Source of the DNA: Mobula hypostoma
Taxonomy: Eukaryota
DNA: 64,000 nt
Direction of reading: 5' to 3'
Assembly (NCBI RefSeq): GCF_963921235.1
Contig: NC_086108.1
Coordinates: forward strand, 64,730,001 to 64,794,000
The notes beneath the pieces are model-generated. The model was not told where the DNA came from and did not search any database. It was given only the letters and a program-made list of their open reading frames with translations. Positions 1 to 64,000 of the stretch are shown here, in pieces. A program made the translations under genes and the position numbers. Numbering within the stretch: position 1 is the stretch's first letter; the number at the start of each line of letters is the position of its first letter.

Positions 1-103
1 TCGTCCTTAAGCTATGACCTCTGGTTGTAGTCCCACCCAACATCTTTGGAAAAAGCTTGGATTTATCCTATCCGTACACTTAACAATTCTGTATGCCTCT
101 ATC
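1..103 (-). mobile_element. CR1-like LINE 3' region remnant, cut by the window edge
   Basis: Resembles the reverse complement of the CR1 3' region seen at 46150-46230. Confidence 0.5.
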
Positions 104-560
104 ATTATTCCTTCAGGTTCTTTCTGTCTTTCATTAAGAATATTGGATCAGTTTACTGGTTGGTGGATAGTTAGTTTAAGTTTTAATATTTTATCTTCAG
201 TTACTGGAAATGAAATTGTGTAAGTTTCATATGGATCTTTAACACATTTATATTATATTTTCATTTTTAAGGATATGAATATTTCTATTAAATAATTTAC
301 AGGAATGATAGAAATCAATAAATCATCTGAACCATTCTCTTAAAGACTATGTCTTTGTTGCTTGACTAAAATGATCAGCTTACTCATGGGTATCAACCAT
401 CTGACTCTCATTCCATTGAAGTGTAGTTTAACTAAAGCAGAGAGAATTCTGATAGCGCAAACACGAGGAAATCTGCAGATGCTGGAATTTCAAGCAACAC
501 ACATAAAAAAAATATGCTGGTGAACGCAGCAGGCCAGGCAGTATCTATAGGAAGAGGTAC

Positions 561-596
561 AGTCGACGATTCGGGCCGAGACCCTTCGTCAGGACT
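561..596 (-). ncRNA. Minimal hammerhead ribozyme motif, degenerate (GAAA>GAAT)
   Basis: Minus strand reads AGTC CTGACGA AGGGTCTCGGCCC GAATC GTC GACT. Confidence 0.65.
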
Positions 597-912
597 AACT
601 GAAAGAAGAGGTAGTAAGAGATTTGAAAGTGGGAGGGGGAGGGATGGAGCTAAGAGCTGGGCAGTTGATTGGCAAAAGGGATATGAGAGGATCATGGGAC
701 AGGAGGTCTAGGGAGAAAGAAAGGGGGAAGGGGGAAGCCCAGAGGATGGGCCAGGAGTATAGTGAGAGGGACAGAGGGAGAAAAAGGAGAGAGAGGAAAA
801 AAATTAATAATAATAATTAATAAATAACAGATGGGGTACAAAGGGGAGGTGGGGCATTAACGGAAGTTAGAGAAGGCAATGTTCATGCCATCACATTGGA
901 GGCTACCCAGAC

Positions 913-1941
913 CATGCTGAGCTGTTGACTTCATTAACTTTGCCTCCAACTTTCACCCTCCCCTCAAGTTTACCTTGTCCATTTCGGACACCTCCCTCCC
1001 CTTTCTTGATCTTTCTGTCTGTATCTCTGGAGACAGCTTATCTACTGATGTCTTCTATAAGCCTACGGACTCTTACAGCTACCTGGACTATTCCTCTTCT
1101 CACCCTGTCTCTTGTAAAAATGCCATCCCGTTTTCGCAATTCCTCCGTCTCCGCCGCATCTGCTCTTAGGATGAGGCCTTTCATTCCAGGATGAAGGAGA
1201 TGTCCTCCTTTTTTAAAGAAAGGGGCTTCCCTTCCTCCACCATCAACTCTGCTCTCAAACACATCTCTCCCATTTCACACACATCTGCTCTCACCCCATC
1301 CTCCCGCCACCCCACTAGGAATAGGGTTCCCCTTGTCCTCACCTACCACCCCACCAGCCTCCAGGTCCAACATATAATTCTCCGTAACTTCCGCCACCTC
1401 CAATGGGATCCCACCATGAAGCACATCTTTCCCTCCCACCCCCTGCTTTCAGCAGGGATCACTCCCTACGCGACTCCCTTGTCCATTCATCCCCCCCCCT
1501 TCCCTTCCCACCGATCTCCCTCCCAGAACTTACCCTTGTAAGTGGAACAAGTGCTGCATATGCCCTTACACTTCCTCCCTTACCACCATTCAGGGCCCCA
1601 GACAGTCTTTCCAGGTGAGGCGACACTTCACCTGTGAGTCGGCTGGGGTGATGTACTGCGTCCAGTGCTCCCAATGTGGCCTTCTATATATTGGCAAGAC
1701 CCAACACAGGCTGGGAGACTGTTTTGCTGAACACCTATGTTCTGTCCGCCAGAGAAAGCAGGATCTCCCAGTGGCCACAGATTTTAATTCCAATTCCCAT
1801 TCCCATTCTGATATGTCTATCCATGGCCTCCTCTACTGTCAAGATGAAGCCACACTCAGGTTGGGGGAACAACACCTTATATTCCGTCGGGGTAGCCTCC
1901 AACCTGATGGCGTGAACATTGCCTTCTCTAACTTCCGTTAA
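913..1941 (+). pseudogene. PLE ORF 3' part: RT C-terminus/thumb, Cys-rich linker, GIY-YIG endonuclease (disrupted)
   Basis: LPFLDLSV..TDVFYKPTDSYSYLDYSSSHP..QFLRLRRICS; linker TYPCKWNKCCICP; FTCESAGVMYCVQCSQCGLLYIGKTQHRL..FAEHL..GVN. In-frame TAG at 1167-1169 plus frameshifts. The Cys linker suggests the Neptune group (inference). Confidence 0.9.
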
Positions 1942-2198
1942 TGCCCCACTTCCCCTTAATTAATTAATTAATTAATTAATTCCCCCCCCCCCCCCCTCTC
2001 TCTCTCTCTCCTTTTTCTCCCTCTGTCCCTCTCACTATACTCCTTGCCCATCCTCTGGGCTCTCCCCCCCCCTTTCTTTCTCCCTAGGCCTCCCGTCCCA
2101 TGATCCTCTCATATCCCTTTTGCCGATCAACTGTCCAGCTCTTGGGTCCATCCCTCCCCCTCCCACTTTCAAATCTCTTACTATCTCTTCTTTCAGTT

Positions 2199-2234
2199 AG
2201 TCCTGACGAAGGGTCTCAGCCTGAAATGTTGACT
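2199..2234 (+). ncRNA. Minimal hammerhead ribozyme motif, CpG-decayed
   Basis: AGTC CTGACGA AGGGTCTCAGCCT GAAAT GTT GACT. Confidence 0.65.
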
Positions 2235-3694
2235 GTACCTCTTCCTATAGTTGCCTGCTGTATTCACCAGAATTCTGATAGACTAGTTCTTATCCTTCGA
2301 TTTGGAACATTTGGAAGCCATGTGCATTAGATATGTTGTTATGTTTTATTCTGAAACCTCAATGTGAAACCTAGTTTGTGAGGGAAATGTTACGTTGCTT
2401 TTTAGTCTGCAGCTGATAGGCATTAAATTGTCACTAATAACCAACACAGAGCTGTTTGTTACAACATTGAGTCGAGACTTCCAGCACATGGCCTTGCAGT
2501 TTCTTTGGAATTGTACGGAGATTTGCAATCAGCTGGTGTAAATGCTGGAGGCAAATTTCCTGTTTGCAGTATAAAATACAAGTGCAGTACATCCGTCCAA
2601 CCTATAACTGACAGTGCTGTGCACAGAACCTGAAAATCCAAAGCAAACTCAATTGATTCGGGATCACCCTCGCATGAACTGAAAGTGACCTCTGTAAGGG
2701 ATGTTGTATGAACGGGATATGCACTTTTGAATAATGTAAATCTGCTGTCTCGGTTCTTATCTAGCTGTGCCTGGTGTAAACTTGCCACATCCACTGGAGA
2801 TACAAGTGTCAACAGAGTATGATGGTTTTGATATGCCATGCATTGCATTCTGATAATCTGCTCTTGAGATTTGCCATTCAGTTGATCTTGAAATGTACTT
2901 ATTCTAAAAGGGTTAATTGTTTATCCTCATAATGTTGCCCTCACAGGTGTGAACACAGCCATTTGCAGGCTAAGAAAGTGTTGCGGCAAAAATAGATTGC
3001 AAGTTTGTTGGTTAGCTATTAACTGTGACAAGGCTTCTTGTTAGAGAGATTAACCACAAATAACGGATGGGAGCACCTTGTGACTGGTGGCTAACTCATG
3101 CAACAGCAAAAGCCTGTTGGAGATCTGCAAATCAGTGCAGATTGTTTATCTGCCAATTGCCCTGGCTGGGCTACTTTCTCTTGATTCTTGTTTCACTGTT
3201 GTGTCTGGCAGCCTCTTTCGACTGTTTGAACTTCAGCCAGAGGAAAATATTTTGACATAAAGATGTGCATTTTTCGACTGGTCAGGTCTGTGTTGGTGAT
3301 TGTGGGTTTGAGCCAAGGTAGATGTGCCACTTTATAAAAAAAACTCACGAGTGCTGATGGTTTCATATAATAGACAACCTTTTAGCTCTAAATGGCAGAC
3401 AGTCAAAGTGATTCAAATTCACTGTTGCCTTTTTTTAATGTTGAAGTACAGTAATTTTTTGTAATGAGGTCAGTGTTCTCCGTGTCTTTCACCTACTCCT
3501 TTCAACTGAAGCAGATTTTGGAACCTTGACAGCACTCATTTCTGTGTGCTGTGTTGTAATTTGAATTCTGAGAAAATCTGGTTTTACTCAGGTCTGCTAT
3601 ATTTCCCACTCCCCTCCCCGAATCTTGTTTTTTTTTGCAATAAGGTTCAAAAAGTGGCTTTGGGCTCTCTTGATCCATTTTACTGAACTACTAG

Positions 3695-3750
3695 GCCGCC
3701 ATTTTAAGTCCCCAGAACAGAATACAGCTTGCAGCTCCTTACATGGCGGC
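3695..3750. promoter_or_regulatory. Pair of YY1-type motifs in unique sequence
   Basis: GCCGCCATTTT at 3695-3705 and ACATGGCGGC at 3741-3750 match the YY1 core AANATGGCGGC, with CpGs retained. Confidence 0.35.
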
Positions 3751-5538
3751 TGTACTTAGCTGAAAACCTAACCAATTGGGTGGACCTTGTCAGGTCATGT
3801 GATATGCCACGAATGCACTTGCAGCCGTTACCCAGTCCCCAGCACATTTCTCTTCTCTCTTCCCCTCAGATACTTTACCGTGTTTTTGATGCCAAATTTC
3901 TCAAGTTATATGTGTCTAGCTAGATTGGCAGTTGTCCATAAGTTATTTTAAGAAGGCAAAAAAACTGTCTCGTAAGAGTTCTTGTGCTGCGTGCATTCTT
4001 CATGTAAAATGGATTTCCCTTCCTGGCCCCTGTCCAAGAGTGCAGAGTGCTTGCTGGGTGAGATGAGAGCTTCACTGTTGAAAACTAGTGGAATGACGCA
4101 AAGTAATTTCTGGCTTCCAACCAAACGAAGGGAGATTAGTGCCAGAATTCAACAAAATAACAAATTATTATGTAATCAAAAGTTGATCTGAATGATAGTT
4201 TTCGTTACTGCAGACTGACAGTTGCTGAGCAGTTTAGCTAGATTTAATAGATCCTCAGTTAGATGCTGGGTTGGGAGTGAGTTATGAGTGTTTTGCAATC
4301 AGGGTCTGCTCATATTGGATTTGTTAAAGGCAGATTGTCATATCTGAGCTTTTCAGCTTTCTGTGGTGTTGGCTGTAGTCTAGACTAGGCAGCGCTAATC
4401 TTCAATTCCCTTTTAAGAGATTTTTGTGGGAGGAGAGGAGTGAAGTGGTGAAAGAGAAAAAGAGATGAGAATACTAAAGTATCTAAAATGTTTTGGTTAC
4501 TATATGTAAAAAAAAAGCAATTAAACATCTTAAAAGCTGTTTCTGTAAAAGTGTAGTAATTCTTTCCACTCCTGTTATATAGCTTATAAGACTATAACCC
4601 TTTTTACAGTGCTGTATCTATTTCAAGGCTTTTTAAGCAATTTCTTAACCCTTTGAGCACTGAAGGAAATTTTCAGCACTTAAAGGAAACAAATCTCTTT
4701 TTATGTAACTGGTTTCCTCAAGGAGAGCCCGCTGGAATGTATGCTCATGAACTGAGCTCCACCTCCTCCACAGCTGCCCAAAAGTGTTAGGTTAGGATAA
4801 TTAGCCAATTTTCATCTGGATTTACCTGCAAATCTTTCCTTATCCTGAAAGGAAATGGGGCTAATGTTCGTGTAGGTCAGGCAGGTCATCAGCAACACTG
4901 AGTACATTGCCAGTAGTAGCATGACTGAGCCATTTTTATAGCTGAGCCAATTTTGCATATGGCTGGCGAACTGCCAGCACTCAAGTAGTCTAGCTGGGCA
5001 GCTCGCCGATCTGGGTGCATTGGAAATCCAACAGATAAGTTAGAAACCTTTATTTAAAGGGAGGAAGTAAGTGATTCTGGGGAATGGGGATGGGAGTGGG
5101 GAGGGGGTGGTTGCGGGGGGGGGGTTTCAGAAGGACTGGAGGCAGACTTGATCTTTATAAATTCTGAGGGAAGGTCCTTGTTTCCCCGATCCTTAACAAA
5201 TCATTTAAAAACCACCTGCAATATGCTCAGAGCAGTCTCCATCATCTCACTGTGAACCACTGATCAGATTGCTTAATGATCCGCATCAGTGGCTGATCCT
5301 TTTTAGTGCACATTTGTCCGGTTCTGGAAAACTGACCAGAGGAGCTAAATTATTGTATAAGCCTAACCTTAATAATGCTTTGGTTTTGTGGTCTCCACTG
5401 AAGTGACAATGCTCACAGTTTATCTTTTTAAAAAATAAAAGATCACAAAGATCTGGCTAAGCTTAAACTGGTGTGGATGTGATCATTCATTTTTCAGTTA
5501 CTGACAGGCATCCGTTCTTTAGTGTCTTAACAACAGGA

Positions 5539-6621
5539 TTGACAAAGTGCCACATATGAGATTGTTTCATAAGTTACGAACCAATGTTGTTACAGGAAAG
5601 ATACTAGCATGGGTAAAGAAGTGGCTGATTGGCAGGAGGCAAAAAGTGGAAATAAGGGGTGCCTTTCCTGGTTGGCTGCTGGTGACTGGTGGTGTTCCAC
5701 CGGGATTGCTTCGTTTTACATTTTTATGTCAATGACTTGGATGATGTAATTGATGGTTTTGTTGCAAAATTTGTGGATGATACAAAGATAGGTGGAGGGC
5801 AGGTAGGTTTGAGGAAGTAGAGAGCCTTCAGAAGGATTTAGATTAGAAGAATGGGCAAAGAAGCGGCAGATAGAATACCGTGTCGGGAAATGTATGGTCA
5901 TGTACTTTTGTAGAAGAAATGAAAGGGTTAACTATTTTCTAATTGGAGAGAAAATACAAAAAAAAATAGGTGCAAAGGGACTAGGGAGTCCTTGTGCAGA
6001 ATTCCCTTAAGGTTAATTTGCAGGTTGAGTCCGTGGTGCAGGAAGATGTAATAAGGCTTTATAAAGCACTGCTAAGGCCTCACTTGAACTATTATAAGCA
6101 GTTTTGGGCCCCTTACCTTAGAAAGGATGTGCTGACACTGGAAAGGGTTCAGAGGAAGTTCATGAAAATGATTTCAGGATTGAACGACTCGTCATATCAA
6201 AAACATTTGTCTCTGAGTCTGTATTCACTAGCATACAGAAGAATGAGAGGTGGCCTAATTGAGATCTTTTGAATGGTGAAAGGCCTTAATAGAGTGGATG
6301 TGGAGAGATTGTTTCTTGTGGTGGGAGAGTCTAGGACCAGAGGACACAGCCTTAGAACAGAGATGAGGAGGAATTTCTTTAGCCAGAGAGTTGTGAATCT
6401 GTAGAATTTGATGCTACAGACAGCTCTAGAGGTCATTTGTTTATGTATATTTAAGGCAGAGGTTGATAGATTCTTGATTAGTTAGGGCATGTATGATATG
6501 GGGAGAAGGCAGGAGATTGGGGTTTGAGAGGGAAAATGGATCAGCCATGATGTAATGGCAGAGCAGACTTGATGGCCAGATGGCCTAATTCAGCTCCTAT
6601 ATCTGTGGTCATGATCTTATG
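5539..6621 (+). mobile_element. CR1 LINE, 5'-truncated (RT C-terminus to 3' end)
   Basis: DKVPHMRL..KILAWVKKWL; AKFVDDTK; LYKALLRPHLNY..QFWAPYLRKDVLTLERVQRKFMKMI; CR1-type 3' UTR. Confidence 0.88.
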
Positions 6622-6644
6622 TACTATATAAACAGTATATGTGA

Positions 6645-6968
6645 GGCAAGAGTAGACGTTGGAAAATGATGCTGGAGAGGTAGTAATTGGGAACAAAGAA
6701 ATGGTGGATGAATTGAATAAGTTTTTTGCTTTAGTCTACACTGTGGAAGATAGCAGCACCACGCCAGAAATTCAAGGAAGTCAGGACAGAAATTAGCATA
6801 GTCACTATTAGTAAGGAATAGGTACTTGGAAAGATGAAAAGTCTGAAAATAGATAAGTCACCTGGACTAGATGGAATATACTCCAGCTTTCTGAAAGAAG
6901 CAGCTGAAGAGATTGTGGAGGCATCAGAAGTGATTTTCTTTTTAAGAATCACTAGGTTCTGGAATGGT
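6645..6968 (+). mobile_element. CR1 ORF2 internal fragment
   Basis: ENDAGEVVIGNKEMVDELNKFF..LKIDKSPGLDGI..LKEAAEEIVE, similar to 44740-45060. Confidence 0.8.
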
Positions 6969-7199
6969 TGTATCATAGTTATAGTTCTAGTCTCGATGTT
7001 ACTTCTCAGTATGTACATTCCCTTCTCCTTCTTAAGCAGACTCCCTCCAGCCTCCTTTCCTCAACCCTCCAGGGCTGAGAATGATTTGCCTCCATTCTAT
7101 TTTTTTTGGATTCTGGAGTTAGGTGGGCAGAAGGTGGCTGATTGGGCAAGTGGGTAAAAGTAAGGAAGGAAGGAAGCTTTTTCCACTGCTTATGCAGTG

Positions 7200-7380
7200 C
7201 TTTTAAGATGTGGCCGCAAGATGCTCATGATCACTGTTCTCCACTATGAGCAGGCAAGGACCTGAGGTTCTCAGGAAGCAGTGAGGGGTGTTGCACTTCT
7301 TCCAGGAAGCTTTGAGCATTCCTTGATGTGTACTCTTTGTCCACTTGTAGAAATATTCTACTTGATTTCCAGTGGTTAAA
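7200..7380 (-). mobile_element. Old RTE-like LINE remnant
   Basis: Minus strand encodes a ..IKECSKLPGRS/LKASWKK-like stretch recalling the RTE C-terminal KRFKDVLKASLKK motif; heavily decayed. Confidence 0.35.
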
Positions 7381-8052
7381 TTTCACTTGCATGTTGACTG
7401 CAGATCCCTCTGTTTTAAGTATTTCACTGTTAATTTCAAGCCCACAAATTTTCTTAATCTATCATCGTATGGATGGCAACACAGTACAAGCAGGTTTGTG
7501 CATCAGAGGTTGTGGAAGCAAAATTCTCAGGAGAGGACCCTGGAGGATACTTGGAGTTTCACCTGCATGTGAAAAGGAGCAAGTGATGTAGTCATAGTTC
7601 AATAAGAGTCAGAGCAGTGTACATCAGAAGAAAATAGTAAACCAGAAACCAGCGAGACTTGAAGAGGAAGCAAAGTATGACCACTCCAGTAAACAAGAAT
7701 AACTCTATAAGGTATGTCTAGTTTATTCAAGATTTATCTTGTGCTGAACGCATATACACAATAATACACACATAATAACATGTCATTCAGAAACATCACC
7801 CTTATCTATGTGTACTAAACAATGTTTAGTTGAGTACCCACCAATGGAGCTGAATACAGAAGGGAAAAGAGTATACAGGATTTTGAATGAGAATGAACTC
7901 AGGCTTTAACATTCTGTATGAGAATGGACTCTTTTCAGGTGTGATTAAAAATTCCTACTCTTAAAGTGTTGAAGGTACATTTGAATACCTCTCCTTTCTT
8001 TTCCGCTGTTCGTTTGATATTCAGGTGCAGAATCACTATTCACTGTCAGTTA

Positions 8053-9637
8053 CAGTGCCTTGTAAAAGTATTTAGTTCTCAAGCCTTTGTTCACATAAAT
8101 CAGTATTACAACCAGGGATCTTGATCAATTTAACTGAGAATTTGTACTTGTGAATCACATGTTCTTTTTTCCACAATAGAGCCCCCTCCCAAAAAAAACA
8201 GGGAAAATTTGTAAATCATGAAAAACTTAAAAATTCAAAAATGGAAATGTCAGCAGTTCTAAACTATCCATCCCCTTTTGCTCAGTACTTAGTTGAACCA
8301 ACTCTTGCAGCTATTACAGCCATTAATCTTGGATAAGTCTCTAATAGCTTTGCACAATGCGATGGAGCAAGATTTGCCTATTCCTCCTTGCAAAATTGCC
8401 AAAACTGTGCTAGATTAATTGGGGAGTGGTGGTGGACAGATAATTTGGGATCTTGCCAAAGATGTTCAATCGGGATAAGGTCAGGACCGGGCCACTCAAG
8501 GACATCAGTTATCTTCATTTGAAGCCACTCCATGTTTGCTCTGGCAGTGTGCTTTGGGTTATTATGCTGCTGAAAGATGAACTTTCTCCCCAGTTTAAGG
8601 TTTCTGGAAGAGGCTAGCAGGTTTTTATCCATGATCTCTCTGTATTTAGCAGCATCCATCTTCCCATCAATCTTGACCAGATATACAGTCCCTGCTGTTG
8701 AAAAGCATCCCCATAGCATGATGCTACCTCCACCATATTTTACAGTAGAGATGGTGTTACCTGGCTGATGTGCAGTGTTAGATTTACACCACACGTACTG
8801 CTTAATGTTGAGGCCAAAACGTTTCCCTTTAATCTCATCCGACCACAAGACTTTCTTCCACATCTTTACAGTATATTCTAAGTGAAGCTTTGCAAATTCT
8901 TTGTGGTCAAGAATATGTTTTTTTTTAACCAGAGCTTCTTCCTTGCCTCTCTTCCATAAATACCATTTTTGTGCAAGGCCTTGGAGATTGTGGAGCCATG
9001 AACTCCATCTCCAGATGCAGCCACTGTCTTTTGCAGCTCACTCAGAGTGACTGTTGGCTTCATAATAACCTCTCTTACAAGTGTGCCATTCTTCTCTGGT
9101 GACTATGTTTAGAGGGGCAGCCTATCTAGGCAGTGTGGCTGTGGTTTCATATTTTTCCACTTTTTCACTGAGCAAGGTACATTCAGTGCCTTTGAGATGG
9201 CCTTGTACCCTTCCCTGCATTTGTGCTTCTCCATTATCATTTCCCTAACTTGCCTTGAATGCTTTCTTGTATTCATTTTGGTTTGGTCTGTTGAAAATGT
9301 ACCATACTGTTGAACCTTACAGAGAGCGGGGTTATTTATTCAGGTGATCCTCCAGTTTTCTACATCAGCAAATTGGGTGAGTTGGTAAGGTAATATACAG
9401 TATTGCACCTGAGGAAAGTTAGCATAGTAATTATGAAGGGGATGAATACTCTTTCAGCCTCTCAAATTTGGTTTTTGATTTTTAGTAAATTGCTGACAGG
9501 TTTTGGAATTTTTCTTTTGATTTGACATGATGTTTTGTCAAATCAAATATTCCTATTTCACTTTATTTTAAATTTTGAAAATGAGACTGTAAATCGCGAA
9601 AATAGTTGTGGGTGCTGAATACTTTTTCAAGGCACTG
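8053..9637 (-). mobile_element. Tc1-family DNA transposon, IR/DR type, decayed
   Basis: TA at 8051-8052 then CAGTGCCTTGTAAAAGTATT; inverse AATACTTTTTCAAGGCACTG ends at 9637. Inner repeats near 8262-8278 and 9435-9451. Transposase on the minus strand. Confidence 0.93.
8282..9276 (-). pseudogene. Tc1 transposase pseudogene
   Basis: MNTRKHSRQVREMIMEKH..GYKAISKALNVP; WKKVLWSDEIK; TVKYGGGSIMLWGCF; FQQHNNPKH (catalytic D lost); PDLIPIEHLW; ends GSTKY*. Multiple frameshifts. Confidence 0.9.
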
Positions 9638-10469
9638 TGTATGCCTGAATTGTTTCACAAATAATTTCCCATCCATTCATCCCTCAAAACATTTCAACAC
9701 ATACATACAGATATTTCCAGAATGTGGATCCATATATTTATCAATGTACTGAGGCAAAAATATTTCAAAATGTCATCATCATAAAAATAGTGTCCAGGCA
9801 TTTTTATCTACTTCAAGTAGAAAAAAAATCTGGTTAGTAGCTGAGTGTTGAAAACTTTCAAATCCTAGTCTCAAATTTTTTTGAGGTGGAGGAGAGTAGG
9901 CACAAGGAGAGGTGACTACTTTTGTCTGGCTTGATTTTAAAATCCTGGAGGCTAAAATTCTATTACTGCTAGCTTTATTGTACACTCGGTCATTATGTCA
10001 CAATTGGTGTCTTTAATGTTGCTCAGTCAGCAGGTTTTTAAGCCTTGAAACTTGTGTTTTTGTTTCTGTTTAGCAAATTTTCAAATATAGTTTGTGGGGA
10101 ATGCCCTTGGAGAAAAACACGAGTGGGGAAAAAAAAGCATTAAAATTTATGCACAGTGACCTAACTATAAGGTGCCATTGCTCCTTGGTAAAATTTGCAT
10201 AACAAGAATGACCTCTATTCATTGACACAACTTAATCTGAGCAATTTTCTGCAAGATGTATCTCCTTTCCATTCAAATGAAGTGTATATACCAGGAATTT
10301 AGTTGAATGTTGCTGTTTTCTTCAATGTTATTCATTTGAAATTCTGTATTTTCCAGATTATTGCTTAAACAAAAATGACTGCATTCTTCCTAGCCTCAGT
10401 CCTTCTGCTGATGCATTTTCCACATCAGATCCAACGCTGCTTTGGATCATTGCAGGAAATTGTGGACCG

Positions 10470-10780
10470 TATTCGAAAACAGTTACTTCCCCCAAACTGT
10501 CAGACTGATCAGCTCCCCGTTAACCCAGCCCAATAACCCCCACCACCATCGCTACATGCACATCACCACGCATCACTTTATGTGCATACGATTAGTCGAT
10601 GTATATAACAGTTACTTGAACATTGTGTTGTACAGGATTGCCTTAATATTCTGTTTTTTAATATGTTCTTTATGCTTATTATGTTTTTTTATGTTGCATC
10701 GGATCCGAAGTGACAATCATTTTGTTCTCCTTTACACTCATGTACTAAAGACTGACAATAAACAGTCGTAAATCTTGAAT
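10470..10780 (+). mobile_element. Rex1/Babar-like LINE 3' end
   Basis: FENSYFPQTVRLI C-terminal motif, T-rich UTR, AATAAA and a short repeat tail. Confidence 0.7.
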
Positions 10781-11256
10781 ATTCTCCAATTGGTGGGGTG
10801 GACACCCCAGGGATAACATGGTCTTACTTGTAGTGTGCCAGAGTGTGAGGATTGCAAAGGAAATAAATTACTCCCCTTCTTCCTAGGCCATTTTCTACAC
10901 CCCAAAACCTTTACTCTGTACTTGCCCCAATCTGAGCCTCTGCATGACCTGTGATACTCGTTCAATTGCTGTCAGTCTTGTTTCTTGATCAGTCCTTCCT
11001 GAATCCAAGTTTAATCCTGCCCAGGCCCATCACCAAGTGCCGGATCCCTTTGATGATACCATTGAACTTTATAATGTCCTGTCTATGTGGTGCTGTAATA
11101 CAAAATAATTTACTGAATTTACGAGTTCCGCAATTGTTTTACTCATTCCAAACTAGTTTGAAATAATGCAAGTAAGATGTGTTTCTTGGAATAATGAATG
11201 CACTTTAAATGAAGATCTTACCAAGGCTGAAATCACTGGAGGATCTAGCTAGTTAA

Positions 11257-11323
11257 AACATAGAACATAGAAATATACAGCACATTACAAGCCCTTTGGC
11301 CCGCAATGTTGTGCCGACCATGT
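11257..11323 (-). mobile_element. Very short CR1 3' tail
   Basis: AACATAGAACATAGAAATATACAGCAC..GCCCTTTGGCCC, the inverse of a CR1 terminal repeat and hairpin. Confidence 0.6.
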
Positions 11324-12556
11324 TAGTTAGATAGAGACAACCAATGTGTCGGTTGCCTCAGTCATGGAACAGTTCTTTACTTCGGTGTTCAAGTTATCCT
11401 TAACTTTGCTTAATTGAATAAAATAAATTGGAATGTTGTAGTTACAGGGTTACAAAATGGCTTCATACTCAAATCCACAGAGATTTCAAAAGATTATTGC
11501 TTTGATCCCTCTGCACCCATTTATAATCGAATCCTAAATTTTCCTCAGACTGGATGGTTGTAGATTGTTTTTTTTCCTAATGCCCAGACAAATTAGAACA
11601 TTGAGATTTAGAAAGGGTTTGTTTTCACTTAAGTGAAAACAAGTGTAGCACAATGCTCAAATGAAATTCATGTATTCTAAGTATACTGGAATGCTCAGAT
11701 GAATTGTGTTTATACTGTCCATCAAGTCTTTTGCAAATGACTTCAAAATTTTTCCCCTAACTAAAGTTGCATCTACCTTTAGCTTAATTGAATAAATAAA
11801 GTAGACGCTGACGGAAGATCTCACTGACAATGGAGGTTAAGTGCAATAGTAACCTCACATTGAGAGAAATATTCTGAGCTTTATGATCCTTCTGATACAA
11901 ATCTAATGGCCCCCTGGAAATTAAATTGAAGAATCTCAGAAACCAGCAGTATTGTTCCTTTGGCCATGTAAAACTAAAATGCTGTATAGGCCTTTTTAAA
12001 ATATGTGTATTTTAAAGTCTCTGACTGTTTTAAATTATGCATTGGTTTTGATCTAAATATTTACATGTAATGAATAGTTAATCTCAGAGAATTTCAGAAC
12101 TAGACAGTTTCTTAAATGGCTCTGAGATACCTTTGGAGTTAGAAATCTGCAGGGCAATTTTCTTCCAAGAACAAAACAAGTTTTGTGCATATGAAACGTA
12201 ACTCTGTTAAGATTTTGCATGTAATTTTATTCTTGGCAATATGGGCTCTTTCTAATTGTTTCATAATAATAGTATCAGTTATTCTTTTGCACCAATGAGT
12301 GAGTGTAACCAAGTTAATTGTCTATTACAGTCTATGAATATGTTGATGGAAATTGAGAGATGTTTAAGTAAAATAGGGACTGTATAGCAGGGTTTAACAA
12401 TGGAAGATAGATCCATGGTATCCTTTTGGAAGAGTAACTGACATTGTGGAATCATTGCTGTGTGCGCACAAAGCTGCAATCTTAAAAACAAAATTACTGC
12501 TCAATTGTCAAGGTTGGTTATTTTATATAAAAAAAAGTTGTGTTTTTTTTTTGTAG

Positions 12557-12638
12557 GTTTGAAAGAAATAACCAAATCCAAAAGTGGAAGAACTTAAGAG
12601 GATTGGTAGAACCAGAAGATGATATTGACACAATATGA
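12557..12638 (+). CDS. Candidate last coding exon of an unidentified host gene (..FERNNQIQKWKNLRGLVEPEDDIDTI*)
   Basis: Strong acceptor T11-GTAG at 12555-12556; purine-rich open phase-2 frame to TGA 12636-12638; then ~800 nt of U-rich 3'UTR-like sequence and AATAAA at 13435-13440. No upstream exon identified. Confidence 0.45.
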
Positions 12639-13434
12639 TCACCAGGGTTTTGAACAATAATAACTAGTTTGAAAAAGAACATAAATGAACTGTAATCCTC
12701 ATACTCTGCCGGAGTTAATCTTGGTGAACTTCATTTTTCTCAGTTAGTTGCAGAACTATCAAATTGTAGTGTATTTACACAGCTCTGTGAATGAGTAGGG
12801 TATGCCTTGTTAATCTGGCTGTGGCAATACATACAAGTCATACCTCACCTTGTTGGTTCATCCATTTGATGTATGCTTATTTTTGTTTATGTATTGTGCT
12901 ACTGCATGTCTTGCATTGGTAGACCAGTTTCATGAATGGAATATTTCGTACTGCAATTTTCATTCAGTTGTATATTTTTAAAAAGTGGTTAGCAAAATAT
13001 GTAATTGAGAGTTATTGATATTTAGTTTGTGGATGCTGAGACTGGAAACCCCCTTTATAGTACTCTTCACTGGCTGTAAACCACTAGAGGACTTCAACTA
13101 ACTTTTACTTTTTATGGGGAGCAAAATAATGCCTTCGTCATAGTTCAGTGGAAAATCACGTCTAGTGGTTACTGTCAGAAACTAGGTACAGTCTGAAAGC
13201 TGAGGTTTCAAGGAACATCTTTTTGTAGACACGGAACAGTTTATCATTGTGTGAATGGGTTTCAACCTCGTATTCTGTGTCTGAGATTTACATTTATGAG
13301 AAGATTAGAAATTTGTTGAAATAGCTGATGAAGATTAAATGTTTTATTTAATATGCAAGCCTTCAATTTTATTTTAAGCACTGAAGAACTGCTATCATAG
13401 TAAGTTTGCATAGTGAATGTAAAAGATTATAAAA

Positions 13435-13440
13435 AATAAA
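13435..13440 (+). terminator. Candidate polyadenylation signal
   Basis: AATAAA followed by GT-rich sequence, downstream of the candidate exon; AATAAA is common in AT-rich DNA. Confidence 0.3.
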
Positions 13441-14629
13441 GTTTGTGTCCCAATTTTCAGTCATTGAAGATCACTAAGCATTTGCAATCCAAATTAAGAC
13501 ATACTCAACAGGTCAAGCAGCAACTGAAGAAAGAAAAAAAGTGTTTCTCTTCACAGATGCTGTGTGACCTGTTCAATATTTTCAGTATTAGTAGTCTTTT
13601 AATCTCCATTTTCAGTGGCTAATGAAGCAGGTATAGTGGTGCATCTACCAACTAATTTGCATCCACAGGTAATTTGCAGTTTAGATTAATCTTTAATATT
13701 TATCACCACCAGTACCATACCCAGTTTAAATATATTTGATTAGTTGAGAGATTCTGTAAGATATGAACTATATTATAAATTTTCACTTTTTTATCTTCAC
13801 TAATTGAGGAAAAGGGTTTTTACTGATATTGGTTATAGCAGAGCATGAGAATCTTTATTTAATTTCACCTTTTAATAGAACTATGGTATTGGTCACAGTG
13901 AGCTGAAGTTAGATCAGAATGTGACATCTAAACCACTAATGTGACAGGAAGTGGTAAGATTATTAAAGAAAGCATGTGTTTTATGTTAGAATTTTAATAT
14001 ACTCAAGATAATTGTACTTTGCAAGTATGTATGCCTACCATATTCTGACATCAAAATCAAAGATATTACTTCCTGCTGATGTTCCTGATCTCAGCATCTT
14101 TGCCTCTCACCAAGAGGAGCTGATGTGTAAGCAAACAATTATAAAATAATTTTTCCACTATTATTTTGAATTTACTTTATTAAATGTATTTAAATGACTT
14201 CCCGACAGGATAATTTAACAATAATTCAAAAGGTACAAAGTGGGATGAATGTCACTGATATTACTAACATTGAGCAATATTTAAGGAGATCTTAACATTT
14301 TGTTACTTTTATGCTATATATAATGCAATGCGAATTAATCTTAAAACCAAAGAAAAAACTGGGTACTTCTGATCCAAGGTTAGAAATTACATACATTCCA
14401 ATTGTCCCTTAATTGACCTTGTGAGTATATAGGCCAAAACCTTTCTTCTTGGTAGCCAGTCAGGCCAATGTGTTCCCTTGTTTAAAATTAATTTTACATC
14501 CCTTTTTGAGCATTAAATCATGTTATTTCTTTCAGAAAGTTGGCATAACTTACAGACTTTCCATTGTTAATTTTGAATGATTTTGCAAGGTTGCCTACAA
14601 CAGAAGGTTTGTTGAAAAGGCATAACGAA

Positions 14630-15010
14630 AGCAAGCATTTATATGCTTCTCCTGTCCTTGGGAGCATCCCAGAATGCTTCACTCACTGAACTATATTTTA
14701 GTTACTTGAATACATGTGACAACTGATTTGCACACAGTAAAGTCCTGCAGATGACAATGAGATGGAATAGCTATAAATATTGTTGCTTGAAAGATTTATT
14801 GGCAAGAATACCTCCATGTTCTTTACTTAACAAAGAACTTAGAATGTTGATTTAAGTGGGCAGATAGATTGATTTAATATCTCAAATAAATGGCTGCTCT
14901 TTTGATAATATACTGAAGTGAATTGTGAGAAGGATTTTATGTGCAAGTGTTAGCATTGGATTTAAACTTGCAAGTTTCTCACACTAAAGCAATATTCCCA
15001 TGACTTAGAT
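14630..15010 (-). mobile_element. Ancient Deu-domain SINE-like relic (SacSINE1/AmnSINE-like)
   Basis: CTGATTTGCACACAGTAAAGTCCTGCAGATGACAATGAGAT..ATTGGCAAGAATACC..GGATTTAAAC (inverse B-box-like); similar to 19490-19800. Confidence 0.5.
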
Positions 15011-18000
15011 CAGCTCAAACTTAATAGAATAAATAGAATTATCTAAAAGAAAAGCAGGTTTAGAACATGTAGCAGGAATTTTCATACGGTGATAAAGATA
15101 CACACGTGGATTTCTTGTCCTTCTAGCTGCTATTGGATGTGTTCTGTTTATACAATGTCTAGAGACCGTTAATGTTAACTCGATTATGTCTTTTTTATTA
15201 ATTTATGGAGACCTGGTGTACTCAAATTGCTTTTGTACTAGGATTTGTGATTTTGGCTCTTGCTTCTCTATCTTAAAATTATTTCCTAATAAATCAAAGG
15301 CTGCTTTTCATAAATTAGGTTTTAATTGAGCAGCATTCTGGAGGTATTTTGGCAATCACCCAGTTTATAAAATTATTGTGTGTTTGCTAGGCTAAAGGCT
15401 ACGTTAATATGGGAAAGATCTTTATTTTTGCAAGGTCCATCAAAGCCAATCAAAGTTCTTTATGTACCATGCTGCCAAAATACATATTGTATTCAGTAAC
15501 ATGTGCATCTATGTGCTGCTGGATCAGATTATCAGCCTTTAAACATGGGGGAGCGGTGGTGTTGTTCTAGGTTGTGTGGGTACAATGTCATGTACGTGGA
15601 TGGAACTACTACTGTCCTTGCTCTTTGTGGAGTAATGAAGAATGCAAGCTCTTAGTATAGTGTGTTGGATCTTTGTATTGTTGACAATTGGAAACTATGA
15701 AATGTCTTGTTCACTTTTGCCTCTGAACATGTAACATAACAGTGCTGTAGCTGTCTCTCAAGGGAGTTGGAGGTCTCCACTGACTACACTAGCAATGAAT
15801 TTCCATATCCCACTCCTCTAAAACCTTGATCTTTAGTGAAAAGATGCTTTGTCCTAAAATGGTAATCTAAGAAAATAAAACACAGCAGTTTTAAGATTTT
15901 GAGTAACTTATTAAAACATTGTGGTGGAAACCTGGTGATTTTAGTTTATAAAAATTCCATGTCTAATGTATAGTTTGGCAGAGTCTTATCTCACAGATGG
16001 AACAGGTTTCCAGTGTTCCATCTCTACAGAGTAGAAGGCCCTCACCGAAGGCTGGCTGCCTATTACTCTTCCCATTTTTACAAAAATTTGTTTCAGCTGA
16101 GTGTATATGGGTGTTATAATTACAATTTCTCCAATTGTCCATGCAACCTACCAGCATTAAGTAAGTACAGGATTGTTTACTGTGAACAAAGGGATAGGGT
16201 TAAGGCCTGATTGGATGATGTTTTCGTTAGACTGGTCGAGGTTTCCCTATTATGCTTGGCATAGGCTAATGCCTGCCATCTCCTGAATGCTGCTATTTGA
16301 TTTCATTATTTCTGCTATTATGCTCAAGTTTGCAGTTTCCCTATTTGTATTACTAAGCCAGTAAAGATATGTAATTCCTTTGCATATCCCTTTTTCACGA
16401 TTAATTTGAAATTCTGTGGTTGCTTGCTACAAACTATGTACAGAAACTTTGCATTGACTGGGGACTAAACCTGGCAACCTGTGACCCATTTGGTTTAGTA
16501 CTGCATCTGTTGATGCATTTATATAGTGAACTATTTGGGCATTCTAACTACCTTATTCCGGCAGTTTTGTGATCCCAGGTTGCTATCTGTGCAACATTCA
16601 GTGCAGCCACGTGTGTTGTGTTAATCTTGTACTGAGTGAATCATATTGGGTTCACTCTGCTCTCTGATTGGTATTGCTAGATTGTTCAGCTACTCCTAAT
16701 AATTTAAGAATCCTTCTTGTGAAGGCTGAGTTTGTGAAATGTGCAATGGCAAGTTCTCCCATATGGGACCTCCATATTAAAGGGATGCATCCATTTTAAA
16801 TATATGTCATCATTTATGGAAATAAATAATGTTGGGACTACATATAAAGTGCCAGAAAATTCCAGGCTTTACAGTAAAAGTCTAATGGACAACGTTAAAA
16901 CAGTAAAGCATGAAACATGGAGTGTGTGACTGTGACTGGATGACACATTCCTTGATGCATAAGTGAATATGAAGAGGCTAGCTCACTTTATCACTCAAGG
17001 CCATCCTCTCCAGAAGCTGGCACTTAGGATTGTCACCTTAATTGATTGTTTTCTAGATTTTACCAAAAGTTATTTTCTAATATCTTCAATTTCTTTTTAA
17101 ACTATGGCATTATGATTTTTCTCTCAAATGGAGGGTTTCTGCATAATCCAGTAGTGTAGTGACCCCAGATGGATTTGCTATTCAGACAAAACATTGCTTA
17201 TTGTACCATTTAACTGAGACTTTTTAGGATTTGTGAAGTTAAATCTAATTGAGGGAATGGAATACCAGGTATCTGGCACAAACAGAAACTGGAATTTATT
17301 AATCTGTTTCTTGTTTACATCATGTCACATTTTCACATAACCCAGAGTCCTTTTACTCAGTCTCGCGGCTCTCCCTATATCAGGGTACGTTCCAAGCTTG
17401 AAATAGTCGGGCCACTGGCACATGGTGGTGCCAAGGTTTGAGGAAAGATCTGGCTCCGACTGATCCTCTTAGCTTTGAAAACTTGAATGACTAGTACTCT
17501 ACTTGAGTGGATTTATAAAGAAATTTAACATAAGGAATAAAAATTAGTTGGAAAAATGGAATTCCTAAATGTATTTTAAGTACTTAAATATGTCAGGAAG
17601 AAGCTGTTTGTGTAGAAGGGCAAACTTGAAAGGTGTGATCAGTAAGAAGGAGTAATGAGGGGAGTGACTGGGAGGGGCATGATCCAGTCATTAAGAAAGC
17701 ATTGAACAAGGAATGGGTGCTTATGAGAAATGTGTGCCATTCTTCATTGGTTCTTTGTATAACATAAGCTGACAGGTCTCTTTTTCACTCAGACCTTTAG
17801 GTTGACTATCAGAAAATAAATCATAATTATAGGAATAAAATTCTGCTATCAATAACCCATCAACAGTTACATGACTGGTATTTTTCTTTGGAAATTACTT
17901 AAAAAGACAATTTATGAACAGAGATTTGACTTTGTGGCTTGATTTGGATAATTTTCTCTGCAGCTGTGCTAGATTCAACAATGTTTCTCTTACAGGTTGA

Positions 18001-19489
18001 TAATAGAAACTAAATTTAGTTTGGCTGTGAAAACCAGCACTAAATGAAGGAATGGTTGTCAGTGCTGCAGGACTTGGAATTAATCATCTTTAATTTACCA
18101 ATGTGCTGATTATTTATTTAGCAAAATCCTGTACTTATTTTTCACTGAATGCACTCATTTCTGCAAGTTCTGTGTCTTGTTGCTTTCTGTTCTCATTCTT
18201 TAAACATTCATTGAAGGGTTAAACACATATTGGGTCAGGCAGCCTAATTCCCCTTTATTTATCATAAAATCACAACGGCATACAGTTAATTTCAGCACTG
18301 TAATTTGGAAGTGCATTCTGGGCTGAGAAGGACTGTAACATGAGGAAATGTTTTAAAGGCTAATCATGAAAAGAAAGGGGTCTTTCATAGCCCATATGAT
18401 GCTTCTGTCAGAGCTGTAGCCAGATAATGATTCAGTAATAATGGGACATTGTGCATATTTCAACTGAGTACAGCAGAGCAAATGAACGGATGTTGCTATT
18501 TTTCCAAACTATGCTGCATGTCTCTAAGGCACTCTCATGGCACTGAAGAAAGACCCTGGGACTGGATTTATTGTGTACAGTTCCTTCGATTGTATTTGCA
18601 CGTTTTTGGTCTGTTAGCATTAGTTCTTTAAACATCTGTTTCACGTAGCTTTACGGAGCCATATCTTCCCATATGTTCTGGGAATGTTACCAAAAGTGAG
18701 CTTGTAGCTTGACCCCTTTTCCCAACCCCCAACACAGCTTGGTACCAGAGGGAGCAATTGCATAGTGCTGTGTATTTTGAAAAAAGATAGAAAAAGGCAA
18801 GTAGTATGAACCGCAGCTCATTTATTTCAGAAGAAAGAAGTATTTTCTTTGTTGTTTTTTTCTCGTTTAAGGTCATGTTATTTGATGATTTTTAAAAATA
18901 AAAGTAGCAACTTAATGGAGGTTTTTATTTGTTCAAAGGTAAATTTTAAAACATACATTTTTGCTAGAACTTAAGTTGCAAAGTTTGTGATACCTCACTT
19001 TGCAATTTACTGTCATTGTAAAATGAATTACTTTTCACAGTGGTCTTTAAGCTGTGCAAAATGCCTCTGCATGATTGACTTTTCAGAGCTTTAAGTTTTA
19101 ATAACTACGTAATCTATCTCAAAAATAATATTTAGTGAAGTTTTGCATAAGGGAAATAAAACCAGTTTTTCCTCTATGTGAAGTTCTGATTTTATGAATA
19201 TTCAAAAAAATTAAAATAAGGATGATGCATGAACACTCATCATGGTGTTCATATATACCTGTTGATAGCATCTTAGAGGAACACCAGAACATAAATTACA
19301 TGCTCAGTGTCTGTAGTGCATAAACATTCTTCATTTCTGTAGATTCTAATATGGTCAACTGAACCATCCTCGTTCAGTTTCTCTAGTCAATTGCCTATGT
19401 CGGTGGGCCTGCCCCTTGGAAAGAAAGTTCCTGCAACATCTGCTGACTTGGAATCAGCTTCCACATATAAACAAAGAAAGAAAAAGTCC

Positions 19490-19800
19490 ATTTCCTTTGC
19501 ACCTTCACAGCCTTAAGGACTTATGAAGTTGAATCACCATTGTAATGAAGGAACCTTAGCAGCCAATTTGTGTACAGCAAGCTCCTGTAAATAGCAATGT
19601 GATAATCAGAATCAGAATCATGTTTAATATCATCGGCAGATAAGATAAAGATCAGATAATGTTTTTATAGCATTATTTGAAGGAAAAATATTGGCCTGAA
19701 CACAGTTTAATCAAGCTGTACTTTGAACTTGAGTCCGAGGATCTTCTGTGTTCACCTAAGAGGCCAGAAAGAGCTTTCGCTTAATTCAAGATGGAATTTC
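19490..19800 (-). mobile_element. Ancient Deu-domain SINE-like relic interrupted by a short LINE tail
   Basis: GCAGCCAATTTGTGTACAGCAAGCTCCTGTAAATAGCAATGTGATAAT..AAATATTGGCC; AATCAG repeats inserted at ~19604-19640. Confidence 0.6.
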
Positions 19801-20026
19801 ATTGGCATACGCATAAATGGAATTGAACTCTATTATCAGCCTTCCAACCCTTTACTGCTCCTGTCTGTTAGAACACTTGCTATCATTCATTTGTAAATAA
19901 ATTGCAACATCCGTTGGATAAATTGGAGAAAGGAAACGAAAGCTCCAGTTTCAATCTACTTAAAACTCAGTATCCTCATCCTTGGACGTAGGGTCTGACT
20001 GAATCAGATTGCTTTTGACCCTAATG

Positions 20027-20108
20027 TAGGGGTTCCCAACTTTTTTATGTCACGGAGCCTTACCCTTAACTGGTAACTGGTGTGTGGACCCCAGGTTTGA
20101 TACCTCTC
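20027..20108. mobile_element. Small hAT/Charlie-type MITE, decayed
   Basis: TAGGGGTTCCCAACTTTTTT..GTGGACCCCAGGTTTGATACCTCT; degenerate terminal inverted repeats, no clean TSD. Confidence 0.6.
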
Positions 20109-20749
20109 CCTCAATATATTTTCACCCCAAAGCTCTGCTCTTGAATTTTGTTACCTGTATAAACTGTGTAATATCACCTACTTTCATCCCCACTTGTACC
20201 CGTCTTTTGTTGAATACAGAAATAATGCCATGATCACAAATAAACTCAATTACCATAAGTCTCTGTGGCTGCATCTTATTTTTTACAGTCTCACTAATCA
20301 ATCACCCCTTTCATTGCTTATCAACATTGCTTCTCTATATTTAGAAATGTACATAACCTGAAAGTGCCCACAACTCCTGGCTCATCTGACTCCAGCTACA
20401 TGTGAATCCCCTTACTGCCCACCAGTTGAGAGCATGTCTTCTGCCAGAGGATGTCTTCTGCCATCTTCTAGACTATCTTTCTGAAAATGGGGTAGCAATG
20501 CAGCTTCTCCTAACCACAGTATGAACAATGTGGACAAAGTCAAATGAGAGGAACTAAGAATTTGCTAATAATGTTGCGTGTTCAAGTTGGCAAGCCAAAG
20601 CAGCTTTTAACAAGGCTACTCTTCTTTCTGAAAGAAAATCTATATTGTGATAAATCCTGTGATTGCAGTAAGATTATTTGCATATTTTACAAAAAAGAAC
20701 CTGGTTACATGATCAACTTGAAAAAAGTCTGCTATGAAGGGGCCACTGA

Positions 20750-21177
20750 ACAGGATCGATTAAAAACTACAGAAAGTTTTAAACTCTGCCAGCTCTATCA
20801 TGGGCACTAGCTTCTCCTCCGTTGAGGGCACCTTCAAAGGGCAATGCTGCAAAAAGGTGGCACTCATCATTAAGGACCCCTATCACCCAGGACATGCCCT
20901 CTTCTTATTGCTACTATCAAGGAGGAGGTAGAGGAGCTGGAAGACACACACCCAAAGTTCCAGGATCTGCTTCTTCCCCTCTGCCATCAGACTTCTGAAT
21001 GGGCAATGAACTCATGAACACTACCTCCATATTTTTTGTTCTCTTTTTGTGCTACTTATTTACTTTATTTTATATACTTATTATTGTAATTTATAATGTT
21101 TTTATTGTTATGTTTTGCAGTGTACTACAGCAAATTTCATGCTATATGCCAGTAATATTAAGCCTGATTCTGATTCA
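20750..21177 (+). mobile_element. Rex1/Babar-like LINE 3' portion
   Basis: IIKDPYHPGHALFLLLLSRRR..CFFPSAIRLLN; ends CTGATTCTGATTC. Confidence 0.8.
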
Positions 21178-22524
21178 AAAAAAATTCTTAAGAACAATGT
21201 GCAGAATGCAATGCATTCATTTCCTTCCAAGTGGAATATGATGTTCATATCTTAAAACCATTCTCTCAGTTTACAAAGAACTACATATGAAGAAACAAAT
21301 TATTGTGAGGGGTAGCTCACTTTGCCCTTTGTGCCTCCTCTGTCATTCAATATAGTCACGTTTAACTGATTGTAAACTCAGCTCATATACAAGTGTCAAA
21401 TCGAAAAGGTGAATAGGCAGCCTGACTTCCAACAAAAAAATTGTGAAGATTGCCTGGTAAAAATTACAGTCGAAAAAAGTAATACATTAATTGAAGTAAC
21501 TTTTTCTTTCAAGCTTGACACCAGCAATTAACTAACAAACTGTATGTGAAGATTTGGATTTGAATATTGATGATTGGTAGGATTGATCTGCACGAAATGT
21601 TAACCTCCTCTCATACTACAGTCTGACATATCCTGTCATCAGACTCCGAATTAATGTACAGTATCATGACTCCATCATTAACAAAGCTCAGGAAAGACCA
21701 ACCACCAGCCCTCCCAACCCCCCACACCCCACCATCCCCCATCACCAGTTAGAACACACCCAGTCCTTTTTGTATGGCTTTCAAAGACATTAGTTTTGTT
21801 TTAATACATTGAATCATTAGGCGTGAAATTCTCATTGGGGAAAAATAATGGATGTTGAATGGAGAACAGTTTTAAACACTGGAAGCACACACGGTGTTAA
21901 ATGAAGTAAGGTAACATTTAGAAATAAATTAGGGACAAGCAGGCTTCCAACATAATTTATATCCAAAATTCAAGATTTGAAATGCTTTCCTGCAGTTTAC
22001 TACAGACCTCCTGCACTGGTATAAATAACACTGGGGGTCTGGTATTTCTTTTATAAATATACTTTTCATCTGCAGTTTTATACAAAACCTGAAACTACAC
22101 AGAGACTGATGAAATCTATAATCCATTCAGTGGGAGGCAAGAAAAGAATTTTCTCTTTCAATAAAAGTCTCTGGCTGTGGGGGAGCTGGGGGTGGGGAGG
22201 TGGGTTTGTTGGGGGTGGGGTGTGGGGGTAGGATTATTTTAACCTGAAGGCAGAGTTTAAAAGAAATGGGGAGGCTAGGTAGGGTTTATGGTCTACATGC
22301 TGTGAGGGAGTTGTAAAAAGATAAGGGGATATGTCTTGAAGTTTTTCTGTTATGCATGAACAAAGAATAAGACAATGGGATATTTATTAGAACTTTGATT
22401 TAGTGCTGAAAGCTGCTCTCTGACCTGAAAGAAATTTGTGTTCACAGTCTAAAAGGCTTCGTGGGGAAAGACCAAAGTGATGCAAGCCATCTGCATTGGG
22501 CTCCATGCCAGTCGTTTGCCAGTA

Positions 22525-22935
22525 TGCTTAGGCCACCTGGCTCAATACACAGCCAAGTATGCCAGTGACTAGCCAGCCTCACCCCTCGGGCCGCTGGTTT
22601 AAATCTCTTTTGAAATGCAAGGAGCCAGAAACTGTGTTCAAACTCTCCCTTGCCGACATCTTTGTCTGTTGGTAGACAGACTGTGTAGTCATGAGCAGCA
22701 GACAGTAAGCTGGTCTCACTCTGAGTGAGCTCATTCTTTGTCTGTGGAAGAATTCAATATTGGTGCATTGTCCCTATACTATCACCTGGACCATGGGACT
22801 GGCAGAGAGCAATAGGCAGAAGACGGTACCATTTGCTGTGATAAAGGACATGTTGAATGATTACAGGCTGAATGCCAGCTGCTTTGAATCCCAGTTGACT
22901 TGTTAACTCTTTAGGACTTCAGCACTCTGTAACAT
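22525..22935 (+). mobile_element. Ancient tRNA-derived SINE relic, LF-SINE-like
   Basis: A-box-like TGGCTCAAT and B-box-like GGTTTAAATCTC, then GGTCTCACTC, GCAGAGAG and AGGACTTCAG blocks in the order I recall for LF-SINE. Confidence 0.35.
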
Positions 22936-24675
22936 CTTGTTTCTTTACATGCTTAAAATATGGGGAAAATGTATTTTTTAAGCAGATGTAAAGGTAGTTT
23001 ATTTATTTTCTATCTTATGTGAACTTTATATTTAAAAAGGCATCACACCTCAAGTAAGCTCTAAATTTGTTTGCTTTGTAGGTTTTTGTTCTGAAGAACA
23101 ATTATGTTATTTGATAGGAATCCTTAAGTACCTTCAGTACAATTTAAAATAGGAATGCAATTTGTAGGTAATGTTATCATGATTATATATTGATTGCTAT
23201 GATTCTGTGACATTGTTACAGTAATAGTAATGACAATTCTTTCATACTCATTGCAGGCCCTTTGTCCTGAAAATAAATGCAGAATAATTTGCACACAAGA
23301 TTTAAAAAAGTTCTGTCATTTTGGAACTGGGCAGAAAGTATGATGGAAGGAGAGGGGTGCTTCACAAACTGATAAACGTAGGGAGGGAATTTTTTTCTTT
23401 TCAGCATTAAATTGCACCAGTTTTCTCAGGTCAGTAGCTCTGATTCTAGACAAGCATTACACATTTTTACTGTCTAGCCTAAAGTTCAGGTCTACTGCTC
23501 AAGAGAGAGCTCTAAGCATGCATAAAGGGAGGACCCTTTTCACCAGATAAATTTTAAAGCCTTGAAATTTCAGTTGATTGCTGTGGGAATTATTTACACA
23601 AGATGGCCAAGCACCTGCTTCTTTTGCATAGCTTATTGATTATTGGGGCTGGAATTTTCACGATGGATGGGATGCTGGAATCTAGCAAGCTGGAGTGCAG
23701 TTGGCAAAGATATAACTTTGAGTTGTATTATAAATTTGGTTAGGTTGTCATTTTCTTAATTTGCTGCCTTATGGAACGGTAAAATGGGTTAGACAAGCTA
23801 TACCTGCAGATTTAAGATCTTTGCATCTTTGGCATTTCAGAGGGAATATTGGGCAACCCAGCAGAGATGATCAATCTCGTATCTAAATGAGATGACATAA
23901 ATAAAATAGGGTAGAGGAAATGACTAATTCCCTTCAAATAGATTGTGTTTCTATGTGGGAGATATCTCAGTAGGAAGCCCTGATTCAGATTAGTTTATTG
24001 TCATATACATTGGGGTAGAAGTTCCTTTCCTCTATTTTGTGTGTTTTCCACAAAAAATGTGGTGTACAGAATTAGCACATTTATACGAATACGTAGAAAT
24101 AAGAGTAGACTATTTGTCCTATCTGGTATGTTTACTCATTAGCTGACATAAAGGCTGACTTATATCCCAAACCCCATATCTCTTAACTCATGTGATTAAT
24201 TGAAGATTAATTAAGATTAACAATTGACAGAAAAAATGATAATTGATCTTTATGGAGGAGGGCTCTGAACTTCTACCACCCTATTGTTTGTATGATGCAA
24301 GAAACAGTTTTTAAATTACTTACAAGAAGAATTAATTCCCAAAGGCTTCTTGAGCAATTTATGCACTCAATTTGAGACTGCACTGAATTTACAGTCTATA
24401 AAATTTCAAAATTAATCAATATGGGATTTTGCCCATCAGAAATTCTCACACGTTTTCATTTTGGAGTCAGTTTGGGCCCAGACTTGGAATTGATACTACA
24501 CGAGTTCTCCAGCATTGGCAGGATTCCCAATCTGCTGGAAGGGCTAATCATAAATTTAGGCAAACTCATTGCACATTTTAATGTGGGAGTCAGAAAGTTC
24601 CACCAAGGCTAGATTGTTTTAAAAAGTCTGAAGCTGAAAATTATTCCAATCTATCTTGGTAAACTTCTTTCTTTG

Positions 24676-24733
24676 CAACACACACAAAATGCTGGAGGAA
24701 CTCAGCAGGCCAGGCAGCATCTATGGAAAAAAG
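24676..24733 (-). mobile_element. Short PLE 3'-end fragment
   Basis: GCAACACACACAAAATGCTGGAGGAACTCAGCAGGCCAGGCAGCATCTATGG, matching the ends at 38240 and 50004. Confidence 0.75.
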
Positions 24734-27499
24734 TATTAATTTAATGTGGATGCCACTGACAATGGTATTATGGTTAAGTTCCTAGACTTTCATCCAGAGA
24801 ATTTTGAATTGAATGGTTTGGTAAAGCATTTCAGGGACAGCGACAGCACATTGTCAAGCACATTGACGGCTACACTGAGTGAGGGTGAATTCCTTCTCTT
24901 AAGAAGGTTAGTTGATTGTTTTTAGGTTCATGGTTTACATTGTACTAAATATGCTTAATTATTTGAATTTAAATTTCTAGTTTTTGTAATATGAGCATAT
25001 GTCTCTGGATCAATACTTCCATCCTCAAGATGCTAACTCAGTTATGTAACAAACATAGCCACTGCACTCTTACTGTATTGCAATAATGACTATGTTAAAA
25101 AATAAATTATAATTGTCTTGGAACACTCAGTAATTTGGGAAACAAATCACTTTGAAAGTGCAAATGTCATGTTCAGCACCATATACTGTACATCTTTAAA
25201 ATGAAATTTTGAGGATAATACACAAATTGCCTCGCACTGGCTAATGCTGGCAGTTCTGAACATTAATGGCATAAAATTTGGACTTCCAGGCTTGCACTGT
25301 GAAACCTGAAAATCCCTAACTTTCTAACCAACTGATAATGCCAAAATTGTCAGTTCTCTTCACTGCTGGACCACCATGGATCCAAAAGCGATTTCAGTTT
25401 TGCTGAGATTAAATTGGGCAAATGTATCTTGGACCCTTTATCAGGTTCGATAAGATCCAGATAAATAAGCCCACTGATTTCAGTGAAGATTGTAGAGCTC
25501 TGGGCTAGAAGCAGAGAACAGTTAAGTTTCTTTACTAAGACTATTTTGCTTAAACTATAGTTTAAACAAAATATAACTATATATTTGTAATTATAATGTA
25601 ATAATCATGTAAAGTGATTTACTTTAAATATTAATCGCTTTAAATTTCAGAAAGTAATGGTACCAAATAAATTATCCTCCCAGCCTTTACAAGCTGCCGT
25701 ACCTGGGGCTCTACCCACAGTCAAAACTTACATGGGTACTTTAGGGGTGAGGTAACTTCTTAATGTATCTGAGTTCCTGCCAATGTTCAGGTAATGTCAC
25801 TAGAGTCCAGTACAGTATATTTAGGGCTAGTGAGATGCACAGTTTGTGACCAGATGAGGGAAGTATAGGTAATGGGAGATTATGAGTGATGATGGACTAG
25901 GCCAGGAAGATTTGGCTCCATGTTTCTTCTGAGGCGTTAATGTGGTTGTGCTGCGCAAAGCTTTAAAGATCTTTCTGTATGCAAAATTTTAGGTAGTTTT
26001 GAATACATCATCTTATGATAGCTTTTAATGTAATTTATAGCATTTAATGTAATCTATAGCATTGAAAGATTGTATAAAAAGCATGCAGAATCTTGTAAAT
26101 GAATTAATATTGTGCAGCATAATAAATGATACTATCAGAATAATGATTGAGATATTCTTCAGTTGGTTAAGGGAAATTGGAAAAATAAATTTCATTTGGA
26201 GTGATATGTTGCAGTGTTTCCCTCCTGTAGATATTTGAGAATGAAGTGGGGAAGAATTATTTAGACTATAAACTGGAAGTCACTTTTCTGTTATTGTTGG
26301 CCCAACTCAGTTTGTAGAATTTGGTATATCAGGCTGCCTTCTTTTGAAGAAGCTCCTGTCACAGATCAGACAGGTCAAGTTGCAAGTCAATGGCTAATCA
26401 GTTCACACAGCAGATTGTCTGCCTTCAGCTTGAATTATCTCAGTCAGACATCCTGGCTAGTTCCGTCAGAAATGTCTGATGGCTTAAGCCTGGAAGGACC
26501 CAGAGCTTGGCAACCATTAAGCCTGAGATGAAAAAAAAAGAAATCCTATCTCGATTGGTACTTTTCCCATCTTGGTTCCCCCACTGTAGATCGATGGACT
26601 GATCAATAGCTGGTTTTGAGTTGTTCATTCTGCTGCAGACTTTTTAATGGAAACCTTGTGGCTCAGCACAAGCTTTTATCGTGTGTCAGAGGGGTTTGAT
26701 TTCTACTGCAGCTGGCAGAGGCTTGATTTGATTCCCAGTGACAGCTTGTGTAACTTGAGTAGGGAAGGGAATCAACATTAACAAGTACTGATCAATCTCA
26801 ACACCATTTCTTAGTTGAAGCAAATATTGCTGTTTGGATAAAATATATGAATGTGGATTTATTAGACTGCTTTCTGAACATTAATGGGTTGCAAAGGTTG
26901 TGATAAAAATGATTCAGTGTTAGACCAACATATGTCATTGTTTACTGATTTTCCAGATTGAATCTTAAAGTTATGAATTACAATCCAGGACCCCTGCTTA
27001 TGAATTGGAGTTTTTAAGGACAATCATGTAACTATTTGCAATTTCAAGCAATCTTTGTTGCTAATGATGTAATACTCAAGGGAAATCTTTCTTCCACACA
27101 TAAAAAATAAATCTGCAGTTTTTATGAAAACATATTTGTTACATCCCTGCCTCAGAGGAGTGAAAAAGCTGATACATCGTGAAAGATACAGTAAAGTTTG
27201 GTTAAGTTTTAAACTGGCCATTTATTCTCCAAAAGCACAAGATTGCTTTGCTCATCTGCGTAAAGATAGATTAACTATTCAGGCTGTGTCTAGGCAGGTA
27301 GAATTAAATAATGATCAATTCGTGTAGTAGTTTATTGCAAAGAATATATGTCACTTTCTGCAATAAAACAATAATTTGAATAACTAATACAGTAAACTAT
27401 GTATTTGTAGATGTGTTCCTTTTGCCAGGGAAAAAAATAAACACAACAGTGAAGGATTCATTGTTAGAGTATAGAAACATGTGATAATAACTGGTAAAT

Positions 27500-27750
27500 G
27501 CATAATAGTTCAAGAGAAACTTGCTGATCTAGAAATGGTTAGTATGTTGAATTTGCTACCCTGAAAAGATAGTGGAAATTGATAACGTAGATGTATTTCA
27601 GAAAAAGCTAGGTCAACATGAAACAGAAAGGAATAAAAGGAAATGCCAATAGGGTGAGATTAAGTCAGGTGGAAGAAGACTTGTGTGAAGTATAAAATGT
27701 AGTACATATCAGCGGGTAGAATGCCTTTTCTGTGCTGCTAATTCTCTGCA
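27500..27750 (+). mobile_element. Old CR1 3' remnant
   Basis: Degenerate CR1-like C-terminus and UTR ending TTTCTGTGCTGCTAATTCTCTG. Confidence 0.5.
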
Positions 27751-27851
27751 TTTCAACTTCGTATGAAAATGCCAAAGATACATTAACTATAACTAGTTAA
27801 TGTTTTCACAGAGGTAGAGGAATGTTAGATTTATCTGCAATTAAGTATTTT

Positions 27852-27965
27852 AAAGTTCAAAATAAATTTATTTTCATATATTTCATCATAAACTACCCTG
27901 AGATTCATTTTCTTGCAGGCATTCACAGAAATACAATAAAATCAATGAAAAACTGCAATACAATA
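27852..27965 (-). mobile_element. Rex1-like LINE 3' tail remnant
   Basis: AAAGTTCAAAATAAATTTATT..ACCCTGAGATTCATTTTCTTG, the inverse of the tail at 63110-63188. Confidence 0.6.
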
Positions 27966-28853
27966 AATTAAATATTGCTATTGTGTTTTATATCAACATT
28001 TCCTCAATACATAACCAACTTGTCAAAGTTTCATTCCAGACATTGTTTGTATTGCCGGTTGCTATTGTTGGTCTGTTCTTATGGAGCTTGGAAGAATATC
28101 TAATGCCTATTATGATAGGACCATTCTCACAATGGAGCTTATTGCATCAAAATCTGAATCTTCATTTACTACAAAAACAGACAAATATTCACTTCTTTAA
28201 TATATACAGCCATTAGCTTCAGGCTTTATATAGTCCAGGATAAGTTATTTGCATGAGGGATATTACTACCAATAGACTTAATAAATACTTTCTTTGGAGT
28301 TAACCAGATGGGATTGTGGTATGTATGATCAACGTAATGTGTGAACCTGTAGTTACTGAGATAAACATCAATGCGGTTGTAGAACGACCTTGTCCTCGAA
28401 ATACCTTGTATCAAGCATACCATATTTGCTGACCATTCGCTCAATATCCAGGAATTGTTTTCATCTGGTAATATTGAGGAACCATCCTCATTTAAAAAAA
28501 ACACAAGAGTTGAGAGAGGAAACCTAGCACCAGATGTCAAAAACTGTCCTCAGATTCTGAGAACAACTAATAGTTTCAAAAATAAACAACAAAAATACTG
28601 TAAGACTCAAATGTAAATAAAATGTGATGGTAATTCTCAGCAGACCATGCAGCATCTGAAGAGAGAAAATAACAAAAGGTATACTTTCAGGTTAATAACT
28701 TTTCTGAATTGTTCTTTCCACAGATCTACTTGATGTTATAAGTATTTCCAGCATTGTCTATTTTTAAAAAATCAAATAACAAAACATGAAAAGTGTGCTT
28801 AGAACATTCAAGCAAATAATAGTTTAACTCCTGTGTGTAATGCTTTTACTCAC

Positions 28854-29763
28854 AAAATAATCTGCAGATGCTGGGGTCAAAGCAACAATCACAACATGCT
28901 GGAGGAACTCAGCAGGTCGGGCAGCATCCGTGGAAATGATCAGTTGTCGTTTCAGGCCAGAACCCTTTGTCAGGACTGTAGAGGGAAGGGGCAGAGGCCC
29001 TATAAAGAAGGTGGGGGGAGGGTGGGAAGGAGAAGGCTGGTAGGTTCCAGGTGAAAAACCAGTAAGGGCAAAGATAAAAGGGTGGGGGAAGGGAGGCAGG
29101 GAAGTGATAGGCAGGAAAGGTGAAGAAAGAATGGGGGAAAACACAATGGGTAGTAGAAGGAGGTGGAACCAAGAGGGAGGTGATAGGCAGCTGGGGGAAG
29201 GGGGCAGAGTGACATAGGGATAGGGGAAGGGAGGGGGAAGGAATTACCGGAAGTTGGAGAATTCTGTGTTCATACCAAGGGGTTGGAGACTACCTAGAAG
29301 TATATGGGGTGTTGCTCCTCCCACCTGAGTTTTACCAACCCGAAAACTCAGGTTGGAGGAGCAACACCTCATATACCGTCTAGGTAGTCTTCAGCCCCTT
29401 GGTATAAACACAGAATTCTCCAACTTCCAGTAATTCCCTTCCCCTATCCCTATGTCACCCTGCACCCTGCCCCCTCCCCCAGCTGCCTACCACCTCCCTC
29501 TTGGTTCCGCCTCCTTCTACTACCCATTGTGTTTTCCCCTATTCTTTCTTCACCTTTCCTGCCTATCACCTCCCTGCCTCCCTTCCCCCACCCCTTTATC
29601 TTTCCCCTTACTGGTTTTTCACCTGGAACCTACCAGCCTTCTCCTTCCCACCCTCCCCCCACCTTCTTTATAGGGCCTCTGCCCCTTCCCTCTTCAGTCC
29701 TGATGAAGGGTTCTGGCCCAAAACGTCAACTGATCGTTTCCACGGATGCTGCCCGACCTGCTG
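28854..29763. mobile_element. Near-symmetric fold-back PLE insertion (second subfamily)
   Basis: Paired arms 28910-29333 and 29343-29763 with 9-nt spacer ACCAACCCG. TSD AATGCTTTTA(C/T)TCAC at 28839-28853 and 29764-29778. Arms hold the GIY-YIG C-terminus (LEEQHLIYRLGSLQP), a pyrimidine tract and decayed hammerhead motifs. Confidence 0.92.
29696..29731 (+). ncRNA. Hammerhead motif, degenerate (GAAA>AAAA)
   Basis: AGTC CTGATGA AGGGTTCTGGCCC AAAAC GTC AACT. Confidence 0.5.
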
Positions 29764-30644
29764 AATGCTTTTATTCACTGTCAAAAGTGTGGCAGACAGC
29801 TTTGGAAGTTATGCATATTGAATGGAGGCTAGAGTGGCTCTCTAATATAGTTTTTTTTTCTGTAAGTATGGTCACTGCTCAGGCTCGAAAAATATTGGAT
29901 ACAATAATGTCAACATTTAGAAAATGACAGAACTGTTGAGCCAAGCATTATTGAAACATCAACTTTATCCTAAGCTATATTGGTTTCACTATGGTCAAGC
30001 ACCAAATGAGCTTTTGATCTATTTTAACTTAATAGAATCATAAAATAATATTGTTATGAAGAAGAGGCTATGTTGTCCTCTCAATCCATCCTGGCTCTTT
30101 GGAGAATAGTACTATTACTGCACTTTTAAATCTTTAGTTTGACAACATTTCCCTCAAGTGCATGACCCTCAGAGCACGAATTGGATGGGTACCCAAGCTT
30201 ACAGTTTTAGAAGTGGGTATGTTGTATCAAAACTGTAATGCTTTGTGGCACTTACCTTTAGTGACTCCATTTTACGTATTTTGGGTTTTGTTCCAACTTA
30301 TTGATAATGCATGCATGGAACTTGTTTCAATGATATTGATTGCCTTCAATAGCATTGAACAGAAATCGACTGAGGTTTGTTGCACCAGTTGGGTTTATTA
30401 ACCTCATGGGGAAGTGATTTAAATAATCATGCTCTGGGCCAATTAGAGAACATTTGGCAATTATGAAAGGAATTGTGTAAATCCCAACTACTTCCCTTGG
30501 GAAGAGGGAGGAAATGAAAGTGCAGTCAAACATTGGCTTTCTTGGTTCAGAACACGTGTTTCTATATTAAAGGTTGCCCAGTTACAAATTTCAGGGAGAC
30601 AAAATGTATTTCTACAAACTTGGTGATAAAGTGCTGTTTTCAAG

Positions 30645-31370
30645 CCATAAGGAGTTATAGTCATACAGCACAGAAACAGGCCCTAATACCTACTGTGCCG
30701 ATAGTCAAGCACTTGGTCCATAGCCGTATATACTTTGACAATTCAAGTGCTCATCTAAATACCTAAAGAGTGTGAGAGCCTCTTCCACTGCCACCATCCC
30801 AGGCAGTGTATTCCAGATCCCAGTCATTCTTTCGATTGAAAAGATTTTTACTCAATTCCTTCTAAACCTAGTGTTGTTTATCCTGAACCTAGGTTTAGAT
30901 TTAAAATTTTTTACATTTCCTGATATCTACCATACCTATGTCCTTCATCATTTCATGTAACTGTTAGGTCACTCCTCAGACTACTGATTTCCAAACACGG
31001 ATAAACACAGCTGATCCATTCTCTCCTCACAACTGGAAGACTCCATCCTTAACAATGCCCTAGTAAATTTTTTCTGCAGCATCTCTAGTACAGCTGTTTC
31101 ACAACTTCCCTGTTCTTGTATTCAATGCCCTGCAAGTATCATTTATATCTTCTTGATCACCTCATCCATGTACATTTGCTACCTTCAAGGATCCTAGACC
31201 CTAGATCCCACTGCTTCTCATTATTAATGCACTACCATTCTGTGTGCCTGTCTCATCCTTAGTAGCTCCCCCAAAGCACGTCACCTCATACTTACTAAGA
31301 TTAAAGTCTAGCTGCCATTTAGTCTGCCCGTTTTACCAAATGATCAATATTGTCCTTGACCCTAAGATTA
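30645..31370 (-). mobile_element. Old CR1 LINE 3' half
   Basis: Inverse tail CATAGCACAGAAACAGGCCC-like, followed by decayed RT C-terminal sequence. Confidence 0.6.
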
Positions 31371-34300
31371 TCCAATTCCCTTTTTTAAAAAAAATACTAC
31401 TTGTTTTTCAGTTGTGTGGATCTGTAGGTAGCTGAAGTCAGTTTGGGTGTCCAAAGACTTAAATGTGTAAGATTCCATATAATTCACCTCTGGTATTTGT
31501 ATTTTTTTCCAAAAAAAAACTTAATTCATCCCATTAATTCTTGCTAATTGAAGATTATAATGTAAAAATAGAAGAGCAATTCCACTGCAGAGAGGCAATA
31601 TTTTCTCATTCCATTGTCCAAATTAACTTCATAACCTCCATTTCTGACTGATATTTTTGTAAACTAATAATTTGGTTTGTAATCTGGATGTTACATAATC
31701 ACATGAATTAGAGAGAAAGTAATCTGCTTGTCATTAATTCAATCAGAAAGAATAACAGCATTTTATTGATACTAATTAGTGATTAACAAGGGCTCAGAGT
31801 CCGCTGCTTATCTTGTAAGTGAAAACTATCAAAACTTGGCACGCTTTATGTTTGCTTTCAGTTCTGTTTTACAAGCAGTAAGACAAATGGCAGCATGGCT
31901 GGGCAAGTTTGCATGCAGAAGAGAGGTGAGAAGGAATTTCTGCCCATCATTTTATCCCCATCATTCCCTAAGCTAGGTTCCCAGCCACTATAGCAAGAAA
32001 AGCCAGAGGTGTTACAGCAACAACTGAGGTTTAGGAGCCGCAGAAGATTCATTTTGTGTGGCCATCTTTTAACTTCCACAAGGTCTTGTATCTGCATCTG
32101 CCAAAGTCCTGTGGAGTTCCCTGGTGTGAGTGAGGGCATAGCAATGAACCAAGAAACAAATGTGTTTTGGGAGCACAGCTCCTTGCAATTACTTTCATGT
32201 TGTCTGGACCCTGCCACTTTCTGTTGTAACAGGAGGGAAGGATAAATTCAGGTTGGTGGTGTGAAGGGGAGAGATGCTGCAATAGGTTTTCCAACCATTT
32301 TTTAGTGTTTGTTGTTATGTGACTGGTTTAGGAAAGGAAACCAACTCTGGGTTTATGGATAAAATACAAAGCCAAATGCAGAACTTTTGACATGGTCTGT
32401 AATATGAAAGATGATATGGTAGAAATTTAGGACAAAGACAATGGTTCATTGTATTAACATGATACTTAATACATCTTTGAAAACATAATTCCTCCAAAAC
32501 TTTTCTATCTGAAAACATACAGTTTCTTTGCCTGTTTCAAACTTTCTATGCACTACTTTAATTCTGCATTATAAATGTCTGTTTTGATGTAATGTTTGGG
32601 GGCTTAAAATATTCAAGAGATTATTTTTGTAAATAGCTTTCTTTGCTTGAGGTTTGGAAAATGCAGCTGCTGTCCACATTTTGTGGAAGGTATCCGTGAT
32701 GAGCAATGGCTTCCAACTACAAACGTTTGTATTTCCCTTTTGTACAAATTGAGGATCTAACATGTAGCTTGCCCATTACCCCAGCTCTAACTCTGTTCAC
32801 ACCCCAGCTGTACATTAGTATTCAATGTGTAATTTTCTAGCAGCTTTTTCTCCAGTGCATGCTAACAGATGCGGTACTACTTTATCCTGACTGCCATGGC
32901 AGTTAGACCCCCGACCTCTCATTAAGGAATTTATACAAAGCTGCACATCAGGAGGACTTAAGTTGGCATAAATAGTTGATGTGAATATCCTGCTTATCTT
33001 CCTCTGGGAGAAAGAGAGTGGACCTCACGTGACAGGCTGGTAATTTCAGTGCCAGCTCTTGTCCAGACTGATTCTGAGTAAAAATTGAGTGCAGTGGGAG
33101 GGATCCCATCAGAGTCAATATATTGTGACTAACATTGAATAGGATGCTTGATGCGGTTTTAGTGAAAGTGGTACAAAACTCAAATTGGGTCAGTAAAGGG
33201 GTTAAATACAATTAAGTTTGACACTCGATCGGAATAGAATTTTTAATTCTAATATCCCAGAATACCACACTAACTACCAGCACTTATCCAAAGCAAAACA
33301 CATCACTCATGCTATCCATTACTGTGCTATAATTATGTTAAGTGAAGCAGAACTGAATCGATACAGTAATTTATCAGTTTCCTGACTGAATATTCTTACG
33401 TGATACAAATTGTAGGTACAGTTGATTCCTTCTAAGTGATTAGCCTTTTTGCCACAAATTTTTATTCACTTTTGGACTTTTCTCTTCATAATGCTTTCCC
33501 CATTTTCTACTGTGATGCAGCAAATCCTACTTTGATAAAGAACACTCTAACAGTAAATTCAATTTGCAATATTCAGGCAAGTATGCAAAATGCAGCTGAA
33601 AGCAGCATAGAATATGACAGCAAGTAAACACTGGGCATAGAACTAAAGGTGTTTTTTTTTAATGTGAGATGATGAACAATAAATGTTACATAATAAATGA
33701 ATTTTATATTGATATACTGACCACTTAATAATTCCTGATATTTACATGTAATTTATATTTTAAATTTTGCTGAATTTTCAAATATTTTGTATTATATGTT
33801 GCTTATTAATTATGTTTAGCAGTTGGACATTACTGCTTTGAACTTAAATTTATGTGAAGAACCAGAGAAGATGACAAAACATGCTTTCATGTGTAAAACT
33901 TGAAATTATTTTTACCTGTTGTTTCATCTTCTAAAATCTTTGACCACAAATGGGCTCCTCTATAACTGAAATATTTTATGTGTTCGTTCCTTGTGTGATG
34001 TGACTCCTCGTGGGATATGTCTGTGTACCATAAGTTATTATATCAAAGAATGATATAATTATTTTGCATAGAAAGGATTTTTTCTTCTTTGGCAGGTCTT
34101 TTTTACATTGTGTTTGTACCAGCCTCCAGTAGATGAATCCTGTACGTTGTTGCTGTATTGCTGTATGAGAGAGGGAGGAAGATGGCTGTAAATATATTTA
34201 TTGATTTTCTGATGGAATTCTCCTTTGCATATATCAGAGGTTCACGGTTTACCTGTACTGCTCCACAGCACAGCATGCTGGTGTCATATTGTGATGTGGC

Positions 34301-34994
34301 CCATGTAGATCTGAATTGTCATATGGTCAAACAAAATGCATTTTTGATAATAGCTGTTTGACTGAGGAATTGCTGTGATTTTGGTTGTAACCTACTGCCA
34401 TTTAAAAGAGCAAAGTTTGGTGTCTGAACAATACCGGTGGTGTTATGTTTTTGCAATGTGCTATTTCACCATAAAATTGTTTTTGACATCTTACCTCAGT
34501 TTGAAGTTTGATGTGCCAAATACAGATTTTATTTCCTGGTTTAACATATTTTTGTTATAGTTCTGGTCTTTACTGAGAATGGAACCAAAAACTAATGAAT
34601 CGGGGTGCCATTGCATATTAACCAATGTTTTGGTCTGTTTACAATTTCCTTAGTTCAGCATTTTATGGATTAATATTTTAACAAACAAGTGGCTAGGCAT
34701 GGAAAAGAAAAATATTCAACAATTTTATTTGTCAGCATGAATTAGAACTTTCTTTTAGCTGTTGAGTTAGTTATGTACTGATTTTGTTGGCAGATTATAT
34801 TATGGAAATAGCGATAGACTATTACTGAAATAAGAACTCCTTTAGTTCTTGTAGCTTGGAGTCATATAGTGAGTGGCTGGGCTTTCTTGATTAAGTAAAT
34901 TTGAATTTGTATGCAGCCAAGATTATACCTATATTACCTGCACTTCATTAATTTGGACTAAATTAATTTCTTACCTGCTGTTCACTTAAGGTGT

Positions 34995-35490
34995 GATGGC
35001 GTGAACCGTGGCTGTGCCAGAGAAATTCTCAAAATGGTTGCCAAGCTCTAAAATGGCTGCCAAAGGCAAAGCCGAGCGCAAGTTCAATACTGTAACTGCG
35101 TTCTCAAGATTTTGTCTACAGTTTTTAAAGCAGAATGTGGCTGAATTTGGCAGCTGCTCCTTGGCACAGACAGCAATAATGTCATCCAGCAATTCAAGCA
35201 GTAAATATACAATTCACTTGCAGTAGTTGACAAGCTTGTGTACAGAGCACGAGATTGAGGGAAGCAAAACAGTTGTAACATGGCTGCCATTTAAAGGCCT
35301 TTGTCCTGTGTAAATGACCAGAATAAAAATTTCAAATTTTCTTTGAAAATCAGAACGTTGAACGAAAGTTTGCTTCGAAATCCATAGCTTTCAAGCACAA
35401 CCAGAATGAACCTTGTACTTATAACCTTGTACTTGAAATCAGGCATCATGAATCCGTAAGATGGCGTCTGCTACTACATAAAATGGCTGA
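34995..35490. promoter_or_regulatory. Cluster of YY1-like (AANATGGC) motifs in repeat-free DNA
   Basis: GATGGCG 34995, AAAATGGTTGCC 35031, AAAATGGCTGCC 35050, AACATGGCTGCCATTT 35277, AAGATGGCG 35458, AAAATGGCTG 35480. Confidence 0.4.
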
Positions 35491-37299
35491 TATGAAGCCA
35501 CGTCAGGATAGCATGTGCTGAAGTGCAAAGTGTTCTGCGCAGCCGTAGTTTACTTCAAACTTAAAGCCTGTTTTATTTCACTGCTACAGTGTGGAAATAC
35601 AGACCCTGACTTCAGCTCTTTTGTTTCTTGGCACATCATTAACAACTGGTAAATATTAAGAGGAAAATAAATTGACAAGCTGTTGTATTTTAGCCAACAT
35701 CTATTTTTGTGTCAGAGGAAACTAATGAAATATAAGTGATTAAATCATATTGACACTAGGGCTGATTAGGATTTTAGCACAGTGTAAATGCCAGAGACAG
35801 TGTCCAACTTCACAGTAAGTTGGCGATGGCATAGAGGGGATTCCCCCGTCTGTGTAGCACACAACCTGAACTTGGACATTGTGTTCAGATCTTGGATGTG
35901 TGCAGCTCAGAGCTTCTGCTGGTTTGCCTGGCACCAGTCCCAGAGTAGAATAAGGTGCTAAAATGGCAGTAAAGCTGAAAAAGGAAGGTAAAGGAGGGCA
36001 ACGAGCATCATTTTACCTTGAATGAAAACTGGATCAAGTTCAGGTTTTGCAGTGCAAACACAGTATTTCCGTGACTGATGAGTTGGCTGTGAAGATAGTT
36101 TTTTAGGATTATAGTGGCACTTGGCATGGAGTTGATGCTTTCAAGATACTAGATGCATATACACAAAGTTGCTTGCCAGAGGATGGCTTGTGTTGTACTG
36201 AATCTTGCCAAATAGAGCACAGCTTGGAAGAGAAATGAGAAATAGGGCAGTTCATTAGAGGTTAGCTCACTGGATATTCATCTCATCAGTTGATCAGTCA
36301 GGGTCATCATAAATAAAAGAGACATTGTTTGTTTTTTGGCTTGCTTATTATTGTATTCAAAAGTCTCTGTCGTGTAGTTCCAGAATTGTTCTGTTAGCCC
36401 TACTACGTTCCCAAATTATTATCAAGGAAGTTAGACACAGTATATTTAGGTGGTTATATAGCAAGGACACTTCTTGGCAGAAAGTTGCATTGGGCAGAAG
36501 GTTAAACATCTGTAAGCCCATTGACAACTTGAGTAAAATTTTTTAAAATATGAGACTGTTGTAAATAGATTAATGGCAGTTGACTTTCGCAGAAATGTAA
36601 ATTGCCTGGATGAAATACAGCAACAGGAGTAAGAGGCAGACAAAGTACAGGAAGAAAAGATGTATGAGAATACAAATTTTGCCTGAATATAAGACAAACA
36701 CCTCCACCAATACTGGAAAGGAAGGAATCTGTTCATTAATACTCAACAGCTTGGTAAGTGTACAATACTTACTTTATAAATGTCTTCTCTTATCGTATAA
36801 AACAATTGTTCATGAAATTTGGATCTAACAGGGTAATCAGACATAAGATAATAAATTTGCATAATTAGGACTCTTCAAATGTGGAACCCAGCTACGATAT
36901 CCAAACAATGTTTGTGTCGTTCTATGCTAGACCCTGTACATTTCTGTGTATACGCTCTTCAAAGCTACTTCAACAACACTTGACATCTATCAGCAATGAT
37001 GTAATCTCCTATATCTGTCCATAGATGAGTCAGCATCATCAATTTCTCTTGAGAGAACTCTGTCAATAATGATTTCAGAAGAACATACCAGACTGAAGTT
37101 TACCATTAACATTTCAGTCACAGCAAAAGCAGCATTCCAACGCATACTACTTAGAAAACAAGAGTTAATTTTCTTTTACTGGGTAATGGAGAGACCGATG
37201 GTTGAACAACATTTATACAGAACACTGTGTAAGCAATGAGCGAGGCAATATCAGAATGTGTCTGATACTCTATATATAGAGAATCCAAGTGAGTTAGGG

Positions 37300-37620
37300 A
37301 ATGAGGATCAGCAGCAATTAATCCTTTCTGACAGGTTTAATGTTTTTACAACCTGTGGGGACTCTAAACATTATGGGAAACCTGGCCAGAATAGTACAGT
37401 TAAAGCTGGAAGCTGTGCAAAGAAGAGGGGAAGCATAATATAGCAAATAGCAGGATTCAATAATAGGGGACATTCTGAATTGGGAGGGTGACATTAAAAG
37501 TCATGTATGGTACATTGTCTATCTGAAATTGGGGTAAGGAAACATTTTTGATGGGAAGGATCAACTGGCAAGAATTTATCTTGAACAGTGTACATGGTTT
37601 CTTGCTTGGAAGAGGTAAGG
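37300..37620 (+). mobile_element. Ancient CR1 ORF1 (esterase-like) remnant
   Basis: GGATTCAATAATAGGGGGAC gives DSIIG, like GDSIIRG; then MVHCLSEIGVR, like MVCCLPGARVR. Confidence 0.45.
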
Positions 37621-37640
37621 AGCTGAATTAAATAACTGTT

Positions 37641-38190
37641 TTTCAAAGGTCAAATTTAATGCCAGAGAAATGTGTACAATATACATCCTGAAATGCTTTT
37701 TCTTCACAAACATCCACAAAAACAGAGAAGAGCCCCAAAGAATGAACAACAGTTAAATGTGAGAACCCCAAAGTCCCATCCAGCTCCCCTTTCTGCGCGT
37801 AAGCGGTAGCAAGCAACGATCCCCCTCCCCCCACCAGCAAAAGTAATGCGCATCGGTAGCATCACGAAGCCCAAGCGTATGCTGAGCAATAGCAAAGACA
37901 CAGACCTAAGTTACCCCAAAGGCTTCGCATTTCATCTGACATTCGACAAACCAAAGGTTCTCTCTCTCCCTGGCAAGGGCAGAGGGAGCTGTCCCCCACT
38001 TTCACAGCAAGCGGGAGACGTAACAACAACCGGCTGGTTTACGATGTTAAAAGTCCGTTTCATCTCTTTTTTCGAGCTCTGTGTCTGAAGATCGCAAAGA
38101 CCTCGGGTCTTCAGGCCCACAGCGAAAGATTTTCCAGCCTCCCTGACGACACCGATCTCTTGCCGTGACACCGACCATTGATCATGGGTC
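37641..38190 (-). mobile_element. Non-coding retroposon fragment with Rex1-like 3' tail
   Basis: Inverse tail TTCAAAGGTCAAATTTAATG..TACAATATACATCCTGAAAT; CpG-rich relative to the flanks. Confidence 0.55.
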
Positions 38191-38238
38191 TAAATTTGTG
38201 GCTATCACCTTCAACAAGAAAATTAACATTGTGGAAGG

Positions 38239-38388
38239 AAGCAACACACACACAATGCTGGAGGAACTCAGCAGGCCAGGCAACATCTATAGAAAACAGT
38301 ACAGTCAACGTTTTGGGCTGACACCCTTTATCAATACTGGAGTTCCTCCAGTGTTTTGTGTGCATCTGAAGATTTTCTCTAGTTTGTG
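38239..38388. mobile_element. Miniature fold-back PLE-end insertion
   Basis: TGGAGGAACTC and GAGTTCCTCCA inverted; 11-bp TSD ATTGTGGAAGG at 38228-38238 and 38389-38399. Confidence 0.75.
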
Positions 38389-38471
38389 ATTGTGGAAGGC
38401 AGATTATCTAGGCAAATGCACCAAAAAGAGTGGTTTGAAAAAGATTTTATTCAAGGGATACTAGCACAAAT

Positions 38472-38780
38472 GGGGTGGCACACTAGCATAGAGCACACCT
38501 TGCTGTGCAGCTGTAAGATCAAGGTTCAATTCCCGCCACTATCTATAACAAATTCATACATTCTCCCCACATAGATTTCCTCCGGGTGCTCTGGTTTTCT
38601 TCCACATTCCAAAGATGTACGGTTAAGGTTATTGAGTTGTGAGCATGCTGTGTTGCTACTAGAAGCATGACGACACTTGTAGGCTGCCCAGCAAAATCCA
38701 CAAAAATTGGATTTGCTGCCAGCAATACATTTCACTGTATATTTCAACGTACGTGTGACAAATGAAGCTAATCTAATCTT
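38472..38780 (+). mobile_element. tRNA-derived V-SINE (HE1-like)
   Basis: B box GGTTCAATTCC at 38523-38533; V-domain TTTCCTCCGGGTGCTCTGGTTTTCTTCCACATTCCAAAGA; tail CTAATCTAATCT. Confidence 0.8.
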
Positions 38781-39199
38781 TTAAAAAGTGCTGGGGTGTT
38801 TGGAAGGGTTAATAGAGTAATTGTTATTGAGACTTGCTACAGAGTAGTGTGACTGTATACTGAGTTATAATGCTTACTGGAAAGATAAGAAAAATAGAAG
38901 AAGGGGGGACAGTAGTCATTCGTTAACATGAAATGACAAGTGAGAGAGAATGTAAAGAGAGGTAAGCAGGTAGTAAATTGCTGAGGGTAGGTTAAAATAG
39001 GAAGCTGAATATTACATTGGGGATTGTGTACAGGCCCCCTGTTAGAAGCTGATAAATAGTTGAATATCTCAATGCAACAATAGGAGGAATGGATACCCAA
39101 GGCAGAGTGATTTTAATGCGGGATTTTGGGCTTTATATAAGTATGAATTAGTAGAAATGGTCAAGTTTAAAATGCATTAAAGTTTTAAAGTCACAATGT

Positions 39200-40270
39200 T
39201 GTATGCATAGAAACAGGCGCTTCAGTCCATCTTATCCATGCTGACTCCTTTGACAATCGATGCTGATCCCATTTGCCCAAAATAGGTCTGTATATGTCAA
39301 TTCAGATGTCTGTCTAAATGTCTGTTGGACACAGCAATGGCATTTGACTCAGCCACCTCGTCCGGCAGTGAGTTGCAAAGATCAATCACTTTCTGTGGAG
39401 TGAGAATCTTCAATGATTTCTCTATCTTCCAGTAATTCCCACCCCCACCCCGCTTCTTCCATTCCTCTCTGTGGCTGCCCTCTTCTCTTCTCTTTTCTCC
39501 CCCTCACTTGCCTATCACATACCTCTCTTTTCCTTCCTCCCATGTTCCACTCTCCTTTCCTATCAGGTTCCTTCTTTCCCAGCCCTTTACCTTTTCTACC
39601 TATCACCTCCCAGCGTCTTACTTCCTTCACCCATCTAGTTTGTATTCCTCCCCCCCTCTACTTTCTTATTATGTCTTCTTCCATCTTCCTTTCAGTCCCG
39701 ATTAAGGGTCTCCACCCAAAACATCAACTGTCCATTCATTTCCATAGATGTGGCCTGATCTGCTGAGTTCTTGCCGCATTTTGTATGTATTACCTCTCAC
39801 CTTGAACTGATTTTTTTTCTCTTATGATGCAGCAACCAGAACTACCTCAGCCACAGTTTAATCAGTGTTTTGTAAAGTTGCAATAAAACGTCCCAACTTT
39901 TATATTCTATATTCTGACTTAGAAATTTGAGTGTTCCACATCCTTTCTTCACCACTCTATCTACCTATGTTGCCACTTACAGGGAAGTATGAAACCGAAG
40001 ATCCCTCTGTTTATCAAAATCTCTCAGCATCCTACCATTTACTCTAGATGTCCTTCCCCTATTTGATGTCCCAAAATGCATCACCTTGCACTTGTTGGGA
40101 TTCAATTCCATCTCCAATGTTTATCCATCTTTCTATCTGATCGATATCTTGCCTCAGGCATCCATCCTTGCTATCCATAGAGCTATTGAATTTTGTGTTG
40201 TCCTCAAATGTATGAATCATATATCCTACATTCACATCCAGTTTGTTGACGTATCTCACAAGTAACAGGA
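39200..40270 (-). mobile_element. Old CR1 3' half, interrupted by a PLE end
   Basis: Inverse tail CATAGAAACAGGCGCTTCAGTCC; minus ORF YVNKLDVNVGYMIHTFEDNTK (FADDTK-like). Confidence 0.6.
39400..39790 (+). mobile_element. Old PLE 3' end with decayed hammerhead motif
   Basis: Pyrimidine tract, then CAGTCCCGATTAAGGGTCTCCACCCAAAACATCAACTG..TGCTGAGTTC. Confidence 0.7.
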
Positions 40271-41488
40271 ACAAAAATGGGTGACGGGGGACTGGGAGGA
40301 GACGATGGGAAGGGGATTGTAATACTGGCTATCATTCCCCTGTACTCTGTCCTGATGCAAGTCTTGACCCGAAACATCAACAATCCTTTCCCACTACAGA
40401 TACTGCTTAATGTGATGATTTCCTCCAGCAGATTTTTTTATATTACTGAACTCTTACTAACTCTCTTTTAAAAGACTCCCCCCTGCCATCTGTCATTTTA
40501 ATGTAGGAATCTGCTCCCAATCTATTTTCATCAGCTCCTCATATTATATCAAAATTATCCTTACACCTGTTCAAGACCTTAACTTGAGGACCAACATTAT
40601 TTCTTTCCATAATAATGGTCAGGGTTCCTAAAGTGTCGTCTTCCCCCCCGTCCCAGTGATACTTTCATTACTTGACCAATTACATTACCTAAAATGACTA
40701 CTATCTCTAGTAGAACTCCACACATTGTCCCAAAAGACTTTCTTAGACACACCTAACAAATCCTTCCTCATCTTGGTCGCTTTCACTAAAGCAATCTCAG
40801 TCAATATTGGGACAATAACAACAACGCCCCCCCCCCCAATCCCCAACTACTATAATGCTTTCACTCTTTGGCTTACATGTTCATTCCTCTGATTCCCAGT
40901 GACTGTTGGGAGGGTGAAAGTATAACTCCAGCAAAGTAGTCATTACTCTCATTCCTTACTTCTACCCATATGGTCCATTAGATGATTTCCCAAGGATTGT
41001 GAGTTTGTTGAGAATAATTTTCAACACATTATCCTGGAACCAAGAGATAGAATAAATTAGATTTGATTATGAGGAAAAAGACAGACTTAGTTAATAACTT
41101 AATGATGTGCAAATATTTATTTAATACACTTCATATTACACTCTAACCATATGATTTAGGAGAGGAGTAGGCCATTTGACTACCCAAGCCTACCCTACAA
41201 TTTATAAGATCAAGGCTGATCTGATTACTACATTCCTGCTTACAATGGTAATCTATAAATTCCTTTCTGATTGTGAATCTACCTATGCTTTAAAACATTC
41301 AGTCTGCTTCCACAGCCCTGAAAAGAGTTTCAACCTTTTATTTCTCATTAGTGACCACTTAGTTCTGAATTTCCAAAAAGAGAAAACATCTGCTCCCAGT
41401 AAACATCATCAGGGTCAATCAGGATTTTATGTATTTCAAATTAATGCCGCTTGTTCTTTTAAACTCTAAATGGATACAAGTCCAGTCT

Positions 41489-41715
41489 CACACATCAAAG
41501 TTGCTGGTGAACGCAGCAGGCCAGGCAGCATCTCTAGGAAGAGGTGCAGTCGACGTTTCAGGCCGAGACCCTGACGAGTCAGGACGAAGGGTCTCGGCCT
41601 GAAACGTCGACTGCACCTCTTCCTAGAGATACTGCCTGGCCTGCTGTGTTCACCAGCAGCTTTGATGTGTGTTGCTTGAATTTCCAGCATCTGCAGAATT
41701 CCTGTTGTTTGCATT
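41489..41715. mobile_element. Miniature fold-back PLE-end insertion (84-bp arms)
   Basis: Arms 41489-41572 and 41588-41671 with 3 mismatches, 15-nt loop, 44-nt unpaired tail. TSD TACAAGTCCAG(T/C)CT at 41475-41488 and 41716-41729. Confidence 0.93.
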
Positions 41716-41751
41716 TACAAGTCCAGCCTGTTGAACATTTCCTCAGAGTAT

Positions 41752-42300
41752 TTGAATTGGAGTTGTTTTATTATTGTCGCATGTACCAAGGTACAGTGAA
41801 AAACTTGTCTTGTGTACTATTCCTACAGATCAAGTTATGACATAGTGCATTGAGGTAGTGCAAGGTAAAATAACAACAGAATGCAGAATAATGTGTAACA
41901 GGTACAGAGAAAGTACAGTGCAGGAAAACAGTAAAGAACAAGATCATAACAAAGTAGATTGTGAGGTCAAGAGTCCATCTTATCTTGGGAACCATTCACT
42001 ATTCTTATAATAACAGGGTAAATGCTATCCTTGAGCCTGTTAGTACAGACTTTTTGAGGCTTTTGTATGTATCTTCTGCCTAATGGAAGAGGGGAGAAGA
42101 GAAAATTCCAGAGTGGATGGAATCTTTCATTATGTTGCCTGCTTTACTGAGGCCCTGAGAACTATAGACAGAGTCCATGGAGGGGAGGCTGGTTTATGTG
42201 ATGTGCTAAGCTGTATTGACAGCTCTCTGCAGCTTCTTGCAGATACAGGCAGAGTAGTTGCCTTACCAAGCCATGATGAACCGGATAGGATGCTTCCTGT
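41752..42300 (-). mobile_element. Rex1/Babar-like LINE 3' portion
   Basis: Inverse tail TGAATTGGAGTTGTTTTATTATTGTC; minus ORF SILSGSSWLGKATT..RELSIQLST. Confidence 0.7.
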
Positions 42301-43650
42301 TAGTAACCCTCGTCTAAAGTGCTTCCAGAGCATTTATATCCTTCCTCAATAAGGAAACCAAGACTATATGCAACACTCCAGAATGTAATCACATCAATAC
42401 CCTACAAAGGAACTGTATCCTTTCTTTGTTTGCATTCATCTCCCCATCAATAAATTCTGCCTATTTACCTAATTGTTTGCTGTGCCTGTATACTCAACTT
42501 CTGCAAATCATGCATCAGCATAACCAGATCCATTTGCATCTTGGGGCACCGTAATATTTCACCATTTAAATAGGCTTTTAAAAAATTTCTCCTCCCATCA
42601 TAAATAACTTCACATTTTTCCTAGAATATTCTCCATTAGCTCACCTGCATATTTGATCTATATGCCTTTGTAGCCTCTCTATATCCTCTTCACAACTTGC
42701 ATTCATGCCCATCTTTGTGTCATTAGCAAATGTAGCAATATTATCTTCAGAGTTTTATTTCAAAATCATTGAGGTGATTGAGGTTATAGTTTTTGAAAGA
42801 CAGAACCATAGATTCTGGGATTCTAGGCTAAAATGAATTTCAATTTAATGAAGTAGAAATATCCAAAGTAAATTGGAAAAAATCTGTTGATTGATAAAAT
42901 ATCATGGACCCTGGTGGCAGGTAATTTAAAAAGCTTATTTATTGTGATCTTTACCATTTGTATTTGTTGAACCAGAGTAAACAAAAATTTAATGCCCAAA
43001 ATGCAAAAATTACAGCAAACTGTGGCAACCAGTAGAGATATGAACACAACAAATATGATTAAAATTGTGCAGCTGCAAAAGAGAACATGAAAATAATATT
43101 ATAAGGCATGCCAAAAGAAACATTTTTCACATGAGCAAAATAACAGAAAACCCTAGAAACTTTTTACATGTTAGAAAAAAAAAGGGTGATCAAGAGCAAT
43201 GTGGGCTCAGTGGAAAGCTATAGTAGTAAGTTCGTAAATGAAAATATGGGAGTAGATATGTTGGTCAATTACCTTGAATTGGTATTTAAGTACAGGAGAA
43301 TAGATTGTCAGATATGCCAACAAAACAGAAGTGAGTTTTTCAGCAAGTAAAATATGATGAAAATAACAACATCAAAGTAACAAATCCCTTGTGCCAAAGT
43401 AATTTCTCTCCAAGGTTAAAGCATATTGGTTAGGATGTTGTAGATCCTCCTACTATAACCTCCACAGTTATCTCAACTTGTGCAGATCTCTCTGCTAAAT
43501 AAGTAAGGTGTTTCAGAGAACAAGCAAATCATACAACCAAAAGAAATACAGTATAGAAACAAGAGCTTCATCCACCCGATCCAGACTGTCAAGCACCATT
43601 TTTACACTAATTTTGTCTTAACCCATTTTATTCTCCCCATATTCCCATCA

Positions 43651-46410
43651 AGTATAAGAAATAAAGTGGATGAGCTTGAGGCTCACTTGGAAATTGGCAA
43701 ATATGATGTTGTAGGAATAACAGAGATATGGCTGCAAGAGAACCAGGGCTGGGAAATGAATATTCAAGGGTATACGTCCTATCAAAAGGACAGACAGGTG
43801 GGCAGAGGGGGTGGGGTGGCTCTGTTGGTGAGGAATGAAATTCAGTCCCTTGTGAGGCGCGACATAGAATCAGGAGATGTAGAGTCAGTATGGATAGAAC
43901 TGAGAAATTGTAAGGGCAAAAAGACCCTGATGGGAGTTATCTACAGGCCCCCAAACAGTAGCCTGGATATAGGGTGCAAGTCGAATCAAAAGTTAAAATT
44001 GGCATGTCGTAAAGGTAATGCTACAGTTGTTATGGGGGATTTCAACATGCAGGTAGACTGGGAAAATCAAGTTGGTACTGAACCCCAAGAAAGGGAGTTT
44101 GTGGAGTACCTCCGAGATGGATTCTTAGAGCAGCTTACACAGGAGCCTACCAGGGAGAAGGAAATTCTGGATTTAGTGTTGTGTAATGAACCGGATTTGA
44201 TAAGGGAACTCGAGGTAAAGGAACCATTAGGAGGTAGTGACCAAAATATGATAAGTTATAATCTACAATTTGAGAGGGAGAAGAGAAAATCGGAAGTGTC
44301 AGTAATACAGGTGAACAAAGGGGACTATGGAGCCATGAGGGAGGAGCTGGCCAAAGTTGACTGGAAAGATACCCTAGCAGAGATGACAGTGGAACAACAA
44401 TGGCAGGTATTTCTGGGAATAATACAGAAGGTGCAGGATCAGTTCATTCCAAAGAGGAAGAAAGATTCTAAGGGCAGTAAGGGGCGACCGTGGCTGACAA
44501 GGGAAGTCAACGACAGTATAAAAATAAAAGAGAAGAAGTATAACATAGCAAAGACGAGCGGGAAGCCAGAGGATTGGGAAACTTTTAAAGAGTAACAGAG
44601 GGTAACTATAAAGGCCATACAGAGAGAAAAGATGAGATACGAAGGTAAGCTAGCCAAGAATATAAAGGAGGGATAGTAAAAGCTTCTTTAGGTATGTGAA
44701 GAGGAAAAAATTAGTTAAGACCAAAGTTGAGCCCTTGAAGACAGAAACGGGTGAATTTATTATGGGGAACAAGGAAGTGGCAGACGAGTTGAACAGGTAC
44801 TTTGGATCTGTCTTCACTAGGGAAGACACAAACAATCTCCCAGATGTAATAGTGGCTGGAGGACCCAGGGAAACGGAGGAACTGAAGGAGAGTCACAGGC
44901 AGACAATGGTGTTGGATAGACTGATGGGACTGAAGGGTGATAAATCCCCAGGGCCTGATGGTCTGCACCCAAGGGTACTTAAGGAGGTGACTCTAGAAAT
45001 CTTGGATGCATTGGTAATCATTTTCCAATGTTCTATAGATTCAGGATCAGTTCCTGAGGACTGGAGGGTAGCTAATGTTATCGCACTTTTTAAGAAAGGA
45101 TGGAGAGAGAAAACAGGGAATTATAGTCCAGTTAGCCTGACATCAGTGGTGGGGAAGATGCTGGAATCAATTATAAAAAATGAAATAGTGGCATATTTGG
45201 ATAGCAGTAACAGGATCAGTCCGAGTCAGCATGGATTTAAGAAGGGGAAATCATGCTTGACTAATCTTCTGGAATTTTTTGAGGATGTAACTATGAAAAT
45301 GGACAAGGGAGAGCCAGTGGATGTAGTGTAGCTGGACTTTCAGAAAGCCTTTGATAAGGTCTCACATAGGAGGTTAGTGGGCAAAATTAGAGCACATGGT
45401 ATTGGGGGTAGGGTACTGACATGGATAGAAAATTGATTGGCAGGCAAGAAACAAAGAGTAGGGATTAACGGGTCCCTTTCAGAATGGCAGGCAGTGACTA
45501 GTGGGGTACCGTGAGGCTTGGTGCTGGGACCGCAGCTATTTATAATATACATTAATGATTTAGATGAAGGGATTAAAAGTAACATTAGGAAATTTGCAGA
45601 TGACACAAAGCTGGGTGGCAGTGTGAAATGTGAGGAGGATGTTATGAGAATGCAGGGTGACTTGGACAGGTTGGATGAGTGGGCAGATGCAGTTTAATGT
45701 GGATAAATGTGAGGTTATCCACTTTGGTGGCAAGAACAGGAAGGCTGATTACTATCTGAATGGTGTCAAGTTAGGAAAAGGGGGAGTACAACGAGATCTA
45801 GGTGTCCTTGTTCATCAGTCACTGAAAGTAAGCATGAAGGTACAGCAGGCAGTGAAGAAAGCTAATAGCATGTTGGCCTTCATAACAAGAGGAGTTGAGT
45901 ATAGGAGCAAAGAAGTCCTTCTGCAGTTGTGTGTACAGGGCCCTGGTGAGACCACACCTGGAGTTTTAGTCTCCAAATTTGAGGAAGGACATTCTTGCTA
46001 TTGAGGGAGGGCAGCGTAGGTTCACGAGGTTAATTCCTGGGATGGCGGGTCTGTCATATGTTGAAAGATTGGAGCAACTGGGCTTGTATACACTGGAATT
46101 TAGAAGGATGAGAGGGGATCTGATTCAAACATATAATTATTAAGGGATTGGACATGCTAGAGGCAGGAAACATGTTCCCAATGTTGGGGGAGTCCAGAAC
46201 CAGAGGCCACAGTTTGAGAATAAGGGGTAGGCCATTTAGAACAGTGTTGAGGAAAAACTTTTTCACCCAGTGAGTTGTGGATCTGTGGAATGCTCTGCCT
46301 CAGAAGGCAGTGGAGGCCAATTCTCTGGATGCTTTTAAGAAAGAGTTAGATAGAGCTCTTAATGATAGTGGAGTCAAGGGATGTGGGGAGAAGGCAGGAA
46401 CGGGGTACTG
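43651..46410 (+). pseudogene. CR1 ORF2 (APE endonuclease + reverse transcriptase), disrupted
   Basis: VVGITEIWL, GGGVALLV, IYRPP, VMGDFN, LDLVL, GSDQ; KSPGPDG, NYSPVSLTS, QHGF, DFQKAFDKV, KFADDTKL. Several stops and frameshifts. Confidence 0.95.
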
Positions 46411-46498
46411 ATTGTGGATGATCAGCTGTGATCACAGTGAATGGCGGTGCTGGCTTGAAGGGCCAAATGGCCTACTCCTGCACGTATTGTCTATTGTC
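43651..46498 (+). mobile_element. Young CR1 LINE, near-complete ORF2 plus 3' UTR
   Basis: Starts at SIRNKVDEL; ends in TATTGTC x2; flanked by TCAA (43648-43651 and 46497-46500). Confidence 0.96.
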
Positions 46499-47134
46499 AA
46501 TTCCTCCAAGATTCTACTTCTCATCCGTACACCAGGAGCAGTTTGTAGTGGGTAATCAGAGCGAACCGGATGGATTTGTAAAAGGAATGTCTTACTGGAC
46601 AAGCCTGCTTGAAATTTTGAAGATGTGCTTAAAATAATGGAAAGGCAATGATATAGAGTATCAGGAAGTTTCATATCCCATCAGAAACATTTAGTTAAAT
46701 TGGAAGCTAACTAATATTGACAAATTGTTGTCTTGGCTAAGAAGTTAGCTGAGTAGCAGGAAATAAAAATTGGAGGTAATGTCAGTAAGTGACCAGTGGT
46801 ACTTATAAGGTGCTGGGGTCTCAGTTATTTATTAGCAATGTAAATTACAGTTTTGAATGACATATATGGAGCAATACAAATCAAGGCAGTATTGTTGATG
46901 GAAGCATAGCATTACAGATAGATATTTATAGATTAGATGATTGGACAGAACTATAGCAAATTATCTCATAATGAGGAAACTTTGGCTATTCATCTGCATA
47001 AAAATGTAGAGTATTTTTTTAAAATTGAAAAACAAAAAGCTACAATCAGGAGAGGTCCTAAGAAGCCTAGTTGTCCATTAATATGAGCTGTGTCTTCCTA
47101 CACAGAAGGCCAATAGTAGAAGGAAGTAATATTA

Positions 47135-47664
47135 TAAAGTACTGGTGAGGCTCACTTGGAGTATCGTGAGCAGTTTTGGCCCCCTTATCAGAAAGGATGT
47201 GCTGAAACTGAAGAGAGTTCAAAGGAGGTTTATGAAAACCACTCAAGGATTGTATGACTTGTCGCAGAAAGAGGGCTCGATGGCTCTGGGCCTGTATTCA
47301 TTAGGATGAGGGGTGACTTCATTGAATCCCACCGAATGGTGAAAGGCCTTGATTGAGTGGATGTAGAGAGGATATTTCCTATGGTGGAAGAGTCTAAGAT
47401 CAGGAGGACACAGGCTCAAGATAGAAGGGCATCCTTTTAGAATGGAGATGAGGAGGAATTTCTTTAGCCAGAATGGTGAATCTGTGGAATTCTTTCCCAC
47501 AGGCAGCTGTGGAGGCCAAGTCTTTTATGTATATTTAAGGCAGAGGTTGATAGATTCTTGATTGGTCAGAGCATGAGAACATATGGGGAGAAGTCAGGAG
47601 ATTGGGGCTGGCAGACTCAATGGGCCAAATGACCTAATTCTGCTTCTATATCTTATGGTCTTAT
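47135..47664 (+). mobile_element. CR1 3' fragment
   Basis: YKVLVR..HLEYREQFW..ERVQRRF-like sequence; tail TCTTATGGTCTTAT. Confidence 0.85.
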
Positions 47665-48646
47665 TATGTAGAAACCTTTGGAAAGCTCTGGAAAATATGG
47701 AGTATTATAAGAGTTGCTAGCACTGCACCCTGGCAAGAATGTACTATCCTTTTAGGGAGTACAGTATGCATTTACCAGCATGATATCTAGACTGCTGAGG
47801 GTTATTATGAGAAATTACATAAATCAGAGTTGTGTTTCCTGTAATTTTGAAAGCTAAGGCGTAATTTGTTTTCTGCTTTCAAAATCTTTGTTTTCCTTGA
47901 GACTTAATATAATTAATAATAATGTTGGTGGTGATTGCAATATGAGTGTTGTATGTTATTTGAAAATTTCCAGTTTTATACTCCTGTACAAAAATCCAGA
48001 AAGGATGCAGCATTGAATGTAGATGACAGGGACAGTGATATGGCGATTTACGGTGCGGCAAAAAGAACTATGTAGAATATGGTGATTTCCAGACAGGATA
48101 GAGAAAGTGCAGATTCTGGGGTGCTGTGAGTGAATTTGATTTGACAAATAAGTCTCATTTCTAGCGGATACAAATTTATGTTTCTTCTTATCATGTTTTT
48201 TAAGTAAGTAAATTACGAGCCCCTATTTTTACACGTAGACAGGATAGCTATGACAAAATTAGGAGCTAAATTTTCATGCCTTCACTGTATCCTGATGGTT
48301 GAGGCCTTATAAAGGGATCATGTCTCTGGGCAGATACATTATCCTTCTATCCTTTGTGTGAACCTTTTAGAGCTTATTTCAAAACAAGTCAGAGTTCTTT
48401 GAATTAATTCAGTGCCTCGACTGTTCTATCTAACTTTTGGTGGTCAAATTTTGGCAGGAAAAATAATCAGTAAATCTAATTAAACAGAAAGACGCATTAA
48501 TGCCACAGGCTCTTACAGTATTATATCAGTGGCAATCTGTCTAAAGTATTTATAGGATTGTATATGTTCATATTAAATCAGTTATTTTTGATGATTACTT
48601 TTTTATTATTTCTTATAGATTTTAAAAATGCTTTTAAGTTGTCACT

Positions 48647-49865
48647 ATGACCATAAGATATAGGAGCAGAATTAGACTATTCAGCCCATCATATCTGTTG
48701 CACCAATTCATCATGGCCGATTGATTTCCCTCTCAACCCCTGTATCCTTCCACGCCTTGAGTTATCAAGACTCTCTCAGCCTCCACTGTAAATACACCCA
48801 ATGACCTGGCCTCCACAGCTGCCTGTGGCAATGAATTCCACAGATTCTTCACCCTCTGGCTAAAGAAATTCCTCCTTATTTCTGTTCTAAGTGGATGTCC
48901 TTCTATTCTGAGGTTGTACCATCTGATCGTCGACTCTCCCACCATAGGAAAGATTTTCTCCATGTTCACTCTATCTAGTCCTTTCAACGTTTGATAGGTC
49001 TCCTTGAGATCCCTCTCATTTTTCAAAATTCCAGCAAATACAGGCTCAGAGCCAACATACGCTCCTCATATGACAAGCTCTTCATTCCCAGAATCATTTT
49101 TGTGAACCTCCTTTGAATCTTCTCCAATGTCAGCACATCCTTTCTAAGATAAGGGGCTCAAAACTGCTCACAATACTTCAAGTGAGGCCTCATCAATGCC
49201 TTATAAAGTCTCAGCATTACATCCTTGTCTTTATATTCTGGTTCCCTTGTTATGAATGCTAACATTGCATTTGCCTTCCTCCTCACCAACTCATCCTGCA
49301 AGTTAATCTTTAGGGAATCCTGCATGAGGACTCCCAAGTCCCTTTGCACCTTGAATTTTTGGATTTTCTTCCTGTTTAGAAGATAGTCTACACTTTTATT
49401 CCTTCTACAAAAGTGCATGACCAAACACTTCCCAATACTGTATTCCATTTTCCACTGCTTTACCCATTCTTCAAATCTGTCATAGGCTTTCTGTAACATC
49501 CTTGCTTCCTCAGCACTGCCCACCCTTCCACCTAAGTCTGTATCATCCGCAAATTTGGTCATGAAACCGTCATTTCCATCATCCAAATCATTGACATACA
49601 ATGTAAAAAGAAGCAGTCCCAACACAGACCCCTGTGGAACACCACTAGTCACTGGCAGCCAATCAGAAAAGGCTCCTTTTTATTCCCACACTTTCCTCCT
49701 ACCAATCAGCCCATGCTGTATCCATGCTCGTAGCTTTCCTGTTATACCATGGTCTCTCAGCTTACTAAGAAGCTTCATGTGCAGCACCTTGTCAAAGGCC
49801 TTCTGAAAATCCAAGTAAGCAACATCCACCGATTCTTCTTTGTCCACCCTGCTTGTTATTTCCTC
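48647..49865 (-). mobile_element. CR1 LINE, 5'-truncated
   Basis: TSGVPQGSVLG..YVNDLD..KFADDT..LYKALMRPHLKYCEQF; inverse tail GACCATAAGATATAGGAGCAGAA. Confidence 0.92.
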
Positions 49866-50221
49866 ATTAATATAGTTTATGAATCTAAAATTGTTCTTAC
49901 TAACTTTGACATTACAGAAAGAAAAAAAATACTTTTTGGGCTTTTGGTCCTGCTTAAGTGATGTCCATAAGTCAGTTGAAAGATGCTTAATGTTTTATTG
50001 GCTCACACGTACAAAATGCTGGAGGAACTCAGCAAGTCTGGCAGCATCTATGGAGGGGAATAAACAATCGAAGTTCCAGGCTGAGTCTCTTCATTAATAC
50101 AGGAAAGGAAGGGAACAGGAGGAAGAATAAAAAGGTGGGTTAGGGGAAGGAGTTGAAGTTGGCAGATAATAGATGAGACTAGGTGAGGGGGAAGATGCGT
50201 CCGTAGATGAGGTCTTCTAGG

Positions 50222-51112
<891 letters not shown>

Positions 51113-53856
51113 AGGGGATGAAGTAAAAAAAATAGGTGGAGCGGAAGAGATAAAGACCTGAAGAAGGAGGAATCTGGTCGGAAGAAAGGGAAGGAAGAGT
51201 GGAACCAACGGGAGGTGAATGGACAGGTGAGAAGAAGAGTAGGTGACTAGAATGTGGAATGGAAAAAGAAAGATGGGGGGGTGGTGGTAGAAATTAATGT
51301 TCAAGCCATCAGGTTGGAGGCTACCCAGGCAGTATATAAGGTGTTGCCTCATCATGGCATTAGAGAAGACTATGGACAAACATCTCAGAATAGGAATGGG
51401 AAGTCAAATTGAAATGGGTGCCTATTGGTATATCCTGCCTGTTGCGGCAGACAGAGCAAGAAGTCTCAATAAAAATAAAACAGTCCCTTAATCTGTGTCC
51501 AGTCTCATTTATGTAGAGGAGGCCTCAACGACCCGAAACATTGACCATTTATTCTCCTCCATAAATGCTGCCTGACTTGCTGAGTTCCTGCAGCATCTTG
51601 TGTGTGTTGCTTAAGATTTCCAGCATCTGCAGAGTCTCTTGTATTTATGATTCGCTGCATTGGATCTGCCAGTTTTTACTTAAGTATTATTCATGGCTGC
51701 CTCTGATCGAATACATGTTTAGTGCTCTCACCCACCTCACTAATCCCCGCTAAGAGAATGGGCAAATGCCAGGTGTACTCTATCCTAGATCCAAAATATT
51801 CACTGGTCAACCACCAACAGTTGGCACAATTTTTAAAGCAAATTTAAGTACCAGAAGGAAATATTGTCTGGTCGGTCAGCAGTATAAATTCTACAATATT
51901 CCAAGTTATCAGCAGCCACCACTTCCCTCCTTGGGACCTCAGCCTCTCCTCCATTTTCCTGGGATATTCCTGCAAATGGGCCAGCTGCCTGTAATAGCAC
52001 TAAAGAAATGAACAGCTCGACCATTTATTACTAATGAGGCTCTTGCTCACTTTGGATCAAATTCAAATCTTTTACTTCTCAGTCAGTGCAATATTGAAGA
52101 TTTGCTGTCATGGTGTGATACACCAAACTTCAGTCACAGCATCACTGTTGACTACCCACTTGGTTTTGCCAATCTTTAAAGATTTATCATCACTGCTTTG
52201 AAGAGGCAAACAACTTTTCCTGGTGCCGTGACCTACTTTTATTCTCAAAATGCACAATCAACTTCATGTTGTTTGTGGGAACATTGAGGCTACCTATAAA
52301 GATATTCTTATTTAATTTGTATGAATTAACATGTTTTTTTCTGAGTGATGTGCTAAGATCATTGATAATGGAGGTAATTGATTTATTGAAATATAAACTC
52401 GACTTATTTTCATTTTTTCCCTATATTTGTTTTACAAAGAATCACTCTTCCATTTCTCTACTGTAGCTGTTGTCTTCAATTTTTTTTGTATTTATAAACT
52501 TTCAATTATTTCCTGGAAAACCAACTAATATATTTAAAATTGAGTGAATCTTAAATAAGGTACTAATGGAAACCGTATTGAGTAGGATTGCACAGTCATT
52601 TCATTCATTTTTATATTTTAAAGCAAACAGCACAGGTTTGAAGATGTGCTGGGGCGTAGGTATCGTAACTCAGTGTCTAAAAATAAATGCAAGATGATGG
52701 CGTACAGTTAAGCTACATTCCTTGTTTGCAAATCAAGCTGCATGGCAATTTTGTGCAGGTTACCTATTAGAATCATTACATTGTCTAGCCAATGCTAAGT
52801 ATGGTATTGATTAGCTGAGGAATCAGCAAAGACAAACACCATGAGTAGCTCACCCCAGTGAAAGCTTGTGTGCTATTGCTAAAAACTGGTTTGTATCTCA
52901 TAGTTAGGACATGTCTTGTGGTTGGAGGTGATACATGTTATACTGAATGTTATAACTGAATCTAATATAGGAAATACGGAAGAGTTGCATAATGTGAGAA
53001 AATGAGAGACTCACGGATTTTTGATATTACTTTGGAAGCCTTGGTAGAGCAATAGAAAGTAAAAGAAGTGATTATTTGCAGGACCAGGACAGTGTCCAGA
53101 TTCATTCAAAAGACACCTGGATTCAGAGCTGTAAGATCAATGCCCTGATGGTGCTCAGATATGGCAGTGCACAATTTGCAATAGCCTCATATGAGAAGTC
53201 AAAGTTGATGAATATTTTTTGAATACATCTATGTTCTACCAGTTTCACATCCAATCTTGCTAAATGTACCTCATTCCATTTGTCAAGTTTCATATCTAAC
53301 ATTAATACTCTCTGCTGCACACTTAGACATTCAGGACAGGAACACATACCCACATTTCGTAGTTTTCACATACTGTTGGCTATTCAAGCAGGCATAGCAG
53401 AGATAGCATATACTGTGATACACCCCTGTCTCTTGGAGAGCAAGCAAGAGCTAATTTGAGGGGAAACGTGTGCTTATCCCTATGGAGTAGATGGAGCGAT
53501 GCATGCAACATTTCTATGGCCTGCTGTGGAGCTAAATCAATTGCAGGTGGTGGTGGTTAACTAATCCTCACCTTCACGTTCTACTACCACCTTTCCCCAT
53601 AGCCTTGTCTGGTTCATATCCAGCAGATACGACAAGCCAAAACCCCCCACAACAATTTCACCAGTCTATCTTGTTCCTTTCGAACCAAGAAGTTCAGCTT
53701 GTCGAGAAAATAAAGGAATAGCAAGGAGGACTGTGATGATGAAGATACAGCAGTACTTAAACAACAGGAATTCTGCAGATGCTGGAAATTCAAGCAACAC
53801 ACATCAAAGTTGCTGGTGAACGCAGCAGGCCAGGCAGCATCTGTAGGAAGAGGTAC

Positions 53857-53892
53857 AGTCGACGTTTCAGGCCGAGACCCTTCGTCAGGACT
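53857..53892 (-). ncRNA. Minimal type I hammerhead ribozyme motif, core intact
   Basis: Minus strand reads AGTC CTGACGA AGGGTCTCGGCCT GAAAC GTC GACT. Confidence 0.8.
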
Positions 53893-54184
53893 AACTGAAG
53901 GAAGAGTTAGTAAGAGATTTGTAAGTGGGGGGGGGGGGAGATCAAAAATGATAGGAGAAGACAGGAGGGGGAGGGATGGAGCCGAGAGCTGGACAGGTGA
54001 TTGGCAAAGGGGATATGAGAGGATCATGGGACAGGAGGTCCAGGGAGAAAGACAAGGGAGGGCGGGAACACAGAGGATGGGCAAGGGGTATAGTCAGAGG
54101 GACAGAGGGAGAAAAAGGAGAGTGAGAGAAAGAATATGTGTATAAAAATAAATAACGGATGGGGTACGAGGGGGAGGTGGGGCA

Positions 54185-54720
54185 TTAGCGGAAGTTAGAG
54201 AAGTGGATGTTCATGCCATCAGGTTGCAGGCTACCCAGACGGATTATAAGGTGTTGTTCCTCCAACCTGAGTGTGGCTTCATCTTTACAGTAGAGGAGGC
54301 CGTGGATAGACATGTCTGAATGGGAATGGGATGTGGAATTAAAATGTGTGGCCACTGGGAGATCCTGCTTTCTCTGGCGGACAGAGCGTAGGTGTTCAGC
54401 AAAGTGGTCTCCCAGTCTGCGTCGGGTCTGGCCAATATATAGAAGGCCACATCGGGAGCACCGGACGCAGTATATCACCCCAGCCGACTCACAGGTGAAG
54501 TGTCGCCTCACCTGGAAGGACTGTCTGGGGCCCTGAATGGTGGTAAGGGAGGAAGTGTAAGGGCATGTGTAGCACTTGTTCCGCTTACAAGGGTAAGTGC
54601 CAGGAGGGAGATCAGTGGGGAAGGATGGGGGGGTTGAAAGGACAAGGGAGTCGCGTAGGGGGTGATCCCTGCGGAAAGCTGGGGGGGGGAGGGAAAGATG
54701 TGCTTAGTGGTGGGATCCCG
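54185..54720 (-). pseudogene. PLE GIY-YIG endonuclease domain, 5'-truncated
   Basis: GTYPCKRNKCYTCP linker; FTCESAGVIYCVRCSRCGLLYIGQTRRRLGDHFAEHL..LEEQHLI..GMN. Confidence 0.92.
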
Positions 54721-55234
54721 TTGCTGAACACCTACGGTCTGTCTGCCAGAGAAAGCAGGATCTCCCAGTGGCCACACATTTTAATTCCACATCCCATTCC
54801 CATTCCGACATGTCTATCCACAACCTCCTCTACTGTAAAGATGAAGCCACACTCAGGTTGGAAGAACAACACCTTATATTCCGTCTGAGTAGCCTCCAAC
54901 CTGATGGCATGAACATCGACTTCTCTAACTTCCGCTAATGCCCCACCTCCCCCTCGTACCCCATCCGTTATTTATTTTTATACACACATTCTTTCTCTCA
55001 CTCTCCTTTTTCCTCCCTCTGTCCCTCTGACTATACCCCTTGCCCATCCTCTGGGTTCCCCCCTTCCCTTGTCTTTCTCCCTGGACTTCCTGTCCCATGA
55101 TCCCCTCATATTCCCTTTGCCAATCACCTGTCCAGCTCTTGGCTCCATCCCTCCTCCTCCTGTCTTCTCCTATCATTTTGGATCTCCCCTTCCCCCTCCC
55201 ACTTTCAAATCTCTTACTAACTCTTCCTTCAGTT

Positions 55235-55270
55235 AGTCCTGACGAAGGGTCTCGGCCTGAAACGTCGACT
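55235..55270 (+). ncRNA. Minimal type I hammerhead ribozyme motif, core intact
   Basis: Stem I AGTC/GACT; CTGACGA 55239-55245; stem II AGG/CCT; GAAA 55259-55262; palindromic ACGT stem III; GTC cleavage triplet 55264-55266. Confidence 0.8.
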
Positions 55271-56486
55271 GTACCTCTTCCTAGAGATGCTGCCTGGCCT
55301 GCTGCATTCACCAGCAACTTTGATGACAGCAGTACTTAACTCTGGTACTGATCTTAGAGGACATTTTAGAATGTAACAAAATGGCAAGATGTTCATGAGG
55401 CACACGTAGTAGGGTATTCTCATCATAATGGACTAGAAATTCACCCTGTGTGTTAAGGAACATAAGACGTACTTTCCTGATGGGCTGAATGTCTTTTACA
55501 CTTGGTTTGATGCACAGAACAATGAGTTGTCAAAGAAGCCCATAGGTTATTTTAGGTTGCTAGCATTGTGGTAGTTGCCTTGCTCTGAGGGTTCCATTGT
55601 GATTGTAGATTTCAAAGATAATTTCACTGAAACCAATCCTCTTTCAAGAAAGGATTTCTCATGCATTTTATTCCAAAAGACTTGTAGCTTAAAGACATAT
55701 CCAGAGTGTGAATACCCTCATAAAATTCAAGCAAAATTTAGAAACAGCCTGTTAGTAATTGTGGATGCCTTTACACAATACTGATGTAAATGGAGGATGC
55801 AGAAAGAAAGAAAACAAAGAAGGAGAAAAATTGCTGGAAATCTAAAACAAACAAAAATGTTGCAAAATATCTCAGCATCGATGAAGAGCGGAAAACTGAG
55901 TTAATCTTGTAGGTTGATATGATAATTCATTGGAAACTGGTCTATTTTGATTCAATCTTGGAAGGCTGGCTATCTGAAATATTTGCCTACTCAGGAGCTG
56001 CAATATTGTTCTTCATGCTTATGTTTGGCTTCATTGGAACAGTGAAAGAAGCCAATGATATAACTCAATGTGGATATGGGATAGAAAATTCTAAAGGGTC
56101 TTTTTCTTCCATGACTTTTTCCCAGCTCATGGCATCTTCCCGCTAAGCTATTGGGAGTACTACAGCTACCCAATTCTTGCTCACCAAATACTTGACCCAA
56201 GTGAACCAGGCCTTCACTTGTACTTCTTCCAATTTAGTGTGATATGTTCAATGCTCATAATGTGGTCTCCTCCCTTAAAGGAGGAAGCAAATACTCTTTG
56301 CTAATCTCTTTATAGTTTAGTCTGCAAGAATGAAGCTTAGGTTCTGGTTTGCCTAGCATTTAACTTCACCATTCCATTCCCATTTTGACCACTCTGTCTT
56401 TGGTCTCTTACACTCTTTGAGTGATTATGCAGAAAGTTTGAAGTTAATAACTTTTGTGGTATTTCTGTTTCAGATAATTGAAAATT

Positions 56487-56549
56487 GCTAGGTTTTCTAA
56501 AATTGACTCCCTTCACCTTAGGCCACGAACTTATCAATCACCCCTGGTA
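56487..56549 (-). mobile_element. Solo mariner-like terminus
   Basis: Minus strand TA-CCAGGGGTGATTGATAAGTTCGTGGCCTAAGG resembles mariner TA-CGAGGGG ends; no partner end found. Confidence 0.5.
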
Positions 56550-56646
56550 TGTCACAACCAATTTGTGTACCTGCTCATTTCATGTACTGGGCAACTGCCT
56601 TGCCCCATTCATGTAATCAGCAGGTACACAAATTGGGTGTGATATA
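56548..56646. repeat. 99-bp hairpin, MITE-like
   Basis: 47-bp arms TATGTCACAACCAATTTGTGTACCTGCT.. and ..AGCAGGTACACAAATTGGGTGTGATATA with 5-nt loop CTGCC; TA at both ends. Confidence 0.85.
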
Positions 56647-56650
56647 TATA

Positions 56651-58271
56651 TCGTAGCTTGTAAAGGTAATTTCTCCAAACTTCCCCTTTTCAACTGCCTC
56701 TTGAGCTTCTAGCGTTTTTGTACCAGGTTGCTCTCTCAGTCCATGCAGTGATCTTATGCTCTATTGGATCAGCTGGTCTGCATAAACAATCGTAGTAGTG
56801 TGTTTCTGTAAACACTCTGACAATAAACCAAGTTCATGCAACATGTCATACATTAGAGCTAAGTCCAATAGAAACTGTTCTGAAGAGAGTCTTTTCAACA
56901 GACCTTCATAGGTTTTTCTGTCACTCCCAGATCTTGTTTCATCCTTCATTGCTTTTTCAAAATGAAAACACAGTGTTTCATAATTTTGCCACACTGCTGA
57001 AACTGTTCGAAACAAGCTAGCTACCCACCTGGTGCCCAGACACGGCCTATTTTGCAAATCTCTTGTTCTCGTTGAGAGGCACATTCAGACAGTTCCTTTT
57101 GATTTAGAGGTGATCTACTGTAAACAGAGTAAAATTTGTCCGTAAATGATTGAAAATGATTTATTCCATGAGCTTCTGTCACCAAATCACCTACTGCAAA
57201 TTCTAACCTGTGGTTAAGACAGTGCCAAATTATCACATCAGGGTAATGTTCTTTGAGAATTGTAGCAACACCAGATTTGACACCAAGCATTAAACTCACC
57301 CCATCACTAGCAAATGCTACAAGGTTCTGTTTCAAGTAAGAGTCATCAAACCCATGGTTATTGAGACATTTCAATAGATGCTTAGCAATAGTTGCAGCTT
57401 TCTGATCAGTCAGTTCAATTAGATTTAAAAACATAAAATGGGGATCATCTTCCTTATCACTCTCACATTTCAAATAAACTTTTGGGCGGTCTTAATGCTC
57501 AGGCTTGTTGATTCATCAACGAGAACAGAAAATTTGCCATTTATCTGCTTGATATGCTGGAAAATTTTCTTTTTCATATTAATGGCTATGTGATTAATTA
57601 TCTCTGTAGCACTAGTCTGGGAATACAGTACAATTCCAATGTCAATACCGTTAATTTTTTGAAGTTCCAATATGCCAATGTGATCAGAGTACGGTCTGTC
57701 ATTCTGACCTAAATAATATGCAGAACGAAAAATTGAACAGGTTGCCTTTAGATGCGAAGCATTCATGGTGTCACATAATTTTCCAAGAGCATCTTCACTA
57801 GCCTTATTTTCAACACATAGAGCAGCAGTGTAAGATTTTGGTAGTTTGTGATCAACATTTTTTTTCTGAGAGACTTCAAGCATGTAGTTTGATCGGCTCC
57901 ATAATAGGATACTTGGTACATCTGCCATTCATTTGACAGCCTCAGACCTCAGTGAAAAGTGTCAGATTGCTTTTGTTTGCAGTTGCACATACTTTACACC
58001 CAAGTTTATCATCCTTGAAGTCTAACCAGGGATAAGTTTCCTTCTTCCACATTTCTTCAGTCCAAGCATCTGAACAGGGATACAAGCCTGACTTCGAAGG
58101 ACCATTACTTTCAGAACTACATTTGGATCCGGTTAGAAAATTTGAACTAGAAGCAGGCGAAACACAGCTTTTGTCACTTTTACTGTTATCAGTCTCTTGT
58201 ACGTTATGCTTGTTACACCCCTCAGCTTGTTTACGACAGAAAGAAGTTAGCATTATTTGCTTAGAAGCCAT
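56651..58271 (-). pseudogene. hAT transposase (KIAA1586/ZNF862-like), frameshifted
   Basis: YPWL..LGCKVC (TTF-type Zn finger), FSVLVDEST (D1), AFASDG (D2), WHCLNHRL (CxxH), GTRW. C-terminal E and dimerisation domain missing. Confidence 0.9.
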
Positions 58272-59573
58272 AGGGTTGTTAGTGAGAAAAATTTACTTTT
58301 GTATTAGTGAGTAATCCACGGACCACCACAGGTGTAGCCTTACTAATATGACTGAGTCAGAGCAGACAGCAGGGCCCGCGGTTTTCCTAAGCAGGTATAA
58401 AAATAACAGAAATAAAGCAAATAAGCTTTTTATACCTTTAGCCACCTAATTTGGAACCAAGTAATTAAGTATGAAAAAAGAACGTCTAATGAACATTTGC
58501 TAAAGCCACGAATATTGCTGAATATTAGTATCAAAAGCAGTAGGTTGGTAACTCTGCCTTGTACCGTTTCTCTCACAGAAATGGTTGGACAGGAAGTGTA
58601 ACTGTGAGTGTCAATACTCACAATATCCTCACACGTCGGGTAATACATGGTTAGACCAATACAGATCCTGTTTAGTCTTTAAATATATAAGAAGTTAAAG
58701 AAGCTTGAATCCTTACATAAATTATTATCGTATCTATACGAATAAAAAATATCGTATTTTGGAAGTGACAAATGTTAACGGGGAGGAGAGCAACGATTTG
58801 GGAGGTTTGGAAATGTGTTTCGTCTCGTTCATTGCTGCACTAAATTACTCTTTTTCTTATCAACACAAAGAGAAAAAGAGCCTCTTTCCAATCAACTATA
58901 GTTGGTGGAGCTCAGCCAAGGGGTTGATCCGCTATTAATGATAGTTGAAATGACGTAAAACTAGTTTCTAGCCTAGAAATGTTTTTTTTCCCCATTTGAT
59001 TTGTAAAAAAAACTAAATTCACTTTATCTAGGTGTAGAAGAGGATTTTGGATGATTACCTTGAATATTTCATCAAAATCAGGCCGAAGATAAGTGAGCAG
59101 TGAATTTTTCTTTCATTATTTTCGACTTCTAACTTTGGGTTTTGATGTTCATTCTTCATATAGCTCCTACCTGGATTTCAATGATACCCATTGGAAAGAG
59201 CAAAAAAATGCTCACACTTGTGTACAGTCGTCCCTCACCTGGAGAGAGACTGAAGATCTGTGAAATAGTGGGAGGCTACAGCAGGGTATGCTGGGAAAAC
59301 AACAATTCGAGCGAGGACGAATTTCACAAATATCTAAATACTAAACAGTCACAGCTCCAGGATTTCACCAAAAACGATCAAATATCCTATCCTAATGTTA
59401 TTAGTGGTATTTTCCTCACCAGCCGCCACCCCCTCTCCCCAACCCCTGCTTCTGTAAAATTCCCTCTATTTAATATACGGCCACTGTTAAATTCCCCGCT
59501 TGTTTATTTTGACTTTTTTTTACAGAGGTGCCGGAACGGTGCTCCGGTGAGCTCCGACAGCACTGCACCCCTA
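56651..59573 (-). mobile_element. hAT DNA transposon, 3'-truncated
   Basis: Terminus TAGGGGTGCAGTGCTGTCGGAGCTCACCGGAGCACCGTTCCGGCACC at 59573 on the minus strand; transposase downstream; second end absent. Confidence 0.8.
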
Positions 59574-59714
59574 CCATATACTTACATCTCCTCTAGATAG
59601 ATCAGTCTTAACTCACTTGTCTTCATTGCCTTCTTTCAGGCAGCACCAGCCAACAATAGACATCCACTTTAATCTTTCCATTGTGCCCCAATCTTTGCAG
59701 CTTAAAACATGTGG

Positions 59715-59832
59715 AGTTTCAAGCTTTGCCTAGTTATGCTGAAAGGTCACCAGTCTGAAGTGTTTAACATTTTTTTCTCCACAGATGCTGCTTGGCCTTT
59801 TGGGAATATCTGGCATTTTCAGTTTTGTTTCT
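59715..59832 (+). mobile_element. Very old PLE 3' end
   Basis: ATGCTGAAAGGTCACCAGTCTGAAGTGTTTAAC..CCACAGATGCTGCTTGGCC resembles the hammerhead region and tail. Confidence 0.45.
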
Positions 59833-62800
59833 GTCAGAGGCCAATAGCTGGAGCATCAAGAAACAGAATGGCAATACTGGTGTCAGAACAGCATTGCACA
59901 CTGATTGATATCATGATCTCCCTGCTCTGCATACTTCTGGCAGACATATGCTGTGCATAAATTAATATCCACTCTTATATGACATTTAGCATGAAATTTC
60001 CCACATGTATGAGTATGTTGTGAATACTATTTGGGAGCTCGAAGGGCTCCAAAGAAAGAGTGCAAGCAATGCCACTTCCTTGGCTGATTTCTTTTTAACT
60101 TGAATGCATAAAATTAATTGTCTACTTTGTTTTTCTTGGCTCTTTCATTACCCTGTCACCCTCAGGTTTTCCTGTAGGTGCTGCTAATTATTTCAGGATT
60201 GAATGACTTGGCAGGCTGGTTTCTACTGTTTTGACCCTTCAGCATGCGGCCCACTGCAGTGGACCAGAGAAGGAAGGATGCATAACTTCCCTCCTTAAAT
60301 TCTCTCATGCTCGACATTGCCTGCAGTTTTTTTCAAAGGCAAAGTACAGAATGCCTAGATATAAGATTTCTATGGCACCACATAAAACAAAACAGTCAAG
60401 TTCTTCCTAGTATTTTGCCCAGTGTTAACCCCTAATCAGCATCAGTGAAAGGAAATATCTGGTTATTATCAGGTACAAAATGTGCTGAAGTATTTTGGAA
60501 CAAGTTATACAATGTATTGTACAGTGCACGTTATCTCATGGCTGGCTTTTTATAAACTATTTTATAGAAATATTTAAATCAGTGGTACAAAAAATTACAA
60601 AATAAATTTCAATACAAAAAAGAAAGTCAAGCAGATGTAAAAAGTGTTATTGCCTATTGTGATTGGCAAGTTGAAGCCATTGTGATATGCTAACTTCACT
60701 TCTATCCTTTTACTCTTCCACAAGCATTAATTGCTTTTCCAGTTCTACACAAGGAATATAAAATGATGGTTTACATTAATGGTCACATTCAATTCAAGTT
60801 TGAGACTATGATCTCTTCTAAAATGTGAAGCTAGGATAGTGAAAAAGTGACCCATCGGTTGTGTCAGCTGAGAAACATGGTGAAGGGAAACTGAAGGAGG
60901 AGGATAATTTCCCTGTGAGCTCTTGTTGTCTCCCTACATCTACAAAGGGATTGCATCTTACTGGTTATCTTAGCTATGAATTTAATCTTACCATCAGGAG
61001 ATGGACAACAGTGACATATTTCAATCTGTACTATTTTTATTTCAAGACCATTTTTGGCCTCAATGCAATGCCGGCTTTAGTGTATTCTGTTATCTCTTCA
61101 TAGTATAAATGCAGTGAGGCTCCATAGTGCTTTAAAATAATTAACTTTAAAATGTTATGGAAAGGGAAAGGCTTCAGCTTGTGCTTTGGAATCTATACCT
61201 GCTTGTTTTCTTGGAGATATCCACATTGACAGAAATGTTGTATATCCTTTTAATATATTTTTAAAACACTTTTTGTGCACAAATGTTCATAGTTTGCTTT
61301 GACTGGCTTTCCAGATAAACATCATTCAGCTGCAAGATGAGAATATGATAATTTTAATATACAATTCTTGTGTATGTTATATCAAAATCTGAACATCCAT
61401 CCTAGTATAACAACATTAAGGATAGCAGATGTGTCAAAGATTCTTACTAAAAATAACATTACATCCAATTTATTTACCACAGCATAAATACCTAGGCTAA
61501 GAAGTTTCTAATGCAGTGTTAACCACTGTAATGAAAGTTTTAAACTTGCTATAAAAATTACACTAATTGAAAAGCCTTGGTTTTAGGTTAATTGTGATGA
61601 TTCAGGAAGTGTTGCAATACAGCCTCTCATAAAGCAAACAAATCATCCTTTAAGTTGTAACATTAATATAAAAATGTTCTGAATTACTGCATATAATATT
61701 ACAGATACAATTCCCATTCATGAGGGAGTATCTCTTTAACAATATTTCTTTGGCAAATAAAGAAATGTCAACAAAACAGTTTTAAAAAAGGCTCTAGATG
61801 CTTTTGCAGATAATACTTATGATGTTTCATGGCTTGGCAATAACCATGGGATTCCTTTGAGGCTTTTTGCCAGAAGCTATGAAGGGTTTGAGGTAGACTG
61901 CCAGAATGAGTCACTGCTCACTTTTTTCATAATGTCACTCTGCCAAGGCCTTGGACCCTTTCTATTTTCATTCTTTGTGGGCTTTCCTTCCCACAACAGT
62001 GTGGTTTTGCTTTAGCCAGCTGAATGCTTATTTCATGGTAGGTGCTATTGCTTTCAAATGAAATCCTTCCACAATCAGCCCACAGTAATTGTTACAGTGT
62101 TTATCAAATCAGAAATTGCTTCAGAATGATTGAAAACAAAAATTAATTGTGGTTTGGCCTGGTATAAGGGTCAATGCTACCATCTTTGATTAATTTTGGA
62201 GTTGCTTATTTTTCTTGTATTGTTCATTGTCCTGTTGTATTTACCCAGAAGTGGGACATATTAGATGGTAACAAAATATGCCTCCATGATGTTTCTGTGA
62301 ATTTCCACCAAGGAGTTTTAAATGCTACTAAGGACTAAGAAAAAGCTCTACTTTGATACTCGCACAAATTTTATAGCTTCATCATGTACCCATTACAAAT
62401 TCCCTTTTGTTTAATGATACTTTCCCTTCACTGATCTGTGAAAATAATCAAAAGATAGTTCTGGATTCTAAAGCCTGAGCTAGAAATTTTTATTACAATT
62501 GTAATACAATAAACATTTTTTTCTCAGCAAATGAAGTCTTTTCAATTTGCACAGTAAGTCAAAGGTTCAAAAATTTTGTCTGTCTTCGCAAGGTTCACCT
62601 CTTAGATATATGACATCTGTATTTTTAACCTTTATTCAACCAATTTTTTCCTGGTGAATAAATAGAAAAATACACTTCATACATCTCTCGAGAGCTAATT
62701 TCCAGATACTCCATTCAGTGTACTTCCCCAACCTCTACTTTTTTTTTAAAGAAGATTTATTAGTGGGGGTGACACAGAATGGAGGCATAATGAACTGTGA

Positions 62801-62859
62801 ACTCTTTCCAGATTATTTTTTTCCGAAGTCAATCACTATCCCCCTCAGAATGTCAGCTG

Positions 62860-63900
62860 AAATTTAATAGTAAGACGTGAAATGTACATTTTGGCATGAA
62901 GAATGTGAGGAGATGATTTAGAGAGCACACTTCTAAAAGTGGTATAAGAACAGAGAGATCTGGGAGTATACGTATGTAGTGCATGTTATTATTTCTTCCT
63001 TTTTGTATTTACACTGTTTGCTGTCTTGCACACTGGATGAACACCCAAGTCGTTTGGTCTTTCTTTGATTCTGTTAGAGTTAATATTCTATTATGGATGT
63101 GTTGAGTAAAACCACAAGAAAATGAACCTCAGGGTTGTATATGGTAACATATATGTACTTTGATAATAAATTTACTTTGAACTTTGAATGTGGCAGGATA
63201 GGTGGAGAAAGTAGTTAAAATATATGGGATCTTGAATTGTATGAAAAGAGGTACAGAATGTAAGAGCAAGGAATCTTAGTGAAACACTGACTTGGCCACT
63301 GCTATAGTACCCTGTTCTCTGTGATTCACTTTAGGAAAAATGGAAAGGGTGCAAAGAGATTTACCAAAATGATTTATGGGAGTAGAGATTTTAGTTATTT
63401 GGGTAAACAGGAGAAGCTAAGATAGTTATGCTTGGGATAAAGGAGCTTATGTGGGTATTTGATACGATTATTTAAATTTCTAAAGGTTTGGAGGTTCAGA
63501 TAATAAAGAATTATCAGGTCACATCCAAAAAATCTGAGATATGGATTAAAAATTCACTTGTACAAAATTTATGTGTAAAATCTTGTGACATAGCATGACA
63601 GATAAGTCACAATACGAAATGTAACTCCTCATATCATAGCAGCTGCTTGTATAGACAGGATGGAATGAAAGAAGGAGAGATAGAATGAAGGTGAAAGACA
63701 AAACTGATACGAGGAAGAGTTACATTGCCAGGAGTAGCTGTGGAGATGAATTCAGTTGTAGCATTTAGAAGGGAGATGGATAAGTATCCGAAATGAAAGA
63801 ATTTGCAGAAGTATGGGGGAAGGACTGGAACCATGTAGCTTGCTATGAGATAGAGCTAGTATCTATGACAGGGCAAATAGGTTCCTTCAGAGCTGTAACT
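62860..63900 (+). mobile_element. Old CR1 3' half with an inserted Rex1-like tail (62980-63188)
   Basis: Decayed RT C-terminus (QRDLGV.., RVQRDLPKMI-like); the inserted tail ends AATAAATTTACTTTGAACTTTGAA. Confidence 0.6.
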
Positions 63901-64000
63901 AACCTGTGATTTTGTAACTGTCACCTGAAAGCATTACACTCTTATCTTCCAGCTCTGATTCTCCAAGACTGATATTCTTTTGTTCGATGCATGTATGCTT

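What the first reader, a model, noticed from the sequence alone, without database searches (positions are those of the whole stretch)
53747..55339. Fold-back Penelope-like insertions as a recurring architecture, with a hammerhead motif on each strand
Seen: one 14-bp TSD brackets two PLE 3' ends in opposite orientation, both pointing outward and joined at a TTG microhomology (54721-54723). The same design recurs at 456, 28854, 38239, 41489 and 50004, in at least two subfamilies of different ages. Known: PLEs often form inverted or partial-tandem structures and carry hammerheads. Inference: each event had both nicked target strands prime reverse transcription (twin-priming-like), so hairpin insertions are the normal product here. 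The locus would encode a ribozyme motif whichever strand is read.
Basis: partly seen in the sequence, partly recalled or inferred. Interest (0 to 1): 0.72.

Follow-up and report, generated by a model that had tools for sequence, protein, structure and literature searches.

The report
Double-primed head-to-head Penelope insertion
This is a real insertion, in what is likely ray DNA, of two back-to-back truncated copies of a Penelope-type jumping gene inside one 14-base target duplication; the layout is already described, but its ends suggest that both cut DNA strands likely started copying the element's RNA at two different start points, which would explain a long-unexplained shape of these elements.

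Summary
Two 5'-truncated arms (963 and 605 nt, 95% identical) of a Neptune-type Penelope-like element (PLE) point outward inside one exact 14-bp duplication and meet at TTG. A related species has the empty site with one copy of the 14-mer; another has both outer junctions. The central junction was not bridged by any listed contig (inconclusive). Six of 11 PLE loci in the window are such pairs; five have 13-15-bp duplications; 50004 has none. In 6 of 6 pairs exactly one arm carries the ~41-nt tail.

The layout, the one-sided tail and hammerheads on opposite strands are in print (PMC3846280, PMC8557442, PMC4209133). PMC11167929 shows a PLE protein extending both strands from two start sites that bracket the tail. 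Joining these gives my reading (65%): both 3' overhangs of a ~14-nt staggered cut prime reverse transcription, one at each start site. I did not find that synthesis in print. The published self-priming idea fits worse but is not excluded. The two hammerheads are a by-product; cores are intact only at this locus. This scan already reported the same in at least 23 genomes.

The parts
53747..53760 (.). Target-site duplication, left copy (14 bp)
   Evidence: Exact repeat; single copy at the empty site in run X12, record 10
53761..53801 (-). PLE 3' 'tail', 41 nt, on this arm only; its last two bases may be shared with the duplication (53759-53760)
   Evidence: Alignment of arms; 458 contigs of X1 and 468 of X5 leave the element at 53759 (table 7)
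53761..54723 (-). Left arm: 963-nt 5'-truncated PLE copy (linker, GIY-YIG endonuclease end, 3' UTR, hammerhead, tail)
   Evidence: 90% protein identity to P0001
53856..53893 (-). Minimal type I hammerhead motif of the left arm
   Evidence: Pattern scan and fold; no Rfam match
54185..54703 (-). Open frame of 172 aa: CX4CxxC linker, GIY-YIG domain with CCHH-type cysteines, stop
   Evidence: Pfam GIY-YIG E=0.0014, 19.3 bits, below the 22.6 cut-off
54721..54723 (.). Central junction, TTG shared by both arms
   Evidence: not bridged by any listed contig (inconclusive)
54721..55325 (+). Right arm: 605-nt 5'-truncated copy of the same 3' end, without tail
55234..55271 (+). Minimal type I hammerhead motif of the right arm (predicted cut after 55266)
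55326..55339 (.). Target-site duplication, right copy
   Evidence: junction crossed by contigs of X1 and X5 (records 8 and 31)
443..2281 (.). Head-to-head pair, 13-bp duplication; tailed left arm 456-912 (-), tail-less right arm 913-2268 (+) reaching into the RT C-terminal region
28839..29778 (.). Head-to-head pair of another family, 15-bp duplication (1 mismatch); tail on left arm
38228..38402 (.). Short head-to-head pair, duplication 11 exact or 14 with 1 mismatch; tail (with internal deletion) on the 50-nt right arm
41475..41729 (.). Short head-to-head pair of the same subfamily as the main locus, 14-bp duplication (1 mismatch); tail on right arm
50004..51649 (.). Old head-to-head pair, left arm interrupted, tail on right arm, no convincing duplication

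Best explanation
This is a single insertion of a Neptune-type Penelope-like retrotransposon, two truncated copies of its 3' end joined head to head inside one 14-bp duplication, and it was likely made by double priming: the element's nuclease would cut the two DNA strands about 14 bases apart and each free 3' end would prime its own reverse transcription. Shown: the anatomy, the duplication, the empty site, and one tailed plus one tail-less arm in every pair. Inferred: (1) the stagger leaves two 3' overhangs; (2) one overhang starts at the distal RT start site and gives the tailed arm, the other at the proximal site about 41 nt upstream and gives the tail-less arm; (3) both cDNAs stop early and their 3' ends are joined, here through TTG, and gaps are filled by host repair. 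The strict one-tailed, one-tail-less pairing is more easily explained by one RNA read twice by a dimer (about 0.4; the second RT would have to displace the first cDNA) than by two RNAs (about 0.25). The hammerheads are carried along with the 3' end and are likely inactive here.
For: Empty site with one 14-mer and no loss in organism C: record 10 of run X12 joins 53746 to 55326. Both outer junctions in contigs of organisms A and B (records 1, 8, 24, 31). Arm divergence 4.0% lies between A-B (1.9%) and A-C (4.8%) flank divergence, as expected if the arms were identical at insertion. Arms group by locus: 13 sites against 1 and 1 in the four-arm test with locus 456. An element 3' end abuts each copy of the duplication in 5 of 6 pairs, lengths 13-15 bp. 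3' ends fall into two classes: tail-less ends 27-35 nt past a fixed anchor in 7 of 9 arms, tailed ends 62-77 nt in the 5 tailed arms where the anchor was found. One of each class in 6 of 6 pairs; independent choice would give this at most 1.6% of the time (3.1% for the 5 with duplications). The tailed arm reaches less far 5' in 4 of 6 pairs (456, 38239, 50004 clearly; 28854 by about 6 nt). PMC11167929 (main text, parts 1-3 of 4): the anole Poseidon protein cleaves and extends both strands, starts RT at two sites that bracket the tail, and is predicted to dimerise.
Against: No intermediate was observed; all mechanism is inference from end products. The biochemistry is from a Poseidon element, this one is Neptune-type. 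The central junction was not bridged in any listed piece of 4 runs (the tool warns that a hole proves nothing). Two tail-less ends (456R, 28854R) lie 13-29 nt upstream of the main cluster, so the proximal start is not sharp or ends were trimmed. The arms of locus 456 are only 85% identical to each other and 86-89% to the arms of 53747, and the right arm has 32 private changes against 14, which a single RNA does not explain well. Five of 11 loci are single ends, and locus 50004 has no duplication. The sample is six pairs from one window; no genome was available. Microhomology at the centre is predicted by the rival too.
Confidence: 0.65

Rival explanations
1. Self-priming fold-back (proposed in PMC3846280): one strand (cDNA, or an antisense RNA) folds back at the 5' truncation point, copies itself into a hairpin, and the hairpin is integrated, with the nuclease trimming the tail from one end.
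For: Arms group by locus; TTG microhomology; near-symmetric centre at 28854; it is the published proposal (passages), and PMC8557442 ascribes the tail to nuclease resolution (passages).
Against: The copied arm cannot hold bases its template lacks, yet the arm reaching less far 5' carries the tail in 4 of 6 pairs; rescue needs later trimming of the template arm. PMC11167929 maps the tail boundaries to RT start sites. A 13-15-bp duplication touching both 3' ends is what priming at both target ends gives.
Confidence: 0.22
2. Two independent insertions at one spot, or a tandem insertion whose upstream copy was later inverted.
For: The family is very abundant (172,377 contigs of run X1 laid on 3.7 kb). 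Arms of locus 456 are unevenly diverged.
Against: One duplication outside, none at the centre; organism C lacks both arms and organism B has both ends; the design repeats six times in 64 kb with the same polarity.
Confidence: 0.05
3. Assembly artefact: the palindrome or its centre was mis-joined.
For: No listed contig bridges the central junction.
Against: The arms differ at 24 of 601 sites plus indels; both outward-pointing ends are in read-derived contigs of two species. A low-depth link between very deep repeat nodes is what contig cleaning tends to drop (my knowledge, not tested).
Confidence: 0.03
4. A selected bidirectional ribozyme cassette: the inversion is kept because it cleaves transcripts from either strand.
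For: Both cores at the main locus are undamaged.
Against: This is a young locus; cores are damaged or missing in all arms of the five other pairs. G10.1-U11.1 instead of G-C. All 38 bases pair with the other arm in the predicted fold of either strand. Single minimal motifs showed no cleavage in PMC4209133 (passage).
Confidence: 0.03

Closest known systems
Insertions of endonuclease-positive Penelope-like elements with an inverted 5'-truncated copy and a one-sided 30-40-bp tail (Adineta vaga Pen2a/Pen2, PMC3846280; general scheme, PMC8557442 Fig. 2 legend; D. virilis Penelope, PMC2377424)
   Same: Head-to-head inverted copies inside one duplication, tail at one end only, hammerhead in the terminal repeat.
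   Different: Duplications here are 13-15 bp (8-10 bp in the A. vaga examples read); no full-length copy or partial tandem in the window; both arms at the main locus run into the endonuclease coding region.
Poseidon element of the green anole, PAc, in vitro (PMC11167929)
   Same: Two classes of 3' end separated by the tail; hammerhead upstream of them; C-terminal GIY-YIG.
   Different: Other clade (no CX2-5CxxC linker in Poseidon); the parts read do not link both-strand extension to inverted insertions and leave second-strand steps open.
L1 twin priming and dual priming (described in PMC2837659; the original twin-priming paper was not read)
   Same: Both target strands prime RT; two inverted pieces inside one duplication; junction at the centre.
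   Different: Twin priming gives two different segments of one RNA with an internal deletion; here both arms copy the same 3' end, which resembles the hypothetical two-RNA dual priming or needs strand displacement. In L1 it is described as a variant, here it is the commonest product seen.
Minimal hammerheads of metazoan PLEs (PMC4209133)
   Same: Core, unpaired base before stem II, no stem III, 5-bp stem I; the paper already reports pairs about 100-700 bp apart on opposite strands in Schistosoma (section 5).
   Different: G10.1-U11.1 rather than G-C; the two motifs are about 1340 bp apart.

Membership tests
Endonuclease-positive PLE | [quoted passage not shown] | tested here: met
   Frame 54185-54703 shows it; Pfam GIY-YIG E=0.0014 but below the curated cut-off
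Endonuclease-positive PLE | Telomerase-like RT in the same ORF upstream | tested here: inconclusive
   No full-length copy in the window. Arm 456R matches P0001 residues 32-375 and P0009 residues 200-537; P0009 has only a weak RVT_1 hit, E=0.0053. RT core not analysed.
Endonuclease-positive PLE | Hammerhead motif in the terminal repeat | tested here: met
Endonuclease-positive PLE | Optional 30-40-bp tail at one end; inverted 5'-truncated copy | tested here: met
   41 nt at the main locus; 6 of 6 pairs
Endonuclease-positive PLE | Partial tandems forming pseudo-LTRs | tested here: inconclusive
   None in the window; 3 of 22 printed joints from other copies go back, as a tandem would
Neptune clade | CX2-5CxxC linker between RT and endonuclease (shared with Nematis, absent in Poseidon; PMC8557442) | tested here: met
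   CX4CxxC in the frame and in P0001, P0009
Neptune clade | Placement by RT phylogeny | not tested
   No tree was built; Neptune rather than Nematis is my inference
Minimal hammerhead | Core CUGANGA / GAAA / UH with stems I and II | tested here: met
   No substitution in either arm; stem I of 5 bp and stem II form in the isolated fold. Rfam gave no hammerhead match up to E=1
Minimal hammerhead | G10.1-C11.1 pair | tested here: not met
   Stem II closes with G-U in both arms
Minimal hammerhead | Self-cleavage | not testable with these tools
   Needs an assay
L1-type twin priming product | Two inverted pieces inside one duplication | tested here: met
L1-type twin priming product | The pieces are different segments of the RNA, with an internal deletion | tested here: not met
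   The arms overlap over 605 nt
Fold-back DNA transposon or MITE | Terminal inverted repeats starting symmetrically at both ends, no retroelement coding sequence | tested here: not met
   Ends differ by 41 nt and the arms are PLE coding and 3' sequence

The most novel reading that the evidence does not exclude
Double priming is the standard integration route of these PLEs: a dimer cuts both strands about 14 bp apart and copies one RNA twice, from the two start sites that bracket the tail, so that a second RNA-templated cDNA takes the place of second-strand synthesis. This single rule would account for the inverted copy, the one-sided tail and the narrow duplication length.
Probability: 0.4. 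Interest if true: 0.7.

Novelty: new member of a known kind. Interest (0 to 1): 0.42.

Why it matters
PMC8557442 calls the origin of PLE tandem/inverted structures undefined, and PMC11167929 leaves the steps after first priming unvalidated. Ray genomes hold very many copies with readable ends, so the one-tailed, one-tail-less rule and the 13-15-bp stagger turn that open question into a count and a gel experiment. If true, it is a retrotransposon integration route distinct from the L1/R2 second-strand step, in the closest relatives of telomerase. The locus itself is probably neutral debris, though a read-through transcript would form about 600 bp of double-stranded RNA.

Tried and rejected
No genome was held, so no genome-wide census. 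Pattern scans of metagenome and viral contigs found 0 loci. Rfam: no hammerhead match; the two mir-297 matches are a TA/TG microsatellite. Central junction: no listed piece bridges it in X1, X5, X12 or X9 (32 of about 9,870 pieces shown; inconclusive). Expression: no RNA holder listed on record; not evidence either way. A special fold of the 3' end: energies no better than shuffles, z -0.7 to +0.7 in 5 tailed arms. Shared A-to-G editing in both arms (lead from e1-10280452): 4 of 60 sites where both 53747 arms differ from 456R are A>G, no excess, but the comparison is unpolarised and not a real test. Pile-up of 5' ends near the hammerhead start (lead from e1-8609298, e1-8623200): 9 of 13 head-to-head joints start within -21 to +15 or at +48 of 55234 (8 within -21 to +15) and several short arms end there, but this is also where homology between subfamilies ends, and neither arm of the main locus ends there. 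The fuzzy tail match for 39411 is a false positive (its end lies 35 nt past the anchor) and was counted as tail-less. Duplications at the single ends and at 50004: none convincing. Literature: searches returned no paper that explains PLE inversions by priming at both strands; the library lacks most subscription papers, including the 2005-2006 PLE reviews. The three supplements of PMC11167929 held as text had none of four search terms; its figures were not seen and may bear on nick spacing.
Full report
What is there. The sequence 53747-55339 holds an exact 14-bp direct repeat at both ends, found only twice in the window. Between the copies lie a minus-strand arm of 963 nt (53761-54723) and a plus-strand arm of 605 nt (54721-55325). 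They are 95.4% identical, with 24 substitutions in 601 columns. Each arm's 3' end touches one copy of the repeat; the 5' truncation points meet at TTG, exactly 3 nt of overlap when each arm is compared with a longer homologue. The left arm has 41 nt more at its 3' end.

What element. The left arm encodes 172 aa with a CX4CxxC linker and a GIY-YIG domain with cysteines between its two motifs (Pfam E=0.0014, below cut-off). PMC8557442 (passages) gives the linker as the mark of Neptune and Nematis PLEs. The nearest of 13 protein hits are from the rays Mobula hypostoma (90%) and Hypanus sabinus (82%), so the host is likely a myliobatiform ray (inference). No RT tree was built and no full-length copy lies in the window.

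Is it one real event. No genome was held, so I laid contigs of four public runs on 52700-56400. In organism C one 963-nt contig runs from 52979 to 53746 and continues at 55326 with no base lost or added: an empty site with one copy of the 14-mer. In organisms A and B contigs cross both outer junctions (to 53782 and 53780; from 55298 and 55299). Run X1 may be the source of the window, so B is the independent support. Flank divergence is 1.9% (A-B) and 4.8% (A-C), and the arm-to-arm 4.0% lies between, as expected for arms identical at insertion. Against: a second laying on the 71 bases round the centre showed no bridging piece in X1, X5, X12 or X9; only 32 pieces were shown and the tool states that a hole proves nothing, so the TTG joint rests on the window's assembly alone.

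Recurrence. A profile of the 3' ends finds 17 ends at E<0.01, in 11 loci: six head-to-head pairs and five single ends; one fainter pair was left out. Five of the six pairs have duplications of 13, 15, 14 (11 exact), 14 and 14 bp; 31 of 2000 random window pairs give a match of 11 nt or more. Locus 50004 has none and is interrupted. At least two families are involved: 28854 is about 55% identical to 53747 over the 3' UTR, 41489 is 92-98%. Among joints from other genomic copies printed, 13 of 22 distinct ones are head-to-head, 6 are deletions and 3 go back (one 'opposite strands' row counted as head-to-head). These are the best supported of more than 1,800, not a random sample, and several have unknown letters between the sides.

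The tail rule. 3' ends fall in two classes. Seven of nine tail-less arms end 27-35 nt past a fixed anchor (two end earlier); five tailed arms end at 62-77 nt and a sixth has an internal deletion. The distal end is sharp in other copies too: 458 contigs of X1 and 468 of X5 leave the element at 53759. All six pairs have one arm of each class; independent choice gives at most 1.6%. The tailed arm reaches further 5' at 53747 and 41489, less far at 456, 38239, 50004 and marginally 28854. In a four-arm test with locus 456, 13 sites group arms by locus against 1 and 1, though the 456 arms are unevenly diverged (85% identity; 32 against 14 private changes).

Mechanism. PMC11167929 (main text parts 1-3 of 4; figures not seen; supplements searched without hits) reports that the anole Poseidon protein cleaves and extends both target strands, starts RT at two internal sites whose spacing is the tail, is predicted to dimerise, and does not need hammerhead cleavage. 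Applied here (inference): a cut with 14-nt 3' overhangs, each overhang priming one cDNA, one from each start site, both stopping early and joined at the centre. This gives the duplication, the polarity, the one-sided tail and its indifference to arm length. I put it at 0.65, split about 0.4 for one RNA read twice and 0.25 for two RNAs. Self-priming, proposed in PMC3846280 (passages), also gives head-to-head arms with microhomology, but needs the template arm trimmed afterwards in 4 of 6 pairs; 0.22. Independent insertions and assembly error are unlikely for the reasons above. This is not L1 twin priming, which yields two different segments with an internal deletion; it is closer to the 'dual priming' speculated in PMC2837659 (passages).

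The hammerheads. Both arms carry a minimal type I core with no substitution; Rfam finds none. Stem II closes with G-U, not the conserved G-C. In the predicted fold of either whole strand all 38 bases pair with the other arm. Cores are damaged or cut off in every arm of the other five pairs. PMC4209133 (passages and section 5) found these motifs in Neptune and other fish PLEs, saw no cleavage by a single motif, and already noted pairs on opposite strands. A motif on each strand is therefore a by-product.

Novelty. The layout is known: inverted repeat plus one-sided tail inside one duplication in PMC3846280, the general scheme in PMC8557442 and PMC8969392 (passages), inverted termini as frequent in D. 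virilis in PMC2377424 (passages). My searches found no paper explaining it by priming at both strands, within a library that lacks most subscription papers; PMC3649969 gave only a reference line. The scan's own notes hold 100 findings with these words in at least 23 genomes, eight of which were shown and reach the same reading; I had stated mine before seeing them, and they are not independent proof. One note places a nearby copy in an NFIA intron (not checked). What this locus adds is an empty site, a date bracket and a six-for-six tail count. Verdict: a new member of a known kind; interest 0.42, for making an open mechanistic question directly testable.

Noticed in passing
window 13503-13590: Faint, old, very short head-to-head PLE remnant (profile E 0.22 and 0.15), no clear duplication; left out of the count of 11 loci.
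   Followed up: partly
window 55832-55863 (-) and 56198-56467 (+): Degenerate pieces of an older PLE family: a weak 3'-end match (E=0.014) and an endonuclease-like piece (34% identity, E=1.5e-5), in head-to-head order; perhaps a decayed pair.
   Followed up: partly
window 24675-24737, 39411-39794, 40340-40445: The three clearest single PLE ends are all tail-less and lack a duplication; two more (28636-28665, 59727-59798) are too decayed to class.
   Followed up: partly
window 41565-41590: The centre of this pair switches strand more than once within the 5' part of the hammerhead, breaking the core.
   Followed up: partly
window 913-2268: Right arm of locus 456 has 32 private changes against 14 in the left arm and a TTAA run in its 3' UTR; unexplained.
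   Followed up: partly
window 56548-56646: Imperfect palindrome (81%) with no PLE match; origin unknown.
   Followed up: no
window 50200-51180: About 1 kb insert with a long TA/TG microsatellite inside the left arm of locus 50004.
   Followed up: no
window 43507-49846 and 5539-6612: LINE fragments on both strands: endonuclease (Pfam Exo_endo_phos, E=1.4e-11) and RT (RVT_1, E=2.3e-10).
   Followed up: partly
window 8378-9037 (-): Transposase-like frame (Pfam DDE_3 weak, E=0.022; its JmjC hit is likely spurious); Tc1-like by recall.
   Followed up: partly
window 57021-57928 (-): Two broken frames that look like a hAT-type transposase (label recalled; no Pfam hit).
   Followed up: partly
proteins P0003, P0004, P0010: Ray gene models named mucin-2, divergent protein kinase domain 1C and chitinase domain-containing 1 contain this PLE's endonuclease region: annotation artefacts or exonised copies.
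   Followed up: no
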